DNA of 64,000 bases, from positions 13,134 through 77,133 of IMG/VR virus record IMGVR_UViG_3300022821_000011; one strand, given 5' to 3'. The DNA comes from a virus. Its lineage: Duplodnaviria; Heunggongvirae; Uroviricota; Caudoviricetes. The notes under the pieces were generated by a model, which had not been told where the DNA came from, made no database searches, and worked only from the letters and a program-made list of their open reading frames with translations. Every line of letters begins with the position of its first letter. Within the stretch, counting starts at the first letter, position 1. Below are positions 1 through 64,000 of this stretch, one piece after another. The position numbers were made by a program, and so were the translations under genes.

Positions 1-5
1 AAAAA

Positions 6-82
6 TGGTGCCCCTGATGAGACTCGAACTCACAATCTTTTGCTTTTGAAACAAACGGGTCTGCCAGTTTCCCTACAAGGGC
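6..82 (-). tRNA. tRNA; anticodon loop TTCAAAA gives apparent anticodon CAA (Leu) but the variable arm is short (type I)
   Basis: Reverse complement folds as a cloverleaf. Acceptor GCCCTTG/CAGGGGC, T-arm GTGAG-TTCGAGT-CTCAT, anticodon stem TTTGT/GCAAA, 3' ACCA encoded. Confidence 0.6.
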
Positions 83-106
83 ATTAATTTAAGACCAAAA
101 CCAAAG

Positions 107-300
107 TTAATTCCAAACTTGATTCTTGACTTGAGTCATGACTTGATTCATGACTTGAATCTCGACTTGATTCAAGACTTGATTCAAGACTTGATTCCTT
201 ATTTGATTCCCGAGTTGACTTAAGACTTGATTCCAGACTTGATCACTGACTTGAGCCCAAACCTGAAACCTGACTTGATTTCTGACTTGATACTTTAAAT
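107..300. repeat. Array of about 16 degenerate 12-bp tandem repeats (GACTTGATTCNN)
   Basis: Direct reading shows a period-12 repeat. The minus strand encodes MKNLK-(xNQV)n, the 66-aa ORF 107..307. Confidence 0.8.
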
Positions 301-327
301 TTTTCATTTTATTTCATTTCTAAAAAA

Positions 328-402
328 TGGAGCGGGTGATGAGAGTCGAACTCACGACCATCTGATTGGCAACCAGAAGCTCTGCCACTGAGCTACACCC
401 GC
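328..402 (-). tRNA. tRNA-Gly (GCC)
   Basis: Acceptor GCGGGTG/CACCCGC plus CCA, D-arm TAGCTCAGTGGCAGAGC, anticodon loop TTGCCAA. Confidence 0.85.
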
Positions 403-785
403 ATTAAGCTATTAAATCTAGAAAAATAATAACCGGCCAAAATATAATAATATCTAAACTTACTACTACAGCTAAAGTCCAATCAAAAAAACTTCCTTTA
501 AAATCAATATATCCAGCTTTAATATCCTTATGTATAAATATAGCATGTTTACACCACACTATACAACCACACACCAAATAAATAATACCAGCTATCACCA
601 TTATTTTAAAACCTTTTTACCCTTAGCACTTAAGAAAAATCTATCACTTCCATCTATTATAAGTCGTTCTTTTTTTAACTTATCAATAAAATCGTTTGAC
701 ACAGTTGTTTCAACCATTCCATTCTGAATACGCTTTAACCAACGAATATGATCATCATTTAACATCGAGGTCCTCCTTTATTGAG

Positions 786-858
786 TGGTGGAGCTTGTCG
801 GAATCGAACCGACCACGCCAATCTTGCAAGGATCAACTGCTACCCATAGACAAGCCCC
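786..858 (-). tRNA. tRNA-Ala (UGC); G3:U70 pair present
   Basis: Anticodon loop CTTGCAA, T-arm GTCGG-TTCGATT-CCGAC, acceptor has a G3-T70 wobble. The D-arm is short. Confidence 0.7.
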
Positions 859-932
859 ATTAAACTCTCGGGGGAGATGATAGCTCTCCCCCTTCCTCAC
901 AAGACAGCTATCACACATCTTATGAGAGCAGA

Positions 933-1007
933 TGGTACTCGGTGAGAATTTTGAAATCCCGACCCTCTCGATGTAAGCGAGATGCTCTACCTCTGAGCTA
1001 ACCGAGC
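933..1007 (-). tRNA. tRNA-Val (UAC); unusual T-arm with a T53:T61 mismatch
   Basis: D-arm TAGCTCAGAGGTAGAGC, anticodon stem TCTCG/CGAGA, loop CTTACAT, CCA encoded. Confidence 0.75.
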
Positions 1008-1008
1008 G

Positions 1009-1533
1009 TTAATAAGTTGTTGACTTAACTGTTTTAATACAATCTGTCAAATAATATCCTATTTCTTTTGTTCCTTTAAGACCAACTTTAAGTTCTTCTT
1101 TCATTCCTGTAAACAATATCATTAATGAATTATTTTTAAATAGCTTATCAAAAGCTTTTGATAGACCTCTTAAAATTACAGCATTTTTCTTATAAACCTG
1201 AAAATCGGCATCAAGTTCTTCAAATCCATTTCCAAAAAATGATATTTTCAAATTTAATGTTTGACCAATTGCAGTTTTTGGCAAATTCCACCGGGGATTT
1301 AATACAGTAAGAGTCGTATATTGATCACCATTTCTTCGTGGAAAAATATTAAGATTAATACGGCTTCCGTCTTTCCAGGATGTGGAAATAACACATGACA
1401 TATCACTGCCTTTTTGGTGTCCAGTTATTCCCCAATCACCAGACGATGCACTATAAACTTTTTCGGCATTTGCTGCTGAAAAAGCTAACAAACACATAAC
1501 CGATGCTAATGCCAAACTCTTTAATTTATTCAT
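1009..1533 (-). CDS. Secreted hypothetical protein with an N-terminal signal peptide
   Basis: N-terminus MNKLKSLALASVMCLLAFSAANA is a signal peptide with an AxA cleavage site. Confidence 0.5.
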   Translation of the reverse strand: MNKLKSLALASVMCLLAFSAANAEKVYSASSGDWGITGHQKGSDMSCVISTSWKDGSRINLNIFPRRNGDQYTTLTVLNPRWNLPKTAIGQTLNLKISFFGNGFEELDADFQVYKKNAVILRGLSKAFDKLFKNNSLMILFTGMKEELKVGLKGTKEIGYYLTDCIKTVKSTTY

Positions 1534-1789
1534 GATTTAATATCCTTTATGTAATAGTGTACGCTCTATTTTTTCTAGCGCCTTCAATTTGATTAAGAAC
1601 AGATTCATCACACTTGCCATAGGTTTTTTGAACAACATATTTTATTGGGTCAGATTGTCTTGTTTCACCCAACATAACAGTAGCTCCTACAATAGCGCAG
1701 TGTTCTGGAATCCAAGAAATAGTATATTGATCTATTCCTCTAAGAAGACTACATTGAACATATTTATTATTTTCTTTCATAATAATCCT

Positions 1790-1818
1790 ATATTATATTA
1801 TTTCTGTGTTAATGTCAA
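1790..1818 (-). promoter_or_regulatory. Sigma70-like early promoter (TTGACA-17-TAATAT) upstream of ORF 1547..1780
   Basis: Plus-strand tgtcaa at 1813-1818, which is TTGACA on the minus strand. The -10 lies 17 nt downstream. Confidence 0.55.
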
Positions 1819-2516
1819 CTTTTATTTGCTAAAAACTTTTCATATGAAATTATTTCATTGCCCATCAGATTATCCATATCTAATTCAAACGTAGATAATT
1901 CATTTAAACATATAAATCTAGTATCTTCATGAAAATAATCAAAATCTACATGCCAATGACCAAAAATATGAATTTCTGGCTTGTGATGATAAAACATAGA
2001 ATTAAAAGCTTGTTGAGTTCTAGATGGAAAATCTAATTTATATCCACGATTTGCAGCCCATGCTAATTCATCTGATAAAAAATCAGGAGCTGTATGAGTG
2101 ATCATAACTCTTGGTTTTTCGTCAACAATTTTATCAATTAAAAGATCTAATTCTTTAATAGATAATTCTTCGTCTTCCCACCAATCATAACCTTCTGTTC
2201 TAAATGCTCGATCAATTGAAAGAGCGCCACCTATAAACATCATATCGTTTTCAATATGACCATCAGTTATACACTGAGAATGTCTAGAACACACAGATGG
2301 ATTATCATGATTTCCACGTATAAATCTATGATTTCCATTAACCATTATATCATATGGAGGATTAGGATGATAAAGATTTAAATTAAAAGCCTCTGCAATA
2401 TCTTCTCTTCTTTTAAATCCAACACCCATATCTCCCACTTGAATAGTATTAGAATATTGTTTAATTATATTTTTATAAGATCCAAATTTACCGTGAACGT
2501 CTCCAATAAGAATCAT
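1815..2516 (-). CDS. Calcineurin-like metallophosphoesterase
   Basis: Motifs GDVHG, GDMGVGF and GNHD. Confidence 0.7.
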   Translation of the reverse strand: MILIGDVHGKFGSYKNIIKQYSNTIQVGDMGVGFKRREDIAEAFNLNLYHPNPPYDIMVNGNHRFIRGNHDNPSVCSRHSQCITDGHIENDMMFIGGALSIDRAFRTEGYDWWEDEELSIKELDLLIDKIVDEKPRVMITHTAPDFLSDELAWAANRGYKLDFPSRTQQAFNSMFYHHKPEIHIFGHWHVDFDYFHEDTRFICLNELSTFELDMDNLMGNEIISYEKFLANKS

Positions 2517-3944
2517 TTATTTTTAAATCTTTCGTGTATTGCTGTTTGTTGTTCTATTGAAATAGAATTTTCAATATATTCCTGTATGTGATATGTATTT
2601 GTCGGGATTCTATAAATAGATGAAATTGACCTGTATGTTGACATGGAATTCAAATCACTGATTATATCATTTTGATAATTCATTAATCACCATATTCTTC
2701 TTTAATACATCCAATTATTCTATCAAAAGTTTCTTCGATAGCTTCTTCATCTACACCAAAATCATCTTCTAACATGTTCCAAATTTCTAGAAAATCATCT
2801 TCATGATCTTTCCAAAAATCATGTTTCTTATACCAATTTCTAAATGCTTTCATTATTTACTCACTTTAATTTTTTCATATGATATGAATATAAAAATTTT
2901 TGTTCTGCAGCCGATCCATTATCATTATTCCAATAATATAATTTAGTTTCTTTTGGAAGTTCATCAAACCATTTCCAAAAAGCTTTTATAAACTTATCGT
3001 CTTTATTTAGCTTTAAAAGAAAAGTGCTCATAATATCAAACAACCTCTTTGTTTTTATCGTTACACCATTTAATAGCAGATATCTGCTTATCGAAAACTC
3101 TTTTTCTAGTCCATAAGAAACATGAAAAACATGAGAAACTGATCCATAAAAAATTTTGCAAGGGACTCTACTATTAGCATATGAAACCAACTTCATATCA
3201 GCTCCAGACCCAACAGAAGTCCATTTTATTTCTTTATACATATGATTTTAAAATTGCTTCTACTGTTTTGTAATTTACATTTAAAATAGTTGATTGTGAA
3301 TATCTATTTTTAACAAAAGAATACGAATTACGAGAATCAAAAGTAATAACAATGTCCATCAGAATTACAAGAGAGTTTATTTTATTATTTTCTTGATCAA
3401 ATCGATTCTTATCAATTATTAAAACGTTGTCTAACCAGTTTCTCATCTTTCTTCTTCCCACTCACCAGCTGCTAAAAGCGCATTGCCAACTGGCCCCCAT
3501 TTTCTCGTATCACCGTCATATTTAAATAATAATTCATCTGATATTTCTCCTTCAATTAAACTATTATATTTTTTCATAGGCGCCAGACGGTGTGTTAGTC
3601 TCATAATATTTGTACCATCTTTTTTAAATTCAAAAGAATTTATGTAAGTTGATACCCACACATATTCTCTAAATTCATATGTTTCTGTGTTAATTAAACA
3701 CATATTTTTACGATCATATGGTGTTCCAATAACTATATCGTGAACATCTGTTATACTATTAAACACTCCAACAAATGAACGTTTTGGTGTATCTTGATCA
3801 AAGTCTGTGTACGTAAAAGCCATATACATAATAAAATACCTAATTAAAATAAAAAAATTCATTATTAATAAACGGTGTGCCACTCCGCGCGTCCAGAGGC
3901 CACTTTAAAGGAACATTAATTAGCGCGACGTCCTACCGAATTTT

Positions 3945-4020
3945 TGGTGCCCCCGGCTGGAATCGAACCAACGACCAAGCAGTTATGAGCTACCAGCTAC
4001 TACCACTGAGCTACAAGGGC
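3945..4020 (-). tRNA. tRNA-Met (CAU), or possibly Ile2/fMet
   Basis: Canonical numbering fits exactly. Anticodon stem GGTAG/CTGCT, loop CTCATAA, T-arm GTTGG-TTCGATT-CCAGC, CCA encoded. Confidence 0.8.
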
Positions 4021-4325
4021 TTTATTTCGATTTATTCGTTAGTTCCTTCAAGATAAGCCAAAAATTGATCTTTCCAGTCAAAATAATCATCAAATGACAT
4101 TGGAAACGAGGCATCTCCTCGAGATTTATTTTCTTCTATCCACATTTTTTCAAACGCGTCAACATTGTTTTGCAACTTAAGCATAAATTCTTTAAATTCC
4201 ATTATATTAATTCCTTCTCACTTTGATTTATTTGGTGGGCAGGGAAGCCGTGTAGTCACTTCCAGTCGGCAATCATTCCTCTCCGTTATACACTCGGAGC
4301 ATGCCCATAATATTTATCCTAAAAT

Positions 4326-4400
4326 TGGTGATCCGAGAGAATTTTGAAATCTCGTCACGCGGCTTAAAAGGCCGCTGCTCTGCCTCTGAGCTACCGGATC
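4326..4400 (-). tRNA. tRNA-Lys (UUU); T-arm with the same T53:T61 mismatch as tRNA-Val
   Basis: Acceptor GATCCGG/TCGGATC, anticodon stem GCGGC/GCCGC, loop CTTTTAA. Confidence 0.75.
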
Positions 4401-4810
4401 GTTGTTTTTATGTAATCTTTTTAAATTTTTCAAAAACAATAGTAGATGTTGCTTTTTCGCCTTCTCCATTTCGATATCTAGCTTTCCAAACATCTCCAGA
4501 CTCTTCACCCTGCCCATAAACTTCAATAAGAAGATGTGGAAAAGCTAATGATAAATCTAACAAATCTTTATCACAATCATACCATTTTGCTTCAGTAATT
4601 CTAAAATGTCCAGAACCATCAGCTATATTACAATGAAAACCATTTTCAAAAGTATATTGAATAGCCTTTTTTGCTTTAAATTCAAACCATTCGGCTTCAT
4701 CTTTGCCCTTAAGACCTGAAACACTAACTTCAAAATCGCTATAATAACCCACAATCAATTCCTTCCTAATTTAGAATATATAACATATCACATATTTATG
4801 GCAATGTCAA

Positions 4811-5335
4811 CTAATATTTTTTCTTATATTTCATAACATCATCTATATGAACTGGCATGTAATTAGTTTTTTCTACACATAAATTAATATGATTTAAAGA
4901 AAAACTTTCTTTTTCATGAATATGCCCATGCGCATTATATTCTACTTTTCTAAAAGAATCTGGCATGATTGGAACATGAGTAGCAAGAAAATTATGATCC
5001 TTGAACAATCTCCATACCACAATTTTACCAAATATATCATAAAGATTTTTATCTTTGCCATCATCATGGTTACCAAGAATTAATCTCTTTTTAAAAGGCA
5101 TGCTTTTTAACTGTTTAAGAGATGATTCTGATTTTTCTTTCGAAAAATATACATCACCAAGATGGTAAAGAGTATCACCAGCTTTTACATTATCTGTTAT
5201 ATTATCTAATATGCGCTGATTCATATGACTAAGAGAATCAAAACCAGGACGAATCAAATTATCATTTTCATCCACAAATTTCAAAATATTCTCGTGGCCA
5301 AAATGAGTATCTGATATAAACCATATATTTCTCAT
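4811..5335 (-). CDS. Calcineurin-like metallophosphoesterase, second paralogue
   Basis: Motifs ISDTHFGH, GDV and GNHD. Confidence 0.7.
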   Translation of the reverse strand: MRNIWFISDTHFGHENILKFVDENDNLIRPGFDSLSHMNQRILDNITDNVKAGDTLYHLGDVYFSKEKSESSLKQLKSMPFKKRLILGNHDDGKDKNLYDIFGKIVVWRLFKDHNFLATHVPIMPDSFRKVEYNAHGHIHEKESFSLNHINLCVEKTNYMPVHIDDVMKYKKKY

Positions 5336-5529
5336 TTAATCTCTCACATATAAACCATAAATTTCAACATTAAGATGCTCATCACCATCTTCTAAAATCT
5401 TCTGCTTTTCATTACTAGCATTCATATAATTTCTATGAATGCTAAAAATTCTCATGGGATTCAAGCGATAAACGACAAACATCATTTCTTTATCTGTATT
5501 TTCTATTAACATTATTCCTTAAAGCTTTC

Positions 5530-5815
5530 ATTTTAAGTAAATCTGGAATTGATTCTTGACTTGCCAACTGACTTGATCCCAGACTTGATCGCCGACTTGA
5601 TCATTGACTTGATTCCAGACTTGAACTCTTAAACTTTTCATATCAAAGCATTCCTGACTTGATTCCTGGCTTGAGTCCTGACTTGATTCCTGACTTGATT
5701 TTCGACTTGAGTCCAGACTTGAGTCACGACTTGATTCCAAACTTGATTTTCGACTTGATCGCTGACTTGATAATTGACTTGATAATTGGTTTGATCATTG
5801 ATTAGATTCTTTAAA
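5530..5815. repeat. Second array of 12-bp GACTTGATTCNN tandem repeats, paralogous to 107..300
   Basis: Same repeat unit. Minus-strand ORFs 5528..5740 and 5638..5823 encode MKNLKNL-(xxQV)n. Confidence 0.8.
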
Positions 5816-5900
5816 TTTTTCATACTAAATAATTACAAACTTGATTACCGACTTGAGTCCAAACTTGATCTCTAATGTTATTCTTTACACTTTTAATAAA

Positions 5901-5935
5901 TTACTCGATGATATAAAATATATAACATCGAGTAA
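5901..5935. promoter_or_regulatory. Perfect 10-bp inverted repeat (TTACTCGATG...CATCGAGTAA) overlapping the -10 of the promoter at 5917..5945
   Basis: Read directly; the spacer is 15 nt. Confidence 0.6.
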
Positions 5936-5945
5936 CTAATGTCAA
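5917..5945 (-). promoter_or_regulatory. Sigma70-like promoter TTGACA-17-TATATT, with a T4-late-like TATAAATA immediately upstream
   Basis: Plus-strand tgtcaa at 5940-5945 and tatttata at 5946-5953. Confidence 0.5.
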
Positions 5946-5954
5946 TATTTATAT

Positions 5955-6033
5955 TGGAGAGCCAGGTGGGGCTCGAACCCACGTAAGACAGAGATTAAGA
6001 GTCTCTCGCTACAACCGACTCAGCTACTGGCCC
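5955..6033 (-). tRNA. tRNA; probable anticodon CUU (Lys), with a 7-nt variable region
   Basis: Acceptor GGGCCAG/CTGGCTC, anticodon stem AGAGA/TCTCT, loop CTCTTAA, T-arm GTGGG-TTCGAGC-CCCAC, CCA encoded. Confidence 0.55.
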
Positions 6034-6038
6034 ATTTA

Positions 6039-6551
6039 TTATTTTCCGCTATTTCCATTACCGCCACCGCCATTACTAGACCCGCCGCCCTGGCCATTAT
6101 TCCCACCACCATTGCCGGTGCCTGGACCAGATCCGCCATTATTACCGCCGCCGTTGCCAGGATTACCAGCATTTCCATTACCATTACCAGGACCCGAGCC
6201 GCCGTTTCCATTTCCATTTCCGTTATCTGATCCAGATCCGCCGTTTCCATTTCCGTTATCTGATCCAGATCCGCTGTTTCCATTTCCGTTATCTGATCCA
6301 GATCCACCATGATCCGATCCACCGTTTCCGTTACCTGATCCACCGTTTCCGTTACCTGATCCGCCATGACCTGATCCACCATGACCATCACCATGACCTG
6401 ATCCACCATGACCTGATCCGCCATGACCCGATCCGCCATGACCTGATCCGCCATGACCTGATCCACCATGACCATCACCATGACCTGATCCACCATCTGA
6501 TCGAGAAGAAGAACCAAGGCCAATATTTCCGCCAACACCTTCACATCTCAA
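6039..6551 (-). CDS. Gly/His/Asn-rich low-complexity repeat protein (GGSGHGG repeats). It is in-frame with an upstream signal-peptide ORF (6561..6674) across a single TAG codon
   Basis: Translation from ATG 6674 gives MKNIIIMSAIILASSTSLAVASDYCDRLSTETGAFHIQ, then stop, then FELRCEGVGGNIG... in the same frame. Confidence 0.5.
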   Translation of the reverse strand: MRCEGVGGNIGLGSSSRSDGGSGHGDGHGGSGHGGSGHGGSGHGGSGHGGSGHGDGHGGSGHGGSGNGNGGSGNGNGGSDHGGSGSDNGNGNSGSGSDNGNGNGGSGSDNGNGNGNGGSGPGNGNGNAGNPGNGGGNNGGSGPGTGNGGGNNGQGGGSSNGGGGNGNSGK

Positions 6552-7521
6552 TTCAAACTATTGAATATGAAAAGCGCCTGTTTCAGTTGATAGCCTATCG
6601 CAATAATCACTAGCAACTGCTAAAGAAGTAGAAGAAGCCAAAATAATAGCTGACATTATAATAATATTTTTCATTTGTTTCACTTTCATTTGTTTAATTT
6701 TCACTTGTTTAATTTTAATTAATCGACGAAATCGCTAAGATTTGCTTTCCAATTATCAATCTTTCCATATTCATTAATATTCATAATAACATAATCGCCA
6801 TATCCAGGCCCACCTGGTGACATAGAACTAATAACATATGAATCATCCAATCTTTTAACTGGTACATTAATATCATCAAGAAGAGTATATACGCCAGCAT
6901 CACACACTTTATAATGTATCTTAGCTGTTTTTCCAGCTTCCCAATTTGTAATAATACCAGTTTCCAAATCGATGGTAGGTTCCCAGCAATCATTACGCCG
7001 ACATGGAATAAGAGAACCGTCTGTATCTTCTACTCCATTTACTTTACCATCCTCCCAATATCTAACTCCACACGAAGCTTTAAGATATTTCACATCTTTA
7101 ACTACGGTTTCTGTTATTTCAATTTTCATTATCTACAATCCATTCTATAAGTTGTTGTTTAGCTTCTTTGGTCATTGTAAAATTTAAAAATTCAGTTTGA
7201 GAATCTAATCGAATGTATAACTCACCATCATCTTCTTTTTCAATACTAAAGTCTGTAGAACTTCTAGGTCCATATACTATAAATTCTTTTTTACTTTTAA
7301 TAATATCCATATAATCTCATTTCATGTATTTTCGATGATCCACTTTTTAAGTTCTGAAAGTTCTCTTGGAGACAAATCAATAAGTTCTTCAGAACCTCCA
7401 ATATTAATTGTAACAAGTAAATTACCATCGTCACACATAAATAATTCTAAATCATCTCGAATATGCTTTTTAATAATAATTCTTTTGTTATTTTTAATAA
7501 TATCCATTTTATTCTCCAAAT

Positions 7522-7598
7522 TGGCACAGGCACCGGGGATTGAACCCGAAATATCAGCTCCACAAACTGAGGTGTTACCACATTACACTATACCTGCC
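7522..7598 (-). tRNA. tRNA-His (GUG), with an extra 5' G (-1) encoded
   Basis: D-arm GTGT-AATGTGGTA-ACAC, anticodon stem TCAGT/GCTGA, loop TTGTGGA, T-arm TCGGG-TTCAATC-CCCGG, CCA encoded. Confidence 0.7.
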
Positions 7599-7617
7599 TG
7601 ATTGTCAATCATTAATT

Positions 7618-7711
7618 TGGTACTCCCACCAGGATTCGAACCTGGGACGCTCTCTAATCTGGAGACGATGCTGAATATAAGTCAGGTGTTTTACCGCTAA
7701 ACTATGGGAGT
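7618..7711 (-). tRNA. Type II tRNA with a long variable arm; apparent anticodon UAU from loop CTTATAT, so identity is unclear (Leu, Tyr or Ser class)
   Basis: Acceptor ACTCCCA/TGGGAGT plus ACCA, T-arm CCAGG-TTCGAAT-CCTGG, 94 nt. Confidence 0.6.
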
Positions 7712-7716
7712 ATTGT

Positions 7717-7791
7717 TGGTGCCTGTGAGAAGAATCGAACTCCTAATCTACACGTTACAAAGGTGTTGCCTTACCATTCGGCTACACAGGC
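7717..7791 (-). tRNA. tRNA-Thr (UGU)
   Basis: Acceptor GCCTGTG/CACAGGC, D-arm GCCG-AATGGTAA-GGC, loop TTTGTAA, CCA encoded. Confidence 0.75.
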
Positions 7792-7843
7792 GTTATTCTT
7801 TTTTTAACTTTCATCATAATAATTTTCCTTAGTATTAACTATT

Positions 7844-10099
7844 TCAGGATTTCAGGATTTCAGGAACCGATGTTTTATTTGATACAAATTCAAATCCAAG
7901 ATCATCATCTTTTATGACTACCTTAACTTTACCACCATTCATCAACTTGCCAAACAAAACTTCTTCTGCAAGTGGTTGCTTGATGTATTTCTGTATCACT
8001 CGAGCCAATGGACGCGCTCCCATTTGTTCATCATAACCTTTTTCAGCCAACCAATCTCTTGCTTTATCTGAAAGGTCAATAATAATCTCTCTTTCAGAAA
8101 GCTGATTTTCTAATTGATTAACAAATTTATCAACGATGGTACGAACAATTTCTGGCGTTAGATGTGAAAAGCTTACAATTGAATCCAAACGATTTCTAAA
8201 TTCAGGAGCAAAAAGCATATTGATAGCTTCTATATCATCACCTTCTCTTTTGTTTTGAGTAAAACCAAAGGCCGAGGCTGCTAGATTTTGAGCACCAGCA
8301 TTTGTAGTCATAATCAAAATCACATTACGGAAATTTACTGTTTTTCCATTGTTGTCTGTCAACTGACCATTATCCATCACCTGCAATAAAATATTAAAGA
8401 TGGCCGGATGGGCTTTCTCGATTTCGTCGAGAAGGAGAACGCAGTGAGGGTTTTGATCTACACTATCTGTAAGCAATCCACCCTGATCGAACCCAACATA
8501 TCCAGGAGGTGCTCCAATAAGACGGGATACACTATGCGACTCCATATATTCTGACATGTCAAATCTAATAAGATTTACATTAAGAGAATCAGATAGCTGC
8601 TTGGCCACTTCAGTTTTACCGACACCAGTCGGACCCGAGAACAAATAACAGCCAACTGGCTTTTCCATTTCTCTCAATCCAGCTCTAGAAGTCATAATTG
8701 AAGAAACCAAAGCATCAATTGCACTATTTTGACCGAAAACAGATCTTTTCATTTCGCCGGCCAAATCTTTTAGCAAACTACGATCATCTTGAGATATATT
8801 CTTAGAAGGTATTCTTGCAATTTTTGCAATAATATTTTCAATATCAACTACTTCAATTATCTTTTTTCTTTTATCTTCAGTGAACAGCATTTGCGCTGCA
8901 CCAGACTCATCAATCACATCAATTGCTTTATCTGGCAACTTACGATCATGAATATATCTTGAAGATAATTCTACAGCAGATTTTATAGCATCTTCAGTAT
9001 ATTCAACCTTATGAAAATTTTCATATCGAGATTTAAGACCATTCAAAATCTTAATAGCGTCTGCAATAGATGGTTCTTTAACATCTATTTTTTGAAAACG
9101 ACGAACAAGAGCTTTATCCTTCTCAAAATGCTGACGATATTCAGCATATGTGGTTGAACCAATACATCTCAATTCACCAGAAGCCAATGCTGGCTTTAAC
9201 AAATTAGAAGCATCCATTGCTCCGCCGCCAGTTGCGCCGGCTCCAATTAACATATGAATTTCATCAATAAACATAATAGCATTATCATGTTCTTTAATTT
9301 CATTTATAACCGCTTTAATTCTTTCTTCGAAATCTCCACGAAAACGAGCTCCGGCCATCATAGCGCCAAGATCAAGTGAAAAAATCGTACAATCAGAAAT
9401 CACTTCTGGAACTGCTTTGTCAACAATCAATTGGGCTATACCTTCAGCAATTGCTGTTTTACCAACACCAGGATCACCAACAAACAATGGATTGTTTTTC
9501 TTTCGACGGCAAAGAACCTGAATTGTGCGTTCGATTTCTTCTTCTCTACCAATAAGTGGATCAATTTTGCCATCAATAGCTTTTTTATTCAGATCAACAC
9601 AATATTTATCAAGAGCAGATTCGTCGTCGCCTCGCATCATTTCTTCATTACCAACATATTCCATTTCTTTATCTGATTTAGAAATTGCATTCACTATATT
9701 TTCTCGAGATATTCCAAATTCAGTCAAAAGAGTAACAGCATAACTATCTTTTTCTGCAAAGAGAGCAAGAAGAACATCTGAACCATTTACTTGTTCTCTG
9801 CCAGAAGATTGAACCATCACAACTGCTCTTTGAATTACTCGTTGAGCTGAGGCAGTAGGTTCAGGAACTTTTGCTGTATTTGAAGATGAATTATTTGAAG
9901 AGTCTTGAATATACTTATCTAAAGATACGCGTAATTCTCCTATACTTATTCCACATTTTACTATTACAGAAGAAGAACTCTTATTGTCTGTAAGAGCAAA
10001 AAGAAGATGTTCAAGTGTTATATATTCATGAGACATATTAGTTGCTAAAACAACTGCATCATGAAATGTCTTTTCTAAATTTTTAGCAAACGATGGCAT
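7844..10099 (-). CDS. clpA: ClpA-like double-ring AAA+ unfoldase/chaperone (Clp N-domain plus two AAA+ modules)
   Basis: N-domain [10 protein letters not shown]; Walker A GDPGVGKT (D1) and GPTGVGKT (D2); 751 aa with no long ClpB-type middle domain; SD AGGAG. Confidence 0.8.
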
Positions 10100-10128
10100 A
10101 TGTATTACTCCTAATGTTGATAAATTAG

Positions 10129-10157
10129 ATACTATTCTATTCTATCAGAAATGTCAA
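10129..10157 (-). promoter_or_regulatory. Sigma70-like promoter (TTGACA, weak -10) between tRNA-Arg and the clpA-like gene
   Basis: Plus-strand tgtcaa at 10152-10157. Confidence 0.4.
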
Positions 10158-10165
10158 CATAAAAA

Positions 10166-10242
10166 TGGAGCTTCTAGCAGGATTCGAACCCGCGACACTT
10201 AGTTTCGAAAACTAATGCTCTGTCCAGCTGAGCTATAGAAGC
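10166..10242 (-). tRNA. tRNA-Arg (UCG)
   Basis: Acceptor GCTTCTA/TAGAAGC, D-arm TAGCTCAGCTGGACAGAGC, anticodon stem TTAGT/ACTAA, loop TTTCGAA. Confidence 0.8.
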
Positions 10243-10253
10243 ATAATTATTTT

Positions 10254-10317
10254 GGAAGTCCTTGAAAGCCACAGTTTTACCCATTTGGAACTATTTATGC
10301 TTTCAAGGACTTCAATG
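10254..10317. repeat. Conserved hairpin element, copy 1 (15-bp stem GAAGTCCTTGAAAGC with a 29-nt loop), abutting the 3' end of tRNA-Ser
   Basis: Near-identical copies occur at 11453..11510, 14900..14963 and 20983..21046. Each lies immediately 3' of a minus-strand tRNA or tRNA-like gene. Confidence 0.8.
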
Positions 10318-10404
10318 CGGAAGATGCGGGATTCGAACCCACGAAACTATTTGAAGTTTGACAGTTTAGCAAACTGCTGATTTAAGCCACTCATCCAATC
10401 TTCC
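10318..10404 (-). tRNA. tRNA-Ser (GCU), type II; CCA not encoded
   Basis: Acceptor GGAAGAT/ATCTTCC, anticodon stem GCAGT/ACTGT, loop TTGCTAA, T-arm GTGGG-TTCGAAT-CCCGC. Confidence 0.75.
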
Positions 10405-11452
10405 AATTTATTTTTATTTATTAAGATCTAAGGTTGCTGGAAAACCCTGCACTTCAAATTTAGTTATTTTACCTTGTTCTCTAGATTTATCTGATATTTC
10501 ATCAAACCAGGCAAACAAAATATAGTCTATATTATTTGGATCAATTTCAATTTCAAGTATAACTCTCATAGTGTATCCTAACTATAATTAATATATAACT
10601 TTTGATAATATTTTAACACTCCATCATTTTGGCTTATTAAATTTTTTACCATTTCTGGCAGCATTCGTTCAACTTTTTCATATTCGGTTATTTCTACTCC
10701 ACGACTTAAGAATATTCCAAAAATTTCTTCAAATTCTTTAATTGCTCTTTCTTCTGGAGTATTGATTGTTTCTAAATTAGAATAATCATCAGAATTTATA
10801 TAATCGCCAGGCTTTGGATTGGCTCTAGTAACTAAAACAGCTTTAGTCATACCTTCTCCAGTAGCATAATAATCTGAAAGTAAAAAATATATTTTATCCA
10901 TGAACCAAAAACCTCACTGCTATTTCTATTTTACCAAATATTTCTTCATAATTTGTACGAATCAATGATGTACTTATTGTTCCAAACTTAAAGTTATACA
11001 CTTTCCTACGGACATCATATTCAACATTTCCAATAACTACACTAGTTGATTTCATTATAAATCCTCCTTAATGCTATGAGATATTAAATCAACAACATTA
11101 TAAGAAATATATAAAAAATTAAAAATTGATTCTTCTTTTGATTCGATACTAATGTTAGTTGTATAAGATAAACAATATATATCTATCTTATTAAAAATAT
11201 CTCTACTAAGTAAACGCATTAATCACTCCTGCATAAATGTGATCAGTAATGTCATAATTCACATATATTTTTCCAGTGTGTGTATTATGTATTTGCGAAT
11301 TAAAAGAAACTTTTAAAAGTATTTCAGATTCAAAATGATAGTAAATAATATCAGATGTGTTTTTCATATTAAAACCTCAATTCTCTTGATATCTTAAGAC
11401 AAATTTCTTGATAAAAATCACGACACTTTGTTATATCAATTTTATTCATTTA

Positions 11453-11510
11453 GGAAGTCCTTAGCTTATAAACCCGTCGACGGATATTTATAAAACTAAG
11501 GACTTCAATG
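11453..11510. repeat. Conserved hairpin element, copy 2 (stem GAAGTCCTTAG/CTAAGGACTTC)
   Basis: Same family as 10254..10317. Confidence 0.7.
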
Positions 11511-11585
11511 TGCCGGAACGCTTGGTTTCGAACCAAGTTTTCTTCCTTATGAGGAAAGCGAGATAACCAATACCTCCCCGCCGGC
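11511..11585 (-). tRNA. tRNA-like, anticodon CAU. The acceptor 3' strand carries a 2-nt insertion (CG-TT-CCGGC against 5' GCCGGCG); possibly a degenerate or specialised tRNA
   Basis: D-arm GAGG-TATTGGTTA-TCTC, anticodon stem CTTTC/GGAAG, loop CTCATAA, T-arm CTTGG-TTCGAAA-CCAAG. Confidence 0.45.
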
Positions 11586-11836
11586 TTAAAATTTTATAGT
11601 ATATTATTTGCTTTAATATAATTATAAAGTAAGCTATGACTGATAATATAACTATCATATACTTTTCGAAGTTCAAAAGGCGCTCTCATGTTATTTCCAT
11701 CAATCCAATTAAGAACTGTTCGCTCTTTTTTATTATAAATGGTTGTAGATAATTTCATCATTTTGATAATCCTATGTAAAAACAGCGATAATATTAATAT
11801 ATCATCGCTGCTCTAAATTGTCAATTATAAAATGTA

Positions 11837-13297
11837 TTAAACTGCAATATCGTATCGCTCATTCATAATTGTTTTAAGCATAATAGCTTCAGGTGTCATA
11901 TTCTCCATATCAGAGCTAAGCACTGACTTAACAATAGTTGGAGAGAAACCAGAAACCATAGCTATACCACGATCGTCAAATCTAACTGGCACATCTGATT
12001 TTGCATTAAGATTCCAGAATACAATACCCGGCATAATATATCCAGCCATTTCATACTTATGACGAATCATTTCTACAGCTGAATGATCTAGATTTGCACA
12101 TTGATCAAACTGCATATCTGACATGATCATAATAACATCTGGCATATCTTCTTGTGGTACACTATGAGCTACAGCAAGATTAAGAACTTTATCAAAAGCA
12201 GCATGAAGATTTGTATTCATTGCCCATTTTGAACGCTTCATTTGATCTACTTTCTGAAGAATATCACCTCTAAGAGTAAGCAATTCAGGAGAACCAGAGA
12301 AAGTAAGGAATGTGTCCTTATAAACTCCGGTATTCTTATCAGCCAAATACAGGCCAAGAGACACTGAAACATCAAGACAAGTAACAGATGATTTGCTAGT
12401 ATGCCCACCCGCTAGAGTCATCATTGATCCAGAAACATCTACCATTGGAAGAATCTTTGCATCTCCAACAAAATTTGGAAGAGCTTTCCACTGAGCAGCA
12501 ATATGACCCTTTTCAACATTTGTATATCTTTGGTCATTATATATACTAGCCAGACCCTTAAGAACATCATAAGGATATACTGCTCCAGCATTTACTTTAA
12601 CACTCTCATCACCAGAAGTTAGCTTCTCAACATATTCTTCAAAATTAACAGAGTGACGATTAAAAGCCTTCTTATATCTAGCTGAAGCAAGAGAAGGAAC
12701 TTTGCTATAATCAATAGCATCCCATTCATTTGCACACATAAGTGTTTCAACAACCTTTGTAAGTTCTACAAGACGCTTACGATAAAACTTTGGAGTCCAT
12801 CCAAAATACTTACGAAGACTAACTGCCTTAGGACCTTTTCGTGGCATCCACTTAGCGCAAAGACCATTTCCATCATCAAGAGCTTTCTTAATAAGATCAT
12901 AAGCATAAGCCTTAACTGGAATGCTTTCAAAATCTACAAGAAGATCATCCCAACGGCCAATTTCCGGAGTCTTATCAATAAGAGCTTTAGCCTGATCTTC
13001 TGGCAAAAACTTCAAAATGTCACGATATATCTGACGTTCACCGCTTCCTTCACGAGCATCTCGAACCCACTGAGCAATACGCAAAGCGTACTCAGGATTC
13101 TCCACATGAGCCGCTGTGAAATCCGGCTTGATATTCTTCCCACGAGAAGCTCCGATCTTGAAAAAAAGATCTACATTCTTATTTGCAGAAGTAACACGAG
13201 ACTTCATACCATTTTCGGTACGGGCTTCTTGTTCTTGAATTGAATCAATAAACTTATTCATTTTCATTTTCCTTTCATCTGGATAATTGACCACCAT
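11837..13297 (-). CDS. rsr: Ro60-like protein (TROVE-like N-terminal region plus a C-terminal vWA domain with MIDAS motif VDVSGSM). The likely true start is MKMNKF, near 13270
   Basis: MIDAS DxSxS in LPMVDVSGSMM; overall size and architecture match Ro60/Rsr; SD AAGGAAA upstream of the internal ATG. Confidence 0.55.
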   Translation of the reverse strand: MVVNYPDERKMKMNKFIDSIQEQEARTENGMKSRVTSANKNVDLFFKIGASRGKNIKPDFTAAHVENPEYALRIAQWVRDAREGSGERQIYRDILKFLPEDQAKALIDKTPEIGRWDDLLVDFESIPVKAYAYDLIKKALDDGNGLCAKWMPRKGPKAVSLRKYFGWTPKFYRKRLVELTKVVETLMCANEWDAIDYSKVPSLASARYKKAFNRHSVNFEEYVEKLTSGDESVKVNAGAVYPYDVLKGLASIYNDQRYTNVEKGHIAAQWKALPNFVGDAKILPMVDVSGSMMTLAGGHTSKSSVTCLDVSVSLGLYLADKNTGVYKDTFLTFSGSPELLTLRGDILQKVDQMKRSKWAMNTNLHAAFDKVLNLAVAHSVPQEDMPDVIMIMSDMQFDQCANLDHSAVEMIRHKYEMAGYIMPGIVFWNLNAKSDVPVRFDDRGIAMVSGFSPTIVKSVLSSDMENMTPEAIMLKTIMNERYDIAV

Positions 13298-13400
13298 TGG
13301 TCTTAATTACTCGCTAATGCGAATAATAGGAATCGAACCTATTATTATTTTTGCTGAATTTATCCTATTCTAAACATCAGGTTCAGTTTGCTTTTTTTGA
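13285..13400 (-). ncRNA. Circularly permuted tRNA-like module, candidate YrlA-type Y RNA number 2, in the 5' leader of the Ro60-like gene. Order is T-arm, acceptor stem closed by an ATTA loop, then D-arm
   Basis: Minus-strand order: T-arm ATAGG-TTCGATT-CCTAT, then TATTCGC, ATTA, GCGAGTA, then D-arm GACC-AATGGTG-GTC. There is no 5' acceptor partner in the normal position. Confidence 0.5.
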
Positions 13401-13589
13401 TTACAAGTCAAATGCTTTAAGCTTGCGGAAATGAACCTATTTTTATTTCAACAGATTAGTTATCTACTTCTTATTTAATGTGGAGAAATCGAAGACCACT
13501 GCCATGTTTTGATGGTTTGCTGCAACTAATCTAAATTCTAATTTTTATCTAACTACTACTAATTTTTACTTAAATATTCAACAGATTGA

Positions 13590-13710
13590 TATTTGCTACC
13601 TGCTCTACCAACTGAGCTACCTCTCCATAGAAAATGGTGGAGAGGGTTGGACTTGAACCAACGACCAGGGATTTTCAAGATCATGCTTTGATTGCTGTAA
13701 TCAATCTAAT
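13590..13710 (-). ncRNA. Circularly permuted tRNA-like module, candidate YrlA-type Y RNA number 1. Order is T-arm, acceptor 3' strand plus ACCA, an 8-nt loop, acceptor 5' strand, then D-arm
   Basis: Minus strand reads GTTGG-TTCAAGT-CCAAC CCTCTCC ACCA TTTTCTAT GGAGAGG TA GCTC-AGTTGGTA-GAGC. The flanks carry GATTGAT/ATCAATC complementarity. Confidence 0.5.
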
Positions 13711-13882
13711 TCTATTTACTCTATTTGTTTATACTGGATCATCTTGGTTTTTTTTTCAACAAAAAATAAATGATTGCGGAACTGATCCAAAACTCTATTG
13801 CGTTTGTATTCAACAGGATTAACTTTGCTTTTTTGAAATAAAAGTTTGTTTGATTGCTGTAATAATCCTAAATTATGTATAT

Positions 13883-13911
13883 ATTATATTCTATTCATAT
13901 ATTGATGTCAA
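13883..13911 (-). promoter_or_regulatory. Perfect consensus sigma70 promoter (TTGACA-17-TATAAT) directed at the Y-RNA-like modules and the Ro60-like gene
   Basis: Plus-strand tgtcaa at 13906-13911. The -10 on the minus strand is TATAAT, 17 nt downstream. Confidence 0.65.
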
Positions 13912-13928
13912 CAAGTATTTTTAATTTT

Positions 13929-14003
13929 TGGTGGAAATGGCTGGAATCGAACCAACAAATGCTCAATTATCAGTTGAGTGCCTGGCCACTTGGCTTCACT
14001 TCC
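13929..14003 (-). tRNA. tRNA-Ile (GAU)
   Basis: Acceptor GGAAGTG/CATTTCC plus ACCA, anticodon stem CTCAA/TTGAG, loop CTGATAA, T-arm GTTGG-TTCGATT-CCAGC. Confidence 0.75.
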
Positions 14004-14019
14004 TTAATAAGCAGGATGG

Positions 14020-14200
14020 TGAGAGAAACTACCAACTTCTCTCACCTCGACATCTTGCGGATGTTTAATATTACTTGCGGTAATATTCTAGGACGTCCAG
14101 ACGCCCTGAAGTTTTTTTTGTCGGATTACTTATAAATCCGAGGGAACATGCGTGCATAGCCCTAGTCCACGGCATAATTATTAACGACTAAATTATACAA
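14020..14200. ncRNA. GC-enriched structured non-coding segment upstream of tRNA-Ile. It includes a 10-bp hairpin GGTGAGAGAA...TTCTCTCACC (14023-14051) and the hairpin TCGGATT...AATCCGA. Possibly a small stable RNA
   Basis: No plausible ORF, local GC well above the genome background, several perfect stems. Confidence 0.35.
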
Positions 14201-14899
14201 AAACGGAATGTTAACGCTATCTCTGCGGGTTCTTTTACCAGCCAGCGGAATGTCGGTGGCCGGTTTTATCATAAAATTTACAATTAATAATTTGTTCTGG
14301 TATTCTTTTAAGAACATCTTTTTTCATTTCATCTTCTGCTTGAATTCTAGAATTAAAAATGCCAAGTCTTATTGTTTTTGTATTTTGTTTAAATATTTTT
14401 TGTATAAACGAAGTTTCTTCATGTTTAATAATAGCATCTAAATATATTTTGCCTTCTATAGATTCAGATATAATATATTCTTTAACTAACATTAGTTTCC
14501 CCAATCAAAATAATTTGTGGCAGTTGTATATGTGCCACCACTAGTGCATGATGTATCATATATTGGTTGGAAAACGCTAGCAGATGTATAAGTAGCGGTT
14601 GATGTTACATAAATTGTAGGACCATTTCTTTGATCCCATCGTATATCAGTTATCTCTCCATCTTTAACTACTCTACAATGTTCATGCCCACAAGACGGAC
14701 ATTCAAGAACATGATTTCCATTTAAAGCAACATCTACAATAAATTGAACCCAATTATCGCAGCCATGACAATGAATTTCTTGTCTATGCTCAGTCTTCTT
14801 TTTAGGAAAAATCTTAGGTTTCCATTTAGGTTTTCTTAATGCCATAATCACACTTATTTTCTAATTTGTTTATTTTGTCTATGCTATATAATTCACTTA

Positions 14900-14963
14900 G
14901 GAAGTTCTTGAAAGTCATAGTTTTACCCATCTGGAACTATTTGTACTTTCAAGAACTTCAATG
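14900..14963. repeat. Conserved hairpin element, copy 3
   Basis: GGAAGTTCTTGAAAGT...ACTTTCAAGAACTTCAATG. Both stem and loop are homologous to copy 1. Confidence 0.75.
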
Positions 14964-15042
14964 CGGGGAAGACGGGAATCGAACCCGCTTTGCTTTCGCG
15001 TCACAGCGACAGTGTGGTAGCTACCCATTTGCCATCATCCCC
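14964..15042 (-). tRNA. tRNA-like. Canonical T-arm and acceptor; possible anticodon GUC (Asp) from loop CTGTCGC, with an extended variable region that contains a GAAA tetraloop
   Basis: Acceptor GGGGATG/CTTCCCC with one mismatch, T-arm GCGGG-TTCGATT-CCCGT. The anticodon arm is ambiguous. Confidence 0.4.
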
Positions 15043-15284
15043 ATTTATCTTTCTAAAATCACATAATCACCAAAATACTTATCAAAAGTTTCAACAAGAT
15101 TTTCATAATCTCCTGAAGTCATTTCTTCACGAATTGTACCAAAATCTAAATTTAATTCTTTTGCATATTGTTTTGCATAACCAAGAAGAACATATGCATT
15201 ACCATCTGGACCAGTCAAATCAATTACTATTTCAGCAGTCCTTTGTTTTTTTCTAATCATAATGTGTTTCCTTATTATGATGTT

Positions 15285-15313
15285 ACTATATACTGTGTTC
15301 TATATGGTGTCAA
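15285..15313 (-). promoter_or_regulatory. Sigma70-like promoter TTGACA-17-TATAGT for ORF 15045..15260
   Basis: Plus-strand tgtcaa at 15308-15313; SD AAGGAAA precedes the ATG at 15260. Confidence 0.55.
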
Positions 15314-15831
15314 CATCTTTTAGCAAGTCTATGGCTCTTTTTTTCCAGTCATCTCTTTGCCATGCTATTTTTTCTTGACTCAATTCATGATAATCATTTG
15401 CAATGAATTCTACAAATCGTCTATATTGATCATATTTAGCAAACCAGGCATGAGTTGGATGAACTTCACCGGTTGATATAATATGATAACACGGAAAACA
15501 TAAATTACCTATAAATCTACCTTCATTTTCATGATTTGTACAGCCATATGTAATGCATTTTTTAATCATTTGGTGATCTCACTATGGTTGACTGTTTTTG
15601 AATTAAAAGTAAACCATCTGAAATATCAAAATTCTTACCTTTGACGACACAATACAACTCACCAGAAATCATATTTTCATATGGAACTGAATTAAGACTA
15701 GCGCACTTTCTCATATTCATATTACTGTCCGAAAAATTTACAAGCAACACAAATAAAGAAAATAATAAAATTGCTGCTAATACAAAAGAAAGAAATTTAG
15801 AGTCCATAATCATAACAAAATCCTTAATTGT

Positions 15832-15907
15832 TGGTGCTCATGGTGGGATTCGAACTCACACTGATTAGTTCCTAAAACTAATGCCTCTGCCGTTGGGCTA
15901 CACGAGC
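15832..15907 (-). tRNA. tRNA with anticodon UAG (reads CUA, Leu) but type I architecture with a short variable arm
   Basis: Acceptor GCTCGTG/CATGAGC plus ACCA, D-arm GCCC-AACGGCA-GAGG, anticodon stem ATTAGT/ACTAAT, loop TTTAGGA. Confidence 0.6.
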
Positions 15908-15908
15908 G

Positions 15909-16346
15909 TTATTCTAAATATTGTTTCCATTCTTTGGCGAATGAACAGTTTCTAGCGCCTTTAAAAAGAGGGGCAATTTCTTCGTCTTTAAATCCAGCTA
16001 ATCCACACCCAATTCTTGTTACAAAATATTGTGGCAAAATTTTATTAAATACCATAAAGTCATCATTCGTAACTCTAATAAAATCATTTATATATTGAAC
16101 GACCTCATTAAGTGAAAGAGTTCTAATGTTATTATCTTTTGTTGGAATAGCATAAGATTTAAAATCTGGCTGCCATCCTATTCCTTTTCCATATTGAGCA
16201 CCAAATTTAGAAGCAGCTATTTTAGCTGCTCCCGCTCCGTGTATTCCGGCAAGATTTGAACCAAAGACCCAAACTTCTTTATTTTCTGGAAGTGTTCTGT
16301 CTTTATGATATTTAATCGTGCTGATATTCATCAATATCAATACCAT
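15909..16346 (-). CDS. Macro-domain-like protein (putative ADP-ribose binding or hydrolase)
   Basis: VFGSNLAGIHGAGAAKIA resembles the macro-domain Gly-rich motif (NAANxxLxxGGGVxxAI). Confidence 0.35.
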   Translation of the reverse strand: MVLILMNISTIKYHKDRTLPENKEVWVFGSNLAGIHGAGAAKIAASKFGAQYGKGIGWQPDFKSYAIPTKDNNIRTLSLNEVVQYINDFIRVTNDDFMVFNKILPQYFVTRIGCGLAGFKDEEIAPLFKGARNCSFAKEWKQYLE

Positions 16347-17364
16347 CTCTTGAAATAATTACTTTGACATGATCACCAAACACCATTTCCATCACATCAT
16401 TTTCTACTTTTCCAATAATTTTACAAAAATCACCAAAACTCTTTTTAAAACTATCAAGTTCTTTTACATCATAGCTAGACAAAAAAGATTCAATTTTGTC
16501 AATTGATTTTTGTGCATCAACTGTTGAAGAAGGATATGGCTTTAAATTATTTTCTCCATAATATGAAGAATATTCTCGGCCATGCCTGATTTTATATTCA
16601 TCCATATATGATTGTCTCCATGCTTCTGGGTCTTCTTCATATAATTTTGCGGCAGCATAGGCTTTTTTAGCAGACTTTAAGTTTTCAGATGTATATATTG
16701 CTGATCCTTCATAATCGCAATACTCATCAGAATAATCACCATCTTCATCAATATCACTATTAAGAGTAAAACCAATTTCATTAACACTAAATTCACATGA
16801 TTCACCATCATTAAAATATGGAGTGTATTGAGTCCAAAAAATATCATGCACAAAAGGATAATTTTCAAAAATCTCTTTAGCGCCACGTTCAATAATAACT
16901 TTTGATTGATCACTCATTTTACTTTTCAGAACACTTATTTGATCTGAAAGTTCATTAAAGTTTTTAGTCAAAGTTTCATAATCAATTTCCATTATATATT
17001 TCCTTAATCAGAGTTTAAATTCATTTTTTTAGCAAATGCTTTTTGACCTACTCCAAGCATCCACGGCTTAGGTTCTATAGTTTCAACCCAGTCTTCAATC
17101 GTTGGAATTATACCACCACAGTCCTCTTTTACGTGATCCTCTCCTATATCTCGAACAGAAATATCTTTCCCATCTGAATTTGAAATAGTGGTTCCAAAAA
17201 CCTGTTCGCATAGAAAAATTCCAAATGTATTATGAAGAATTGCTCTATGACCAAAATTAGCATATGCTGCTTTTGTACTATCAAACCAGTCATGAATAGG
17301 CATGTAATCGGCAATTTCACCGCCATATCTTTTAACCGAATTTTTAGCATGAATATATGGTTTA

Positions 17365-18093
17365 ATGATTTTTCTCCTTATAAATAAAAATAAAAGGTTA
17401 ATTATGTATTATACTATATACAAAACTACAAATAATGTCAATAATAAAATTTATATTGGTATGCATCAAACCAAAAATTTAGATGATGGATATATGGGTT
17501 CAGGACTTCTTTTAACCAAATCTATAAAAAAATTTGGCAAAGAAAATTTTAATAAAGAAATTCTTCACGTTTTTGATAATGAAGAAGAAATGAATCTTAA
17601 AGAAAAAGAATTAGTAAATGAAGAATTTTGTAATTCTAATAATAATTATAATCTGTGTCCTGGAGGTAATGGTGGGGCTATTAGAAAAGGAGCAATTCTT
17701 ACACAAGAAACAAAAAATAAGATTTCAAAAAATACTAAAAAAGCAATGGAAAATAAAGAAATTCGTTTAAATCTATCGAACAAAAGAAAATCTCGAATTA
17801 CAAAAGACGAAACTAGAAAAAAAATGTCTGAAAGAGTTTCTAATACAACTTGGATATATCATTATAAATCAAAACAGTCTAAAATGATTCAACAACACGA
17901 AAAAGAAAAATATTTAAATTCTAATAAATGGTTTTTGGGTCGTGGTTTTAAAGCAAAAGGAACACCTAAAAAAGTAATGCTTTATAACATTGAATATTCT
18001 TCATTAAAAGAAGCAGCAAAAGATGTAAACAAAAGTGATACTTGGGTTAGAAATCAAATTAATAATCCAAATATTATTGCAGAATATATCTAA
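17365..18093 (+). CDS. GIY-YIG homing endonuclease (Seg-like), plus-strand, embedded in the tRNA array
   Basis: YTIYKTTN...IYIGMHQT...DGYMGSG GIY-YIG core. This is one of the very few plus-strand genes and is analogous to T4 segB in the tRNA cluster. Confidence 0.7.
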
Positions 18094-18111
18094 TTATATT
18101 CTTCTATTAAA

Positions 18112-18187
18112 TGGTGCTCCTAAAAGGATTCGAACCTCTGACGCGTAAATCTTCAATCTACCGCTCTACCAACTGAGCTATAGAAGC
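18112..18187 (-). tRNA. tRNA-Phe (GAA)
   Basis: Acceptor GCTTCTA/TAGGAGC, D-arm TAGCTCAGTTGGTAGAGC, loop TTGAAGA. Confidence 0.8.
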
Positions 18188-18223
18188 ATTATAAAATATG
18201 TTAACTCAAACGTCAACAAAAAA

Positions 18224-18297
18224 TGGATCCCCCGGCTGGACTCGAACCAACATATTAAGCACCAAAAACTTGCGTCCTACCATTAGACGACAGGGGA
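18224..18297 (-). tRNA. tRNA-Gln (UUG)
   Basis: D-arm GTCT-AATGGTA-GGAC, loop TTTTGGT, T-arm GTTGG-TTCGAGT-CCAGC, CCA encoded. Confidence 0.65.
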
Positions 18298-18666
18298 ATA
18301 ATTATCCTGTACCATTTGTTTTTAAATCCCATATTGTATTTGACATAATATTTCTTAAACTAGTAATATCATGCAAATTAATATTATTAACATCTGACCA
18401 ACCTGGTAATATAGAAATAAAAGTAGTTCCGTTTTTTCTATGTTTCTTGTGAAACTAACCACATCGTCGCCTCCACACTATATAAAACATCAAGTTGTTT
18501 TTTATTAAGTGACTTAATCGTATTAAAATTAGCAGAAGTAAAAGAATAAAAAGAATAATATTTATCACTATGTTTTACATTCTTAATAAATTGTATTTGT
18601 TTATCAATATTATCATTAAAAGTATAATGAGCGCTAACAAACAAACTGTGTAATTGTTTCATATTT

Positions 18667-18741
18667 TGGATCTTCCATGTGGATTCGAACCACAACTATT
18701 TGAGTCAGAGTCAAAGGTTCTACCAATTAAACTACAGAAGA
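18667..18741 (-). tRNA. tRNA-Gln (CUG)
   Basis: Anticodon stem TTTGA/TCAAA, loop CTCTGAC, T-arm GTGG-TTCGAAT-CCAC, CCA encoded. Confidence 0.7.
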
Positions 18742-18742
18742 A

Positions 18743-19078
18743 TTATTCTACTAACGTGATTTTTACTTCACATAGTCCATCACAACCAATTTTCTTAGCA
18801 GCCGCTTCTGATAAATCTATAGATCTACCTTTTATAAAAGGACCTCTGTCATTAATTCTTACAATAACAGATTTTCCTTTAAATATAACTTTTATAAAAG
18901 TTCCAAAGGGTAATATTTTATGAGCTGCTGTATAAGCATTCTTATTAAATATTTCTCCATTAGCGGTAAGCTTACCATGAAATCCTGGACCATACCAAGA
19001 AGCAATAACAACTTTAGGCTTAGATAAAGAAACAGTTGTAAAAACAATCAAAAATAATATTGGTAAAATTAATCTCAT
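18743..19078 (-). CDS. RlpA-like double-psi beta-barrel (DPBB) protein with a signal peptide; a putative peptidoglycan-binding or lytic accessory protein
   Basis: [17 protein letters not shown]...INDRGPF...[12 protein letters not shown] matches the RlpA/DPBB family. Confidence 0.7.
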
Positions 19079-20111
19079 TTAAAACCTACAAAAATTTAAA
19101 TGGTGGAACTTTTCTTTTAACACTATGCTTTTTCATATATATCTTATATTCTTTTAGCTTTTTTTCATATAGCTTTATATTTTCATCATATTCATCAAGT
19201 TTATCTTTAATATAGATTTCAGCATGTTTTTCAGAATCAAACAATATATCTGAAACAAAATTTTTAGTATAATCAGAAACCTTAAACCACATACAAAAAA
19301 ATCCATAATTATATTCAATATTATATTTATTATAAGCAGTTTGATCATTTACAATTCTATATGATCGCTTGGTTGGCTTATACGGCTTTATTAATTTATT
19401 TGAACTCATAATTCTTTTATTATCCATTCTTCTTTGATTTCAAGTTCTAGACATATATATTCATCTGAATATTCATCATATTTAAATCGATAACCCCAGC
19501 GTTCTCCATCATTATCTCCTTCATCTGAAGAAAAACAAATATCGCCAACACATTTGTTTTCAATCAAAATGTCAATTGTTTCTGGAATGCTACTTAAAAA
19601 ATCCATATGTTCATTTGCGTCACTATCAAATTCAATAGTTTTTCTGTCAATATCATATGCAATAAAATGACCTTCTTTATTTACAACCTTATCAATTTTA
19701 TCAAAAACTTCTAATGACACTTTTACTGTATTCTTAACACAATTTATAGTCCACATAATCTATTCCTTTATATGCGATGAAATTATACTTTTTAAATGAT
19801 GATACAATGCAGTAGTTCCACTATGAAGATCATGATGCTTTTCTATATCATCGCAAAGATCATTTAATAAACACTCAGAAGTAAAGTTCAAATTTTTCCA
19901 ATTTGGAATTGGTGTATTATTGTCCATTAAATCGCTACTTTTCTTTTAAGTCGAACATCACCTTCATCCATATAATCATCACCAGCATATTCTGAAAAAG
20001 TTTTATATAGTTCATTCCAAACTACATCAATTTCACAAACAGTCATTTCTATATAAGTATGATCTGATGCTGGTACTAAAATAGTTTCTTTCATAATATA
20101 TTTCCTTTTAG

Positions 20112-20201
20112 TGGAGGAAGGAGCGGGATTCGAACCCGCGGAACCTTGCGGTTCGTCTGCTTTCAAAACAGAAGCCTTAAGCCAGACTCGGCCACCCTTC
20201 C
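20112..20201 (-). tRNA. tRNA-Ser (UGA), type II
   Basis: TGGCCGAGT...GG D-arm, anticodon stem TCTGT/GCAGA, loop TTTGAAA, variable hairpin GAAC-CGCAAG-GTTC. Confidence 0.8.
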
Positions 20202-20982
20202 AATATTATTTTACATTTAATTTTTCGAAAAGAAGTTTCCATTTTTCTTCTGGAGTTTCTGTTACAATAGCATTTACAATTTCAACTAATGTATCATGAT
20301 ATTTTTCTGGATGTCGAAAATAAAAACTTGCATATGTGCTATCAAACGAATCATCTTCATCATAATGATATAGAGGATGATCTCTCATTGCTTCGAAAAC
20401 TTCTTCATAAGCTTCTCTGTTTCCACCACCACATCTAGTATAAACAACAAGATGATCTTCTGTCAAATAAGCATCTCTAAATCTTCCAAAATCTACTGAT
20501 GTTAATTCTAAAACACCTAAAACCAATGGAGAAATTGCATTAACTCCAAATGTCATATTATATAAACTCATTTTATTAATCCAATGTCGTTGTAGTTTTT
20601 TTAAGTCTTATGTGAGAAACAGTCCAATTATTACTTTCAATAGTTTGTTTTATATCATTTTCAAATTCTTCAACTTCTTTATCATTTTTACAATTAAAAT
20701 TTCCAGAAAATTCATCCCCAGAGTCTTCAATAGTAACAATGAATGTATATGAGTCTGCCATAATATATCATCCTTAATAAATAAGAGACGTATCAGTTAT
20801 ACGTTCCATTAAATCAAATATAGCCCACGCTTGACAACCCAAACACATTGCTTCATGGCGATCACATCGATCACCATATATTTCTGTTAAAACTCTAGCC
20901 TGTTTATTAAGAGCTTCTTCTCTTAGGTTTCTAAGTTTCTTTTTTTTTCATTTTATATCCTTAATCGCTCATAAAGCATTTA

Positions 20983-21046
20983 GGAAGTCCTTGAAAGTCA
21001 TAGTTTTATCCATTTGGAACTATTAATACTTTCAAGGACCTCAATG
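20983..21046. repeat. Conserved hairpin element, copy 4
   Basis: GGAAGTCCTTGAAAGT...ACTTTCAAGGACCTCAATG. Confidence 0.75.
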
Positions 21047-21120
21047 TTGCGCCAGGTGGAATTGAACCAGCCGATTTCCGGATAATGAGTCCAGCGAGAT
21101 GACCTCTTCTCTACAGCGCG
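21047..21120 (-). tRNA. tRNA-like with anticodon CAU, a C1:A72 mismatch and T37 (initiator-like or degenerate)
   Basis: U8A9 present, D-arm GAGA-AGAGGTCA-TCTC, anticodon stem CTGGA/TCCGG, loop CTCATTA, T-loop TTCAATT. Confidence 0.45.
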
Positions 21121-21731
21121 TTACTTTTTTCTTTTTTAAGATAATCTTTTACATAATAATTTAATATTTCATCTGTGTTATGAATAGGTTTATGTGTTTT
21201 TTCAAAAGCTTTTTCTATTTTTCTTAATTTTAGAATTGTAGAACGTTTTGGCCTACCTGCTAATACTTTTTTAATAGACGATATTTCAAACACCGGATCT
21301 TTTGTTGAAGCATAAGCATATGGATAATTTCCAGTCCATATTTTAAAAGAACCAATATATAAATGCTCATATGAAGACTTACTATAAAAAATCAAATCAT
21401 TTTCTGCTGCTTTTATAAAAAAATCATCTAAAAGAGAATTATATTTATTATTCATTGACCAAAATCGTGGCGAACAAAGCTTTATTCTATCAAAAAATGT
21501 AAGTGGTTCAAATTGCATTATTTTTCCTCACGATGTTTAAAATCTCTTTTGAAGATATAATTTCACATTTATTTTCAATTTCACTAATTCTTTTCTTTGG
21601 TATATCATAATGATCTTTATGAAACCAACATTTTTTTATATTCAAATCAATAGCCATTTTATGAAGATTTTCTATTGAATATGGTATACAAACTAAATGT
21701 CTTTTTTTATCTGTATAATATTTCATTATGC

Positions 21732-21760
21732 ATTATATAATATGTTTTTTAGAATGTCAA
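21732..21760 (-). promoter_or_regulatory. Perfect sigma70 promoter TTGACA-17-TATAAT for ORF 21508..21726
   Basis: Plus-strand tgtcaa at 21755-21760. Confidence 0.6.
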
Positions 21761-21770
21761 CTAATAAATG

Positions 21771-21880
21771 ACCATTGCTAGATTCGAACTAACATTTTCC
21801 CATTCCTGGGATGCAATAACCACGGGTTCATATCTTCTACTGTCCGTGCACTCGATTATCATCAAAGCAGAACCGCCTTA
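21771..21880 (-). tRNA. tRNA-like fragment or pseudogene. The T-arm GTTAG-TTCGAAT-CTAGC and acceptor 3' strand are present, with no matching 5' acceptor
   Basis: Only the 3' half is recognisable. Confidence 0.3.
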
Positions 21881-22007
21881 TACTATCTGGTCATAATAAA
21901 TTATTATCTTTATAGTCTTTACTGAGACGTTCCCTTCTCGCTATTATACTATAAGTTATATTTTGTTCGAATTTGCCATATAACCAGCACCTCGAGATAA
22001 TAATAAT

Positions 22008-22084
22008 TGGTCTGTGTAGAGAGATTTGAACTCCCGACCCTTCACTCCCAAAGCGAATGCTCTACCAAGCTGAGCTACACACAG
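22008..22084 (-). tRNA. tRNA-Pro (UGG)
   Basis: D-arm TAGCTCAGCTTGGTAGAGC, anticodon stem TTCGC/GTGAA, loop TTTGGGA, T-arm GGGAG-TTCAAAT-CTCTC, CCA encoded. Confidence 0.8.
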
Positions 22085-22281
22085 TTAATTTGTTTTATTG
22101 ATATGAGGATTACCATTTTCATCAAAAACAATATTTGATGTAACTTCATACATTAAATCATAAAGTTTTTCTACTTCATCTTCTGTTAATTCAGGATATT
22201 GTTCTGTAATTTCATTTTTCTGATAACCATTGTGAAGATAATAATTAATTTGCTTTACCATAATATACAATTCCTTAAATT

Positions 22282-22388
22282 GGCGTCGGGCGGGGTATCG
22301 AACCTGAAGAACCGTGCCTATGCAGGCCTGCATTGTCTTCATTTTTTCCATTCGTCTTAGAGTCATGACTCCCTTCGACAGCGCCATG
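22282..22388 (-). ncRNA. Atypical GC-rich tRNA-like element of about 105 nt. It has a T-loop-like TTCGATA and palindromic arms, and overlaps the N-terminus of ORF 22085..22387
   Basis: Acceptor-like pairing GGCGCTG/CGACGCC; palindromes GAGTCATGACTC and ATGCAGGCCTGCAT; no canonical cloverleaf. Confidence 0.3.
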
Positions 22389-22765
22389 CCATACCCAACA
22401 TAATTTATCTAATACATAATTTATCTAATTCTAAATCTTCTCTACAATACAAATAATGCTTTTTTACTAAATTGAATTCTGGATGTTTTGATATCCACAT
22501 TCCAGTGTGTGGATCAAATTTATTCTTAAAAAAGTTATCTAATATAATAACTCTTTTTCTTCTTTCGTTATCATAATAATCTTCTAATGTTTCCATATCT
22601 TTATCTATTCTTAAAGATAATGAATCATATTCTTCATCTGTTATCATTGAATAAGATTCATATTCATATGAATATGCAGAAATAGATAAAATAATTCTAT
22701 TTCTTCTTTCTATGCTTCTTTGAATTGTAAAAAGATCTGACATTTATAATCTTTCTTATTTGATT

Positions 22766-22840
22766 TGGCACCGACTCTAGGATTCGAACCCAGACCTGAT
22801 GGCTTTGGAGACCATTGTACTGCCGTTATACTAAGTCGAT
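22766..22840 (-). tRNA. tRNA-Trp (CCA)
   Basis: Anticodon stem ATGGT/GCCAT, loop CTCCAAA, T-arm CTGGG-TTCGAAT-CCTAG, CCA encoded. Confidence 0.75.
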
Positions 22841-23678
22841 ATCTTTTGTTTGTAACGACAAGATAAAAGAAAATATAATTTCTCCAATATCTTCAATTAA
22901 ATCTATTTCATATTTTGAAGGAACTTTATCATAAAAATAATAATTCATTAAATCAATAGACGTATGCCTTTTCATTTTTTAATCTTCCCAATCATAATTT
23001 ATAACTTCAATAATCATATAATCTGGAGAACTGTGTTGATAGTTGCTGTTAATTTTTTTATCATACTCCAACAAATCTGTTTTAATAGCTTCATAAGCTT
23101 CTTCACGACTAGAATATCCACGATATTCGTCAAAAGTATTTTCTAAAGCTCCACCACCATATTCAATCAAACTCTTAGGAGTTTTTATCAAGCCATCTGA
23201 TGATATTTCTTTAATACAATATCTTTTATTCAATACATAAGTCATAATAAAATCCTAATCTAGAAATTCAAGTTCTTCTATTTCATAAGAAGTGTTTCCA
23301 TCGCCTATAGTTTTTCCAGCTAACATGTCCTTTATTTCGGAATCGCTAAAGCTATGATTCTTGACTTCTTCAAAAGATTTTTTTGTTGGAAAAGTTTTCC
23401 AAAAGGCAACTAAATCGGACTCACAATAATCAACCATATATCTTAAACCATAAAATTTTTTCATAATAACTTCCTTTTAATATAATCCCAGGGCGGGCAC
23501 TCACAATCTATATTACGTATTCACTTGTGTTCTAGCCGGGTACTACCGTGTTGCAACTTAGTCATTCCCTCACATCGCGTTGATGCTGCCTTGAGATTAA
23601 TTGGCTCTTAGGGCGATCATACGATCAACATCTTCTTCCTACGCTGGAAGCTGTTTTTACTTAAACTACCTAAAACTT

Positions 23679-23762
23679 TGGTGGGAAGATGCGGTTTCGA
23701 TCCACTCCCTATAAGGACGAGTTTTACAGACTCGATGCTAAAGCCATTAGCTTTATCTTCCC
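23679..23762 (-). tRNA. tRNA-Tyr (GUA), type II, with an odd T-loop ATCGAAA
   Basis: Acceptor GGGAAGA/TCTTCCC plus ACCA, anticodon stem CGAGT/ACTCG, loop CTGTAAA, variable hairpin TCC-TTATA-GGA. Confidence 0.6.
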
Positions 23763-23766
23763 AAAT

Positions 23767-23843
23767 TGGCTCCCAGCCCCGGTAACGATCCGGGCAGTGT
23801 CTGATTAACAGTCAGATGCGTTCACCATGCTCGCCCGCTGGAA
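23767..23843 (-). tRNA. tRNA-Asn (GUU)
   Basis: Acceptor TTCCAGC/GCTGGGA plus GCCA, anticodon stem TCTGA/TCAGA, loop CTGTTAA, T-arm CCCGG-ATCGTTA-CCGGG. Confidence 0.6.
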
Positions 23844-23980
23844 ATAATAAGTAGGATGCGAGTGGATTTGAACCAGAGAACCCTAACTCTCTTTTACTCG
23901 GTTGGAAATTTAGGGAAAAATCCAACATACCCACACCTGGGCATCCATAAATTCTGTATTAGTATAACACTATTTATCGT
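23844..23980 (-). ncRNA. Unassigned structured GC-rich RNA segment with a 6-bp hairpin GTTGGA...TCCAAC and a T-loop-like GGTTCAAATCC. It lies downstream of a TTGACA promoter at 23984-23989
   Basis: No ORF, high GC and multiple stems. It could not be folded into a canonical tRNA. Confidence 0.3.
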
Positions 23981-24095
23981 GTGTGTCAACAACAAAAATT
24001 ATTTTTCTATGCCGAAACCACTTGTACGATGCATTCGCATCCACGTACTGGACATATGCTGTCTTTATGCTTAGGAGACAGCCTCCTGTTAAATC

Positions 24096-24171
24096 TGGTA
24101 CCCACGAAGGGAATCGAACCCTTTTCTGAAGTGTGAAAAACTTCTATCCTAGCCAAGTAGACGACGTGGAC
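24096..24171 (-). tRNA. tRNA-Glu (UUC)
   Basis: Anticodon stem GAAGT/ACTTC, loop TTTTCAC, T-arm AAGGG-TTCGATT-CCCTT, CCA encoded. Confidence 0.7.
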
Positions 24172-24212
24172 ATAAAAAAACCCCGGCATTTCTACCGAGG
24201 GTTTTATATACA
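24172..24212. terminator. Hairpin flanked by an A-run and a T-run (AAAAAAACCCC...GGGTTTT), a bidirectional terminator-like structure
   Basis: Read directly; it separates the tRNA block from the next unit. Confidence 0.45.
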
Positions 24213-24397
24213 ATAAACTTATATAGCCTTAGTTTACTCTATACAACACCCTCAATTCCTGACACACGAAAATTATTCGAACTAAACGACCAATCGAGAA
24301 TATACATTTCTGTATGTTCCGGTTGTATATCGGTTAATGGATATGTTTTTATGCTAGTCATGTGAAAATTTGAGTTCCTTGTTTAAATTATTTATAT

Positions 24398-24426
24398 ATT
24401 ATATATATGATTTTATGCATTGTCAA
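24398..24426 (-). promoter_or_regulatory. Perfect sigma70 promoter TTGACA-17-TATAAT
   Basis: Plus-strand tgtcaa at 24421-24426; drives a small unlisted ORF (24240..24361). Confidence 0.6.
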
Positions 24427-25322
24427 CAACTATTTTTAAAAAATTATCTTCTAGATGGATTATCATTATCTAAAATTCTTATTATACGATCTAATCTTTT
24501 TTCAATACCTATAAGTTTTTCTTTACTTCTTTCGACATCTATTTTTTGTTTAGTTATTTCTTGTCTATAAAAGTCCTGTGTATTTTTAATAGATTGCAAT
24601 TTTTCATCTATTTTTTTCATTGGTTCAGCAATTTCTTGCTTTACTAATCTTTCAGTTTCTGCCTTAGCATAATATGAAATACTAGTAGATGCTGCCGTTA
24701 CAATCATTAATATAAGAGCAATGGTTTCCCAATAATTTTTTAACCAAACAGAAACTGCAGAAAAATACATAAGAATCTCCAAAAAGAATAGTGTTATATT
24801 GTATTTATTCTTTTTGGAAATTTAACTCTATCACGTTATCTTTTTTTGATTGTTCTATATTTTTATTTTTCTGAGTTGATATGGCTTTTTTATATTTAAC
24901 ATTTTCTTTATTAGATATTACAAATTGTGAAGAATCATTATCCCAAAATAAGCCATGAGTATCTCCAGCATCTTTAAGATAATTAGATGCTTCAGATAAA
25001 ATAGGATAAAAAATAGAATATTCTCCGGCAACCCAGGGTTCTACAACTTTATATAAAAAAGGATGAGTTTTCATATGATTGGCAGCACCTCCAGCATGAA
25101 CATATTTTCTTTTTGGATCTTCATCTTTCGCAGTTTTTTCTAAAAAGAAAAATAGATAAGATTCTATTCTTTCTGTATCTTTGGTTGCTATATAAGATAT
25201 ATCAGTTCTGCCAAGATATATCCAATCTTCTAAAGATACTCCTAACATTTTTCCAGTTTCAGATTCACGAACTTCAACTGAAAAAATATTAGAAAATATG
25301 TTTTTTACGCTTTTAAACATAA

Positions 25323-25859
25323 TTATTCTGTTTTAGCTCTTACTTCAAGTCTTGGAGTATCAATAACTAAAGGCAAAGAAGATACAAAAAACGCCATTTG
25401 ACCACCAACTTCAATTTTAGCGCCTGATGATGCATCAAAGAAATACCATTTATCACACCCAGCACCGCCATAATAAACACCATCAAGGGCTGGAGCAGGT
25501 CCTAATGGAGGATGACCTGATGAGCCACTTCTAGGATATGGCCTAACCGGAGGAGTAAGAGAAGTACAAATATTCACAGGAGCACTATCTGCTACATAAT
25601 ATCCAACATAACCAACACCAGGAAGCATCACATAAACATAATGTGTCTGATCTGGTTCATTTGCAGCTTCAACCCAACGAACAATACTTTTACGCGTAGT
25701 AAACTGCCTTACCTGAGGAACAGGAAGACTTTTAACAGCATTTTTCATATTTTGTTCTTGAATTCTAGTTCCAGTTCTAGTAGAGCTTTCTTCATAATTG
25801 CATCCCACCAAAAGCAAAGCTCCTAAAGAAAGAGCAGCTATAGTTTTAAAATTAATCAT
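25323..25859 (-). CDS. Lipoprotein (signal peptide plus lipobox LLVGC)
   Basis: N-terminus MINFKTIAALSLGALLLVGCNYE. Confidence 0.6.
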   Translation of the reverse strand: MINFKTIAALSLGALLLVGCNYEESSTRTGTRIQEQNMKNAVKSLPVPQVRQFTTRKSIVRWVEAANEPDQTHYVYVMLPGVGYVGYYVADSAPVNICTSLTPPVRPYPRSGSSGHPPLGPAPALDGVYYGGAGCDKWYFFDASSGAKIEVGGQMAFFVSSLPLVIDTPRLEVRAKTE

Positions 25860-27540
25860 ATTATAAATTCCTTGTTAACAATTTGTTTTTGAACCATTGT
25901 ATGTATCTAACATTATATTTCGAGGCAAATTAGAATCTTTAAATCTACCAGATGTATATGCTTTGTTAGAATCAGCATTATATTCTGCTATCTTAGAAGC
26001 TCGCTGAGAAGCTAAACCGGCCACATTAGTAAGAACCATCCTCTTCATATCATCAGTGAGTTCTTGAGCCAAAAGAGATTTTTGCTCATCAATTTTAAAT
26101 TCAACAGCTTTAATTGATGCGCACAAATTATGAAAATGGTCATATGTATATCTACGATTTGCTCCAGATTCAATTTGGACTTCTGCATTTACAGCTCCTC
26201 TAAATGGAGCTAGTAAATAAGTAAGCCCACCAGATATTCCAGTAATAAGCAAAAATAAACAGATGATGCAAACAATAGCAAAAGCGGTCCAGCCAAACAT
26301 TTTTAGCATTATAATTCCTTTCAATTATTAAAATTAATTTTTTTCTAAATATAATGGAGTTATATCTAAATCGATTCCATTCTTAAAATAAGAAGTTTTC
26401 TTATAAGATGATTCTGCTATCTTTTTAGAAGAATATATCTTTTTCGTACGGTGATTGCCGTATCGATCTCCAGTAGTTACTGCTTTACCAAATTCATCAG
26501 TTAAAGCATATCCAATAATATGTAATTCTTTTTTAATCATAATATAACCCTTAAATAAATTTAGACCAACCTTCTTTTCTCATTTCGTCTTTTAATTTTT
26601 CCAACTTATTATCAGTATATTTATTTAAGAAATATAGTGAAACAGCCATAGACAATATAAAACAAACAAAAAATAATGTCATAGCAACCCAAAAAATTGC
26701 ATGAAACAAAGCACTAATATATACAACTCCAAGAGAAATAACAAAAGACAAAATAAAACTATATGGAGACCAATCAATTAACTTTATTTTCTTTTTTGTA
26801 TATTCAAGACTAAACTCGCAAGAAATACCAGAATGAGAATTTAATATCAAAACGCACAACTCTTCTCGATTTGGTATATGGCCATCTGCAACATTATGAA
26901 TTAAATCAAGAACAGCATCGCCGGTCCAAGATTCAGCTTCTGACAATTCTTCTTTAAGAGTTTTATCGGCCACTTACTGAATCCTCCAATGGACACATTA
27001 TAGGAATACCGTTATCATCTTTATCAAAACTATTGATATTACATCCTAATAGCTCACAAAACTTTTCTGGTTTAGCGTGCATAACAAGCTCTCTATCCAT
27101 ATGAGGACATTCATCACATGATGTTATATAAACTATTGCTTTTTTCATTGTTGGTGTTCCCTGTAAGCTTCGCAACCTTCACAAATAATATATGGAAAAG
27201 AAACATGGTATTGACCACAACTCTCACACATATTTTCATTATGATATTCTTCTTTTAATTTTAAAATATCATATATCATATCACCTGGATATAAAGCTTT
27301 AAGATATTTCTTACCTTTTGGTGTAAGAGAAGCTTTATATGATGTTAGATTTTTTGATCTTCTTATCAGCTTATGCTCTACCAAAATTGTAAACATAGTA
27401 TGTCCAGTAGTATATCCAAAAGCATATTTTGTAACACCTTCATCAATAACTTGTCTAGGAGACACACTTCCAAAATTAGCATTTGCATGAACTTTTTCAA
27501 CTTCAAAATCTGATATAATATCTTCTGGAAGTGTTACATG

Positions 27541-27633
27541 CTTCATTTATTTCTTCTCTTCAAACGAGCCCGCCGTTTTTTAGATCCAATCTTTCTTCGA
27601 CCTTTTCTTGGTCTATTTTTATGCGGATGTGCC
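27541..27633 (-). CDS. Small, highly basic 30-aa peptide (MAHPHKNRPRKGRRKIGSKKRRARLKRRNK); unlisted because it is under 60 aa
   Basis: ATG at 27633, read in the minus frame. Confidence 0.3.
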
Positions 27634-28060
27634 ATCAATTAATCACTTTCCACTCTGTAACAGAATCCTTACGAAAACTTCTCCATGCACTTTTATCCAA
27701 ATCCCAAACATTCATAACATTTGGCGAAGTTGTATTTCCACCAACCGGATGACTCTCGACAGGAATATTATCCATATTAAGAGTACACTTCATAATTCTA
27801 TCGGAACCGTCTTTTTTAACAAATGAAACGGTAACATTACCCAATTCAAGGGCCTTTTCAAACTTTTCAATATCAAACATAGTATATCCTTTCACTATTT
27901 TATTATAATATATCACAAAAAAGAGATATTGTAAATAGGCTATTTAATTATTTTTCTATACGAGGAAAAATAACAAATTTCAAAATCAAAAAACCAATAA
28001 TATATCCAACAATAAAACCAATTGTAGATTTCACAGTCGGTATTGCTAAAATTTCTAACA

Positions 28061-29398
28061 TTATAGCTTAGCCCTTTCTCTAACTTCTTCAAATGTGGTT
28101 TCATTATACATATAACCATGTGAATATCTTTTCTTAAAAGAGCTATTTGTAATAAGACCAGCCTTAGATGCTTTTGAGCGATCTGTGATTGGATCTTTCT
28201 TTACATCAAACCAAACAACACCATTATACGATGCAGAACTAGTTTTCATTGCAAAGCTTAGATCATCTCTATTTACTTTTTGAAGCAAACCACCGCCCAT
28301 ACCAAAGGCCCAATTTTCTACACTAATTCCTCTATCTATAAGCTCTTTCACACATTCACGAATAGTATCAATATTGCATCCATCGCCCTGAATCGCACGA
28401 ACGCAGTCTTCAAAAACGATAAAACCTTTATTGTTAACAGTATAATTATCAAACGATTTAAGAATTCTTTCAGAAACCTGGCCAATCATCGATGAAATTG
28501 GACTGCCACTATCTGGTCTAATCACAAGAGTTCCACCAGAATTACGAACTTTTTCTTTCAACTTATTACCCCACCCTTCGGTGATTGCTTCCCAGATGTT
28601 ATAACTATCTGATACGCAAGAATAAAGAGCGTTGGTTTTTGCATAAGTATCTAAAAAATGTTCAAACATTTCATATTCACGGTCCTTGCCCCAACAAGTT
28701 ACAGTCGAATGCTCACTAGCAGGAATAGAAAAACCAGCCATATCTTCACCATAATATACTTTGGCAGCTTCTAAAGCTTCGACTGTATCGGTTCCCATAA
28801 AGTTAATCAAATGAGCCATGCCGCCCAATGCAGCTGATTCGCCAGAAGTCGCTCCCCTACCGCCAAAGTCATGTAACTTAAACGCGATCTGGCCATCTGG
28901 ATCATCGCACGATTCTTGCAAACCAGCATATATAATCTTTTTTACTTCACGTGACACAGTCGCTACAGTTGATGGATACCATATTGCTCTATGGAGCGCA
29001 GTTTCAATAAAGGCTGGAAGCCATGGAAACCTATCATCTGCGTTTCTTACTTCTAGAAGAGGTGTTCCCAATGGAACTACGGTGCCTTCGTCGATAGCAG
29101 AAATTTGAATAGGAAGAAAACCATCAAACTCATTAACGATTATGTCCCATCCTTCTCTATCAAAAGGAAGGCCATGAGCAGTAATTCTCTTTTCTGCATA
29201 ATCAATATCTTCTTTTACAATTGGATCTAATAGATATTCTTTTAGATATGATTGCAGGCCAAAGTAAACCATAGAATCAAACTTATTTGATTTTCTTCCT
29301 TCGAGATATGAACTCATATACTTGATATTAGGATCAATAAGTTTTGAATGAGAAAATTTGTAACTGTCTGTAGATAAAATAAAATTTCTTTTTAGCAC
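28061..29398 (-). CDS. nadV: Nicotinamide phosphoribosyltransferase (NadV/Nampt)
   Basis: MLKRNFILSTDSYKFSHSKL... NAPRTase family; 445 aa. Confidence 0.8.
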   Translation of the reverse strand: MLKRNFILSTDSYKFSHSKLIDPNIKYMSSYLEGRKSNKFDSMVYFGLQSYLKEYLLDPIVKEDIDYAEKRITAHGLPFDREGWDIIVNEFDGFLPIQISAIDEGTVVPLGTPLLEVRNADDRFPWLPAFIETALHRAIWYPSTVATVSREVKKIIYAGLQESCDDPDGQIAFKLHDFGGRGATSGESAALGGMAHLINFMGTDTVEALEAAKVYYGEDMAGFSIPASEHSTVTCWGKDREYEMFEHFLDTYAKTNALYSCVSDSYNIWEAITEGWGNKLKEKVRNSGGTLVIRPDSGSPISSMIGQVSERILKSFDNYTVNNKGFIVFEDCVRAIQGDGCNIDTIRECVKELIDRGISVENWAFGMGGGLLQKVNRDDLSFAMKTSSASYNGVVWFDVKKDPITDRSKASKAGLITNSSFKKRYSHGYMYNETTFEEVRERAKL

Positions 29399-29731
29399 TG
29401 TAATAACTCCTATTACGTTTATGTTTAAATTTTTACCACCACCAATGAATTAAAACATCTCCAGTGATACTGCATTTTTTAAAATAATCAGAAATAATTG
29501 GATATTCTTCAGACAATTCTGCCTCATCCCAACTAAAATAATAATAATCATTTCCAAGTTCATGATCTTGCCATAATCTTTTAACTTCTTCTTCAACTTC
29601 TACTGGACAATCCGTCCACTGAGCATCAAAAACAAGTTTTGCACTAAATGCAGATGGTATATTACTACTATCTACTTCCTGCCATTTGTTAGTTTTATGT
29701 ACGTGGGCAGTAGTTCTTCCTGAATATTTTA

Positions 29732-30811
29732 TCATAATTTCACCATATCATCTATTATATCAAAGTGATCTTCAAAAATAACACCTCTATCGAGATCATT
29801 AAGAGGAATCCATTTCGCTTTTGCAGCATCATCAGAACCTTTTACTTTTGGAAGTTCTTGCATATCCGTCAAATGAATATAATGAGCATGCGTTATAGTT
29901 CTTCCACGCTGAGATCTATATGGATCATCATACACTTTAACTTGTTTAATTGATCCACGAAGAACGGCCGCAGGAACTTTAATTTTTGTTTCTTCTCTTA
30001 GCTCTCTAATCATAGCATCTTCAATAGTTTCAAATTGATTGATGAAACCACCAGGGATTGCTAATTGACCAAGACCAGGCATCGCGCCGCGTTCAATCAT
30101 AAGAATATGACCAGATTGAACCACTACTGCATCTACAGTATTAAAAGTTGGAGGGAACGGTGAATGAGACCAACTTTTCTTATATGAAATCAAATGCTCA
30201 TTTTCAGCTCTTATATATTCAAAGTCTTTTGGGTTTTCTTCAGCCCAGCTTTCAAGATATTCAACTACTGCTATTGGCATCTCAGCAGCTCTTCTTGGAA
30301 ACATAAGAGTCCAAGGATTAAACAAATCTTCTCTAACAGTTGTAGCATCAAGAACTACATATTGTTCAACATTTTCACTTCCCCATTGAGGAAATAAATT
30401 AAGATAAAAAGATGAATGATCTTTTGCGTGACCAATCAATCCAATTTTTGTGGGTCCGGCTTTCCATTTTTTATTAATGATATGATTGACTTGACCTTGA
30501 ATACTAGAAACCCACTTATCTAAATTATAAGTATAATCTTCTTGATATGCAAAATCTATAGCAGAACTATAAGCAGCAACACGATCAAATAAATCAGTGC
30601 CTCTAGTTATTTCCATCATAGAATCAAGAATCATTTGTTTTCTTTCTTGACTAGTCCAAGGGTTACGTAATGATCTAGGCTGGTTGTGCGAGCCCAATAC
30701 TATAATAATTTTTTCGGAAAGTTCTAGTGCTCTTCTGATAACATTTAAATGTCCATTGTGCACTGGCTGAAATCGGCCTATAAAGACCAGATAATCGTAT
30801 TTGTATGACAT
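29732..30811 (-). CDS. nadM: Bifunctional NMN adenylyltransferase (NadM-type) plus Nudix ADP-ribose pyrophosphatase
   Basis: FIGRFQPVHNGHL nucleotidyltransferase motif and Nudix box IRELREETKIKV. A T4-late-like TATAAATA sits 38 nt upstream, with SD AAGGGAG. Confidence 0.8.
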   Translation of the reverse strand: MSYKYDYLVFIGRFQPVHNGHLNVIRRALELSEKIIIVLGSHNQPRSLRNPWTSQERKQMILDSMMEITRGTDLFDRVAAYSSAIDFAYQEDYTYNLDKWVSSIQGQVNHIINKKWKAGPTKIGLIGHAKDHSSFYLNLFPQWGSENVEQYVVLDATTVREDLFNPWTLMFPRRAAEMPIAVVEYLESWAEENPKDFEYIRAENEHLISYKKSWSHSPFPPTFNTVDAVVVQSGHILMIERGAMPGLGQLAIPGGFINQFETIEDAMIRELREETKIKVPAAVLRGSIKQVKVYDDPYRSQRGRTITHAHYIHLTDMQELPKVKGSDDAAKAKWIPLNDLDRGVIFEDHFDIIDDMVKL

Positions 30812-30848
30812 GTAAAGACTCCCTTTATGAATGTCGGTGGTTATAATT

Positions 30849-30856
30849 TATTTATA
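30849..30856 (-). promoter_or_regulatory. T4-type late promoter TATAAATA upstream of nadM-Nudix
   Basis: Plus-strand tatttata. Confidence 0.4.
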
Positions 30857-30864
30857 TTCTATTT

Positions 30865-31353
30865 TTAGAGGCTTGTCAATAGCGAAAACAACATATCTTC
30901 ATATGTTGAATAGATATAATAGCCAAAATGGTCGGCAGTTATTTTAATATTTCCATAACGAAAATAGTCTCTAGGGCAATTGATATAACTGCTCTTTCCA
31001 AGAGACATAACAAGTCCCAACTCTAAAAGAGTTATAGGTGAAATAGAATCTCTTTCAAAATTAAACACCACACGATTAGCTGAAATTATATGATTTAGCT
31101 CCCATGTTACTTGATCATTAAATGGAGAACCAGGAAGAGGATCATGCTCGAGATTTTCATTCCAATTTTTGACTCTTGGATTCAAAATATCAATTTCCAT
31201 ATCATCTTTAAAATTGGTTTTACACAAATCAGCTATAATTTCTGATTGCCAATCAAATGCTTTTACGTTTTCAATAGTTCCGGCCAAAAAAATAGATATC
31301 GCATTATGGCGAATACCTTGATCGGTTTCTGGTGTTATTACTTTAATTTTCAT
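30865..31353 (-). CDS. Hypothetical protein; possibly nucleoside 2-deoxyribosyltransferase-like
   Basis: SIFLAGTIE motif only; the call is weak. Confidence 0.25.
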   Translation of the reverse strand: MKIKVITPETDQGIRHNAISIFLAGTIENVKAFDWQSEIIADLCKTNFKDDMEIDILNPRVKNWNENLEHDPLPGSPFNDQVTWELNHIISANRVVFNFERDSISPITLLELGLVMSLGKSSYINCPRDYFRYGNIKITADHFGYYIYSTYEDMLFSLLTSL

Positions 31354-31558
31354 TATATATTCATTCCTTCAGTACCAAACCCATCATTAGATTCAATATC
31401 AATCAATGCATCTAATAATCCATCTTCAATTAAATAATCTATTAGTTCAGGATCAGAGTCGACAAGCTTTTTCAAATTATCTAAAATTAATTTAAACTTA
31501 TCGACTCTTGCTTCTTGTGTGAAGAATGAATACTGTTCTTTGTATTCATAAATATTCA

Positions 31559-32425
31559 TTACTTATTAACATCCAAGAATGGAACCGTTCCACCAGGAAG
31601 AACAGTAACCGGAGTCACTCCATTCCAACGTTCGGCTTTTGTCAATTCAACGATCATTGGATTTTGACTAATAGCCTTACCTTTAGCATCAATAGCAGAA
31701 GCTTCTGCAACACCACGAAGTCTAATAGCATCTGCTTCAGCAGTAGCTTTAGCGACCACGGCCTTAGCTTCAGCATCAGCTTTAATCACAGTAATTTCAG
31801 CTTCAATTTTCTGTCGTTCGGCAGTTTGACGAACACGCTCAACTTCAACCTCTTCCTTCATCCGAGATTCGATTGAAAGCTCATATGCATCTGAAAAATC
31901 AATATTTTCAATTTGCACAGATACTACTTCAACAGGACCTTTGATAATATCAGCTGTTCGCTCTGTGATCTTAATGGCCATTTGCTCTCTATTCTGAACT
32001 GCAGAAACAGCAGTATATTGACCAAACACGACTTTAATAATTTCAGGCAGCTTTCGATCAAGCAATCGAGCGACCATATTATCTTCAGTCTGGAATTGCC
32101 TATAAAGCATTTCAACTTTATCAGCGGGAATTTTATAAGTCACCGATACTTGAAGATTAGCTGGTTGCTGATCTCTAGAATATGCCGGCATGGTTTCCCA
32201 AAGCCTGGCTTTTGTTTGTAGTGAAATAACATTCACATCTTCAATCCATGGAGTTTTAAATCCAAGACCTGGATTAGCAATCGATTGAAAAGCTCCATTT
32301 CGAAGAACTACTCCACGTTCTGTTTCATCAATAGTGTACCACGAACCAAAAGTTACTGTCACTACCGCCATAAAAACAGCCAACCCAAAAACGGCCGACA
32401 TTACAGATTTAATACTATTCATCAT
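31559..32425 (-). CDS. SPFH/band-7 (prohibitin/HflC-like) membrane protein
   Basis: N-terminal transmembrane segment plus an SPFH core, then a charged Ala/Glu-rich helical C-terminus. Confidence 0.75.
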   Translation of the reverse strand: MMNSIKSVMSAVFGLAVFMAVVTVTFGSWYTIDETERGVVLRNGAFQSIANPGLGFKTPWIEDVNVISLQTKARLWETMPAYSRDQQPANLQVSVTYKIPADKVEMLYRQFQTEDNMVARLLDRKLPEIIKVVFGQYTAVSAVQNREQMAIKITERTADIIKGPVEVVSVQIENIDFSDAYELSIESRMKEEVEVERVRQTAERQKIEAEITVIKADAEAKAVVAKATAEADAIRLRGVAEASAIDAKGKAISQNPMIVELTKAERWNGVTPVTVLPGGTVPFLDVNK

Positions 32426-32569
32426 TTTTTTCCTTGTTATTTACATCATTTTTAATTTCAATATTATCCCATAACCACTTTAACCCAAGATAAAATAATC
32501 CTGCAGCCACAAGCAATCCAATAAGTAAAAAGGTTTTCATTTTATATCCTATATCATTTGATAATTAGT

Positions 32570-32598
32570 ATTATATAAGGTGCATTAACAAATGTCAA
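32570..32598 (-). promoter_or_regulatory. Perfect sigma70 promoter TTGACA-17-TATAAT
   Basis: Plus-strand tgtcaa at 32593-32598. Confidence 0.6.
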
Positions 32599-32601
32599 CC
32601 T

Positions 32602-33360
32602 TTATTTTGCAGTAAGTGCATCCCACGAAACAGGAAACAGTTCACTAATAATTTTTCCAACATCTTCAGCTAACCACTGAGATTCTTTTTGAGCATGAGA
32701 ATCAATTCTTTGATTATAATATCTGGCATAAGAGGCAAGATTGCCGGTCCATATCCAATTGACTTCCACTCCCTGAGGAAGAACAAATCTAGCTTGCTCT
32801 GGACAAATTCTATCATCGATCATTTCGATATAAAGGTCAATTGCTGATTTGCACGATGAGATATAACGATCAATGAACCTTGATGAATTTTTATGTTTTT
32901 CACCAGATCCTTGCTTCTTATCTCCAATTGGAGCTGATCGTAAATATTCGGGGATATATAATTGTGGTATGGACCTAATGTACCGCCTAGATTCTTCACT
33001 TTCTGTAAATCCTTGTTTGTGCTTAAAACACTGTGTTCTAATTGGAACAGGAGCTTTCATTCTAAGAGTAATAGCAGTATGAGTAAAAGGTACCCAATGT
33101 TTTGCCATATGTGTTAGAGAATTTAAAGCATGTTCTATTTTAATAGAATCATATTCATTAATTATTTCAGAAATTAATGAAGACCATTCTTTTTTAGTAC
33201 ATCCTCTTCCAAGAAAATCAATGAGCCTTTTATCTGCATCTTTGAGTTTTTTTGCTTCATCTGAAACTACTTCCCATGTTGAAACATTAGCGAAAGAAAC
33301 TCTTGCTGCATTTACGACAGACAAATCCGTTCCCATATGATCTACATATTCTGCTTTCAT
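32602..33360 (-). CDS. thyX: ThyX-like flavin-dependent thymidylate synthase (diverged signature KHKx7SxxSRRY in place of RHRx7S)
   Basis: FTHTAITLRMKAPVPIRTQCFKHKQGFTESEESRRY aligns with the ThyX RHR...SQQSQRY core. Confidence 0.55.
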   Translation of the reverse strand: MKAEYVDHMGTDLSVVNAARVSFANVSTWEVVSDEAKKLKDADKRLIDFLGRGCTKKEWSSLISEIINEYDSIKIEHALNSLTHMAKHWVPFTHTAITLRMKAPVPIRTQCFKHKQGFTESEESRRYIRSIPQLYIPEYLRSAPIGDKKQGSGEKHKNSSRFIDRYISSCKSAIDLYIEMIDDRICPEQARFVLPQGVEVNWIWTGNLASYARYYNQRIDSHAQKESQWLAEDVGKIISELFPVSWDALTAK

Positions 33361-33966
33361 TTTAATGCTACCCTTACAAGAGCTACTCTATTTAAATTAG
33401 AATAAGCCATATCATTTGCTCTATCTCGTGTTTCATAAAAACACGGATTTGATTGCAATTTAAATTTTTTGATTTTTTCTTTTTTCCAATTAGGTAATCC
33501 TTTTGGATTATAAACATTAATCCAAGCAGATTTTGGAACAGTATTACTCATTTCACCTATTTCAATCATCATCGTTTACCACTTATTATATTAGCATAAT
33601 ATTTTATTAATTCATTTTGTTTGTTTATATCTTGTGTAGAAACAGCATGATACCACCTAGAATCTTTCGATAAAAGAAACATTAATCTTAACAACCAAAA
33701 ACAAAACGACATACAATATACAAAAAATAATGAAGAAAATAATATAATAAAAAAATCAATCATTTAAATTTGGCTCTGTATCACATGGGATATCGTTGTA
33801 TCTATCGACTTTTGGTGTTTCTGGAGCTTCTGTCCATAAAGTATATGCATACTCTGGATGATTAATATAATCCTTCTTAGGAAAATCATAAATCATATCT
33901 TTTGTATCTTCTCTCCACATAAGAATCTTACGATCTGGAGCAGATTTTATATCTTGCCATATAACT

Positions 33967-34458
33967 TTATATGACATTTTTAACCCACTCTCTTGGATAA
34001 TCTGTTACAATAGCTCCAATTGAATCTCTATATTTTTTCTTATCAACTCCACATAAATGTTGCCGATCATAATAACCATGTTCTTCTGGATGAAGCATTA
34101 TAGTAAGATAGTCATATTGCGCAGAATCGCCCTCGTTCATAATAGTCCAACCTCTAGAAGAAATAGAATATGAATCATTTACCATACAATAATAATGTAA
34201 GTCTCTGCTTCTCATAAGCTTAATAGCATCAAAATTATCAGCTCTTATTAAAAGCTGATATTTATATTGCTGAAGAAAATCAAAAGAAAACTTTCTTGTT
34301 TGATGATTTGGATTTTTACCATAAAGAATTCCATCGACAGCATATACATCTATAGCAACATAAAATTTCTCGGATAAAGCTTCTTTAACTCTAGAAGGAT
34401 CGTTTTCCCATTCTAGATCTTTTCCATTTAAGTTTCCGCGATGTGAATATATTTTCAT
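33967..34458 (-). CDS. Hypothetical protein; possibly a glycerophosphodiester phosphodiesterase-like fold (HRG motif near the N-terminus)
   Basis: MKIYSHRGNLNG. Confidence 0.25.
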   Translation of the reverse strand: MKIYSHRGNLNGKDLEWENDPSRVKEALSEKFYVAIDVYAVDGILYGKNPNHQTRKFSFDFLQQYKYQLLIRADNFDAIKLMRSRDLHYYCMVNDSYSISSRGWTIMNEGDSAQYDYLTIMLHPEEHGYYDRQHLCGVDKKKYRDSIGAIVTDYPREWVKNVI

Positions 34459-34587
34459 ATGGAGTCCTATAATTTATAAATGAAACAGCCGATTTATAAT
34501 TTAGAATTAAAGGTATTTTAACCGACGCTATAGTCCGTAGACAAAGGTTGCGATGGTGTACCAGTCCTGCTCGGCTGTTCCAATTTT

Positions 34588-34661
34588 TGGAGCGGGTGAA
34601 GGGAATCGAACCCTCATCAACAGTTTGGAAAACTGTGGCTCTGCCATTGAGCTACACCAGC
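34588..34661 (-). tRNA. tRNA-Gly (UCC)
   Basis: D-arm TAGCTCAATGGCAGAGC, anticodon stem ACAGT/ACTGT, loop TTTCCAA, CCA encoded. Confidence 0.8.
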
Positions 34662-35794
34662 TTGAATTATATAATATACTATATTTTCGGAATTGTAAAC
34701 ATATCTTTTTCGTCTATAATTTGAACGTGCAAAGTTCCATGTCCTTCATTTCCAAAATATAATTTTCTTAATTCGCCAGATTCAATATCTAGAACTGCTT
34801 TGATTTGAGTTCCAATGATTTTAATTTTATTATCTTCATATTTTAAGATAATATTTTCTGATTTATTAATATTTGCCATTTATGATTCCTCTATTAAGTT
34901 TTGATAATAGGTCATTTCATCTTTCAAATGAAGTCTTTGTATTTTCATTTTTTTCAATTCTTCGTCTTTAAAAGAATTATAAAAATTTTGTATTTTTAAA
35001 TCAATAGATTTATGCTTTTCTTTAAGATAATCATAATATACTACCAGATATTTATAATTCTCTGGAGTGTTCTTACCAATTTTTTCGTTATCTTTTTTCA
35101 ACATATTTTTTATCTCCTTATTTAAATGGATCATATTCTTCTATATAGTCTACAAAGTCTTCTTCGAAAAATTCACCTCCTATTACTGTTTTGTGTTGAT
35201 TAATATTAGTTGATAAATTTGGAGATATAACATTGTGCTTCTCCAAACTATTTTGTAGCAATTGAGGTTCTTGCTTTTTCCAAAACCTAACCATTCCAAT
35301 TGATTGTTTTAATCTTAGACTTAGACTGTGTTTTTTTCCTTCAAATCTAGATCCAAAATCCACATTATCATATACACCAGCTTCCCAATTTTTCTTTACT
35401 GTTTTTTTTCTTTTTAATTTGGCTTCTGGAGTATGAGCAGCTTTTGCAAGTTTTTTTCTGCAATGCTTCTCATATATATCTTTATTTCTTTTTTTTAATT
35501 TGGCATAATTATCACTGCCATCTGGATTCTTACTACAATATAAATGGTGTTGTTTCTTATCAACTTTTTGTTCACACCATTTGCAATAATATTCATTAGT
35601 CATTATAATACATTTCTAATTGTCTGTATACAAAATAGGAGAAGAAATACGTATTTCTTCTCCATCTTATTTGTATTAGCTAAACAATCCTGAAGCCCAT
35701 GCCCAGAATGTTTCAGCCCAAGCTGGGCGCTTTAGGACAAACCATCCTAAAAACAATCCAACCATAAAAACTATTGATAGTGTTACTAATTCCA

Positions 35795-36805
35795 TTACCT
35801 GTCACTCCCTTGTTTACGTGTTCTTACACCTTTATTTATCTGTGCTAATGAAACAGATTTTTGTCCCTGGGCACCTTTATAATTTGATTTATAACCAGAA
35901 TTCTGTTTCTTTGCTACTTTTTTAACCTGTTTAGTTGTATTAGAAGTAGATCTACTTGGCATAATATTAGTAGGTCTAGATGCTCTAGAAGTAGCTGCTT
36001 TAACATCATTTGTAGATGGAGCTGCATAATTATCTGGAGTAGGACTATTTGATACTGGTACTGCTGCTGCTGTTGGAGCAGGTGATCTAGAACGATTTGG
36101 CGTTCTATCTCTTCCAATATTAGCTACTCTAGATGCCTTTTCGCGGGCCACGCGTTTAGCTACTTCTGTATTAGATAATGTTCTTGCAGCATTATCTCTA
36201 ATTTTTTGATCTGTTCCATTATCAACACCGGGATGCTGATCTCCAGGTGGGGCATTTCCAGCTATACCTCTTGGTGGAGCTTGCATACGCCTACTTTGTA
36301 ATCCTGGCCTTGGTGTAGTTGCTGGTGGAACTGCTGTAGGAGCTCTAACTGTCTTTTGAAGACCATCATTACTAGCATCTGGTCCTTGCTTACCTGGCAT
36401 ACCAGAAAATGGTGGTTTGCCGTTAGTTGCAGGTGCTCCTGACGAAGTAACACGCGAATTTGTTTTGGTTGAAACCGGCCCTCTTACAGGAACAGCAACT
36501 CTATTTTGGCCAGCTACATTTCGAGCATCTGATGCAGTTGTATTATTATTATCTTTTATAGCTTTATCAACAGCATCTCTAGTTGAAGTAGCTGGTTTAA
36601 CTGGTTTTGTTTTAATTGGGTCACGATTTAATGGTGATGTTTTACTATTAGTGCCTGAAACTTCAGCTTTCTTAGCTCCATTTAATTTTTTCATAATATT
36701 AGAAAAAATATTACTAATTAAATCATTTGCACCCTGTTCTTTAAGATACTTTGGGCTAGACATCAAAGTTTTTAATATCTTTTTAGAATAATCTTCTTTA
36801 GTCAT
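35795..36805 (-). CDS. Low-complexity Ser/Thr/Pro/Ala/Asn-rich protein
   Basis: Compositional bias only. Confidence 0.4.
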   Translation of the reverse strand: MTKEDYSKKILKTLMSSPKYLKEQGANDLISNIFSNIMKKLNGAKKAEVSGTNSKTSPLNRDPIKTKPVKPATSTRDAVDKAIKDNNNTTASDARNVAGQNRVAVPVRGPVSTKTNSRVTSSGAPATNGKPPFSGMPGKQGPDASNDGLQKTVRAPTAVPPATTPRPGLQSRRMQAPPRGIAGNAPPGDQHPGVDNGTDQKIRDNAARTLSNTEVAKRVAREKASRVANIGRDRTPNRSRSPAPTAAAVPVSNSPTPDNYAAPSTNDVKAATSRASRPTNIMPSRSTSNTTKQVKKVAKKQNSGYKSNYKGAQGQKSVSLAQINKGVRTRKQGSDR

Positions 36806-36964
36806 TGTAATATGTCTCCAACATTCTTCTGATGCATTCTTCTATTGATTGCTCTATGGCAGGTATTCCAAGCTGTCTAAAATGTTCTATTGCTTCATCA
36901 GTCAACTCAAGAGTTCCAGTTTTTTCGTTATCTTCACCTTTATCAAATATTATAGTTATATGCA

Positions 36965-38047
36965 TTATGTATTATCTTTCGGTGCTTTCATAGATGAAAA
37001 TTTCTTTATTTTCTTTTTGGCTTTATCTTCGCCAGATGTTTCATCACTTTTAGATTTATCAGCAAAAGCATCATAAGCCTGTGGTTTTTGTTGTTCTGGC
37101 TGAGTATTTTCCGGCTTAGGTTGTGAATCAGCAGTTGTTTGTTTATCTTTTGTTAGACCACGACCGAATCTGAATCTTGGTTTAAATGTTCTATTATCAT
37201 TACTCTTTACTGCCTTTTTTTCATATTCACGACCGACAAGGTCACGAACTGTTCTTTGTCCAGTTCTCCAATTATCGTGTCTAACTCTAAGATTAAACTT
37301 ATGTGGCCCAGTTTCTCTTCCATTTTCATCTTTTCTTCTAAGAAAACCTGCCTGCAATGAAAAAGTTCCGGTGCTTCCAAGACTATGAGTTAACAAATCT
37401 ACATGACCTACTGTTCCCAAAGCTTTTTTAATACCACCAGCCGCTTTATCTGTATATTCTCTATCTTTATCAACAACAGTACCAGCATGTCTAGCAATAT
37501 GGCCTGCAATTTTAGAAAGACCTCCTACTAAAGCTTTACCGGCTGCTCCAACTGCAGCCTCATCCATTTGAATTAAATCAGACTCAGACTCAACTTCTTC
37601 TTTTTTCATCTTATCATCATATTTCATATGTTTTAAATGAGCGCCAAGTGTATTAGAAACCCCTGCATCAATATTAGTTTTTCCATCTTTATGATGGAAA
37701 TGATAAAAATGCTTCCCATCATTATCAATATAATATTCATGATTAGCTCTACCTTTAGCTGGATGAGACAATACCGTATATTCATCAGTAGTTTTATCAT
37801 CAACACCATGCTTCTCATGCCATCCACGATTTTTTAATCTATTAATCATATGATGAGCAGCAGAATTATCAGGACCGGGTTTACTTTCTTCTAATTTCTT
37901 ATAATTAGATTTTCCAGTGCTGTCTCTTATATTCTTAACTTCTTTAGCAGCTTCAACCGAAGTTTTTGACACTCGAGTTGATTGAAAAGGCGAAACATAA
38001 TCCTGTTGATTATCTAAAAATTTTGAATATTTATCCATGCCACTCAT
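36965..38047 (-). CDS. Hypothetical 360-aa protein with a T4-type late promoter, likely a late gene
   Basis: TATAAATA (plus-strand tatttata at 38076-38083) lies 28 nt upstream of the ATG. Confidence 0.45.
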   Translation of the reverse strand: MSGMDKYSKFLDNQQDYVSPFQSTRVSKTSVEAAKEVKNIRDSTGKSNYKKLEESKPGPDNSAAHHMINRLKNRGWHEKHGVDDKTTDEYTVLSHPAKGRANHEYYIDNDGKHFYHFHHKDGKTNIDAGVSNTLGAHLKHMKYDDKMKKEEVESESDLIQMDEAAVGAAGKALVGGLSKIAGHIARHAGTVVDKDREYTDKAAGGIKKALGTVGHVDLLTHSLGSTGTFSLQAGFLRRKDENGRETGPHKFNLRVRHDNWRTGQRTVRDLVGREYEKKAVKSNDNRTFKPRFRFGRGLTKDKQTTADSQPKPENTQPEQQKPQAYDAFADKSKSDETSGEDKAKKKIKKFSSMKAPKDNT

Positions 38048-38078
38048 TGAAAGAATCCTTTATAATGTTTTCTTTTAT

Positions 38079-39458
38079 TTATACAAGAACATCATTAAAC
38101 TTCTCTTTATCAAATTTTTGACCAAATTCTGTATCATCAAAAACAGGGCCATCCATAATATCTTGAGCTGAACCCTCAACATCATAAAGTCTCATCTTTG
38201 GCCTGTCTACACCAATCACAAATCTTCTATACATTGTAGGATCTGCATATCTATTTTTAAGTTGTTTTACAATAATTTGATTCATTTCTTGTAATTCTTC
38301 TGTTGAAATCAAAGCAAACATCAAATCAGCTGTTGCTGGTAAACCAAAACTTTCTGATGTGTCAGTAAGATCAATATCAGATGAGTTATATCCACCTCTA
38401 GTAGTTTGAGTTGCTGTTACTACTGGCACATTACATTCAACAGCGAGCCCTCTTAATTCTTCAGCAATAGCTTTTACATATGTATATGAATTAGCATTAG
38501 AGCCTTGTTTAATCCTTGATGAAATACATATATTCAAATAATCAATATAGATAATATCTGGTATAAAATTTCTTTTTGATTTCAACTCATTCAAAAGAGC
38601 TCTAAAATGAGCTGCTCCGGCAGAAGCAGTTGGATATTCTTCAATTATTAGTCTACCTATAGACTTTTCTTTTATTTTATCAATTCTTTTTTGATAAATA
38701 GATTTTGGTATTGTTTCAAAATCAGTAATAGGAATATCTAAAAGATTGGCGTCAATTCTTTCACCAATCTTTTCTTCTGACATTTCTAAAGTAATATAAA
38801 GAACATTTTTTCCCTGAATAAAATTTGCTGCTGCGCAATGACACATAAACAAACTTTTGCCAACCCCAGTTCCTGCCAAAATAACATTAAGAGATTTTCT
38901 TGATAAACCACCTCTTGTTATTTTATTAAAATAATCTAAATCAAAAGGAACTTTTTCTTCTTTTCTATGATAAAAATCAAATCTATCATCAGAATCTTCA
39001 ATATAATCATGCCCAATAGAATTATTGAACGATACGCCAAGTGCATCTGATAAAAGTTGAGGAATTGCTCCTTTTAATAGACCATCTTTTTTCTCTTTTT
39101 CATCAATAATAGAAATAGAATTCATAATAGCATTATACAATGCTTTTTCTTGACAAAAATTCTCAGTAGTATCAAGAAGCCATTGAGAATCATTTTCACT
39201 CTCGCTTGGTTTAAAATGTTCTAATTCTTCTACGATTTCATAATAAAGATTTTCTGGCAGCCCTTCTTTTCCAGATATATCAACTTTTAATGCTTCAATA
39301 GAAGGTGGTTGATTATATTTTCCAATATAAGAATTTAATATATGAAAAATTGCTTTATATTTTCTATCAGAAAAATATTCATCTTTTAAATGCGGTATTA
39401 CTTTTCTAGAATAATCTTTATTAAAGATTAAATTTGATAGTATTGTTCTTTCTAACAC
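38079..39458 (-). CDS. gp41: Replicative DNA helicase, T4 gp41-like (DnaB family)
   Basis: Walker A ILAGTGVGKS; DnaB C-terminal domain motifs. Confidence 0.8.
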   Translation of the reverse strand: MLERTILSNLIFNKDYSRKVIPHLKDEYFSDRKYKAIFHILNSYIGKYNQPPSIEALKVDISGKEGLPENLYYEIVEELEHFKPSESENDSQWLLDTTENFCQEKALYNAIMNSISIIDEKEKKDGLLKGAIPQLLSDALGVSFNNSIGHDYIEDSDDRFDFYHRKEEKVPFDLDYFNKITRGGLSRKSLNVILAGTGVGKSLFMCHCAAANFIQGKNVLYITLEMSEEKIGERIDANLLDIPITDFETIPKSIYQKRIDKIKEKSIGRLIIEEYPTASAGAAHFRALLNELKSKRNFIPDIIYIDYLNICISSRIKQGSNANSYTYVKAIAEELRGLAVECNVPVVTATQTTRGGYNSSDIDLTDTSESFGLPATADLMFALISTEELQEMNQIIVKQLKNRYADPTMYRRFVIGVDRPKMRLYDVEGSAQDIMDGPVFDDTEFGQKFDKEKFNDVLV

Positions 39459-39662
39459 TCATTTTCACTTTCCATAGCTTTAGCATACTTTCTAATATAC
39501 CTCATAAACAAAATAGCTTTATCTTTTGCATTAAATGTTGCATTTCCTATATCAGAAATCGGTACAGGAAAGATAAAACCCTTTTCTGTATTATACCACA
39601 ATTCACCATCTCTGTAATATAAAAATGTAACTACTTGATCATTATTTACATGATCTTTTATA

Positions 39663-40223
39663 TTAATCTTCTTCATTTTCCAACTCATCTTCTATTACTT
39701 CTTCATCATTAGACATTATATTACCAGTTCCAATCGCATACTTATTGTAAATATGTTCTTTGAAATCTGTATTTTCAAATAGATTCTTCCAAAATCTAAA
39801 GTTTGTTTTAATATCTTTTTCTAACATAGGTTCACCGATTAACTCTCCAGTATTTTTATTTACTGCTTGAAGACCATTAGATCTACTAATCTTTACTTTT
39901 GTTAAATATCCACCATCTACAGCTGTTTCTGATAATCCAGAATATTTACTAATGCCACCATCAAAATTGACGGTAATAGGAATTTTTGATTTTTCTTTTA
40001 CAAATCTAGATTTTTCAACGTTAATTATGAAATTGTACCCAGCCAGAGCTTTATCAGAATCCTTTTCTTGTTGTCTACCTATGATCCATACAGTATCAGC
40101 AGAATACATCACTCCAGTATTATGAGTAATGGCTCCATTTTCTAAAGCATAGTGTTGTACATCTTCTACAGATATATCATATACATTTTTGTTTCCCACA
40201 CTTTTAACACTTTTAATTTTCAT
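39663..40223 (-). CDS. uvsX: Split-intein C-terminal half (about 35 aa ending ...VQHYALENGAITHN) fused to the UvsX C-extein (TGVMYSADTVWIIG...)
   Basis: Intein block G (HN) followed by a +1 Thr. The C-extein aligns with T4 UvsX from TGPMYSADTV onward. Confidence 0.75.
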   Translation of the reverse strand: MKIKSVKSVGNKNVYDISVEDVQHYALENGAITHNTGVMYSADTVWIIGRQQEKDSDKALAGYNFIINVEKSRFVKEKSKIPITVNFDGGISKYSGLSETAVDGGYLTKVKISRSNGLQAVNKNTGELIGEPMLEKDIKTNFRFWKNLFENTDFKEHIYNKYAIGTGNIMSNDEEVIEDELENEED

Positions 40224-41067
40224 TCTTTTTACACCTTTCGTTGTGCCATCTTTTTATATTTCCAACAGTACTTTCTATTCCACAAATAAAACAGACTTCT
40301 CTTTTTTGTTTAATAGAAGAAGGATTTTTCCAAACAGACAAATCATATTTCTCTATATCTTTAATTTTTATTCTAATGCATCTTCCATCTTGTATGTTTT
40401 TTAACATAAGAAAACCTTTTCTTCCTATCTTTTTTTTATGTTCTTCTGATTTAGGAATGCCCATTCTATCTAAACTCATTTTTAATTTTACTTCTTTGGA
40501 ACGAACGCTTCCTAAATTTTTATTAGATATGAGTTTTTTTGTTTTTTTAGAATGTTTTTTTCCATAAAATGGATTTTTTTCTCCTGATATATTATTAGAT
40601 ATAGATGCTTTATGTTCTTCACTCAGCTTCCTGCCTTTTGTCACACCTACCCACTCATTATTTAAAACTCTAGGATGATCTCTTGGAAGTCTTGCAATTT
40701 TTCCAGTCTCTAGATTTTTATATGTAGCATAATTTGAATCTAAATAATTACTAATAGTCGCAATCGATTTATTAAAATATTCAGGTGATGCGACAACACC
40801 ATAAAAAATGTGAAGTTCTTTTTCCTTTTCTAAACACTTTTCGTATGAATCAAAACTTTCTAAAATTTCTATTTCATAATCACAGTATTCAACTATATTT
40901 TTGTATTCTGGATCACAAGAGGATCCAAAATATTCGTTGTTTCTAGAATCATAAATTTTATTATTTCTAATAATACAATTAGATTTGCTTCCAATATACC
41001 TGTTTGGAAATCTATTTCTATCAATTTTAATTAAATAGACTATATTGCTATATCTGCTGTGTAACAT
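40213..41067 (-). CDS. Free-standing GIY-YIG homing endonuclease with NUMOD3-like repeats, inserted between the two uvsX split-intein halves
   Basis: VYLIKIDRNRFPNRYIGSKSN...YFGSS GIY-YIG core; repeated SEEHKxxIS NUMOD-like motifs. It is in a different frame from both uvsX pieces. Confidence 0.7.
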   Translation of the reverse strand: MLHSRYSNIVYLIKIDRNRFPNRYIGSKSNCIIRNNKIYDSRNNEYFGSSCDPEYKNIVEYCDYEIEILESFDSYEKCLEKEKELHIFYGVVASPEYFNKSIATISNYLDSNYATYKNLETGKIARLPRDHPRVLNNEWVGVTKGRKLSEEHKASISNNISGEKNPFYGKKHSKKTKKLISNKNLGSVRSKEVKLKMSLDRMGIPKSEEHKKKIGRKGFLMLKNIQDGRCIRIKIKDIEKYDLSVWKNPSSIKQKREVCFICGIESTVGNIKRWHNERCKKNEN

Positions 41068-41999
41068 ATATCGGTTCCTTTTTTGTTGGTGCCGATATTT
41101 ATTATTCTGGTGTTTTCTACTAAATTCTTGGCTTCAATCCATCCATCAGATGTTAAAAATCTATGATCGTGTGATACAGTACATTTATGTCCATCATCAA
41201 ATTCAATTTCATAACACTCTTTAAATCCTTCTTCTAATGTCTGAGGGTTCCAAGTGTGTGTTACTTTTTTATTACCTTCTAATGTTTCAACAAAATCATC
41301 AATAGTTATATTTTCAATAGATTTTAAACCATTAGCAGTCAATATCTTAGTGCCTTCTACAACACATCCGCCACTAACAACTTCTCTACTATACATTTCC
41401 AATGATTTATACGTATGGTTCACAACCATCATTGGAATATCTTTTAAAGTAAGGTGTGGAGTTATCATTCTAAATAAAGATTTCATGGCTTTGGCTCTAG
41501 TCATATCAGCTACAACTTTTCCATCTAATGCATCATCAATTTCTTTTCTAGATGCTAAATTACCAATCGAATCTATTATAATACAAGCTTTATCACCACG
41601 CTCTAAACCATTTAACTGAGTCATCAAATCATGCTTAAGTTTTTCAATATCTGTAATTGGTGTATGAACAGTTCTTATTTTATCTGTTTCAAAAGAATCG
41701 AAATAAGATTCTGGAGTTCCAAATTCTGAATCATAAAACAAAATAGCTCCTTCTGGATATTGCTTTTGATAAGCTGAGCCAATTAAAAGAGAAAAAGCAG
41801 ATTTGAAATGCTTTGATGGACCGGCTAATACTGTAAGGCCAGGAGAAAGTCCTCCATCAATTCTGCCAGATAAAGCAACATTAACCATTGGCACTGGTGT
41901 TGGAATCATATCTTTCTTACCGTATACTTTTGATTCAGTAAGAATTGCAGTTTCTTTAATAGTAGAGTTTTTTAAAAGTTTTTTTACGAGTTCGTTCAT
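41040..41999 (-). CDS. uvsX: UvsX N-extein (aa 1-211, RecA-like) fused to the split-intein N-terminal half (starts CVVEGTKILTANG...)
   Basis: MVNVALSGRIDGGLSPGLTVLAGPSKHFKS is strongly T4 UvsX-like. The extein ends ...VVSGG, followed by Cys1 of the Hint domain. Confidence 0.8.
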   Translation of the reverse strand: MNELVKKLLKNSTIKETAILTESKVYGKKDMIPTPVPMVNVALSGRIDGGLSPGLTVLAGPSKHFKSAFSLLIGSAYQKQYPEGAILFYDSEFGTPESYFDSFETDKIRTVHTPITDIEKLKHDLMTQLNGLERGDKACIIIDSIGNLASRKEIDDALDGKVVADMTRAKAMKSLFRMITPHLTLKDIPMMVVNHTYKSLEMYSREVVSGGCVVEGTKILTANGLKSIENITIDDFVETLEGNKKVTHTWNPQTLEEGFKECYEIEFDDGHKCTVSHDHRFLTSDGWIEAKNLVENTRIINIGTNKKGTDICYTADIAI

Positions 42000-42272
42000 T
42001 TAATTTCCTTATTCATTAAGCAATAACAATAATTCTTTTTTATATTTTTCTAATACTTCTTTTCTATTTGGCCAATGTATATATGGCTTATCATCATCTT
42101 TCATAAGTTTTTCTATTAATGGCATTATCATTTTTTCTATTTTAAATAATTTATTAGTTGTTTTAACTCGTTTATCATTTAATTCTTTTTCTTTATTTGA
42201 TACTGCTTCTAAATTTGTTTCATCTATAGCAGAAAAACCAAAATCCCAGTCATCATCTTTCATTATTATATC

Positions 42273-44786
42273 CTATCCAAAAAATTCATCTAATGTCGCA
42301 GTTTTTTCAAGCGTCCATCCAATACTTGTTGTTATTTTTTTCACTGGATTTGCAAATGATTTATCAAATTGCTTATCATAATCAATGAATGATGTTAACC
42401 CAAATTCTTCAGGCAATTCTCCATGAGTTCCAATAACATTTTCATGTAGAGGATTTGGTACTTTAAGATAACAATATTTTATTTTATCACCACTCTTAAT
42501 CTTTTCCACTTTATTAGAAAGATTATGATCATCTACCATTTTATTATAAAGAATAGATGCTCTAACATGCATTGGAGTTCCAGTTCTATATAACTTAGCA
42601 GAATCAGCATATTCATTTATATTTTTAACTCCACTTGGAGTTGCAACGTCTTCAAAATTCATGCTGTTAAAATCTGTTTTAAAATTGGATATGAAATTCC
42701 AAAGCTTTTTCTGATCATCTTCCATTATAATTTTAATAGCATCTTTTATTTTGTCACGACATTTCATTGGTGTAGATGATCTAACAGATTCAATCCCTTT
42801 AATTTTAAGTACTGGTTCTGATAATCTAACTCCTTCATCATCAAACACATTCAAAACATATTTCTTTTTAGCTGTCCATATACCTCGATTAGCTATACAC
42901 TCTCTTTTCATATGCATCATTTGTTCATATGCGTTCATGACATCTGCTAATTCTTCATAGCTCTTGTCGATAAAAGGTATTATTTTCTTTTTACAAGAAA
43001 CATCAATAAAGTCTATAATTTCTTCTGTACTTTTTTCTGAACAGACTCTATTTACAAGCTCTTCGAAATTAACATATATTGAATCTGTATCAGCAGCAAT
43101 AACATAATCTTTATCTGTATTCAAAACCTTATTTAGATACTTATTAATTCTATTATCAATCCATTTTGTAGATAATTGTCCTGAAGAAGTTATAGCTTCT
43201 GCTAAAGCAAGAGAAAACCATCTAAAATATTCATTCGATAAAGCGCCATAAGCCGAGTTTAAAATAATCTTTTTTGCTAATTGCATATTATGATATTTAG
43301 AAATTTCATATTTGTACTTTGGATCTTTAGTTGTTTCATATAATCCTTTTGCTTCAATCATAAGTTCTTTGTATCGTTTACGATCATCATACATTTTTTT
43401 CATAAGTATTGGAAGAAAGCCAGACTTATCTTTTTTAAAGAAACAGCCATTTGGTGTAAAAGTTTGATTATTACTAAATGCTTTTACTACATCTTGGTAT
43501 TTCTCTAATTTTCCATCTATTATTTCGTCTAAAATTGATGAATTGTCTCTAAATTTAGGATCATAACTCGCTAATGTTTCTGGAGATATATTGTATTGCA
43601 TGATTAAATGCGGATACAGCGAGTCAAGGTCAAAAGAGCCAACCCATTTATACATACCAGGAATTGGTTCTTTAACATAGCCGCCCTCGATTTGATAGCT
43701 CTTAGTATTCTTCATATTATGAGGAATGACTATATTAGAATCTCTCAAATGATTGTGGATAATAGTGTCCCACATTCTAACTGATGTAAAAGCATCTAAA
43801 TAATTTGTAAGAGTCTCATATGCGATTGTAAAAATCTGAGAAAGAAAATTCAGCTTTTCATCTAATCTATAAACAAGATCAACGTCATGAATATTATATT
43901 CAATAAATTTTTGATAATTGTTTTTATATAAACTTTGAAGATCGCCATATTCAGAATAATCTATTTTTCTCTCACCAAGTTCGACTTGAGCTATAAAATC
44001 TAGTTTATACGATTCTTGGTTTTTAAAACTAAACTTTTTATAAACTTGCAAATAATCAAGAGTAGAAATACCAGCTAATATATAACACTGACTTATATCA
44101 TCAATATAACTATTATTAACTTCATCTAAAATTCTCCATGGTGAAAGCTCTTCGGCTCTATCATAACCAAGAATTCTAGTAATTCTATTAACTAAATATG
44201 GTATATCAAAAAATTCTATATTCCAACCAGTAACTACATCTGGAGAATAATATGGAGAATTCCAAACTTTAAGAAATTTATCTAATAAATCAGCTTCATC
44301 TGCACATTTTATATAACGAACATTTGGTTTATGCTCTTTATAATCACCACAGCCAAAAACAACAACATGATCTTTTTTACGCAAAGATATAGCAGTCACT
44401 TCTTTATTTGCTGTTTTAATATTTGGAAAACCGTCATCAGAAACAGTTTCAATATCAATTGTAACAATAGAAATATCGTTAGTATTATATTTTATATTTG
44501 AATATGAATCATAAAGATAATTATATAAGTAATGACTATAGCCATATATTTTAAAACTATCTACATCATTATATTTTTTAATGAAATTACGGGCATCATA
44601 GATAGTATCAAAATCGATTCTGTCTACGTTTTCACCAAATAATGTTTTGTATTTAGATTCTTTTTTTGTAGGAACAAAAAAGTAAGGTTTAAACTTAATT
44701 TTCTTTTCTACTTTATTTCCGTTTTTATAACCTTTAACAAGTATATAATTTTTATGTTGGAATACATTAGTATAAAATTCAGACAT
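42273..44786 (-). CDS. gp43: Family B DNA polymerase (T4 gp43-like)
   Basis: Exo I DIETVSDDG, pol motif A DLDSLYPHLIMQ, motif B KIILNSAYGAL, motif C YVIAADTDSIYV; SD AAGGAAG. Confidence 0.9.
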   Translation of the reverse strand: MSEFYTNVFQHKNYILVKGYKNGNKVEKKIKFKPYFFVPTKKESKYKTLFGENVDRIDFDTIYDARNFIKKYNDVDSFKIYGYSHYLYNYLYDSYSNIKYNTNDISIVTIDIETVSDDGFPNIKTANKEVTAISLRKKDHVVVFGCGDYKEHKPNVRYIKCADEADLLDKFLKVWNSPYYSPDVVTGWNIEFFDIPYLVNRITRILGYDRAEELSPWRILDEVNNSYIDDISQCYILAGISTLDYLQVYKKFSFKNQESYKLDFIAQVELGERKIDYSEYGDLQSLYKNNYQKFIEYNIHDVDLVYRLDEKLNFLSQIFTIAYETLTNYLDAFTSVRMWDTIIHNHLRDSNIVIPHNMKNTKSYQIEGGYVKEPIPGMYKWVGSFDLDSLYPHLIMQYNISPETLASYDPKFRDNSSILDEIIDGKLEKYQDVVKAFSNNQTFTPNGCFFKKDKSGFLPILMKKMYDDRKRYKELMIEAKGLYETTKDPKYKYEISKYHNMQLAKKIILNSAYGALSNEYFRWFSLALAEAITSSGQLSTKWIDNRINKYLNKVLNTDKDYVIAADTDSIYVNFEELVNRVCSEKSTEEIIDFIDVSCKKKIIPFIDKSYEELADVMNAYEQMMHMKRECIANRGIWTAKKKYVLNVFDDEGVRLSEPVLKIKGIESVRSSTPMKCRDKIKDAIKIIMEDDQKKLWNFISNFKTDFNSMNFEDVATPSGVKNINEYADSAKLYRTGTPMHVRASILYNKMVDDHNLSNKVEKIKSGDKIKYCYLKVPNPLHENVIGTHGELPEEFGLTSFIDYDKQFDKSFANPVKKITTSIGWTLEKTATLDEFFG

Positions 44787-44814
44787 TCACTTCCTTTACT
44801 TCAGCTTTACTTAT

Positions 44815-44843
44815 ATTATAATAAAAAAGACAGTAAATGTCAA
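44815..44843 (-). promoter_or_regulatory. Perfect sigma70 promoter TTGACA-17-TATAAT upstream of the DNA polymerase gene
   Basis: Plus-strand tgtcaa at 44838-44843. Confidence 0.6.
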
Positions 44844-45074
44844 TGTTAATTAGCTGATTTTACAACAAATCTTTGCTTTGGTCTAACAGAAAGAGTATGG
44901 TTTAAAACTACTTTTCCTCTATAAGTAGAAGTAATGGTAATTTTACGAACACCATTAGGAACGGTATAATAAGATTGAGCACATTTCTTTGCTGCTGAAG
45001 CTATTTCAGGAACCATCATATATCCAAACATCACAGACACTAATATAAGTAATGTATTTTTCATCTTTGTTGTC

Positions 45075-45470
45075 CTACTTCTTTTTTCCTATTGTGTATT
45101 TTGCTACTAAATTCCAGTTAGTTTTATCACTAAAAGGAATTATTTTTATTTGATTCATAGTCGCTAATGGCTCAGTTATAGACTCTGGATTAACTACATC
45201 TAGTAACTTCCATTCTTCAAGAAGCTTAATAATAGTATTTCTTCTTGCTACATCGTTTTCATCAAAGTTAGCTTCATTACCGTCTAAAAGAAATAATTCT
45301 TTAAAATGTGTAATAAAGTATTTTTGGCGTTTATGTAAAATATGGCATGATTGATATAAGGTATCTGTTTTTCTAGATGCAATACCAATTCTTGTCAACG
45401 TTTCTTTTATCTTCAAGAAGTCTTCGTCATTCTTTAATGTAACTTCTATTAGAGAATCTACTATATTCAT
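45075..45470 (-). CDS. regA: RegA translational repressor
   Basis: IEVTLKNDEDFLKIKETLTRIGIASRK...LYQSCHILHKRQKYFITHFKE matches T4 RegA closely. Confidence 0.85.
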   Translation of the reverse strand: MNIVDSLIEVTLKNDEDFLKIKETLTRIGIASRKTDTLYQSCHILHKRQKYFITHFKELFLLDGNEANFDENDVARRNTIIKLLEEWKLLDVVNPESITEPLATMNQIKIIPFSDKTNWNLVAKYTIGKKK

Positions 45471-45865
45471 TTTGAAACTCCACCTGTTCTTATTGCTTTT
45501 TTTATTTGTTTCAAATCATCGTCAGAAAGAAAAGCCATGATTTCTAATGTTTTTTTATGATTAACTTTAAAGAAGTTTTTCACCATATCAATATCATCAT
45601 CTTTTTGTTTCTTCAACCAAACATGTTTTCTACTCATGCTCCTGATGTTATTTATAAAATACGAATACTGCATATGATGATCTAAATCTCCATGCATATT
45701 CATCTCATTAGCATATAGAATACTATCAGCATAAAACGACAAAGCTCTATTTGTCAAAAATGGATTATAGTTTTTTTCAGAAGCTTCTTTGTCATCAGAT
45801 GTATCAATAAGATGCTTTTTAGTTTTAAGAATACTTGTTACATAATCAAAAGGATTTTCACTCAT
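45467..45865 (-). CDS. Probable clamp-loader small subunit (gp62 position), diverged
   Basis: Assigned from the synteny regA-62-44-45 only. Confidence 0.35.
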   Translation of the reverse strand: MSENPFDYVTSILKTKKHLIDTSDDKEASEKNYNPFLTNRALSFYADSILYANEMNMHGDLDHHMQYSYFINNIRSMSRKHVWLKKQKDDDIDMVKNFFKVNHKKTLEIMAFLSDDDLKQIKKAIRTGGVSK

Positions 45866-46036
45866 TATATAATCCTTCTGTTTTTTCTACCATGTATTCC
45901 ATAAACTTTTCACAATCATCACATACAAATTTGCTAATAGTTATAGACTTATCATTTTCATCTAGAACTTTCATTTCAAGTTTAGCTGGATCAGACGACT
46001 GAATTATTTCTTTACATATAAAACACTGTCTAGAAA

Positions 46037-46987
46037 TTATTTCCATTCTAACTCCACCATCATTTGTGTAAGACACGCAGCAAGATTTATTTCTTGATCT
46101 GCTACAAAAGCAGCTTTATATTGGTATTCACCAATGATTAAAACGAGTGGAGGGATGCTGGATGGCTTAATATAATCATATGCCATATCATAGAACTTAC
46201 GAAATATCGAAGTAGTATCTATATCAGAATTATCACTAACCCATTTTCTCATGTTTGTAAAATTTTTAGTTTTCAATGATTCTATAAGAATCTTAAAATT
46301 ATCTTCAGACACATTAATAAAAATACCTGAATCGATACTACCATTAACAGAATATCTCTGCAACTCGTTAATGACTCTTCTCCAATCTGGAAAATGAACA
46401 TTAACTAATTCAGCTACTGTAGCTTTATCATATGATATATTTTCACTATCTAAAATTCCACAAGCTTTTTTGAAAAATTGAGATGCTATTTTTGGTTTGT
46501 CTGATTTTTCAATTCTAAAAGGTATTACACTGCATCTAGACTGAAGTGGTTTTAAAATTCTATTAATAAAATTGCATGTGAGAATAAATCCACAATTCTT
46601 CGAATACTCTTCCATAAAATTACGAAGGGCAGGCTGAAAACTATTGGGATTTAAATAATCTGCCTCATCAAGAATAACATATTTTCGACCACCCTGAAAC
46701 GAAACAGAAGAAGCAAAATCAGATATCTCATTCCTAAGTGTATCGATATTGCCACTCAATGATCCATTGATAACTATATAGTCACATCCTATTTCTTCTA
46801 ACATTGCTCTAGCGATTGTAGTTTTACCTACACCAGAACCACCTGCTAAAAGCAAATTTGGAACTTGTTTATCATCAACGAATTTTTGAAAAGTCTTTTT
46901 TAAATCTTCAGGAAGTACGGTGTCCTGTACACGATGTGGCCTATATTTTTCGGTCCACACAAGTTCTTTCATAATATTGTTCATCAC
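46037..46987 (-). CDS. gp44: Clamp loader large subunit (T4 gp44-like, RFC family AAA+)
   Basis: WTEKYRPHRV...LLAGGSGVGKTT. Confidence 0.85.
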   Translation of the reverse strand: MMNNIMKELVWTEKYRPHRVQDTVLPEDLKKTFQKFVDDKQVPNLLLAGGSGVGKTTIARAMLEEIGCDYIVINGSLSGNIDTLRNEISDFASSVSFQGGRKYVILDEADYLNPNSFQPALRNFMEEYSKNCGFILTCNFINRILKPLQSRCSVIPFRIEKSDKPKIASQFFKKACGILDSENISYDKATVAELVNVHFPDWRRVINELQRYSVNGSIDSGIFINVSEDNFKILIESLKTKNFTNMRKWVSDNSDIDTTSIFRKFYDMAYDYIKPSSIPPLVLIIGEYQYKAAFVADQEINLAACLTQMMVELEWK

Positions 46988-47398
46988 TTATCCTAATCAT
47001 TTTATATATTTTTTAATTTCTGCAGAAAGTTCTTCATCAATAATTTTTATTAATTCTTTTTCTGCTCTATCATTTGGATCTATAACCTTACTTAAATTAT
47101 ATTCACATTTAAAAAATCTTTTTCTATTATTTTCAAACATATAAAATCTTACTTTTGGTATAAAACTTTCTTCATCAACACCATGTATTGAATAAATATC
47201 TATACCATCTATTTTTTTATATAAAGTATTATTCATTTGTTATCATACAGTTCATCAGTAATAGATTTTCTAATTTCTTCACCAATCTGCTCATTAGAGC
47301 AATCTAATAATTCTCTAATTGATATATCAATAGTCAATTCAACATTTGGTTCAAATGTTGTTTCTTTAATGTATTTACTAAAATTTGTAATCTTCATT

Positions 47399-48058
47399 TT
47401 ATTCTTCATATTTAGATTGCGCTTCTGTTGCAACCCAATAAACAATAGAATTCGATTTAAACTGCGAAATACCTTTTGATGATAAACTTACTTCATAATC
47501 ATTATTCATAAGCTTGAGATTTTCTGCTTTAAAAATCATATTAAAAGCTTTTTCTGTTACACCAACAGCAATAGAAAAAGAATCTGAAGAAGAAGACTTA
47601 TTATTCATGGCTTTAACATAAATTGTACCATCTTCGCCAACAATCGACATCTCAGGAACCTTAAGAACAGATAATGCTCTTTGCACTTTATTTAAATCAT
47701 CACTTGTAAGATTAAATACAATATCTACTGAAGGAAGACTCACTTCTTTATTAGGAGGAGAAATAACCATCGTTGGGTCTGTGTATACATATCTAATAGC
47801 TTTTTTATTTTCACTAATTTTCATATGATCATCAAAAAATTCAATTTCAGGATCACCAAAAAGACTCATTGCCCCAAGAAATTTTGATACTTCATATACA
47901 GCAAAATCCTTTGGAAAACTATCATCTATAGTTGCTTTAGCAAATATAGTTTTTTGTGGAGAAATAGTAGAAAGAACATTACCAGCTTTTACTGATAATG
48001 ATGGATTAATAGTCGCAAAGTTTTTAAGTATACTAAGCGTATTTTCAGAAATTTTCAT
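47399..48058 (-). CDS. gp45: Sliding clamp (T4 gp45-like)
   Basis: MKISENTLSILKNFATINPS is similar to gp45 MKLSKDTTALLKNFATINSG. Confidence 0.8.
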   Translation of the reverse strand: MKISENTLSILKNFATINPSLSVKAGNVLSTISPQKTIFAKATIDDSFPKDFAVYEVSKFLGAMSLFGDPEIEFFDDHMKISENKKAIRYVYTDPTMVISPPNKEVSLPSVDIVFNLTSDDLNKVQRALSVLKVPEMSIVGEDGTIYVKAMNNKSSSSDSFSIAVGVTEKAFNMIFKAENLKLMNNDYEVSLSSKGISQFKSNSIVYWVATEAQSKYEE

Positions 48059-48367
48059 ATTTTATGCACTCCATTTTTTAAAAAAATTCGACCAAATATT
48101 AGTTTTTTCATTTTTATATTCTATATCTAATATCAATGGCCAAACTAAACCATTCAAATTATAAATCATTACACCACTGTTTCCCACACCAGCAAAAGCA
48201 GCATCATATCCATCAAACCAAGATGTAATAGTATTGCCTATTGCTTCTCTATCACCATCTTTTTCAATAATAAATTTTCTATTCTTAGATTTTATTATAT
48301 CATGATAAGCTTTATTTGTCAATACTTTAAGCTTTTTCTTTTCTTTTGTCATTATATAAGTATTCCT

Positions 48368-49186
48368 TTATTCTATTTTAGAACTAGATAAATCTTTTGT
48401 AGATCTATTTGTTTTCTTCTTTAACTGACTTGGATCTGCTGTTGCAGAAGCTCCAATAGAAGCTAAATCTTGTAACGACCCTCCAAATATATAAGTGCCA
48501 ACGTGATTCATCTTCATCCATGGGCAGAACCAGACTTTACCACCTGCTTTTTGCACATCATAACAGAAAAGATAATCCTCAGATAAATATCTTCTAGAAT
48601 CTGGATCAATTGCAGCCTGGAAGAACATATGAATTTCTCTATCACCACTAAAGTGTTCTGTTCTAACATGATCTGGTTTATAGCTTTTTTCTGGATAAGA
48701 CTTCATATAATCTTCAAATGTTTTACGTCTGATCATCATGAAACCAGTTCCAATTTCTAAAACTTCTACTGGCTTATGAAGAGAAATCGAACCACTGCCC
48801 TGTTTTGGATTAAATACATAATCACCAACATACTTTTCAAGAACATTTGGGTCATCATCAGCAACACCACGATCTACAGCAAGTTTAATTTTTTCCCACG
48901 AAATACACTTCTTCGGATATGGCCCACCAATTACATCATATTCTGATTCGTCAGTCTGAAGAGCTAAAAGAGCTAATACATCTTTTGGATCAAATCCAAT
49001 GTCAGAATCGATAAACATAAGATGAGTCGCGCCAGATCTCATGAATTCATCACAACAATAATTTCTTGCACGAGTGACAAGAGATTCATTAAAAAGAAAA
49101 TACATCTGTAATGGAATTTGATATTGGGCGCACATAGCAGAAAGATCTGCAATCGATCTAGCAAACATTCCTGCACAATTTCCCAT
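48368..49186 (-). CDS. Putative GT-A-fold glycosyltransferase (DxD motif in LMFIDSDIGF)
   Basis: Motif-level only. Confidence 0.35.
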   Translation of the reverse strand: MGNCAGMFARSIADLSAMCAQYQIPLQMYFLFNESLVTRARNYCCDEFMRSGATHLMFIDSDIGFDPKDVLALLALQTDESEYDVIGGPYPKKCISWEKIKLAVDRGVADDDPNVLEKYVGDYVFNPKQGSGSISLHKPVEVLEIGTGFMMIRRKTFEDYMKSYPEKSYKPDHVRTEHFSGDREIHMFFQAAIDPDSRRYLSEDYLFCYDVQKAGGKVWFCPWMKMNHVGTYIFGGSLQDLASIGASATADPSQLKKKTNRSTKDLSSSKIE

Positions 49187-49544
49187 TTATATTCGCATAG
49201 ATTCGTAATATCTATACCGCTTTCGCTGCTTTATATTGCTATAAAGATTAGACTATATCTTCATCCCAATTTATTGGGAGCTGGGCGCTTCGAAAACCAT
49301 GTACTTGTTTTCTACTCCTTTCGGATAGTCGTTGAACCTTCCATTTTTCAATGGCTTGGCTGCTGATAATCCACGCGGGACGTCCCAGCAATTCACCCAG
49401 TTATCATCTTTAAATTACTTTAAAGTGAGGCAGATTTACCATACATAGGAGTTGCAATGAACAATTTCTTTTTTCTTAATTCTTCAATTGGAACTTTTAA
49501 TTGAAATCCTTGATTTGGTGCTTGTTCTTCTTTTTGTTCTTCAC

Positions 49545-49895
49545 TCATTCTTTTTTATTCCCTAAGTTATTTACATCATGGTTGTGTAATTGTATCATTG
49601 TGTAATGAATAATTTTTAAAAGATCATTACGATTATACCCAGCTTTTCGCCCATATCTTTGAGCATATTTTAAAATATTTCCCATACAAAAACCAGTGCC
49701 GTGACCGGAGTCCAAAATGAACTCCGTGGCTTGATACTTGTTTGAAGAATAATGTTCTTGATAAGTTGAGTCAACATATTGTTGCATCTCATCAATATAT
49801 TTATTCTCATTATATTTGTAATTTGGGGATTCGTCTGGAAATATCGTAAATTTGATTCCAGGTTTTGTTGTTTTATTCATTTCATCATCTTTCAT
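49545..49895 (-). CDS. DUF3310-like phage protein, with a T4-type late promoter TATAAATA 18 nt upstream
   Basis: Plus-strand tatttata at 49913-49920. Confidence 0.4.
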   Translation of the reverse strand: MKDDEMNKTTKPGIKFTIFPDESPNYKYNENKYIDEMQQYVDSTYQEHYSSNKYQATEFILDSGHGTGFCMGNILKYAQRYGRKAGYNRNDLLKIIHYTMIQLHNHDVNNLGNKKE

Positions 49896-49924
49896 AATAA
49901 AGTCCTTACAAATATTTATATAGT

Positions 49925-50629
49925 TTAGGCTGAAGCTTTAGAAGTACTTGTATTTTTATTTTTCACAAGTTCTTTTCTATCAGAATCGCTATATATTGCG
50001 TCCATCTTTGCTGCGGCAGATCCTACTGAAGCAGAAGAAGCAGCAAAAGCCGAATTTCTAGAAGCAAGATCACTAAATGTACCTCTCAAATTAGACTTAT
50101 TAAATGTAGCAGAATAATCGCCTTTAAAACCATAATTCATACCAGCAGCAAAGCCATCTTGATCAGCACCAAGATAAATCATAAGCCAATCATCATTTTC
50201 TTTCTGAGAAATAAGCTTCTTAATATCATCAGCCTTAAATTCCTTAGAATGATTTTCATGGCCATCTGTTATTACGACAAAAGCTACAGCTTCATTCTTT
50301 TCAAGCTTTACTTTCTTATCAATAAACTTAATTGATTCGCCAATAGCATCAAACAAGTTTGTCATACCATTTGGTTGATATTCATCAACATGTCTCTTAG
50401 CTTCTGTTGGTGAAACACATTCACAGACATTTTTGATCTTATCACCTTCAAAGAATGTAATAGATACTGATGTGCTTTCTTGGTCAACCGATGTCAAATA
50501 CTCATTAAGAGCTTCTACTGTTTGATTTCTATCAGCCATCATAGATCCAGACTCATCTACAACTAAATGAGCATATAGTTTACCAGTGTTCTTTTTAATT
50601 AATTTTGCCATTATTTTTTCCTTATTCAA
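49925..50629 (-). CDS. vWA-domain protein (MIDAS VVDESGSM ... NGMTNLFDAIG)
   Basis: DxSxS ... T ... D MIDAS residues. Confidence 0.65.
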   Translation of the reverse strand: MNKEKIMAKLIKKNTGKLYAHLVVDESGSMMADRNQTVEALNEYLTSVDQESTSVSITFFEGDKIKNVCECVSPTEAKRHVDEYQPNGMTNLFDAIGESIKFIDKKVKLEKNEAVAFVVITDGHENHSKEFKADDIKKLISQKENDDWLMIYLGADQDGFAAGMNYGFKGDYSATFNKSNLRGTFSDLASRNSAFAASSASVGSAAAKMDAIYSDSDRKELVKNKNTSTSKASA

Positions 50630-51830
50630 AAAATGTTTCTAGTGTGTTTTGTTTTTCATTCCAATTATCATGAGACTTATTCAAATTACTTTGAAATAAG
50701 TAATCTGTCTCGATGAATTCACGATTACCATCAATCACATTCTTTATTTCTGTTGCCATATCCTTTGATGTTTTATAATGAACATTTTGGCAAATGTGAT
50801 TAACCGATTTAGTTGGATTTAATAGCTCAAAATCAGCTGGTAAACCCATAATAGTCATTGCTTCTCTATATGTTATATAGCGATCTTCATATGGATGAGT
50901 CAGAACATTTGGATAATGCCCAACAAAAGCTCCAATATAATCTTTTGGTATAATAGTTCCCCTTCTCATAATATTACCGCCGGCTGCTAATTTATGAAAT
51001 TTTCTATTACATTTTGGAACTTCTCTATCATATCCATTTTTAGCCATCCATTCTCCAACAACATCATATGTATAACCGGCTCTTTCGATTAAAGACTCTA
51101 TATCATTTCCTCTAACATTCTTTGTTTCAAGAACATCAAAAAACTCACGATGAGTTATGCCACCATGTATTTCTTCTAACATATATCTATAATATGGATC
51201 ATCTTTTGATGGTGTTTTAGAGTTGATTGGCTCCATCTGAAAATTGCTAGTAACACCAGTAATAACATCTTCAATTTTATCATGGGGTCTATTAAAATAT
51301 TGAAGCAGTGGTGTTTTTTCTCCAAATTCTTTTTTGTTCCAAAAGAAATAAAACGATCTTTTTCTGAATTGAGGAACACCATGTAATATATTTTTAGTTA
51401 AATATAAACTCATTCCATAACCATTCTTAAGAGAAATATCTCTTAATTTATCAAGCATGAATTTACCAATCTTCCCTGCTAGCGCTGGGGCATTCTCACC
51501 CCAGAACACTAGTGGCTTTACCTCGCCTAAAACATAATTAGCAGTCTTTTCCATCCATTGATTATTTTGATTATCTTCTCCAGCTTTATGATGATATTGA
51601 CTTAGACCAGCGCATGGACATACTGAAGAAACAACATCAATTGGATAAGGAAAAGAGCCACCTTTATCAAGAAGATAATAAGGAACTTCATTATTATAAT
51701 AATTTAATAAATGAGATTCATTTGCTTCAAATGGTGAATAACTTAAAATATACTCAGGTCTATTTCCCCACACTTCATCAGAAGCTAGAACTTCTCCTCC
51801 TATAAGTGGTATTATACTAGCGTGTTTCAT
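50622..51830 (-). CDS. C5-cytosine-DNA-methyltransferase-like protein
   Basis: Motif I-like IPLIGGEVLA (compare LFAGLGGFRLA), motif IV-like SVCPCAGLSQ (compare GFPCQAFS), motif VI-like WGENAPAL (compare ENV). Confidence 0.45.
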   Translation of the reverse strand: MKHASIIPLIGGEVLASDEVWGNRPEYILSYSPFEANESHLLNYYNNEVPYYLLDKGGSFPYPIDVVSSVCPCAGLSQYHHKAGEDNQNNQWMEKTANYVLGEVKPLVFWGENAPALAGKIGKFMLDKLRDISLKNGYGMSLYLTKNILHGVPQFRKRSFYFFWNKKEFGEKTPLLQYFNRPHDKIEDVITGVTSNFQMEPINSKTPSKDDPYYRYMLEEIHGGITHREFFDVLETKNVRGNDIESLIERAGYTYDVVGEWMAKNGYDREVPKCNRKFHKLAAGGNIMRRGTIIPKDYIGAFVGHYPNVLTHPYEDRYITYREAMTIMGLPADFELLNPTKSVNHICQNVHYKTSKDMATEIKNVIDGNREFIETDYLFQSNLNKSHDNWNEKQNTLETFFE

Positions 51831-52924
51831 ACAAATAAATCCTCTAATGTAGATCTTTCAATTCCATTATATTCTAACCCCTGCCAATATGGATAATATT
51901 CTCTAGATATATGAACAGATTTTGGTTTTTCCATTACTTTAAAATCCATCTCTCCTTCTGCATTATAAAATTCAGGAGTTATCCATTCTTTAATTTTGAT
52001 ATCTGTTCCTTTAGTGCTAATACACAATCTCTCTTTAAAATATTTACGTGCGGTATCCCTGTTTTCCCACGAGCCATAATATGATGTCCCATTGTAATGG
52101 CCGCTTTTTGGGATATTTCGTCGTGTATTTTCAATAGGAAGTAATTCATAGATGGCTTTAGTTTCATATTTCATCTCACTTACTTGTTTTACATAACGAT
52201 CTACTAAATTATTTACAGCAGCTTTCATATCATCAAATCTACATATATGATGTCTTATATCGATATTACCAAAATAAAATTCTACATGATTTATTCCAGG
52301 CTCAATAAAGGACTCAAGTCCCATTTCAAGGGCGCCATGGAGTGTTTTATAAGGAACTGAATTTATATTCCATCCTGGCCTATACATGCATATAGCATGG
52401 CTATCTCCAACAACTAACTTATCCCATGGACCTTTTGGTTTAATAACAATAGCTCTTTTTTGCATTTCTCTTAAATTGGCGACATCGACTTCAAGAAATT
52501 CTTTTATAATTCCTTCTTTGCCGTGCTTGTTTTCGAAATGGTTAAGCTTATTTTCAAGCATTGTAGCATAATCTGGCATATTATAATCAATGGAATAAAC
52601 TTCTCCTTTAAACCATGATATATTTCTAATATTATATGCGTGTGGAAATTCTCTAACACCACCAAAGAAATTCAAATCAGTAGAATCAGCTTTACGGTCG
52701 TTTCCATGATACATGTATAATCTATCATATTTATTAAAGTCTTCGGTTTTGTTTTCTTCTTTAGCCTTCTCTCCTTGCACGCTAGGTCTTGAAAGACTAA
52801 CTGTTATATCATCACAATGTCTACTTTGTTTAAGCAAGTCTGCATATATAACTCCTTGTGCAGCTCTATGACTTGCTAACTGAAACGATATTGGAATAAA
52901 TGGAGCGGCAATAACTGATTTCAT
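51827..52924 (-). CDS. Hypothetical 365-aa protein in the modification cluster
   Basis: No recognisable motifs. Confidence 0.3.
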   Translation of the reverse strand: MKSVIAAPFIPISFQLASHRAAQGVIYADLLKQSRHCDDITVSLSRPSVQGEKAKEENKTEDFNKYDRLYMYHGNDRKADSTDLNFFGGVREFPHAYNIRNISWFKGEVYSIDYNMPDYATMLENKLNHFENKHGKEGIIKEFLEVDVANLREMQKRAIVIKPKGPWDKLVVGDSHAICMYRPGWNINSVPYKTLHGALEMGLESFIEPGINHVEFYFGNIDIRHHICRFDDMKAAVNNLVDRYVKQVSEMKYETKAIYELLPIENTRRNIPKSGHYNGTSYYGSWENRDTARKYFKERLCISTKGTDIKIKEWITPEFYNAEGEMDFKVMEKPKSVHISREYYPYWQGLEYNGIERSTLEDLFV

Positions 52925-52933
52925 ATCAAATCC

Positions 52934-54016
52934 TTATACAAAAAAACTATCTAATGTGGACCCACTCTTTTTTTCTTCTATTTGACTAGCAATATCAAAA
53001 AATGAATCAAAGGTTAATGGAAGCATTCTTTTTTCTTGAGCTTTTGGATTATCTTTAATTCCTAAAAAGCAATTAAATTGACAGAAGGTTATTTCAGTTC
53101 CAAATGTAGTTAATTTACCACCACGTTCTAAATTATTTTGAAACCAAAATAAGTCAGAATCTTTTAAATCAAAAAACTCATACTGATGTTTCTTAACAGA
53201 CACAATAAATTTTTCCATTATAGAATTATTTGAAAACTTAACATCTGGAAAAACGAACTCAAGACCTCTTTTTGCTCCTGGACCAACTAAACAATAATCT
53301 TCATCTTCATCTATATGAGAAAGATCTATACTTCTAGAAAAATTACAGGGAGGATGATAAGAAAAATAAGGACCTATTCCACGATGCTGTAAAAGCCAAT
53401 CACAGACATCTTTAAGTTTAGATTCTGGATTTTGAACCACATCACTCATTCCCTGTCGATCTAGTTCTTCTATCCATCTTATCATATGAGATAATTTAAA
53501 TGGAGCTTCTTCATTTTGCTCTTGAATTCTAACAAAATTTCTTGCTGCTGTTTGAAGACTTGTTTGGAGCTGAGTAGCTCCCCACACTTTAGTCTTAAAG
53601 CGATTTTCATCTAAATTTTTATTGATAAAATCATAATATTCTTCATGTTTAGAATATTCATCAAAATTTATAATATTTGAATAATCAGAAGAATCTGTAG
53701 CCACTAAAGTTAGTGTTGGCATCCCAACAAATTTAACAGCCATAGCATTTAAAATTTTGTTTTTCATAGAAGTTTCTTGATTAAAAACAAAATTTTCTAA
53801 CCAAAAAACTTCAGCATGTTTAGATCTATTTGGATTCCAATATGAAACAGCTGGTCTCATAGCAGATCCAAATAAATCTGAAACATCATACTCTTCTAAT
53901 CTATTTGATTCTCTTAGATATTCTCGTTTAAAGAAATCGATAACCCAATCTCTAAAATAAGAAAAATTATCAGCATTTTTAAAAGAATTTAATTCTGATA
54001 AGTTAAATGTATTCAT
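52934..54016 (-). CDS. Hypothetical 360-aa protein in the modification cluster
   Basis: No recognisable motifs. Confidence 0.3.
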   Translation of the reverse strand: MNTFNLSELNSFKNADNFSYFRDWVIDFFKREYLRESNRLEEYDVSDLFGSAMRPAVSYWNPNRSKHAEVFWLENFVFNQETSMKNKILNAMAVKFVGMPTLTLVATDSSDYSNIINFDEYSKHEEYYDFINKNLDENRFKTKVWGATQLQTSLQTAARNFVRIQEQNEEAPFKLSHMIRWIEELDRQGMSDVVQNPESKLKDVCDWLLQHRGIGPYFSYHPPCNFSRSIDLSHIDEDEDYCLVGPGAKRGLEFVFPDVKFSNNSIMEKFIVSVKKHQYEFFDLKDSDLFWFQNNLERGGKLTTFGTEITFCQFNCFLGIKDNPKAQEKRMLPLTFDSFFDIASQIEEKKSGSTLDSFFV

Positions 54017-54019
54017 ATA

Positions 54020-54436
54020 TTAAAATGGTACTTCATTAACATTATATGATAAATCATCATCTGTTTCAATATGTTCTCGATTTCCGATCATAACAACTTT
54101 ACTTTTATTTGGCATAATTTTTCTAACTTCATCTGCCTGAATCGGATCATCTTCAAAATGATAAACGACACAAACACCAATCTCATATAAATGTTTAAGA
54201 GTTTTGGCTTTATGTTCTCCAGATGAAAGTCTACCATAGAGAACATCTGTTCTTGATAAAGGATTAAAGAATACAAAGTTATTTATACCTCTTCCTCGAA
54301 GCATACTGAGAGTTTCATCTTTTTGTTGATAAGATCTTCCGGTAACAATAATATCATCTGGGCCAGGTCTTAAACCTTCATGTTGAGCACCCATAAAAAT
54401 AACTCCGTCTATATCATAACTATTTAATGTAATCAT
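54020..54436 (-). CDS. Small HAD-superfamily phosphatase-like protein
   Basis: Motif I YDIDGVIF (DxDGx). Confidence 0.5.
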   Translation of the reverse strand: MITLNSYDIDGVIFMGAQHEGLRPGPDDIIVTGRSYQQKDETLSMLRGRGINNFVFFNPLSRTDVLYGRLSSGEHKAKTLKHLYEIGVCVVYHFEDDPIQADEVRKIMPNKSKVVMIGNREHIETDDDLSYNVNEVPF

Positions 54437-55713
54437 TATTCATAATCCGTTTGTGATGATTGAAAAGTATAATCTAAATTATCAGCTTTTGGATTGTTTA
54501 AAACCAACTGTTTTTTAGTAAGACTAGTAAGTTCTCTTCTTGCTAAAGCATCACACTCAAATTTAGCATCTTCTGTCTTGAGTTGAAGAGGCGGGGTTTT
54601 CTGAGTCCAAGCTGAAGGACCTCTTAAGTATCCAACGACTCCAAGTTCAGAAGCCACCTTACAAAATCTAATAGCAGATATTACAACTCCACCGGAATTT
54701 GGAGAATCTTGAACAGATAATCTAGCAGTCAATTCATATCTGGCCCCACCAAATCCATAAGCAATAATATCAAAATTGGCTATCTTATTATCAGTTCCAA
54801 TATATTCTCCGCCAGGTTTTTGCATAACTGTTAATGATGGGCCTGCAAATAAAGTCATACCAGCAATAGATTCATCTCTTACAGAATTTTGACCCTTTAA
54901 AACATTTTCTTTTGAAATATGCTTATCATGAAGTCTATATTCTTTAGCCATATTAAGAAAATCGCAATTGGCTGTTCTACCAGTTCTTATTCCTTCTTGG
55001 CCCTGAGTTGAGCCAGAGGCCATATTAGTCTGAATATGTTGTGTAACCAACAGCCCAGAATCTAACATTGCTCCCTGAAGAACTTCTGATAATCTAGAAG
55101 CTCCCCAAGCCGATCTCATATCATTACCAACAATAGTTAATCCTTTGTCAATAAATTTTTGTTCAATTCTCTTTGTTGTCTTTGTATCAATAAGAGTTGG
55201 TATGCAATTTACAAAATGAACTCCAGCTTCTAAAGCTGCATCAACATAAAACTTAGTTGCCTTTTCAGATCCAACTGGAAGATAATTAACTAACACATCT
55301 ACTTCATATTTTTTTAAAATATCTACAATATCATCATATGATTTTGCTGATTCAGCCCCAGTTCTAAAAGAAACTGCTTCTGGATATTCCAACATATGTG
55401 GTGCAATTCCATCTAATTCTGGGCCAGAATAAACCATTGCATTTTTAGATACACAAGTATCATCAATAGTTTCAACATGATCCATTGCGCAATTTGGTTT
55501 TGCTCTAAGAGCTACAGATAGATGTCTGTTTACTTTTCGCCTATCAACATCGAATCCAACTACAAATTGAAGATCATTAACAGTATAACCTCCAATGTCT
55601 GAATACATTAATCCAACTTTATCTTGTGGATTTTGTATATAGTATTGAACACCTTCTACTAGGGATTTAGCACAGTTTCCTGCGCCAATAATTCCAACTT
55701 TAATTTTTGACAT
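54436..55713 (-). CDS. ino1: myo-Inositol-1-phosphate synthase homologue (Ino1/MIPS family)
   Basis: N-terminal Rossmann signature VGIIGAGNCAKSLVEGVQYY matches the MIPS GxGNCASSLVQGVxYY motif; size 425 aa. Confidence 0.75.
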   Translation of the reverse strand: MSKIKVGIIGAGNCAKSLVEGVQYYIQNPQDKVGLMYSDIGGYTVNDLQFVVGFDVDRRKVNRHLSVALRAKPNCAMDHVETIDDTCVSKNAMVYSGPELDGIAPHMLEYPEAVSFRTGAESAKSYDDIVDILKKYEVDVLVNYLPVGSEKATKFYVDAALEAGVHFVNCIPTLIDTKTTKRIEQKFIDKGLTIVGNDMRSAWGASRLSEVLQGAMLDSGLLVTQHIQTNMASGSTQGQEGIRTGRTANCDFLNMAKEYRLHDKHISKENVLKGQNSVRDESIAGMTLFAGPSLTVMQKPGGEYIGTDNKIANFDIIAYGFGGARYELTARLSVQDSPNSGGVVISAIRFCKVASELGVVGYLRGPSAWTQKTPPLQLKTEDAKFECDALARRELTSLTKKQLVLNNPKADNLDYTFQSSQTDYE

Positions 55714-55777
55714 ATTGTTCTCCTTTATATCAGTTTTTTACGTGGCAATTTGTCTGGAGCAGAGTAGGCCACAAATA

Positions 55778-56266
55778 TTACTCTTTAGTGTCTGCATATT
55801 TAATAATAATCACTTCAATATTTGATTCATTATATAATTTCTCAGATTTTAACCATTCTTCGTTCCAATGATCTGATTTATAAATATCTTCTTCTCTTAT
55901 TACAACTGTATTTATGCCAGATTGAATAATAGACAAAGCACATTTTGAACATGTAGGAAGACCACACGAATAAAGCGTAGAATCTTTTAAAGAAACTCCA
56001 ATCAAATTCGCATTATGCATTGCATTTAATTCAGCATGAATAGTCAATCCATATTTAACTTCTCTATTATTTAGTCTTTCCTCGGTATCATCAATTCCTC
56101 TTGGAAACCCATTATAACCAGTTGATAATATCTGGCCTGTTTCTGGAAACACTACTACAGCACCTACACAAGTAGACGGATCTTTACTCCATGTTGAAAC
56201 AGACTTAGCAAGATTCATATATCTAATATGCCATTTTAAACTAGTGTACATACTTATCACCAACAA
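55778..56266 (-). CDS. cd: dCMP deaminase
   Basis: HAELNAM plus the PTCSKCA zinc-binding motif. Confidence 0.8.
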   Translation of the reverse strand: MLVISMYTSLKWHIRYMNLAKSVSTWSKDPSTCVGAVVVFPETGQILSTGYNGFPRGIDDTEERLNNREVKYGLTIHAELNAMHNANLIGVSLKDSTLYSCGLPTCSKCALSIIQSGINTVVIREEDIYKSDHWNEEWLKSEKLYNESNIEVIIIKYADTKE

Positions 56267-56421
56267 AAAATAAAAGTTTAGACGCGCTTAATATCGCTAC
56301 TCCTGATATTTGAAAATACATAATTGATAAAGATAATGAATAGTGTATAAGCACATATTTTCCAATTGGAATTATTAAATAACCATTCAATAAAATAAGT
56401 AAAAGTATTACAATTATAACT

Positions 56422-57150
56422 TTAATCATTTCCCCACACTTTCTCATATTCTTCTTTTGTTATACTAGAAAGTCTAAGTTTATCCCAGGCTTCAACCATC
56501 CAAAAATGTTTTTCATAAATATGAAGAGAACCAACTTGCCAAATAATTTTATGAGAAGTGAGACGCAATGAAGTTGAAACCAAACCAGCTACATAATCCT
56601 GCCAAGCATAATCATTACGATAGCCAAACACCACATCATTGCTTCTCATTTGTACAATAACAACAAGCTCGTCATTTCTTATGAGATATTGAACAGTATT
56701 TGTACAAATAAAATCTGACATTCCATCTCTATTATAATCAGTATGCATAGTAGGTCTAGTATATATCATAATAGCTCTACGAGAATCTGGATTTAATCTT
56801 AATTCTTTTACTACATTCCAATACTGAGCACCATTATGATGAGTACAATTATTTGAATCAGACCAAACACACCAACCATAATTAGAATTAATTTCTCCAG
56901 ATGGCGTAGAAACACTTTGCCAAATAGCTGGAACTTTTCCTTCTATATCATCAACATTGAGAGACATACTATTATACCAATTTAGCTCTCTTTTAATATA
57001 CTCATGATTTAACGGTCCAAATATTAACGGCTCATTAGCTTCGAAAGAAGCTCCTTGAATTTCAAGAGTTTTAACGCTGGTTTTATCTATAACAAAATTT
57101 TCATTTGCTAATTCATCTGAAAATGAATTTCTAATATATTCTACATTCAT
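56422..57150 (-). CDS. gp42: dCMP hydroxymethylase (T4 gp42-like)
   Basis: VIDKTSVKTLEIQGASFEANEPLIFG...EINSNYGWCVW...NPDSRRAIMIYTRP...GMSDFICTNTVQYLIR...MRSNDVVFGYRNDYAWQ...GSLHIY is near-collinear with T4 gp42. Confidence 0.9.
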   Translation of the reverse strand: MNVEYIRNSFSDELANENFVIDKTSVKTLEIQGASFEANEPLIFGPLNHEYIKRELNWYNSMSLNVDDIEGKVPAIWQSVSTPSGEINSNYGWCVWSDSNNCTHHNGAQYWNVVKELRLNPDSRRAIMIYTRPTMHTDYNRDGMSDFICTNTVQYLIRNDELVVIVQMRSNDVVFGYRNDYAWQDYVAGLVSTSLRLTSHKIIWQVGSLHIYEKHFWMVEAWDKLRLSSITKEEYEKVWGND

Positions 57151-57643
57151 GTTTTTTTCCTGTTCAGAAAATCTCTATCATCTTGCTGGCCTTCTATTTT
57201 ACCACGAGAATAAGAGACAAAAAATGAAGCATAATTAATTAAGTCTTTAGCAGAATCTTCAAGAGATTCAAAATTTTGGCTATAAAAAGAATCGTGTTCC
57301 ATTGCTTCCATCACAGATTTAATACGAAGCATTTTAGCATGCATTATTTCATATATTGTCTTACATCCAGTTGGATAGTAATCTGACTGAAGAATAGTTG
57401 ATTTATCATTTTGATAATCAGCAGATTTTGCTCTCTGAGTTTCTATACACTCTCTTAATATTTCTATAGATTCTTTTTCTTGTACTAAATCAGGCGATTC
57501 TTTTTCTCCTGAATCTCTATCTTTTTGAAGCACTTTAATATACCTTCCATCTTTATCTCTAATAAAAGAAGCACTCAACAAATCTTCTTCGTTACAATAA
57601 TTATTCTTTATATCATCTTTATACATTATAACACATCCTATAC

Positions 57644-58273
57644 TTATTGTAAATTGTTTTCTATTCTTATTATTGTCTGCATGCGTAATAAATCAGCGGC
57701 AATATCATGTGTACATAAGTGTTTAACAAAACTATCTTTAAAGTCATCTGTTACAAAATCATCTCTTGTATTAGAATCTTCTCCAAATTTAGTCATGATC
57801 CAAGTTCTTATATCTCTTACTTGCCAATACTTAAGAATATTACTCACTGAATTATCTATAGTTGCTTTTGAAAGCATGACATCAAGAACAATTGGGTCAT
57901 AACTATTACCACGGGTCCAACTATATTTAATTGGTTTATATTTTTTTAAGTATTCTTCAAAACTCGTAATGAATTCATTTAAATCAAGATCATCTGAAGA
58001 TGGTGTTAACTGTTTTCTAGCATCTGACGGAAGACCTTTCCACCACTTTAATGAATCCTTATCTAGAATATAATTGTGATTTTTAATAATCTTTTCAAAA
58101 TCTAGTTTTTCATAAAAACATTCACTCACAATTTCTTTAAATTGATATGGATCATTACTAACAAATCTATTTCTATCAAAACAAAATGCTGCCAAACAAA
58201 CGGGTGCGGCAGTCATAGAATTATTTCCTACTGTTTCAAAATCATAAATTACATCCATTTTTATTGTTTCCAA
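57644..58273 (-). CDS. dexA: Exonuclease A (T4 DexA-like, DEDDh)
   Basis: VIYDFETVG, SYDPIVLD, WQVRDIRT and HDIAADLL parallel T4 DexA. Confidence 0.8.
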   Translation of the reverse strand: METIKMDVIYDFETVGNNSMTAAPVCLAAFCFDRNRFVSNDPYQFKEIVSECFYEKLDFEKIIKNHNYILDKDSLKWWKGLPSDARKQLTPSSDDLDLNEFITSFEEYLKKYKPIKYSWTRGNSYDPIVLDVMLSKATIDNSVSNILKYWQVRDIRTWIMTKFGEDSNTRDDFVTDDFKDSFVKHLCTHDIAADLLRMQTIIRIENNLQ

Positions 58274-59034
58274 CTTGAGGTTGATAAATCATATAAAGCA
58301 TTAATAATTTCTGGCTCATTATATGACATCACTTTTGTCATTTTAGAAAGTGGATACATTCTAGTTTCTTGACCTTTGTCATACCCAAATCCAGTTACTA
58401 CATCATATTTTTTGTCTTCGGCATAATATACATTAATAACTTCATCTCTTGCAGCAGGATTATTAATAAAATAAAGTTCATCACAAGTATCTGCTTTATA
58501 CCATTGAGATGTTTCTAATGGCATAGAATTATATTTTCTTATTACGGTTCTAAGTTTGCATTCAATTTTAAGTGGAACGCCAGCTTTTTCTGCTATAATA
58601 TCTTTATGCATGTCATATTGATTATCACTATATGATATATTTAAATAAAAAGGAGAACTTTCAAGATAGTTTAAAACAAGTTCTTCTCCTATACTTCCGG
58701 CTTTTGTAATTTTTTCTTTTCTATCCATACTTAAATCCTTAATAATATTTTATCATTAAATTCTTTTCTTATTTTATCTCTTTTTTGTGGTACTTCTGTT
58801 TCTAAATTTACTAATTTCCAAGATACATCATAACCAATTACTTTTGGCATAAAAAATCCTGCTAAATTAGTTTTTTTATAGATAGAATGAGCATATAACA
58901 AACTTCCACAAATACATCTAACTTCACCTTGGCGAACTTCTTTTTTCTCAAAAGACTCTAATTGTGAAGAAAAATAATTCACAACCGAATACGTTATATC
59001 ACCTTCTTTATAAAATACTGTTGTTGTCATTAAT

Positions 59035-59490
59035 TTAATCCTTTGTTGGATACACACACTCATCAACACAATCATATCCATCACAGCCATCACACATTTC
59101 GCGTAAAAGACCATAATTACCAGTATGATCAGGAGCTACCCAATCATCTGGCTTCATAAGATCTGGAAGTCCGAGTGGATTAGGTCTTCCTTCTTTAATG
59201 CCAACAGTTTTTGACATATTAGCTCTTAACACCTCATCCCATGCTTTATAAGCATCTACAGTAAACGAATCTAAAGTTCCTATAGCAACCACACATATAT
59301 CAACAAGGGCATCTACGACTTCTTCTGGATTGTCTTTATTATCTTCTAATTCGTTTAATTCTTCACGAATAAAATCTATACGAAACTGTAAAAAAGTATT
59401 AAGAGTTTCTTTATCCATTTGTTTTATAGTAGAATGAACATTATAATGTCTATGCATTTCATTAATATCTTTTACCCAATCTTCACTCAT
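59035..59490 (-). CDS. MazG-like nucleotide pyrophosphohydrolase (T4 gp56 dCTPase/dUTPase-like)
   Basis: EEVVDALVDICVVAIGTLDSF...AWDEVLRANMSK aligns with gp56 EIKFELVDIFHFVLNMFVGLGMN...YLKNKENFARQ. Confidence 0.65.
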   Translation of the reverse strand: MSEDWVKDINEMHRHYNVHSTIKQMDKETLNTFLQFRIDFIREELNELEDNKDNPEEVVDALVDICVVAIGTLDSFTVDAYKAWDEVLRANMSKTVGIKEGRPNPLGLPDLMKPDDWVAPDHTGNYGLLREMCDGCDGYDCVDECVYPTKD

Positions 59491-60110
59491 TTATTTCTCC
59501 TTAATAAGGTATCAAACAAAGAAAACTTACTAGAAGATTCATCATATTTTCTTTGGCTTTCCCATAATTGTTGTTGTAACATATGAATAGTATTTCTTGC
59601 ATCAGCAAGAGATTCTCTTAATTGAGAATTTTCTTTTTTCAAAAGATTAAAAATTTGTTCGTCTTCTGGAGGATCAGTAATTGGCATTTAGTCAAGTCCA
59701 AGAATAGTTTTTATTATTCCTCTTTTCTTTGGAGCATTTAAAACTACAGAATTATAATTAGATATTGCATCTTTTGCTAATTTAAACTTTTCGTTCAATG
59801 ATGTACAATAATCATCAGTACCTTCAATAAATTTAATATCATTATCATCTAACAAAATATCTAATTTATTAGAAATAGAATAATTAACAAGAGCAACAGA
59901 ATTATCTAACGATTGCAATGTAGAATGTATGCTATAAAAAAAATTTGAAATAACAGGACTTGATGCTAAATCATAATCAGATTTAAGTATTTTTACTTCT
60001 AAATCATCAACAATGCTTGATATAACATTAGTGACAATTTTTAAATTATTTAAAATATGTGTTTTTTCATTTTGTTTTTTAATCACAATTTGCATAATAT
60101 ATTTCCTTTA

Positions 60111-60660
60111 TTAAAACCAAAATGGTTGTTCTCGTTTAGTCCATACCATTTTAAATGATTCTTGTTTAGATCTATAATAATTTCTATATGTTGCTATAGT
60201 TTGACCTGGAACAACACAATCTGTTTTATCACCAACAGCTATAACATACGACTGCTGCTGTGATATAACAAATGGAATATTTTTTGGAAAATTAGATAAT
60301 GGATCTAAATACTTTTCAAGAGCACGGTGCTTTTCATATCTAAAAGTATATTCTTTTATAAGAGATTTAAAATGATCAAATAGCCATTTATAGTTATCTT
60401 CACAGTCTCTAACCCAAATTGAGCATGGATGATTTACATGACATGGCTTCATTAAAACATTTTCTCTTTCATCAGAAAGAGACCAATAATCTATCATTCT
60501 TTTTCCAGATTTAGATTGGATTTTTGTTTTAACACCATCTAAAACACGATGAGCAGTAGAGAGCATTTGTGCTGACTCTACTGCCATTTTTAGGACATGT
60601 TTATCGCACTGATATTGTGCGGCTTTTTGTGGGGAATCATCAAGTATAAAAATATTCATT
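60111..60660 (-). CDS. Hypothetical protein. The likely true start is MNIFILDDS at 60660, preceded by the promoter at 60666..60694
   Basis: TTGACA-17-TATTAT ends 5 nt before this ATG. Confidence 0.4.
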
Positions 60661-61113
60661 ATGTAATAATAACATACTATAAAGCAAATGTCAATTATAA
60701 ACTTCAACTATTATATAATAATCTTTATTCATATTCTTAACAAAAGCATTCACTTCATCTTTAGTTTTAAATATCGCTTTTTCAAAAGTAGCTTTATCAG
60801 ATCCACTTAAAATCCAAATCCAACTATCTTCAAACTTTACTTTGATATTGTATGCCATCTATCTTTTACCACTATTGTCTGTTCATAATTCAAATAGCCA
60901 AGATGGCTTTTTATCCATTCAATTAAATCATTATCTATTGTTATGTGATTATCTTTAATCACTTTACTAAAAACTTTTTTAACTGATGGATCCATCGAAC
61001 ACTCCCTTATTTTAAACAATTAAAATAAAAATACTAATGGTGTTGCTTCAAGATTATGATTCTTTATAGACTTACTATCTGTATTTCTACAGCGCTCACC
61101 ATTAGTATTTATT

Positions 61114-61189
61114 TGGAAGCCACGCAGGGAATCGAACCCTAAGCATCGGGATTGAAAGCCCTAGCCAACCCTGTTGTTAAGACGCGGCC
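61114..61189 (-). tRNA. tRNA-like. Canonical T-arm TAGGG-TTCGATT-CCCTG plus CCA; possible anticodon UUC; the D-arm and acceptor are degenerate (the 5' region forms the hairpin GTTAAG...CTTAAC instead)
   Basis: Loop CTTTCAA; weak acceptor pairing. Confidence 0.35.
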
Positions 61190-62129
61190 TTAACTTGTCG
61201 CCAACTTGAAATAGCATTGGCATCAGTATTATGATATTCATTACCGCCATATTTAGAAACCATATCGGCAATTTTCTTATCGAGTCCATATTCCCATCCA
61301 TGAGTTGATTGCTCAACCCTCAGATATGGCATTCCTTTTAAATAAGCCCTTGCTACATGAGTAGCTCTAGCTTCTTTTCGAACAACATTATCGCGATGGT
61401 TTTTAAGATTTTCAAACTGAGCAAAATGTTCATTATAATACTCATATCCAACACCAATTTTACGAAAATATTTCTTCTGCTTATTTTCTTCTTTTCTGAT
61501 AATTTTTGTTTCTTCAGAAAGAGTTTTGAATTTAACTTTTAGTTCAATAGACATTTTTAATTCCTTTGTTAATATAAATTATTTGTTTGATTCGCTTGAT
61601 TCATACAAAGAAAACGGGGGTGATCTAATTGGATATTCAGTTCATATCTATACTCTTTCTTAATTAATATTTACCAACATTAGTAGAAATTCTAGAATAA
61701 TATTCATTAGTTTCTGTACTTCTTAATTCAGATTCTGTCACTGATCTTCCGCAATCAGGACATTTCCAACAATCTATAAATCCTATATCATCTTTATTGG
61801 CATATGGAGTAAACATTGGTCTAACTCCATCTTCAATTGAGGAATTTAAAGCAAACCCCTTTTTCATTTTAGTTCCACATTTATCACAACTAATCATAAA
61901 AATCTCTTTTATTATAAATTATCACTTCTAATTATATCTGATCGCCGCAAAGTCCACGTGCCAGAGATTATCTATCCGTTAAGACTTTATATGCTCATAC
62001 TTTTTCTACTCTTGCATACCAAGCGTGATAATTTATATGGCTTTGGGTGGCTCACTTTCAGAACGACTTTCAGTCTTGCAAAACCTAATTATCTAACCAT
62101 CTTCACAAAATTAGTGATATCCTATTATA

Positions 62130-62500
62130 CTTGATCAAAATAAATTATTAGACGAACCCAAACTAAATTTATTGGAGTATTCTGTTGCTAGGCTACTCCA
62201 GGCCCCAGTACTCTAGTTTCTAATCCACAAAGGGATCAGGCAGCAAGAGCCAAAGGTGCAAAGTTATCGTTTGCGTTTAGTTTCTAGCCAGTCGGCCAAC
62301 CAGTTAACTCCAGTTACTCATTACGCACCCAATCGATCCCAGTTCATCCCCATCAAAAGAAGTGCGACCTTTGTGCACCAAGTCTTTTCAAACACCAATA
62401 GAATATTCTAGCACTTCTTTTGGTGGAGATGGGCGGATTCGAACCGCCGTGTTAAGTGTTTTTTGTTTCCTTCAACGTCAACATATTATTTATATCACAT
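62130..62500 (-). ncRNA. ssrA: Two-piece (circularly permuted) tmRNA gene. The acceptor piece (T-arm GGCGG-TTCGAAT-CCGCC, CATCTCC, ACCA) lies upstream of the coding piece (5' GGGGATGAACTGGGATCGA...). Tag reading frame 62274..62236 is GCA AAC GAT AAC TTT GCA CCT TTG GCT CTT GCT GCC TGA, giving ANDNFAPLALAA
   Basis: The 5' GGGGATG pairs with the 3' CATCTCC. A D-loop analogue GGGATCGA is present. The tag ends ALAA followed by a stop. A 10-bp hairpin AAAGAAGTGC...GCACTTCTTT lies between the pieces. The promoter is at 62489..62517. Confidence 0.65.
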
Positions 62501-62517
62501 TATTTGTTTGGTGTCAA
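62489..62517 (-). promoter_or_regulatory. Sigma70-like promoter TTGACA-17-TATAAA driving the tmRNA
   Basis: Plus-strand tgtcaa at 62512-62517. Confidence 0.5.
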
Positions 62518-62519
62518 CA

Positions 62520-63047
62520 CTTATTTAGTTATCTTTAATAATGTATCACCAATTAATTCTTTTTTTGAAAAAAATTGAACACTCCAATCATAATAAAATT
62601 CTCTTCCACGATAATCATGAATAAAGATCAATGGATTCTTTTTTGTAGATTTTATAAAAATTGTAGCTAATGTAGCAGCCCTAGCTATACCATCTACAAA
62701 AACAAATCAGAATCCCATATATCAAATTTAGGATTTATATAATGATCTAAACCGCAAGCCATTTCTTCGTTTGGAGTTGCAAATTTATAAAAATCAATAT
62801 CAACATTTAATTTAAACATTGTATATGAATAGTTCTTTTTTGGTTGTTCTTTTAATTTTTTGCTAACAATAGAATACCATTCTGGATTATGCTCTATTGA
62901 ATATAAAAATTGGGTGTCTTTAAGTTGTTTTAAAAACCATAAAGTAGACCCACCAGATCCCCATTCGACTATTTTAGCATTATCAGGAAGCGCTTTTAAA
63001 GAATTTTCTAAATAATCTAATTCATTGTTTCTCATCAATGGAATCAA
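62520..63047 (-). pseudogene. Class I SAM-dependent methyltransferase-like gene interrupted by a frameshift near the T-run at about 62700
   Basis: ORF 62694..63047 carries VEWGSGGSTLWF (motif I). The alternate frame continues ...DGIARAATLATIFIK...IFIHDYRG. Confidence 0.4.
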
Positions 63048-63095
63048 TGGCGTTTGTTTTTTATCAAGTAAATATGTATTAATTAAAATCCTTAT

Positions 63096-63947
63096 TTATT
63101 TAAGGTCAATACTTTTTTCTTCAAATTGAGCTACAAAAGGTATAGTTTTAAGTTTTCCTTTTCTCATAACTTCAACCCAAAATACTTCATCTTTTTCTAA
63201 CATAGAAAGATTAATCAATACATCAGTCATATTAAGTATTTTTCCGTTTGTAGCAGAAGAATATGATGATATAATTCTAACTAATCTATCACCTTTTTCA
63301 AGTCCATATATACTAGCAGGACTTTCTGGCATGATATTAAGAACATATAAATCACCATCTTCTTTTTCTTTAAGAGAAATACCAAGCTTAAACCAGTATA
63401 CTGAGTTAAATTTTGTAAGTTGTCTAATTACTTTTTGAACAAAATCTCCAGTTAAAGAAAAACCATATGATCCTCCAGGTCTAGCCAGCATTCTTGAATT
63501 CATACCAATCACACGCCCATTATAATCTAGTAATGGACCGCCAGAATTACCCTGATAAATTTTAGCATCTACCTGAATAAAATACTGTGGTGTTTGATCA
63601 ATTCGTCTATTTAAAGCAGATATAATTCCTCTAGATACAGAATATTCAAGACCCCATGGATGGCCAAAAGCCCAAATTCTTTGTCCTAATTTTAAATTTT
63701 CTGATGGAGAAAAAAATAGCTTTTTCCACTTTTCTTCATTTTTATATAAATTCCATTCATTAATAGCAACAATAGCTATATCACTTGAAATATCGCTTGC
63801 AATAACCTTTGCTTTATATTTTTTATTTGATTTACTATTTTTAACATAAATAAAAGTAGCACCATTAACAACATGCTCATTTGTAATTATAACATTATTA
63901 TCAATGAAAAATCCAGTTCCTAATCCTCTGGCTTCTTTATCTCCCAC
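63096..63947 (-). CDS. HtrA/DegP-like trypsin-fold serine protease with a C-terminal PDZ domain
   Basis: Catalytic TNEHVV (His), GNSGGPL (Ser) and a PDZ-like C-terminus. Confidence 0.75.
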   Translation of the reverse strand: MGDKEARGLGTGFFIDNNVIITNEHVVNGATFIYVKNSKSNKKYKAKVIASDISSDIAIVAINEWNLYKNEEKWKKLFFSPSENLKLGQRIWAFGHPWGLEYSVSRGIISALNRRIDQTPQYFIQVDAKIYQGNSGGPLLDYNGRVIGMNSRMLARPGGSYGFSLTGDFVQKVIRQLTKFNSVYWFKLGISLKEKEDGDLYVLNIMPESPASIYGLEKGDRLVRIISSYSSATNGKILNMTDVLINLSMLEKDEVFWVEVMRKGKLKTIPFVAQFEEKSIDLK

Positions 63948-64000
63948 AGTTTTTGTGGAATATACTACAACAACGCCATCAATAGTTTCTTCGACTATAT

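What the first reader, a model, noticed from the sequence alone, without database searches (positions are those of the whole stretch)
11837..14003. Ro60-like (TROVE+vWA) gene preceded by two circularly permuted tRNA-like RNAs, a candidate phage Y-RNA (YrlA-type) module
The 486-aa ORF ends in a vWA domain with the MIDAS motif VDVSGSM characteristic of Ro60/Rsr. Immediately upstream on the same strand, driven by a perfect TTGACA-17-TATAAT promoter at 13883..13911, lie two elements read in permuted order (13590..13710 and 13285..13400). Their minus-strand order is T-arm, acceptor 3' strand (plus ACCA), a short loop, acceptor 5' strand, then D-arm, with no anticodon arm. In element 1 the acceptor strands CCTCTCC/GGAGAGG are perfectly complementary but in the wrong order for a tRNA gene. 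This is the architecture described for bacterial YrlA Y RNAs, which are encoded next to rsr and mimic tRNA. The repeated motif AATCTGTTGAA between the two elements may contribute Ro-binding stem strands.
Basis: partly seen in the sequence, partly recalled or inferred. Interest (0 to 1): 0.85.

Follow-up and report, generated by a model that had tools for sequence, protein, structure and literature searches.

The report
Phage Ro60-like protein with RNA array
A large T4-like phage encodes a ring-shaped, Ro60-like RNA-binding protein directly behind six small RNAs that share one conserved "handle" but carry different tRNA-derived heads. The pairing recurs in phages of at least four bacterial phyla, and its RNA signature matches an orphan RNA class of social amoebae.

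Summary
One transcription unit runs on the minus strand. It has a perfect sigma-70 promoter (13911..13883), six stem-closed small RNAs (13872..13275), a 474-aa ORF (13261..11837) and a strong terminator.

All six RNAs share a handle: (U)AG, a 7-bp covarying stem, unpaired N-U-W-C-N-G-C-A-A, then a 3' strand ending CU followed by GU. One of them hits Rfam YrlA at 40 bits, below the 69-bit threshold. The canonical Ro-binding GNCGAA motif is absent.

A model of the handle finds 152 copies in 83 related loci, all on the gene's strand. The units sit inside tRNA gene arrays. The gene-RNA pairing recurs in phages of Proteobacteria, Cyanobacteria, Actinobacteria and Firmicutes.

The handle matches Dictyostelium Class I RNAs nearly column for column.

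Verdict: a new variant of the Ro60/Y-RNA ribonucleoprotein, and not a YrlA/TROVE member. I found no description of it in the searched literature.

The parts
13883..13911 (-). Sigma-70 consensus promoter, TTGACA-17-TATAAT. It is the predicted start of the RNA-array and protein transcript.
   Evidence: 12 of 12 matches. It is one of six perfect copies in the window, all on the minus strand, against 0.06 expected.
13810..13872 (-). Unit 1, a small handle RNA of about 57 nt. The closing stem is AGGAUUA/UAAUCCU, followed by UU-ACAGCAA, and the 3' end reads CCU-GUUGA.
   Evidence: Model R1 scores 64.7 bits, though this unit was in the training set. Rfam Dicty_Class_I_RNA scores 32.2 bits with E 0.0024. 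The pattern scan also finds it.
13730..13792 (-). Unit 2, a small handle RNA of about 57 nt. The closing stem is UGGAUCA/UGAUCCA, followed by GU-UCCGCAA.
   Evidence: R1 scores 55.8 bits (this unit was in the training set). The pattern scan finds it.
13578..13710 (-). Unit 3, the handle plus a circularly permuted tRNA body. Closing stem 13708..13700 with 13590..13582; anticodon-loop-like hairpin 13682..13670; T arm 13662..13646; closed acceptor hairpin with ACCA 13645..13620; D arm 13617..13602.
   Evidence: R1 scores 35.1 bits and this unit was not in the training set. Rfam YrlA scores 40.1 bits against a threshold of 69. The single-sequence fold has z -2.8. The consensus structure of 21 homologues has 17 of 22 covarying pairs.
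13448..13535 (-). Unit 4, the handle (AGAUUAG/CUAAUCU, UU-GCAGCAA) plus a T-arm-like hairpin GUGG-UCUUCGAUUUCU-CCAC and an AAGUAGA motif. The same head class recurs in other phages.
   Evidence: R1 scores 38.1 bits and this unit was not in the training set. The same head is seen in L003, L048 and L073.
13374..13441 (-). Unit 5, the handle (AGGUUCA/UGAACCU, UU-UCCGCAA) plus an anticodon-stem-loop-like hairpin UUGA-CUUGUAA-UCAA.
   Evidence: R1 scores 48.6 bits and this unit was not in the training set. The hairpin was found. The same head class is common in related loci.
13275..13369 (-). Unit 6, a weaker handle (GGAUAA/UUAUCC, AU-UCAGCAA) plus a second permuted tRNA-like body. T-arm-like hairpin 13342..13326; closed acceptor-like hairpin 13325..13308; D-like hairpin 13302..13289. 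It ends 14 nt before the start codon.
   Evidence: R1 scores 15.7 bits with E 0.17. The fold has z -3.5.
11837..13261 (-). Gene for a 474-aa Ro60-fold protein (stop codon included). It has an N-terminal helical repeat domain (Pfam DUF2828) and a C-terminal vWA domain (DUF7788). The MIDAS residues are DVSGSM plus a conserved T and D.
11773..11814 (-). Intrinsic-terminator-like hairpin (16 bp) followed by a U run, just after the stop codon.
   Evidence: Fold energy -21.6 kcal/mol, z -6.4.

Best explanation
This is a phage ribonucleoprotein module of the Ro60/Y-RNA type, built from a different protein family and a different RNA family than the canonical one.

One transcript starts at the consensus promoter. 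It carries six small RNAs and then the mRNA of a ring-shaped Ro60-fold protein (DUF2828+DUF7788).

Each RNA has the same handle:
- a 5' (U)AG;
- a 7-bp helix whose sequence varies freely but always pairs;
- an unpaired N-U-W-C-N-G-C-A-A immediately after the 5' strand;
- a 3' strand that ends in CU and is followed by GU(U).

I infer that the handle is the binding site of the protein. I also infer that the variable head is displayed as an adaptor or decoy, as in Y RNAs. The heads are tRNA-derived: two circularly permuted tRNA bodies, a T-arm-like hairpin and an anticodon-stem-loop-like hairpin.

In related phages the units sit between tRNA genes on the same strand, often a few bases from them. 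They are therefore probably released by the tRNA-processing nucleases.

The most likely role is to couple the ring protein to tRNA-recognising enzymes or nucleases during infection. That could mean surveillance or repair of tRNA-like RNAs, or titration of host anticodon nucleases.

Shown here: the anatomy, the Ro60 fold, the conserved and covarying RNA structure, and the gene-RNA linkage across phyla. Inferred: physical binding, processing and the biological role.
For: Protein:
- Ro60 chains are the top 11 Foldseek hits over the full length.
- Curators of other phages annotate homologues as 'Ro-like RNA binding protein'. One record cites an HHpred match to 2NVO.

RNA:
- Model R1 finds six hits in the 64-kb window, all within 13275..13872(-). 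The next best hit scores 12.7 bits.
- R1 finds 152 hits at E<=1e-3 in 83 loci, and 152 of 152 lie on the gene's strand.
- The pattern scan finds 252 copies on the gene strand and 36 on the opposite strand.
- The closing stem shows double changes at 5 of 7 pairs.
- The permuted tRNA body has 17 of 22 covarying pairs.

Linkage tested from the RNA side:
- Of 80 loci found with the RNA pattern alone, 24 hold the gene within the fetched stretch.
- In those loci, 31 of 31 motif copies lie on the gene's strand.

The pairing recurs next to the gene in distant cultured phages:
- Synechococcus BUCT-ZZ01
- Salmonella FelixO1
- Stenotrophomonas DLP_6
- Cronobacter S13
- Mycobacterium LeBron
- Listeria LP-083-2
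- Staphylococcus S-CoN_Ph2
- Campylobacter Los1

tRNA context:
- 89 of 98 motif copies lie within 500 nt of a same-strand tRNA gene, with a median gap of 6 nt.
- 36 of 72 small units carry an anticodon-loop-like hairpin, against 0.8 expected from shuffles.
- In the Listeria phage an RtcB-like ligase gene lies 1.3 kb downstream on the same strand. This mirrors the rsr-yrlA-rtcBA neighbourhood of Salmonella (Chen 2014, PMC4201824).
Against: - There are no expression or binding data. RNA ends, processing and protein binding are all inferred.
- The units used for the covariation count were selected for a paired stem, so that count is partly circular. The strand bias and the RNAalifold result are not circular.
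- 56 of the 80 loci found by the RNA motif show no gene within the fetched stretch. The RNAs are therefore not strictly gene-adjacent. In two cases a second locus from the same contig does carry the gene.
- KVP40 and Ochrobactrum phage OC show no clear unit next to the gene.
- Unit 6 matches the model only weakly (15.7 bits).
- The Ro60 similarity rests on a predicted model (pLDDT 79.7) and not on sequence. The family profile finds no Ro60 chain in the PDB.
Confidence: 0.65

Rival explanations
1. It is an ordinary member of the known system: a divergent Rsr/TROVE Ro60 with canonical YrlA Y RNAs. Such pairs have already been reported in 22 phages.
For: The Rfam YrlA model matches 13694..13572 over its full length. 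It also matches equivalent units in L049, L014, L007, L012 and L013 at 29-41 bits. The protein has the Ro60 fold. Phage Ro60/Y-RNA pairs are known (PMC4201824, PMC12135203).
Against: Every YrlA score is below the 69-bit gathering threshold. The score comes from the tRNA-like core and not from the Ro-binding stem. The GNCGAAN0-1G motif is absent, and the conserved handle reads WCNGCAA instead. Pfam TROVE gives no hit at E<=1, and the family profile finds no Ro60 chain in the PDB. Four of the six units have no YrlA-like body at all.
Confidence: 0.1
2. The units are cis-acting elements of the transcript and do not form a trans-acting ribonucleoprotein. They might be translational operators, processing punctuation or stabilisers for the gene and for the tRNA arrays.
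For: The array lies in the 5' leader of the ORF. The last unit ends 14 nt before the start codon here, and only a few nt before it in many loci. The units abut tRNA genes with a median gap of 6 nt.
Against: Units also occur downstream of the gene (LeBron, Staphylococcus phage, L032, L058, L075-L079). They occur kilobases away inside tRNA arrays as well (FelixO1). There are up to eight diverse copies per array, each with an elaborate conserved head class, which is more than punctuation would need. An autoregulatory role for the last unit is compatible with the main explanation.
Confidence: 0.13
3. The units are decaying or duplicated tRNA genes, or tRNA-derived repeats, that accumulate in phage tRNA clusters. 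They have no functional tie to the protein.
For: The heads are tRNA-derived. The units live inside tRNA arrays. Most loci found by the RNA motif lack the gene within the fetched stretch.
Against: The conserved part is the non-tRNA handle. Its termini are invariant and its stem covaries. The same handle accompanies the gene in phages of four bacterial phyla whose genomes are otherwise unrelated. Strand agreement with the gene is total. Head classes are conserved between phages. Pseudogenes would not keep 17 of 22 pairs through compensatory changes.
Confidence: 0.07

Closest known systems
Bacterial and phage Ro60 (Rsr) with YrlA Y RNAs (Chen et al. 2014, PMC4201824; Rfam RF02553; Thermus phage phiLo Ro60 with Yrl1/Yrl2, PMC12135203)
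   Same: - The protein is a ring-shaped helical-repeat domain plus a vWA/MIDAS domain.
- Several small RNAs are encoded on the same strand beside the gene.
- Each RNA has a terminal stem plus a variable module.
- At least one module is a tRNA mimic with the order T arm, closed acceptor, D arm.
- An RtcB ligase gene lies nearby in one relative, a Listeria phage.
   Different: - The protein belongs to Pfam DUF2828+DUF7788, not TROVE, and has only 12-16% identity to Ro60.
- The handle is (U)AG-stem-NU-WCNGCAA...CU-GU in place of the bulged GNCGAA helix.
- YrlA scores of 29-41 bits fall below the 69-bit threshold.
- Arrays hold up to eight units and are embedded in tRNA gene clusters.
- The heads also include unpermuted tRNA bodies, T-arm-only heads and anticodon-loop-like hairpins.
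Dictyostelium Class I RNAs (Rfam RF01414; Kjellin et al. 2021, PMC7919456)
   Same: - Sizes are 42-65 nt, and the small phage units are 50-70 nt.
- The start is (A)AG.
- A short terminal stem covaries.
- The unpaired motif CUUACAGCAA sits directly after the 5' stem strand, where the phage units have N-U-W-CAGCAA.
- The interior is variable.
- The end is CUGU.
- MAFFT aligns the two sets column for column.
- All three hits of the Rfam model, at E<=10 in about 120 kb searched, fall on phage units.
   Different: - The scores of 32.2, 23.0 and 22.7 bits are below the 41.5-bit threshold.
- The stem-to-motif spacing differs by one nucleotide.
- Class I RNAs are eukaryotic, come from dispersed genes with a DUSE promoter, and are reported as unique to Dictyostelia.
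- Their only proven direct binder is the RRM protein Rnp1A.
- I could not test whether Dictyostelia encode a DUF2828 protein.
DUF2828/DUF7788 proteins annotated 'Ro-like RNA binding protein' or 'RNA-binding protein' in cultured phages (PHROG 850; for example LeBron gp53, FelixO1 ORF86, KVP40.0300)
   Same: They belong to the same protein family, with 31-48% identity over the full length. The window protein is a plain member.
   Different: Those annotations cover only the protein. None of the records I inspected annotates the accompanying RNAs. In Cronobacter phage S13, two of them are labelled as 121-nt and 113-nt tRNAs.

Membership tests
Ro60 / TROVE (Pfam PF05731) | Significant match to the TROVE profile | tested here: not met
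   Pfam scan at E<=1 returns only DUF7788, DUF2828 and a weak DUF7249. The profile of 49 family members finds no Ro60 chain in the PDB.
Ro60 / TROVE (Pfam PF05731) | Helical-repeat ring domain followed by a vWA domain with a MIDAS motif | tested here: met
Ro60 / TROVE (Pfam PF05731) | Binds Y RNAs and misfolded RNAs | not testable with these tools
   This needs EMSA or co-immunoprecipitation.
YrlA Y RNA (Rfam RF02553) | Score at or above the gathering threshold of 69 bits | tested here: not met
   40.1 bits for 13694..13572. Equivalent units elsewhere score 29-41 bits.
YrlA Y RNA (Rfam RF02553) | tRNA-like domain in the order T arm, closed acceptor stem, D arm, inside a terminal stem | tested here: met
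   Single-sequence fold. RNAalifold on 21 sequences gives 17 of 22 pairs with compensatory changes.
YrlA Y RNA (Rfam RF02553) | Ro-binding helix with the GNCGAAN0-1G motif (Chen 2014) | tested here: not met
   No unit has this motif. The conserved sequence beside the stem is N-U-W-C-N-G-C-A-A.
YrlA Y RNA (Rfam RF02553) | Encoded within 4 kb of a Ro60 orthologue, on the same strand | tested here: inconclusive
   It lies 317 nt upstream on the same strand, but the gene encodes a protein with the Ro60 fold and not a TROVE orthologue.
Dictyostelium Class I RNA (Rfam RF01414) | Score at or above the gathering threshold of 41.5 bits | tested here: not met
   32.2 bits for window 13868..13814. Two units in L038 score 23.0 and 22.7 bits.
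Dictyostelium Class I RNA (Rfam RF01414) | Short covarying terminal stem, conserved (A)AG start and CUGU end, and an 11-nt motif CCUUACAGCAA after the 5' stem strand | tested here: inconclusive
   The stem, the AG start, the CU-GU end and U-W-CAGCAA are present. Eight of the 11 motif positions match and the spacing differs by one nucleotide. The RNA ends have not been mapped.
Dictyostelium Class I RNA (Rfam RF01414) | DUSE promoter about 60 nt upstream; found in Dictyostelia | tested here: not met
   This is a phage sequence with a bacterial sigma-70 promoter.
DUF2828 + DUF7788 protein family (PF11443, PF25043; PHROG 850) | Matches above the curated cut-offs | tested here: met
   DUF7788 scores 155.9 bits against a cut-off of 27.1, and DUF2828 scores 80.2 against 29. 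PHROG 850 gives E 5e-135 over the full length.

The most novel reading that the evidence does not exclude
The handle (AG-stem, UUACAGCAA, CU-GU) is the recognition element of DUF2828/DUF7788 proteins wherever they occur. Dictyostelium Class I RNAs would then be the eukaryotic members of this RNA family. They are abundant, developmentally regulated, 20 years old as a class, and still without a mechanism. Together the two sets would define a second Ro60-like ribonucleoprotein family shared by phages and eukaryotes. DUF2828 genes also appear in plant studies. The protein would be the missing Class I RNA partner.
Probability: 0.35. Interest if true: 0.9.

Novelty: new variant of a known kind. Interest (0 to 1): 0.78.

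Why it matters
Ro60/Y-RNA particles are a classic but still poorly understood RNA-surveillance system and a major human autoantigen. Three points follow if this finding holds.

**A much larger sister system.** The protein family has 5885 clusters at 50% identity. It occurs in 711 cultured phage genomes, including Felix O1, KVP40, Listeria, Staphylococcus and Campylobacter myoviruses and cluster L mycobacteriophages. This system has its own RNA code.

**A testable ligand for a domain of unknown function.** The work assigns candidate RNA ligands to DUF2828/DUF7788, explains odd "tRNAs" in phage annotations, and ties the system to phage tRNA arrays. Those arrays are currently discussed as counter-measures to host tRNA-cleaving defences.

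**A route into the Dictyostelium question.** Kjellin et al. (2021) report the Class I RNAs as unique to social amoebae. The resemblance turns the question of what those RNAs do into a direct experiment.

Tried and rejected
1. Sequence searches of the single protein and of the family profile against the PDB gave no Ro60 hit. Only the comparison of folds showed the relationship.
2. A Foldseek search of the AlphaFold database was meant to list eukaryotic homologues, Dictyostelium included. That library was not available.
3. I searched the Dictyostelium proteome files in the supplements of PMC7919456 for family motifs. The files are truncated, and only an unrelated vWA protein matched.
4. I considered pairing between the conserved CAGCA and the 3' UGUUG tail, as a pseudoknot. 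I rejected it because the middle base of W-C-N-G-C-A varies without any compensating change in the tail.
5. I tested whether the anticodon-loop-like hairpins copy the phage's own tRNA-Thr, tRNA-Ser or tRNA-Glu anticodon arms. They do not.
6. I looked for units beside the gene in KVP40 and Ochrobactrum phage OC. None was convincing.
7. Ten full-text literature searches found nothing that links this protein family to RNAs (among them). The terms included DUF2828, DUF7788, UCP015417, Ro-like, Ro60-like, and YrlA with phage. Avesson et al. 2011 and Sim et al. 2020 are not held in the library.
Full report
**Setting.** The window comes from a large T4-like phage.
- It encodes a family B DNA polymerase, a gp44-type clamp loader, ThyX, an NAD salvage pair and a ClpA-like ATPase.
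- It carries 26 tRNA genes and a permuted tmRNA, all on the minus strand.
- The finding lies inside the tRNA-rich part.

**Observation.**
- The ORF 11837..13297(-) contains MVDVSGSM. The 100%-identical database protein P0001 has 474 aa, so the true start is most likely the ATG at 13261.
- TTGACA-17-TATAAT sits at 13911..13883. It is one of six perfect copies in the window, all on the minus strand, where shuffles give 0.06. These are therefore real promoters of this phage.
- A 16-bp hairpin followed by a U run comes directly after the stop codon (z -6.4). Promoter, RNAs, ORF and terminator thus form one transcription unit.

**The protein.**
- Pfam assigns DUF2828 (aa 172-273) and DUF7788 (aa 285-467). 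It gives no TROVE match even at E<=1. PHROG 850, named 'RNA-binding protein', matches end to end.
- Neither the single sequence nor a 49-sequence profile finds Ro60 in the PDB.
- The AlphaFold model (pLDDT 79.7, pTM 0.75) tells a different story. The 11 best Foldseek hits in the PDB are all Ro60 chains aligned over the full length.
- The MIDAS residues D-x-S-x-S, T and D are invariant in the family.
- The family is very large, with 5885 clusters at 50% identity. It occurs in 711 cultured phage records. Some of those are annotated 'Ro-like RNA binding protein', and one cites an HHpred match to 2NVO.
- The protein is therefore Ro60-like in fold, but it is not a TROVE family member by the family's own test.

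**The RNAs.**
- A simple pattern was used: a 7-bp stem, two bases, N-C-N-G-C-A, up to 260 nt, the complementary strand, then GT. It hits four times on the minus strand, all between 13869 and 13451, and once elsewhere in 128 kb of both strands.
- In 80 loci fetched through the protein, the pattern hits 252 times on the gene's strand and 36 times on the other strand. Most hits lie in arrays of up to eight units directly upstream of the gene.
- The profile of 164 distinct units reads UUU-A-G-G-W-U-N-N-N-U-W-C-A-G-C-A-A at the 5' side and N-N-A-W-C-C-U-G-U-U at the 3' side.
- I built a covariance model, R1, from 65 small units. It finds six hits in the window, all within 13872..13275(-). Four of them were not in the training set (48.6, 38.1, 35.1 and 15.7 bits). 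The next best hit in 64 kb scores 12.7 bits.
- Across 83 loci R1 finds 152 hits at E<=1e-3, every one on the gene's strand.
- Five of the seven stem pairs show double changes. Because the units were picked for a paired stem, the strand bias and positional clustering are the independent evidence.

**The heads.**
- Unit 3 folds as closing stem, short CUUGAAA hairpin, T arm, closed acceptor with ACCA, and D arm. RNAalifold on 21 such units, including one from mycobacteriophage LeBron, predicts the closing stem, T arm, closed acceptor and D arm on its own. Seventeen of the 22 pairs show compensatory changes.
- Rfam YrlA matches unit 3 over its full length at 40.1 bits, where the threshold is 69. 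It matches equivalent units elsewhere at 29-41 bits.
- Unit 6 folds into a T-arm-like, an acceptor-like and a D-like hairpin inside its closing stem (z -3.5).
- Other phages carry units with an unpermuted tRNA body inside the handle, where the Rfam tRNA model matches positions 5-66.
- Cronobacter phage S13 has the opposite topology. It holds two complete tRNAs whose anticodon arm is replaced by a loop-capped handle, CAAACU-GAC-AAGUUUG-UA-UUCAGCA. They are annotated as 121-nt and 113-nt tRNAs.
- Half of the small units (36 of 72) carry a hairpin with a 7-nt loop of anticodon-loop form, mostly CUUGAAA or CUUGUAA. Shuffles give 0.8. Window unit 5 is of this class, and unit 4 belongs to a conserved class with a T-arm-like hairpin.
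- The handle is therefore a module that is combined with tRNA-derived parts in several topologies.

**Linkage tested from the RNA side.**
- A scan of viral contigs with an RNA-only pattern returned 80 loci. Twenty-four contain a homologue of the protein within the fetched stretch, and all 31 motif copies in those loci are on its strand.
- The other 56 loci show no gene nearby, so the RNAs are not confined to the gene's flank. In two cases a second locus from the same contig does carry the gene.
- 89 of 98 motif copies lie within 500 nt of a tRNA gene on the same strand, with a median gap of 6 nt. The units are thus embedded in tRNA arrays and are probably released by tRNA processing. That last step is an inference.

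**Phylogenetic breadth.** Units with the same handle lie next to the gene in these cultured phages:
- Synechococcus phage BUCT-ZZ01
- Salmonella phage FelixO1 (between tRNA genes)
- Stenotrophomonas phage DLP_6
- Mycobacterium phage LeBron (three units, the middle one with a permuted tRNA body)
- Listeria phage LP-083-2 (three units)
- Staphylococcus phage S-CoN_Ph2
- Campylobacter phage Los1

In the Listeria phage an RtcB-like ligase gene follows 1.3 kb downstream. This recalls the rsr-yrlA-rtcBA neighbourhood of Salmonella. KVP40 and Ochrobactrum phage OC show no clear unit beside the gene.

**Comparison with known systems.**
- Canonical YrlA and Y RNAs are defined by a Ro-binding helix with GNCGAAN0-1G, and they were found beside TROVE genes, including in 22 phages (PMC4201824).
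- The Thermus phage phiLo Ro60 binds two upstream RNAs with a CGAA motif and recruits host PNPase (PMC12135203).
- The present handle has no such motif. What it does resemble is the Dictyostelium Class I RNA. Those RNAs are 42-65 nt long, start with (A)AG, have a short covarying stem, carry the unpaired CCUUACAGCAA after the 5' stem strand, and end in CUGU. They are reported as unique to Dictyostelia (PMC7919456).
- The Rfam Class I model hits window unit 1 at 32.2 bits (E 0.0024) and two units in L038 at about 23 bits. In about 120 kb searched at E<=10 it hits nothing else.
- Curated D. discoideum sequences align column for column with the phage units. All three scores are below the 41.5-bit threshold, and the spacing differs by one base.
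- The full-text search for DUF2828 returns four plant studies and one tardigrade genome paper. I could not test whether the family exists in Dictyostelium.

**Mechanism.**
- Shown: the operon-like anatomy, the Ro60 fold, a conserved and covarying RNA handle with tRNA-derived heads, and the association of gene and RNA across four bacterial phyla.
- Inferred: the protein binds the handle, and the heads act as adaptors or decoys for tRNA-recognising enzymes, by analogy with Y RNAs that tether Ro60 to PNPase.
- Inferred: the particle serves tRNA surveillance or repair, or titrates host anticodon nucleases. The last unit may also let the protein repress its own translation.
- I put 0.65 on the ribonucleoprotein reading as a whole. 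Any specific downstream function is clearly less certain.

**Novelty.** Ten full-text literature searches found no description of RNAs associated with this protein family. The library lacks most subscription-journal papers, so prior description cannot be excluded. I rate the finding a new variant of a known kind.

Noticed in passing
window 62145..62513 (-): A permuted (two-piece type) tmRNA gene with tag peptide ANDNFAPLALAA, encoded by the phage. Related contigs carry one too (L053 1997-2211 and L049 120-407, Rfam tmRNA_permuted at 77-79 bits).
   Followed up: no
window 6..34661 (-): There are 26 tRNA genes, all on the minus strand. All eight that I read in full end in an encoded CCA. The Ro60-like module sits in the middle of this array.
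   Followed up: partly
window 7618..7711 (-): tRNA-Ile(UAU) is 94 nt long with a long extra arm, which is unusual for an isoleucine tRNA. The sequence UUCAGCA directly follows its anticodon loop and resembles the handle motif. This may be a coincidence.
   Followed up: partly
window 14004..14240 (-): A 237-nt non-coding stretch upstream of tRNA-Ile(GAU) folds into a chain of hairpins (-63 kcal/mol). CCGCAAG recurs as a hairpin loop. No Rfam family matches it.
   Followed up: partly
window 13883, 21732, 24398, 32570, 44815, 48294 (-): Six perfect TTGACA-N17-TATAAT promoters, all on the minus strand, against 0.06 expected by chance. They are probably the phage's early promoters for host RNA polymerase.
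   Followed up: partly
L086 (Cronobacter phage S13, NC_028773.1) 4429..4549 and 4559..4671: Two features annotated as tRNA-Ser (121 nt) and tRNA-OTHER (113 nt) are complete tRNAs. Their anticodon arm is replaced by a loop-capped copy of the handle, CAAACU-GAC-AAGUUUG-UA-UUCAGCA. This is the opposite circular permutation of window unit 3.
   Followed up: partly
L208 (Listeria phage LP-083-2, KJ094030.1) 5857..7068: An RtcB-like RNA ligase gene lies 1.3 kb downstream of the DUF2828 gene on the same strand. tRNA genes and three handle RNAs lie upstream. This resembles the bacterial rsr-yrlA-rtcBA arrangement.
   Followed up: no
window 40213..41999 (-): Two adjacent ORFs carry a NUMOD3 homing-endonuclease motif and a weak intein-splicing match. 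They lie just downstream of the DNA polymerase gene on the minus strand, which suggests a mobile insertion in the replication module.
   Followed up: no
window 1815..2516 (-) and 4811..5335 (-): Two calcineurin-like metallophosphoesterase genes lie inside the tRNA array. They could be RNA-end-healing enzymes.
   Followed up: no
L040 7096..7202 (-): A related viral contig matches the Rhizobiales sRNA Atu_At1 above threshold (70.8 bits against 60). This hints at an alphaproteobacterial host for that relative.
   Followed up: no

Follow-up and report, generated by a model that had tools for sequence, protein, structure and literature searches.

The GC-rich island at positions 23470-24095 of the window, the 64,000-nt stretch of an IMG/VR phage record analysed here, is probably a promoter-driven early RNA operon within the tRNA region of a T4-like myovirus. 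The island encodes a tRNA-Asn and a tRNA-Tyr whose sequences place them in phage-specific tRNA lineages, with A54 replacing T54 (T arm GGAUCGNNACC), and two tRNA-like RNAs, designated A1 and B, that are unable to decode codons (Table 1). The phage is T4-like, with all genes on one strand and a PolB that shares 48% identity with cyanomyovirus gp43. The window contains 26 tRNAs called by ARAGORN and a tmRNA. An encoded CCA is present in 23 of the 27 tRNAs tabulated (the 26 called by ARAGORN and the manually folded tRNA-Tyr), and likewise in A1. Also present in this genome are a permuted tmRNA, a group I intron and YrlA-like RNAs (40 bits), the last of these adjoining a DUF2828/DUF7788 gene. The YrlA-like match (RF02553) is located at 13572-13694, and three Y-like modules are found at 13.5-13.9 kb.

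Table 1. Features of the island and its upstream border, listed in the direction of the minus strand.
Feature	Position	Strand	Description
Terminator-like hairpin (intrinsic type) with U7 run	24181..24200	-	8-bp stem with 5 GC pairs, then TTTTTTT
tRNA-Glu(UUC), canonical, encoded CCA	24096..24171	-	ARAGORN; RF00005 49.8 bits
C, putative tRNA-Glu trailer	23990..24095	-	two local hairpins
P2, sigma-70-type promoter	23961..23989	-	11/12 positions match
B, 94 nt, no encoded CCA, no anticodon loop	23853..23946	-	T-loop motif and acceptor-like closure
tRNA-Asn(GUU), phage A54 type	23767..23843	-	ARAGORN call; cloverleaf MFE
tRNA-Tyr(GUA), bacterial class II, long variable arm	23679..23762	-	ARAGORN -mt
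A1, 74-nt tRNA-like cloverleaf	23602..23675	-	starts 3 nt past tRNA-Tyr
A2, 117 nt, 47% GC	23485..23601	-	between A1 and RBS of 69-aa ORF

The original prediction of a non-coding, GC-rich island lacking a credible ORF was borne out. Positions 23470-24095 are non-coding and 40-47% GC, compared to 29% in the remaining intergenic DNA. When calculated per 200 nt, the GC fraction is 0.38-0.475 across 23400-24199 and 0.22-0.33 in the flanks. By class, the values are 0.313 for coding sequence, 0.489 for annotated RNA genes and 0.293 for other non-coding DNA; within the island they are 0.405 for A1, 0.470 for A2, 0.444 for B and 0.406 for C. All elements of the island are encoded on the minus strand, and this gene strand has stops in all frames. 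The longest ORFs encode 72 aa and 68 aa. The first is on the plus strand, antisense to B, the promoter and C; the second, a TTG ORF, overlaps tRNA-Glu. Neither matched any entry in a PHROG search. Hidden ORFs were rejected on the basis of the stops and the PHROG result. The original prediction also suggested an Rfam scan for known structured RNAs, and this returned no match for A1, A2, B or C.

Cryptic tRNA-Asn and tRNA-Tyr genes had been proposed within the island, each with an unusual T loop, and both are real. The T loops, AUCGUUA in tRNA-Asn and AUCGAAA in tRNA-Tyr, are of the A54 type (GGATCGNNACC) instead of UUCGAAU. Both tRNAs have a 7-bp acceptor, a 5-bp anticodon stem, a 7-nt anticodon loop with U33 and a 5-bp T stem, which in tRNA-Tyr consists of 4 bp plus A.A. 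They lack T54-Psi55-C56-R57-A58 (GGTTCGAATCC) and fall below the RF00005 gathering threshold. For neither tRNA did RF00005 give a match, even at E<=10 on 371 nt. Identity elements for Asn and bacterial Tyr are available from the E. coli identity sets. The window genes carry those expected of their predicted isotypes, namely GUU and G73 for Asn and GUA, A73, G1:C72 and a long variable arm for Tyr.

The MFE and centroid structures of tRNA-Asn are both the cloverleaf. Its other features are U1:A72, an encoded CCA and the D loop AGCAUGGUGA. A pattern derived from the window gene and one Acinetobacter phage, consisting of the GAGCAUGGUG D loop, the GACUGUUAAUC anticodon arm and the GGAUCGUUACC T arm at fixed spacing, retrieved 50 IMG/VR loci; these and Acinetobacter T4-like phages make up the family. 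The window tRNA-Asn carries all three elements and belongs to this phage A54-type family. Across the family the D and T loops are invariant, compensatory pairs occur in all four stems (acceptor, D, anticodon and T), and the genes are placed within tRNA arrays at tRNA spacing. Searches with nhmmer linked tRNA-Asn to the family at E values from 1e-9 to 2e-3, with 1e-9 to two loci, L047 and L061. The unannotated tRNA-Asn of the Acinetobacter T4-like phages KARL-1 and LemonAid shares with the window gene the D loop AGCAUGGUG, AUCGUUA, U1:A72, G73 and GUU. Unlike the main family, the window tRNA-Asn has a 3-bp D stem, a CCCGG/CCGGG T stem rather than CUGGG/CCCAG, and a fully paired 7:66 where the family has G.A or G.G.

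tRNA-Tyr has an encoded CCA, and its MFE and centroid structures are the class-II cloverleaf (z = -2.83). It escapes default ARAGORN and Rfam and is recovered by the -mt mode of ARAGORN. The family comprises 15 IMG/VR loci, 13 with the T loop AUCGUAA and two, of the Cellulophaga type, with the canonical UUCGAUU; a homologue is present in a Cellulophaga phage. Identity between the window tRNA-Tyr and the 13 AUCGUAA loci is 79-84%, and the differences include compensatory ones in the acceptor and anticodon stems. The D arm, class-II variable arm, A73 and GGAUCG T arm are common to the window gene and the IMG/VR phage tRNA-Tyr. Position 58 differs, being A in the window and U in 13 of the 15 family loci.

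The A54-type T arm is not limited to these two isotypes. It was found in 60 of the 818 ARAGORN-called tRNAs of the fetched phage loci, spanning 15 isotypes. Of the 50 Asn and 15 Tyr loci, nearly all escape default ARAGORN, and none of the genes tested with the Rfam tRNA model (the two in the window and six of the loci) was recovered. At least one GenBank phage record has a 'hypothetical protein' annotated over an A54-type tRNA gene. Low-threshold ARAGORN calls (-ps50; -mt -ps70) were discarded because overlapping calls tile the region.

tRNA-Glu forms the upstream border of the island. The terminator-like hairpin immediately precedes it and closes an upstream unit consisting of a perfect promoter (24426-24398) and a 40-aa ORF. 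Segment C follows tRNA-Glu and contains two hairpins, GCUGUCU...AGACAGC and GUACG-UG-GAUGC-GAAU-GCAUC-CGUAC. Its fold has z = -0.65, with equal stability in 44 of 200 shuffles, and Rfam and homologue searches were negative, giving no support for C as an RNA gene. An A/T-rich tract within C (24010-23990) adjoins the -35 box of P2 and looks like a UP element. P2 consists of the -35 box TTGACA (23989-23984), a 17-nt spacer and the extended -10 box TG-TATACT (23966-23961). The TTGACA promoter originally predicted at 23984-23989 is real (11/12 match, extended -10), but it is on the minus strand. P2 shares the GTTGTTGACA context with the perfect promoter at 24426-24398 (12/12 positions), and a promoter near 13920 has a shorter TTGTTGACA context. 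The predicted P2 start lies approximately 7-11 nt ahead of B, the first element downstream.

B combines tRNA-like ends with an interior that is not tRNA-like. An acceptor-like closure, GGAUGC/GCAUCC, joins its 5' end and 3' strand by six Watson-Crick pairs. The T-loop motif GGUUCAAAUCC is in the canonical tRNA register, 5 + 7 nt ahead of the discriminator, and the 3' region reads GGUUCAAAUCC-ACU-CGCAUCC-U. The last 23 nt at the 3' end are 91% identical to the T arm and acceptor of a phage tRNA-Cys. The occurrence of this motif in B is statistically significant: GGTTCRANNCC occurs 24 times on the minus strand of the window and never on the plus strand, confined to RNA genes or tRNA-like elements, with 19 copies inside annotated tRNAs or the tmRNA and B among the five extras. 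The T stem has three of five pairs, and position 7:66 is a C.C mismatch. B has no 5-bp T stem, and the D arm and the anticodon arm with its 7-nt loop are also missing; its internal loops are 4, 14 and 8 nt and belong to the non-tRNA hairpins CCA-GGUG-UGG, GUUGGA/UCCAAC and AGAGA/UCUCU. The two larger loops are complementary across 6 nt (CCCUAA/UUAGGG). The branched fold has an energy of -24.2 kcal/mol, compared to -27.9 for a rod-like MFE that is better by 3.7 kcal/mol and buries the T loop. The fold z of -1.75 is unremarkable. The T-stem and 7:66 mismatches, the better rod-like MFE and the z values of B and A1 were counted against the operon model. Two other assignments of B were rejected. 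A 6-bp stem with a 4-nt loop resembles the D arm of tRNA-Sec, but it overlaps the acceptor and there is no UCA, and a search for an intron-containing tRNA with ARAGORN -i returned only nonsense calls.

A1 is a compact cloverleaf in which all 21 bp are intact. The acceptor UUUUAGG/CCUAAGA has 7/7 pairs and is followed by a discriminator G and CCA. The other arms are GUUU/AAAC (4 bp), CUUCC/GGAAG (5 bp) and UGAUC/GAUCG (5 bp), with loops of 6, 6 and 4 nt (AAGUAA, AGCGUA and GUAU). An extra C (23613) separates the T-like stem from the acceptor. A1 has the 7-bp acceptor, discriminator, CCA and four-helix cloverleaf of a canonical tRNA, and lacks the 7-nt anticodon loop with U33, the 7-nt T loop and the direct joint of T stem and acceptor. 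With neither a 7-nt anticodon loop nor a T loop, A1 is not a decoding tRNA and was not filed as one. The MFE and centroid structures agree, and z = -1.57 is unremarkable; the true tRNA-Asn and tRNA-Glu score worse z values than both B and A1. A screen that required a 7/7 acceptor, an NCCA end and an MFE cloverleaf found three gene-strand matches in the window outside annotated tRNAs, and none on the plus strand. One match is A1, and the other two overlap each other inside coding sequence near 56.1-56.2 kb. When the A region was dinucleotide-shuffled 4000 times, only 3 of the shuffles passed the same screen, making the A1 cloverleaf statistically significant (p about 7.5e-4). Approximately five apparent chance matches occurred in 1.36 Mb of other phage DNA, and the loop sizes of A1 (6, 6, 4) resemble those of these few chance cloverleaves, which was counted against the operon model.

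All three hairpins named in the original prediction exist. GTTGGA...TCCAAC is the central hairpin of B, and the A1 cloverleaf includes the other two, CTTCC-AGCGTA-GGAAG and GATCGTATGATC, as arms. The proposed structured segments at 23470..23678 and 23844..23980 hold for A1 and B, but not for A2 and the promoter region, which fold like shuffles, as does C, located outside both segments. Similarly, the suggestion of additional degenerate tRNAs, or of small stable RNAs analogous to T4 RNAs C and D, survives only for A1, based on the cloverleaf and CCA, and for B, based on the T-loop motif and acceptor-like closure.

A2 is probably the 5' leader of the mRNA for a 69-aa ORF (23464-23255), whose Shine-Dalgarno and ATG are at 23476-23462. 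A2 has stops in all frames. Its MFE is a closed four-way junction, yet z = 0.04 and 98 of 200 shuffles are equally stable. A 5S-like RNA was considered and rejected, since A2 has only one short 5S-resembling motif, in the wrong position, and Rfam was negative.

Searches for homologues of A1, A2, B and C were negative throughout, a result that was counted against the operon model. A blastn search of the island against INPHARED gave nothing at 1e-5, and relaxing the threshold to E<=5 brought up matches to tRNA-Asn and tRNA-Tyr alone. IMG/VR was scanned with exact patterns only, and those from B and tRNA-Tyr gave 0 matches. In the DNA flanking the 50 Asn loci and the 15 Tyr loci, blastn and nhmmer found none of the four segments. 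An nhmmer search with A1, A2, B and the non-promoter part of C (24095-23990) against 744 kb of fetched DNA found nothing. A pattern spanning the Asn-Tyr junction gave 0 matches in JGI metagenomes, a collection without this phage. A 19-mer of A2 had one match in GTDB genomes, about the ~1 estimated by chance; the contig has nothing else in common with 18000-30000 of the window, and the flank was read as coding. A conserved RNA of ~110 nt after tRNA-Tyr in three loci (L063, L064 and L068) was rejected as a counterpart of the A region; the two have a GAGGGAA heptamer in common, but nhmmer was negative beyond it. This phage is represented by four metagenome contigs, which are 100% identical across 1190 nt (872 nt in the truncated L004), and this identity was also counted against the operon model. 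In the nearest relatives, L005, L006 and L080 (NAMPT 73% identity), the tRNA region is rearranged and A1, A2, B and C are missing. The flanking proteins are orphans; the 69-aa ORF has no match and a 171-aa ORF matches only itself.

In the operon model, the host-type sigma-70 promoter (23989-23961, minus) would drive a single precursor. The precursor would contain, in order, a short leader, B, 9 nt, tRNA-Asn, 4 nt, tRNA-Tyr, 3 nt, A1, A2 and the mRNA of the 69-aa ORF and later genes. tRNA-Asn and tRNA-Tyr are predicted to be working decoders. B and A1 are probably tRNA-derived, non-decoding modules. They appear to retain the features seen by tRNA-processing enzymes, namely the acceptor helix, CCA and cloverleaf in A1 and the acceptor helix and T loop in B. 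The analysis establishes the sequence anatomy, the promoter match, the tRNA family membership and the significance of A1 and of the T-loop motif of B, and we infer transcription, processing, stability and any function of B and A1. Host RNase P and 3'-end enzymes may excise B and A1 together with the tRNAs, and the two may accumulate as small stable RNAs, by analogy to T4 RNAs C and D. Cutting at B and A1 would also split the tRNA block from the downstream mRNA. A2 would be merely the mRNA 5' leader, and C the tRNA-Glu trailer and a UP-like part of the promoter.

It is possible, though doubtful, that B and A1 are decaying tRNA pseudogenes, A2 and C leftover spacer, and only tRNA-Asn and tRNA-Tyr functional. 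Such decay is consistent with the lack of detected homologues of the four segments, with the three consecutive mismatches at the acceptor/T-stem junction of B and the insertions replacing its D and anticodon arms, and with the absence of canonical anticodon and T loops in A1. The rearranged tRNA regions of L005 and L006 suggest rapid turnover. However, the 21 bp and GCCA of A1 are intact and its loops shortened, which fits selection on the helices better than random decay, and B is directly downstream of a near-consensus promoter. A GC content still at 40-47% in a 29% GC intergenic background also argues against free decay. A1, B, E21, E22 and element 61186-61114 (unannotated, T-loop-bearing) could also form a class of tRNA mimics that the phage makes for a separate, non-decoding function, which we consider unlikely. 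They might then serve as processing punctuation of mixed tRNA-mRNA transcripts, or act as decoys or sponges whose targets are host enzymes or toxins binding the acceptor, T arm or CCA end of tRNAs. A1 would then be a minimal cloverleaf, with selection acting on the helices and CCA end and not on decoding.

The position of A1 and A2 immediately upstream of the Shine-Dalgarno and ATG, the high GC content and the four-way junction of the A2 MFE could instead indicate a cis-acting structured 5' leader (riboswitch, thermosensor or stabiliser) controlling the operon of the 69-aa ORF. This is very unlikely, given that no Rfam family matched at E<=10, no conserved counterpart was found, and the A2 fold equals shuffles; moreover, A1 has a CCA end and lies at tRNA spacing behind tRNA-Tyr, both of which favour tRNA-type processing. 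Least probable is a hidden small protein gene or a known RNA class, such as a Y RNA for a phage Ro-like protein, a tmRNA piece or an intron. The YrlA-like RNAs, permuted tmRNA and group I intron elsewhere in the genome make this conceivable, but the stops and negative PHROG search oppose a protein gene, YrlA (RF02553), tmRNA and intron models had no match within 23300-24300 at E<=10, and the motifs framing the three Y-like modules are absent from the island by eye.

Within the preferred operon model, the closest analogy for A1 and B is with T4 rnaC (species 1, 139 nt) and rnaD (species 2, 119 nt). Like A1 and B, these are non-coding RNAs of ~75-140 nt that come directly after a tRNA, on its strand and at tRNA-like spacing, within the tRNA region of a T4-like phage; the T4 order is tRNA-Arg, rnaD, rnaC. 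In rnaC a canonical T arm lies close to the 3' end and no CCA is encoded, a layout that B resembles. The annotated end of rnaD is ...GCGCACC, with a genomic A next (ACCA), comparable to the GCCA of A1. However, sizes and predicted folds differ, and neither T4 RNA is a compact four-arm cloverleaf by MFE, unlike A1. There was no match at E<=10 between rnaC or rnaD and A1, A2, B or C by nhmmer in both directions (window and T4 locus). Expression and stability have been demonstrated only for the T4 RNAs. Non-decoding tRNA mimics are also used as processing signals, as in mitochondrial tRNA punctuation, mascRNA and viral tRNA-like structures. In these mimics and in the tRNA-like domain of YrlA, RNase P, RNase Z or CCA-adding enzyme can be recruited by an acceptor-type helix, either alone or together with a T arm, with no role for an anticodon; A1 and B may be comparable. 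The Rfam models for mascRNA, TLS and YrlA had no match to B or A1 at E<=10.

Finally, since A54-type lineages escape detection, phage tRNA repertoires are undercounted, as are the codon-usage and anti-defence arguments that rest on them. A cheap and reliable way to locate A54-type tRNA genes is to look for GC-rich gaps where a phage tRNA region is otherwise AT-rich. The function of T4 RNAs C and D is still unknown (PMC3014915). A1, which is compact and CCA-ended with intact helices and truncated loops, offers a clean small substrate for tests of processing, CCA addition and binding partners.

The window derives from an AT-rich, T4-like myovirus known from metagenomes only. Its family-B DNA polymerase has at most 48% identity to cyanomyovirus gp43, and the phage also codes for DnaB, ClpB, NAMPT and NMNAT-Nudix proteins. 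ARAGORN detected 26 tRNAs and a permuted tmRNA in the window, all on the minus strand (the gene strand), and Rfam added a group I intron. GC content is 31.3% in coding DNA, 48.9% in annotated RNA genes and 29.3% in other non-coding DNA. The gap at 23470-24095 (the island) was originally predicted to be GC-rich and non-coding. This is borne out by a GC content of 38-47.5% versus 22-33% on both sides (200-nt windows), by stop codons in all three frames of the gene strand, and by the absence of a PHROG family match for the largest ORFs, a 72-aa plus-strand ORF and a 68-aa TTG ORF overlapping tRNA-Glu. Every island feature lies on the minus strand. The TTGACA box placed in the island is real; it belongs to a minus-strand, sigma-70-type promoter (P2), which is predicted from sequence to drive segment B, tRNA-Asn, tRNA-Tyr and the A region (segments A1 and A2).

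Features of the island and its surroundings in order of transcription
Feature	Position	Strand	Remarks
Perfect promoter	24426-24398	-	upstream of 40-aa ORF
40-aa ORF	between perfect promoter and terminator-like hairpin	-	
Terminator-like hairpin	24200-24181	-	
tRNA-Glu	24171-24096	-	
Segment C	24095-23990	-	
Predicted promoter P2	TTGACA 23989-23984, 17 nt, TG-TATACT 23966-23961	-	11/12 positions match
Segment B	23946-23853	-	9 nt to tRNA-Asn
tRNA-Asn	23843-23767	-	4 nt to tRNA-Tyr
tRNA-Tyr	23762-23679	-	3 nt to A1
Segment A1	23675-23602	-	
Segment A2	23601-23485	-	
69-aa ORF with Shine-Dalgarno and ATG	23464-23255	-	directly after A2

The two cryptic tRNAs are genuine, as judged by their cloverleaf folds and by homologous families with compensatory stem changes. 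ARAGORN called tRNA-Asn, and found tRNA-Tyr in mitochondrial mode only; the Rfam tRNA model missed both, even with E<=10 on a slice of 371 nt. Both form a clean cloverleaf, MFE and centroid alike. A weak blastn match led to a homologous Asn gene in Acinetobacter T4-like phages, whose records either leave it without annotation or place a "hypothetical protein" CDS over it. A pattern made from the D loop, anticodon arm and T arm that the genes share matched 50 loci in IMG/VR. All 26 distinct sequences have D loop AGCAUGGUG, T loop AUCGUUA, U1:A72, G73 and a GUU anticodon; compensatory changes affect pairs 4-6 of the acceptor, 2-3 of the anticodon stem and 1-3 of the T stem, and also the D stem. 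The genes are placed within tRNA arrays at tRNA spacing. Default ARAGORN called 2 of 52 family genes, and Rfam missed both of those tested. In the Acinetobacter phage LemonAid (OR608380.1, 1560-1664 of the fetched locus), a "hypothetical protein" CDS, probably a mis-annotation, lies directly on a tRNA-Asn gene of the A54 type (A54 in place of T54 in the T loop).

The same approach recovered 15 Tyr loci, 13 of them at 79-84% identity, with a class-II variable arm, G1:C72, A73, GUA and compensatory stem changes; the GGAUCGUAACC T arm is present in 13/15. None of the 15 was called by ARAGORN, and all four tested were missed by Rfam. Among 818 distinct ARAGORN-called tRNAs of the fetched phage loci, 60 have the A54-type T arm, spread over 15 isotypes, so this arm is not rare. 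Given this spread and the families found, the window Asn and Tyr genes belong, as divergent members, to phage tRNA lineages that are under-annotated, and are not peculiar to this genome. Just 3' of an A54-type tRNA-Tyr in several fetched loci (L063 ~1240-1355, L064, L066, L068-L072) is a conserved ~110-nt RNA without an Rfam match. Its three hairpins show compensatory changes (CCAGC/GCUGG vs CCGUC/GACAGG; GUAAGC/GCUUAC vs AUAGGC/GCCUAU; GCAGG/CCUGC vs ACAGG/CCUGU).

A1 covers 74 nt and starts 3 nt beyond tRNA-Tyr. Its MFE and centroid are both a cloverleaf, in which the acceptor is 7/7 paired, the other arms have 4, 5 and 5 bp and the tail is G-CCA; two of the hairpins named in the original prediction are arms of A1. 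A whole-window screen for a 7/7 acceptor, NCCA and an MFE cloverleaf returned 17 matches on the gene strand (14 annotated tRNAs, A1 and two overlapping matches within coding sequence) and none on the other strand. On both strands of 1.36 Mb of DNA from other phages, about 5 matches look like chance. Of 4000 shuffles of the A region that preserved dinucleotide composition, 3 passed the screen. It is therefore very unlikely that A1 is accidental. A1 cannot decode: the loop in the "anticodon" position is 6 nt long and the one in the "T" position 4 nt, and the T-like stem is set off from the acceptor by an extra C. A1 did not pass a tRNA membership test but retains the features used by tRNA end-processing enzymes.

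B contains the T-loop motif GGUUCAAAUCC, which occurs 24 times on the gene strand of the window and never on the other; 19 copies lie in annotated tRNAs or tmRNA and five in unannotated tRNA-like elements. The B motif is at the canonical 5 + 7 nt from the discriminator, six Watson-Crick pairs join the B 5' end to its 3' strand, and the 3' 23 nt have 91% identity to a phage tRNA-Cys. The T stem has 3/5 pairs, and the interior consists of three non-tRNA hairpins. Two of the hairpin loops are complementary over 6 nt (CCCUAA/UUAGGG; chance ~0.007 by rough estimate). Two folds compete, a rod-like MFE (-27.9 kcal/mol) and a branched one (-24.2, not counting any loop-loop bonus), and B, known from a single sequence, may adopt either. 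B is tRNA-derived and lies directly downstream of a strong predicted promoter.

Other RNA elements were observed in the window; apart from the GC-rich gaps, the window features listed here read on the minus strand. E21 (21765-21900) is an unannotated tRNA-like RNA of ~125 nt (fold z = -1.8) with a 7-bp terminal stem AUGACCA/UGGUCAU and the T arm GUUAG-UUCGAAU-CUAGC. The related phage contigs L005 and L006 (~7520-7620) have its 25-nt core TGATAATCGAGTGCACGGACAGTAG unchanged, there too before a T arm; E21 has no Rfam match, and its core is in no IMG/VR contigs beyond these two. The motif GGTTCRANNCC marks three further unannotated elements: E22 (22291-22392; ~100 nt, 3' end GCCA), 61114-61186 (7-bp acceptor, U73-CCA, 8-nt loop CUUUCAAU), which might be a UCA or UUC reader, and 13318-13426, a weak tRNA match with an insert. 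Three tandem Y-RNA-like modules occupy 13480-13900, a short distance upstream of an ORF (11837-13297) for a 486-aa DUF2828/DUF7788 protein that has no sequence match in PDB. The sequences ...UUACAGCAAUCA... and ...AAUCUGUUGAAUA... frame each module. The middle module has a permuted tRNA-like domain inside (Rfam YrlA 40.1 bits, E = 2e-5, under the gathering score of 69). Together they may form a phage Ro/Y-RNA-type module. At 21508-21726, blastn matches (72-77%, to 460-640-kb "huge phage" records and Acinetobacter phages) reflect a conserved 72-aa DUF4031 ORF rather than an RNA. GC-rich (42-49%) non-coding gaps also adjoin tRNA genes at 859-932, 3884-3944, 4203-4313 and 14004-14161; they hold strong hairpins, e.g. 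GGGGGAGA...UCUCCCCC, with a fold energy of -52 kcal/mol for the 14.0-14.17 kb gap. These gaps may represent additional RNA elements without annotation, or signals for processing. tRNA-Ile(UAU) (7618-7711) has 94 nt and a long extra arm, giving it a class-II-like look. CCA is not encoded in four window tRNAs (Ser-GCU, Asp and two Met); the same ATTGA follows three of these. Among the fetched loci, ARAGORN missed non-canonical tRNA-Arg-like genes (L063 1911-2004, L066 915-1008, L005/L006 ~12920-12995; L009 1387-1483). They include a 94-nt family with extra arms and the anticodon loop CUACGAA (ACG), and a UCU-anticodon tRNA of Acinetobacter phage KARL-1 in which a helix enclosing the anticodon arm replaces the D arm.

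A2 and C have raised GC (0.47 and 0.41), fold stability at shuffle level (z = 0.04 and -0.65), no Rfam match and no tRNA-like motif. A2 is probably the 5' leader of the downstream mRNA, and C would comprise the tRNA-Glu trailer and an A/T-rich, UP-like promoter element. The Rfam scan proposed with the original prediction was negative for the island, and no search (INPHARED, IMG/VR patterns, fetched loci, JGI, GTDB) returned homologues of A1, A2, B or C. All recovered copies of the phage are identical, the ORFs flanking the island are orphans, and the tRNA region is reshuffled in the closest relatives. The original observation of the island holds, and its interpretation as structured RNA holds in part: A1 and B are tRNA-like, while A2 folds no better than its shuffles.

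The T4 tRNA cluster offers a comparison. Its order is tRNA-Arg, rnaD, rnaC, and the roles of rnaC and rnaD are still unknown (PMC3014915). A T arm lies close to the 3' end of T4 rnaC, which encodes no CCA; B shares these traits along with placement. The annotated end of rnaD is ...GCGCACC and the next genomic base is A (ACCA); A1 resembles it in its CCA-type 3' end and placement. Since the T4 RNAs and the island segments have no sequence similarity, the likeness is best regarded as analogy, not family membership. The main rival explanation, in which B and A1 would be tRNA pseudogenes undergoing decay, seems rather unlikely. The island probably belongs to an early operon of tRNAs and stable RNAs; in it, two non-decoding tRNA mimics (B and A1) would flank two tRNAs, Asn and Tyr, that are genuine though atypical. 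The theme of tRNA-like RNAs recurs beyond this phage, because long, unannotated RNAs of this kind are also present in other phages among the fetched loci.

Follow-up and report, generated by a model that had tools for sequence, protein, structure and literature searches.

Fractured uvsX in an uncultured phage: a putative split intein and a free-standing endonuclease gene at a conserved Gly-Gly/Thr-Gly site

The locus considered here raises the question of how a phage recombinase gene, uvsX, that is broken in two with an endonuclease gene lying between the pieces is to be understood, and of what becomes of its products. It lies at 39663-41999 of a 64-kb stretch of DNA (the window, meaning the whole stretch analysed), occupies 2337 nt and has all of its parts on the minus strand. 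The answer favored, at a probability of roughly 0.85 and from sequence comparison, is that uvsX has been fractured by a selfish cassette, a class-1 split intein together with a free-standing I-TevI/Seg-like endonuclease gene, at a conserved GG/TG. The locus is real and was correctly read as a fractured gene in the original prediction, with the break at an intein site, the catalytic residues of the intein, the free-standing endonuclease, the hairpin and the overlap all being present.

Layout of the locus

Three tightly packed ORFs follow one another in the order UvsX-N-IntN, endonuclease, IntC-UvsX-C (Table 1), just as had been proposed from the letters alone, the strand being an addition. Neighboring ORFs run into each other, the N and endonuclease ORFs having 28 nt in common and the endonuclease and C ORFs 11 nt. 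Each of the three is preceded by a Shine-Dalgarno sequence of its own; that of the C half falls within the final endonuclease codons, 8 nt before the ATG of this half. A scan for sigma-70 promoters gave fewer promoter-like sites than shuffled sequence did (14 versus 20.3), and a terminator scan gave none.

Table 1. Coordinates of the features of the fractured uvsX locus within the 64-kb window
Feature	Position	Strand	Description
N ORF	41040..41999	-	319 aa; UvsX-N through ...EVVSGG, then CVVEGTKILTANG..., then stop
UvsX N-extein	41367..41999	-	aa 1-211; Walker A GPSKHFKS through ...EVVSGG
N-intein (IntN)	41043..41366	-	108 aa; Cys1 codon 41366-41364; stop 41042-41040
RNA hairpin over endonuclease translation start	41062..41104	-	
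Late-promoter-like motif AATAAATA	41096..41103	-	7/8 match to T4-type late promoter TATAAATA
Endonuclease ORF	40213..41067	-	284 aa; frame differs from that of the N ORF
GIY-YIG-fold domain	41067-40738	-	~aa 1-110; V10-Y11, Y24-I25-G26, E82, N99
NUMOD3	40635-40525	-	aa 145-181; 51.6 bits vs cut-off 20.4
Shine-Dalgarno AAAGGTG of C-half ORF	40232..40238	-	read directly from sequence
C ORF	39663..40223	-	186 aa; MKIKSVKSV...HYALENGAITHN, then TGVMYSADTV...
C-intein (IntC)	40119..40223	-	35 aa, MKIKSVKSVGNKNVYDISVEDVQHYALENGAITHN; block F VYDISV, block G THN
UvsX C-extein	39663..40118	-	151 aa, begins TGVMYSADTV...; Thr+1 codon 40118-40116; stop 39663-39665

That the N and C ORFs share one reading frame would suit a sequencing or assembly artefact, in which a conventional contiguous intein (mini, or with an in-frame endonuclease) had been broken by frameshift errors. 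However, about 30 stop codons in that frame separate the two, the endonuclease has a different frame and a Shine-Dalgarno sequence of its own, and finished genomes of cultured phages show the same three-ORF layout. Eight assemblies, which differ in sample and in source (ENA, JGI, Logan), are 100% identical over the 2337 nt. On account of the stops and of this identity the locus is not a frameshift artefact; no single frameshift can join the ORFs, the outcome that had been named as fatal to the split arrangement, and an explanation that is vanishingly improbable is effectively refuted already. No second copy of the endonuclease or of the intein was found in the 64-kb window, the weak match near 21.4 kb being a chance one without a matching ORF.

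The translation start of the endonuclease is covered by an RNA hairpin whose inner stem pairs 41098-41092 with 41074-41068 and whose outer stem pairs 41104-41100 with 41066-41062, with the Shine-Dalgarno sequence AAGGA (41080-41076) in the loop and the AUG (41067-41065) in the 3′ arm. Folding of 111 nt gives -14.5 kcal/mol (z = -2.6; 2 of 200 shuffles were equally stable), and in a 60-nt window z is -3.8. Similar AUG-occluding hairpins are present in most related loci. The late-promoter-like motif adjoins the 5′ arm of the hairpin on its 5′ side and overlaps that arm, and its ATAAATA is the only one within the element, where no exact TATAAATA was found. The same motif is at the same place before the endonuclease start in ~19 of 32 related loci; over the whole window, ATAAATA is not enriched (44 found versus 56 expected).

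Exteins, intein halves and endonuclease

The N-extein matches the profiles of PHROG 97, UvsX-like recombinase (1.4e-58), and PHROG 8337 (4e-73), and PHROG 18112 is matched at 1.8e-59 by a segment spanning IntC and the C-extein; PHROG 8337 and PHROG 18112 are in effect the families of the two uvsX halves. The match of the C-extein to PF21134, T4_UVSX_C (4.4e-5, 23.9 bits), is under the 27-bit cut-off. When the exteins are joined in silico, the resulting 362-aa UvsX matches residues 29-357 of T4 UvsX (PDB 3io5) with E = 2e-99, is colinear with it, ATPase core and C-terminal domain included, and also matches two other phage UvsX structures. Across the junction the alignment is gapless, SGG/TGVMYSAD opposite GGG/TGPMYSAD, in agreement with the GG/TG insertion point earlier deduced from T4 UvsX. 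By alignment to E. coli RecA, the GG that ends the N-extein is presumably just after DNA-binding loop L2. The junction peptide of the predicted spliced UvsX is EVVSGGTGVMYSADTVWIIGR, with a computed monoisotopic mass of 2196.09 Da, and the intein-less junction DNA reads ...GTTAGTGGCGGA/ACTGGAGTGATG....

Directly after ...VVSGG comes Cys212 of the N ORF, the intein Cys1, which is invariant in the family alignment (A3). All intein blocks were located, those of IntN being block A CVVEGTKIL and block B ...TVSHDHRF. An intein N-terminal block running on from UvsX into a stop, and some 35 aa of intein C-terminal sequence in frame with UvsX-C, had been proposed; both assignments are upheld by models scoring above their NCBIfam curated cut-offs, TIGR01445 intein_Nterm on IntN (27.4 bits versus 24.5) and TIGR01443 intein_Cterm on IntC, 35 aa long (25 bits versus 15.6). 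Pfam Intein_splicing PF14890, one of the models recommended for a check, gave 21.1 and 20.2 bits for the two halves taken alone, under its gathering score of 35.8. The fused halves match the solved inteins Npu DnaE (1e-7) and gp41-1 (1.5e-5), and a profile of the fused-intein family matches 30 PDB chains, all of them inteins or intein-like (HINT) domains, the best being gp41-1 (6qaz; 4.5e-14, full length) and the next Npu DnaE (3.6e-12). Single-sequence AlphaFold2 modelling of the fused halves gave pLDDT 33, too low to use. The intein is split at the canonical endonuclease-insertion position. The last 17 aa of IntN (GTNKKGTDICYTADIAI) are the 5′ leader of the endonuclease cassette read in frame; this tail is non-conserved and absent from other family members.

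With intein halves above curated HMM cut-offs on both flanks of the endonuclease, it is scarcely conceivable that the latter sits in a self-splicing group I intron with uvsX repaired at the RNA level, even though T4-like phages are known to have group I introns with GIY-YIG endonucleases and such introns are known in Bacillus phage recA genes. Rfam families gave no matches over 39000-42600, even at E <= 1, and hence no group I intron.

As to the residues on which splicing would depend, C1, like the Ser and the His of block B, is kept in 95% or more of the 53 unique IntN sequences. Block B is Ser-x-x-His and not the usual Thr-x-x-His, with S65 and H68 of the intein invariant; the Ser is read as a conservative, family-wide variant. 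Blocks F and G read VYD(16)ISV ... ITH(34)N(35)/T(36), with D, H and N invariant in alignment A3 and Thr+1 in at least 90% of its sequences; D16, H34, N35 and T+1 are each present in at least 95% of 49 unique IntC sequences. The net charge is -8 for IntN and +4 for the first 13 residues of IntC.

This retention bears on whether the UvsX fragments might act without covalent splicing, the intein halves then being a non-covalent dimerization module, comparable to the situation in intein-less Aeh1 NrdA. It is documented that homing endonucleases fracture genes without inteins (Aeh1 nrdA, Aeromonas phage 25 gp43), and the block-B Ser in place of Thr would fit. However, a docking module would not need the C1, Thr+1 and His-Asn that are kept in at least 95%, the break is in the ATPase core beside the RecA-L2-aligned position, where ~140 extra residues would probably interfere, and UvsX could not function with the cis mini-inteins found at the same site unless these spliced. 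Action of the fragments without splicing is accordingly quite unlikely.

The endonuclease had been put forward as a 284-aa GIY-YIG/NUMOD ORF. Its frame, its NUMOD3 and its fold stand, the catalytic domain having the alpha/beta fold of GIY-YIG enzymes; Pfam GIY-YIG PF01541 gave no match to it, even at E <= 1, and was not among the precomputed domains of its homologues (the best 120 of 225). For this reason it is termed a divergent GIY-YIG-fold endonuclease and not a PF01541 member. The TIGR01453 linker region matches at 5.5e-7, under its cut-off. Loss of the catalytic residues, which had been named as a possible refutation, is seen at most in part: in a comparison of 67 sequences, Y11 is present in at least 90%, Y24-I25-G26 is present and E82 and N99 are invariant, so that the Tyr/Tyr/Glu/Asn set is kept, and no conserved Arg equivalent to R27 of I-TevI was located, the Lys28 that follows YIG being invariant. 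The protein has a pI of 9.6 and a C-terminus with a Cys/His motif, CxxC...H...C. All three of the endonuclease homologues examined lie inside fractured uvsX loci.

Distribution and proposed life cycle

The original prediction had implied that the arrangement is rare. It is commoner than that: at least 142 IMG/VR contigs have the same intein at this site of uvsX, and cultured carriers comprise 26 INPHARED records from ~19 cultured phages, including the E. coli phages HY03 and ELT1, in none of which is an intein annotated. At 50% identity, 52 representatives match the intein at E <= 1e-10. The family became visible through IMG/VR pattern scans and an exhaustive phmmer search; a word-indexed protein search with the fused intein returned two matches only. 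The forms taken at the site are a contiguous mini-intein, a split intein with an endonuclease (of several unrelated types), a split intein with a decayed endonuclease and a split intein without one. One related locus (L175) has uvsX in three pieces, with an 11-residue middle extein between two different split inteins.

Empty sites are found in related phages, the nearest gp41 relatives (63-65% identity) having an uninterrupted uvsX whose exteins are 65-72% identical to the UvsX of the window. The joined UvsX is 50-55% identical to T-even-type UvsX and only ~31% to cyanophage UvsX, and the neighboring gp41 and gp43 are closest to those of cyanophages. Whole-gene replacement, or co-conversion of the exteins, was considered and rejected; the N-exteins of the nearest gp41 relatives are at that same 65-72% with uvsX uninterrupted, from which this type of UvsX is native to the clade.

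For the intein halves the median dN/dS is 0.23 (IntN) and 0.11 (IntC), and for the exteins 0.21 and 0.10, many of the pairs being near synonymous saturation; the values indicate purifying selection on the intein halves similar to that on the exteins. Such selection on all four segments is hard to square with uvsX being a pseudogene left by endonuclease invasion, with the recombinase dispensable or replaced by host RecA. T4 uvsX is non-essential, uvsX mutants being viable (which means that the viability of carriers is no proof of UvsX reconstitution), and decay does occur among related loci, with endonuclease remnants in some and no detectable IntC in two (L051 and L055). However, decay strikes the endonuclease and not the intein or the exteins, both halves in the window are full-length with their motifs intact and together align end-to-end with T4 UvsX, and the arrangement persists in very divergent phages with different hosts. 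A uvsX pseudogene is thus very unlikely.

On the favored reading of a split intein with its endonuclease, the three ORFs would be co-transcribed with replication genes, no terminator being predicted between them, and a 35.5-kDa UvsX-N-IntN and a 21-kDa IntC-UvsX-C would be produced as separate polypeptides. The acidic IntN and the basic N-terminus of IntC may associate to give a HINT fold, and protein trans-splicing via Cys1, Thr+1 and the terminal Asn would release a 40.4-kDa UvsX with the native ...SGG-TGVMY... junction. The hairpin would block translation of the endonuclease on read-through transcripts, and late transcripts starting inside its 5′ arm would permit it. In a mixed infection the endonuclease would presumably cut intein-less uvsX alleles, and double-strand-break repair would copy the whole IntN-HE-IntC cassette into them. 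The trans-splicing and the homing are both inferred, the latter with indirect support from the empty sites in related phages and from the placing of endonuclease homologues exclusively at this site in the three contexts examined.

With the element inside a recombinase needed for homing by double-strand-break repair, its spread and the maturation of the host protein may be mechanistically coupled. With carriers among the T4-like phages of E. coli K-12 (ELT1, SYGD1), natural trans-splicing and homing of a fractured gene would come directly within reach of classical genetics, and, as cultured coliphages have the element, late expression of the endonuclease could likewise be followed by standard T4 genetics; this would then allow RefSeq labels such as 'DNA repair protein' and 'recombinase' to be corrected. 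The inteins of this large natural family, canonically split and with Thr+1 and a Gly-Gly/Thr-Gly junction, are also candidate orthogonal tools for protein ligation. No description of a uvsX split intein or of fractured uvsX was found in the literature searched, and it is possible, though somewhat short of probable, that the split inteins of UvsX form a large family, undescribed there, in which every proposed stage of the fractured-gene life cycle is kept at one site.

Comparison with known systems

Fractured genes were described by Dassa et al. 2009 (NAR 37:2560; PMC2677866), e.g. gp41-1, NrdJ-1 and IMPDH-1, the host genes named being those for gp41, IMPDH, DnaE, NrdA, NrdJ, ligase and terminase, with UvsX appearing only as a neighboring ORF. 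In those loci a hairpin is present at the endonuclease start, TATAAATA is in 10 such hairpins, and the 3′ end of the endonuclease gene overlaps the downstream start codon (PMC2677866). The present locus is alike in that a DNA-metabolism gene of a T4-like marine phage is broken at an intein site and the split intein halves are parted by a free-standing endonuclease ORF of GIY-YIG/NUMOD type; the start of this ORF likewise lies under a hairpin with a late-promoter-like motif, and its 3′ end overlaps the next ORF (by 11 nt here). Among inteins of known structure, gp41-1 is the closest relative of the uvsX intein family. The locus differs in its host gene, in Thr+1, in the block-B Ser and in an endonuclease that PF01541 misses. 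The phage recombinase UvsX thereby joins the genes known as fractured, and gain, swap and loss of endonuclease and split intein at one site provide direct comparative evidence for the 2009 model of split-intein origin.

Unannotated fractured uvsX is present in HY03 (NC_031047), ELT1, the Proteus phages Pm5461 (NC_028762) and PM2, Yersinia phage TG1, Shewanella phage Thanatos-1, Vibrio phage EniLVp02 and others, the annotation given being 'DNA repair protein / homing endonuclease / recombinase'. The window shares with cultured carriers the site GG/C...HN/TG and the three-ORF order, with IntN 47-53% and the endonuclease 43-44% identical, and with IntC ~75-85% identical to those of HY03 and Pm5461, by eye. 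Host and genome backbone differ, with enterobacterial Straboviridae on the one side and an uncultured phage of ~29% GC on the other, and where the ORFs of the window overlap, those of the cultured carriers have short spacers, with an IntN of 96 aa lacking the 17-aa tail.

T4 SegA is a free-standing GIY-YIG endonuclease encoded beside uvsX, which it cleaves (review PMC2988022). The likeness lies in a GIY-YIG homing endonuclease being linked with uvsX in a T4-like phage, and the difference in segA adjoining an intact uvsX that has no intein. Similarity between the two endonucleases is weak in the Glu/Asn half of the catalytic domain (hhalign 88.9% probability, E = 2.4e-6) and marginal in pairwise BLASTP (E = 0.01).

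In the naturally split Npu/Ssp DnaE inteins of cyanobacteria the split is likewise at the canonical position, an IntC of 35-36 aa lines up residue for residue (Npu DnaE IntC chain 4lx3_B), and an acidic IntN is paired with a basic IntC N-terminus. Their halves, however, are at distant loci with no endonuclease between, and the +1 residue is Cys where that of uvsX is Thr.

Natural split inteins in genes of T4-like phages known from metagenomes are also represented by AceL-TerL and VidaL of Antarctic lakes (Mootz and Muir laboratories). Against the solved structure of VidaL (6vgv) the family profile gives a weak match (5e-4). Inteins termed 'VidaL UvsX' are reportedly among the atypically split inteins of Antarctic lakes. 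AceL-TerL and VidaL differ from the inteins dealt with here in that their split comes close to the N-terminus and leaves an IntN of 16-25 aa, where the uvsX family, split at the canonical site, has an IntN of 91-108 aa and an IntC of 35 aa.

The broken uvsX gene and its intein halves

The uvsX gene of this uncultured T4-like phage is spread over closely packed ORFs, the middle one sharing 28 nt with the first and 11 nt with the third. The original prediction, of a UvsX N-part running through VVSGG into an intein block and a stop, a separate endonuclease ORF of 284 aa in another frame, and a third ORF joining an intein C-part to the rest of UvsX, is borne out on all three counts of layout. The two outer ORFs share a frame, about 30 stop codons in that frame lie between them, and the 2337-nt region is 100% identical in eight assemblies, drawn from different samples in ENA, JGI and Logan, so that no frame correction can fuse the ORFs and a sequencing or assembly artefact is excluded as the source of the arrangement. 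Also excluded is a group I intron; no RNA family of this or another type was found at the locus. Small conserved ORFs flank uvsX on either side, neither with an NCBIfam match.

Features and loci discussed (positions refer to the window unless another record is named)
Feature	Position	Strand	Description
UvsX-N+IntN ORF	41040-41999	minus	319 aa; UvsX through ...EMYSREVVSGG, then CVVEGTKILTANG..., 108 residues to stop
Endonuclease ORF	40213-41067	minus	284 aa; frame differs from both flanking ORFs
IntC+UvsX-C ORF	39663-40223	minus	186 aa; starts MKIKSVKSVGNKNVYDISVEDVQHYALENGAITHN, then TGVMYSADTVWIIGR...
Whole uvsX locus	39663-41999	minus	three ORFs
Hairpin	41104-41062		encloses endonuclease start
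Late-promoter-like motif	41103-41096		AATAAATA
Small flanking ORF	39452-39688	minus	78 aa (74 aa in other gene calls); overlaps UvsX C-half stop and gp41 start
Small flanking ORF	42009-42263	minus	84 aa
Pro-, Ala-, Ser-, Thr-, Arg-rich ORF	35795-36805	minus	336 aa
tRNA genes	6-34661	minus	26, scattered across 35 kb
Predicted tRNA-Ile(TAT)	7618-7711	minus	94 nt
tmRNA	62171-62521	minus	permuted, two-piece, alphaproteobacterial type; tag peptide ANDNFAPLALAA
L011 (IMG/VR locus)	4034-4357		IntN tail with endonuclease motif
L175 (IMG/VR locus)	1-5303		JGI 3300075147, contig Ga0645785_00194, 238.5 kb
Phage HY03 uvsX locus	NC_031047 99514-101999
Phage Pm5461 uvsX locus	NC_028762 19207-21534

When residues 1-211 of the first ORF and 36-186 of the third are joined in silico, the resulting 362-aa UvsX aligns to T4 UvsX (PDB 3io5) at E = 2e-99 with a gapless junction, SGG/TGVMYSAD in the window and GGG/TGPMYSAD in T4, which agrees with the predicted insertion point between GG and TG. 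This GG presumably corresponds to the one that closes DNA-binding loop L2 of RecA on its C-terminal side, in which case the insertion site would be conserved and functionally critical; such sites are typical intein locations.

Both predicted intein halves pass the curated cut-offs of their NCBIfam models, the N-terminal half (IntN) with 27.4 bits for intein_Nterm TIGR01445 (cut-off 24.5), and the C-terminal half (IntC, residues 1-35 of the third ORF) with 25 bits for intein_Cterm TIGR01443 (cut-off 15.6). Both also match Pfam Intein_splicing, at profile positions 34-93 and 122-155, each alone scoring below the gathering score. Fused, they match the solved inteins Npu DnaE (1e-7), Spl DnaX and gp41-1, and a profile built from 28 fused members of the family retrieves 30 PDB chains; every one is an intein or an intein-like (HINT) domain, and the top hit (4.5e-14, full length) is the gp41-1 intein, which itself comes from the original fractured genes. 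Window IntC can be aligned residue by residue to the 36-aa IntC chain of Npu DnaE, placing the split at the canonical endonuclease-insertion position, and the net charges, -8 for IntN and +4 for the first 13 residues of IntC, follow the acidic and basic pattern of DnaE split inteins. The last 17 residues of IntN (GTNKKGTDICYTADIAI) have no counterpart in other members in the family alignment; they are the regulatory leader of the endonuclease, translated in frame to the first stop.

The endonuclease ORF

The middle ORF has a strong NUMOD3 motif (9e-14), as predicted, matches PHROG 'homing endonuclease' families and has 225 homologues; three further homologues whose contexts were examined all lie within fractured uvsX, between the gp43 side and gp41. 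Invariant or nearly so in a 67-sequence alignment are V10, Y11, Y24-I25-G26, E82 and N99, and profile comparison with T4 SegA matches the half of the domain that bears the Glu and Asn (88.9% probability), but the Pfam GIY-YIG model does not detect the window protein and the canonical catalytic Arg was not identified, an invariant Lys28 instead following the YIG motif. For these last reasons it is termed divergent, and from its sequence we call it a putative endonuclease of GIY-YIG fold containing NUMOD3.

Distribution and persistence of the element

A pattern scan of IMG/VR, with hits confirmed by IntN alignment, yielded at least 142 relatives, and in all 80 loci retained the intein occupies one uvsX site, GG/C...HN/(T/S)G. 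In 53 of them 0.5-1.7 kb separates the halves and in 16 only 3-150 nt, with no endonuclease; two (L024, L035) have a split with an endonuclease remnant, six (L062, L067-69, L070-71) a contiguous in-frame mini-intein of 130-160 aa, and in three the contig ends before the C-half. The genes between IntN and IntC differ among loci, some being full-length homologues of the window endonuclease, others NUMOD3 proteins with weak HNH matches below cut-off (L022, L040, L079), a protein with a Vsr-like (MTES_1575/DUF559) match also below cut-off (L063), a DUF7487/CapR protein (L026), or ORFs of 296 and 497 aa without a Pfam match (L027, L090). Such unrelated genes at a single split site suggest repeated endonuclease replacement. 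Sequence comparison of paired loci shows loss or truncation of the endonuclease with the split intein kept: L088 has the gene and L089 and L080 lack it, their IntN-side flanks being 94-96% identical and the last codons of the ORF remaining in L089, while L022 and L024 are 99% identical except for a 447-nt internal endonuclease deletion. The IntN tail of L011 carries, in frame, the endonuclease C-terminal motif ...RWHNENCKHK.

Positions conserved to at least 95% are, in IntN (53 unique sequences), Cys1 and the block-B Ser and His, and, in IntC with its +1 residue (49 unique sequences), the block-F Asp, the His-Asn pair and Thr+1. That the UvsX halves might assemble non-covalently, without splicing, is disfavoured relative to trans-splicing, since the splicing residues are among these positions and the contiguous mini-inteins at the same site would have to splice for functional UvsX. 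Median pairwise dN/dS is 0.23 for IntN, 0.11 for IntC and 0.21 and 0.10 for the exteins (the flanking UvsX parts), with many pairs near synonymous saturation; this purifying selection, and persistence of the arrangement in very divergent phages, also disfavour a pseudogenised uvsX. Exhaustive phmmer searching of 1.84 billion representatives gave 52 proteins at E <= 1e-10, including split N-halves (~300 aa, IntN at ~212-300) and contiguous forms (475-515 aa, intein at ~215-305).

A separate configuration is seen in L175, where uvsX is in three pieces with two different split inteins and one endonuclease gene for each. UvsX-N with the first IntN (after ...NHIYMEQ) is followed by a 331-aa endonuclease, a 140-aa ORF, a window-endonuclease homologue and the second IntC with UvsX-C, the 140-aa ORF comprising the first IntC, an 11-residue middle extein SMYPKAIVSGG and the second IntN, of the window's intein family. 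The gp41 ORF downstream also seems to have an N-intein at its end, ...ATQANR/CLSLDSIL...

The window locus belongs to a large family, present yet unannotated in public phage genomes. The uvsX IntN is in 26 INPHARED records, about 19 cultured phages with finished genomes, infecting E. coli (HY03, ELT1, BYEP01, SYGD1, RPN226), Shigella (SP21535), Proteus (Pm5461, PM2), Yersinia (TG1), Salmonella (CF-SP2, SEA1, pSe_SNUABM_01), Enterobacter (EnC07, UFV01), Klebsiella (Lion_ER11), Pseudomonas (PspYZU05), Shewanella (Thanatos-1) and Vibrio (VmeM-32, EniLVp02). Translated loci of HY03 and Pm5461 have the window's junctions, GG/CV(I/V)AGTKI ... THN/TGVMYSAD, and a homologous endonuclease. RefSeq labels the pieces 'DNA repair protein', 'homing endonuclease' and 'recombinase', and PHROG 8337 and PHROG 18112 each amount to a family of one half together with its intein part. 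In the RefSeq and GenBank genomes of these cultured T4-like phages (HY03, Pm5461 and the 24 further records) the halves are annotated as separate genes with the intein unmentioned; Pm5461 has another gene labelled 'homing endonuclease' (459 aa) directly 3' of the C-half. No description of a uvsX split intein or fractured uvsX was found in searchable literature. Atypically split 'VidaL UvsX' inteins are reportedly known from work by Mootz and Muir; these would have their break close to the N-terminus, which the window intein does not.

INPHARED holds no close relative of the window phage, whose gp41 and gp43 are closest to those of cyanomyophages (60-62% and 48% identity); its UvsX exteins score 50-55% to T-even-type UvsX versus only ~31% to cyanophage UvsX. 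Replacement of the uvsX gene along with the element was considered and rejected, as the closest IMG/VR relatives by gp41 (63-65% identity) have uninterrupted uvsX in the same position, with N-exteins 65-72% identical to the window's. These uninterrupted loci are 'empty sites', and the intein is in just one (L157) of 80 gp41-selected loci, a sporadic distribution that is a hallmark of a homing element. There is no compositional island at the cassette. Elsewhere in the window the 336-aa ORF lies in a local GC peak (~44% against ~29% around it), and the tRNA-Ile(TAT), unusually long for a non-Leu/Ser tRNA, may have an insertion or intron or be a mis-call. The tRNA genes, the tmRNA (Rfam RF01849 88 bits, cut-off 50; RF04321 94.5 bits, cut-off 47) and ~29% GC hint at an alphaproteobacterial, possibly SAR11-like, host.

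Expression signals, proposed life cycle and known fractured genes

All three ORFs have separate Shine-Dalgarno sequences, AAGGA for the endonuclease and AAAGGTG for the C-half, each 8 nt 5' of the ATG. No predicted terminator separates the ORFs, and there is no excess of sigma-70-like sites. The hairpin has a perfect 7-bp stem, AUAUCGG/CCGAUAU, its outer stem taking in the UG of the endonuclease AUG (z-score -2.6 in a 111-nt window, -3.8 in a 60-nt window). Directly 5' of the stem and extending into it, the motif AATAAATA matches 7/8 of a T4-type late promoter and contains the element's single ATAAATA. Of 32 related loci, most have a hairpin pairing the endonuclease AUG, and ~19 have ATAAATA within 45 nt of its start, despite very different sequences.

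What the sequences show directly is the layout of the parts, the conserved residues, the selection, the distribution among phages and the regulatory motifs. Trans-splicing plus homing is the best-supported model. The 35.5- and 21.0-kDa UvsX precursors would be joined by protein trans-splicing into a 40.4-kDa recombinase, and the endonuclease, expressed late, would carry the cassette into uvsX alleles that lack the intein during co-infection. The main value lies in documenting a new natural split-intein family, in a record of the fractured-gene life cycle at a single site, and in coliphage examples open to experiment.

With its break at the intein site, intein halves and endonuclease ORF, together with the hairpin, promoter-like and overlap features, the locus upholds the fractured-gene reading and is a textbook case in a host gene absent from the list in the original description. 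The host types named there are gp41, IMPDH, DnaE, NrdA, NrdJ, ligase and terminase, UvsX being mentioned as a neighbour only (Dassa et al. 2009, PMC2677866). Among those fractured genes, 15 of 16 loci have a hairpin, 10 carry TATAAATA, and in 15 the 3' end of the endonuclease gene overlaps the start of the ORF that follows (Dassa et al. 2009, PMC2677866); the window locus shares hairpin, late-promoter-like motif and 3' overlap alike. In the Aeh1 mobE model cited by those authors (PMC2677866), folded read-through transcripts block endonuclease translation and late transcripts initiating inside the hairpin permit it, a paradigm that the window's hairpin and late-promoter-like motif fit.
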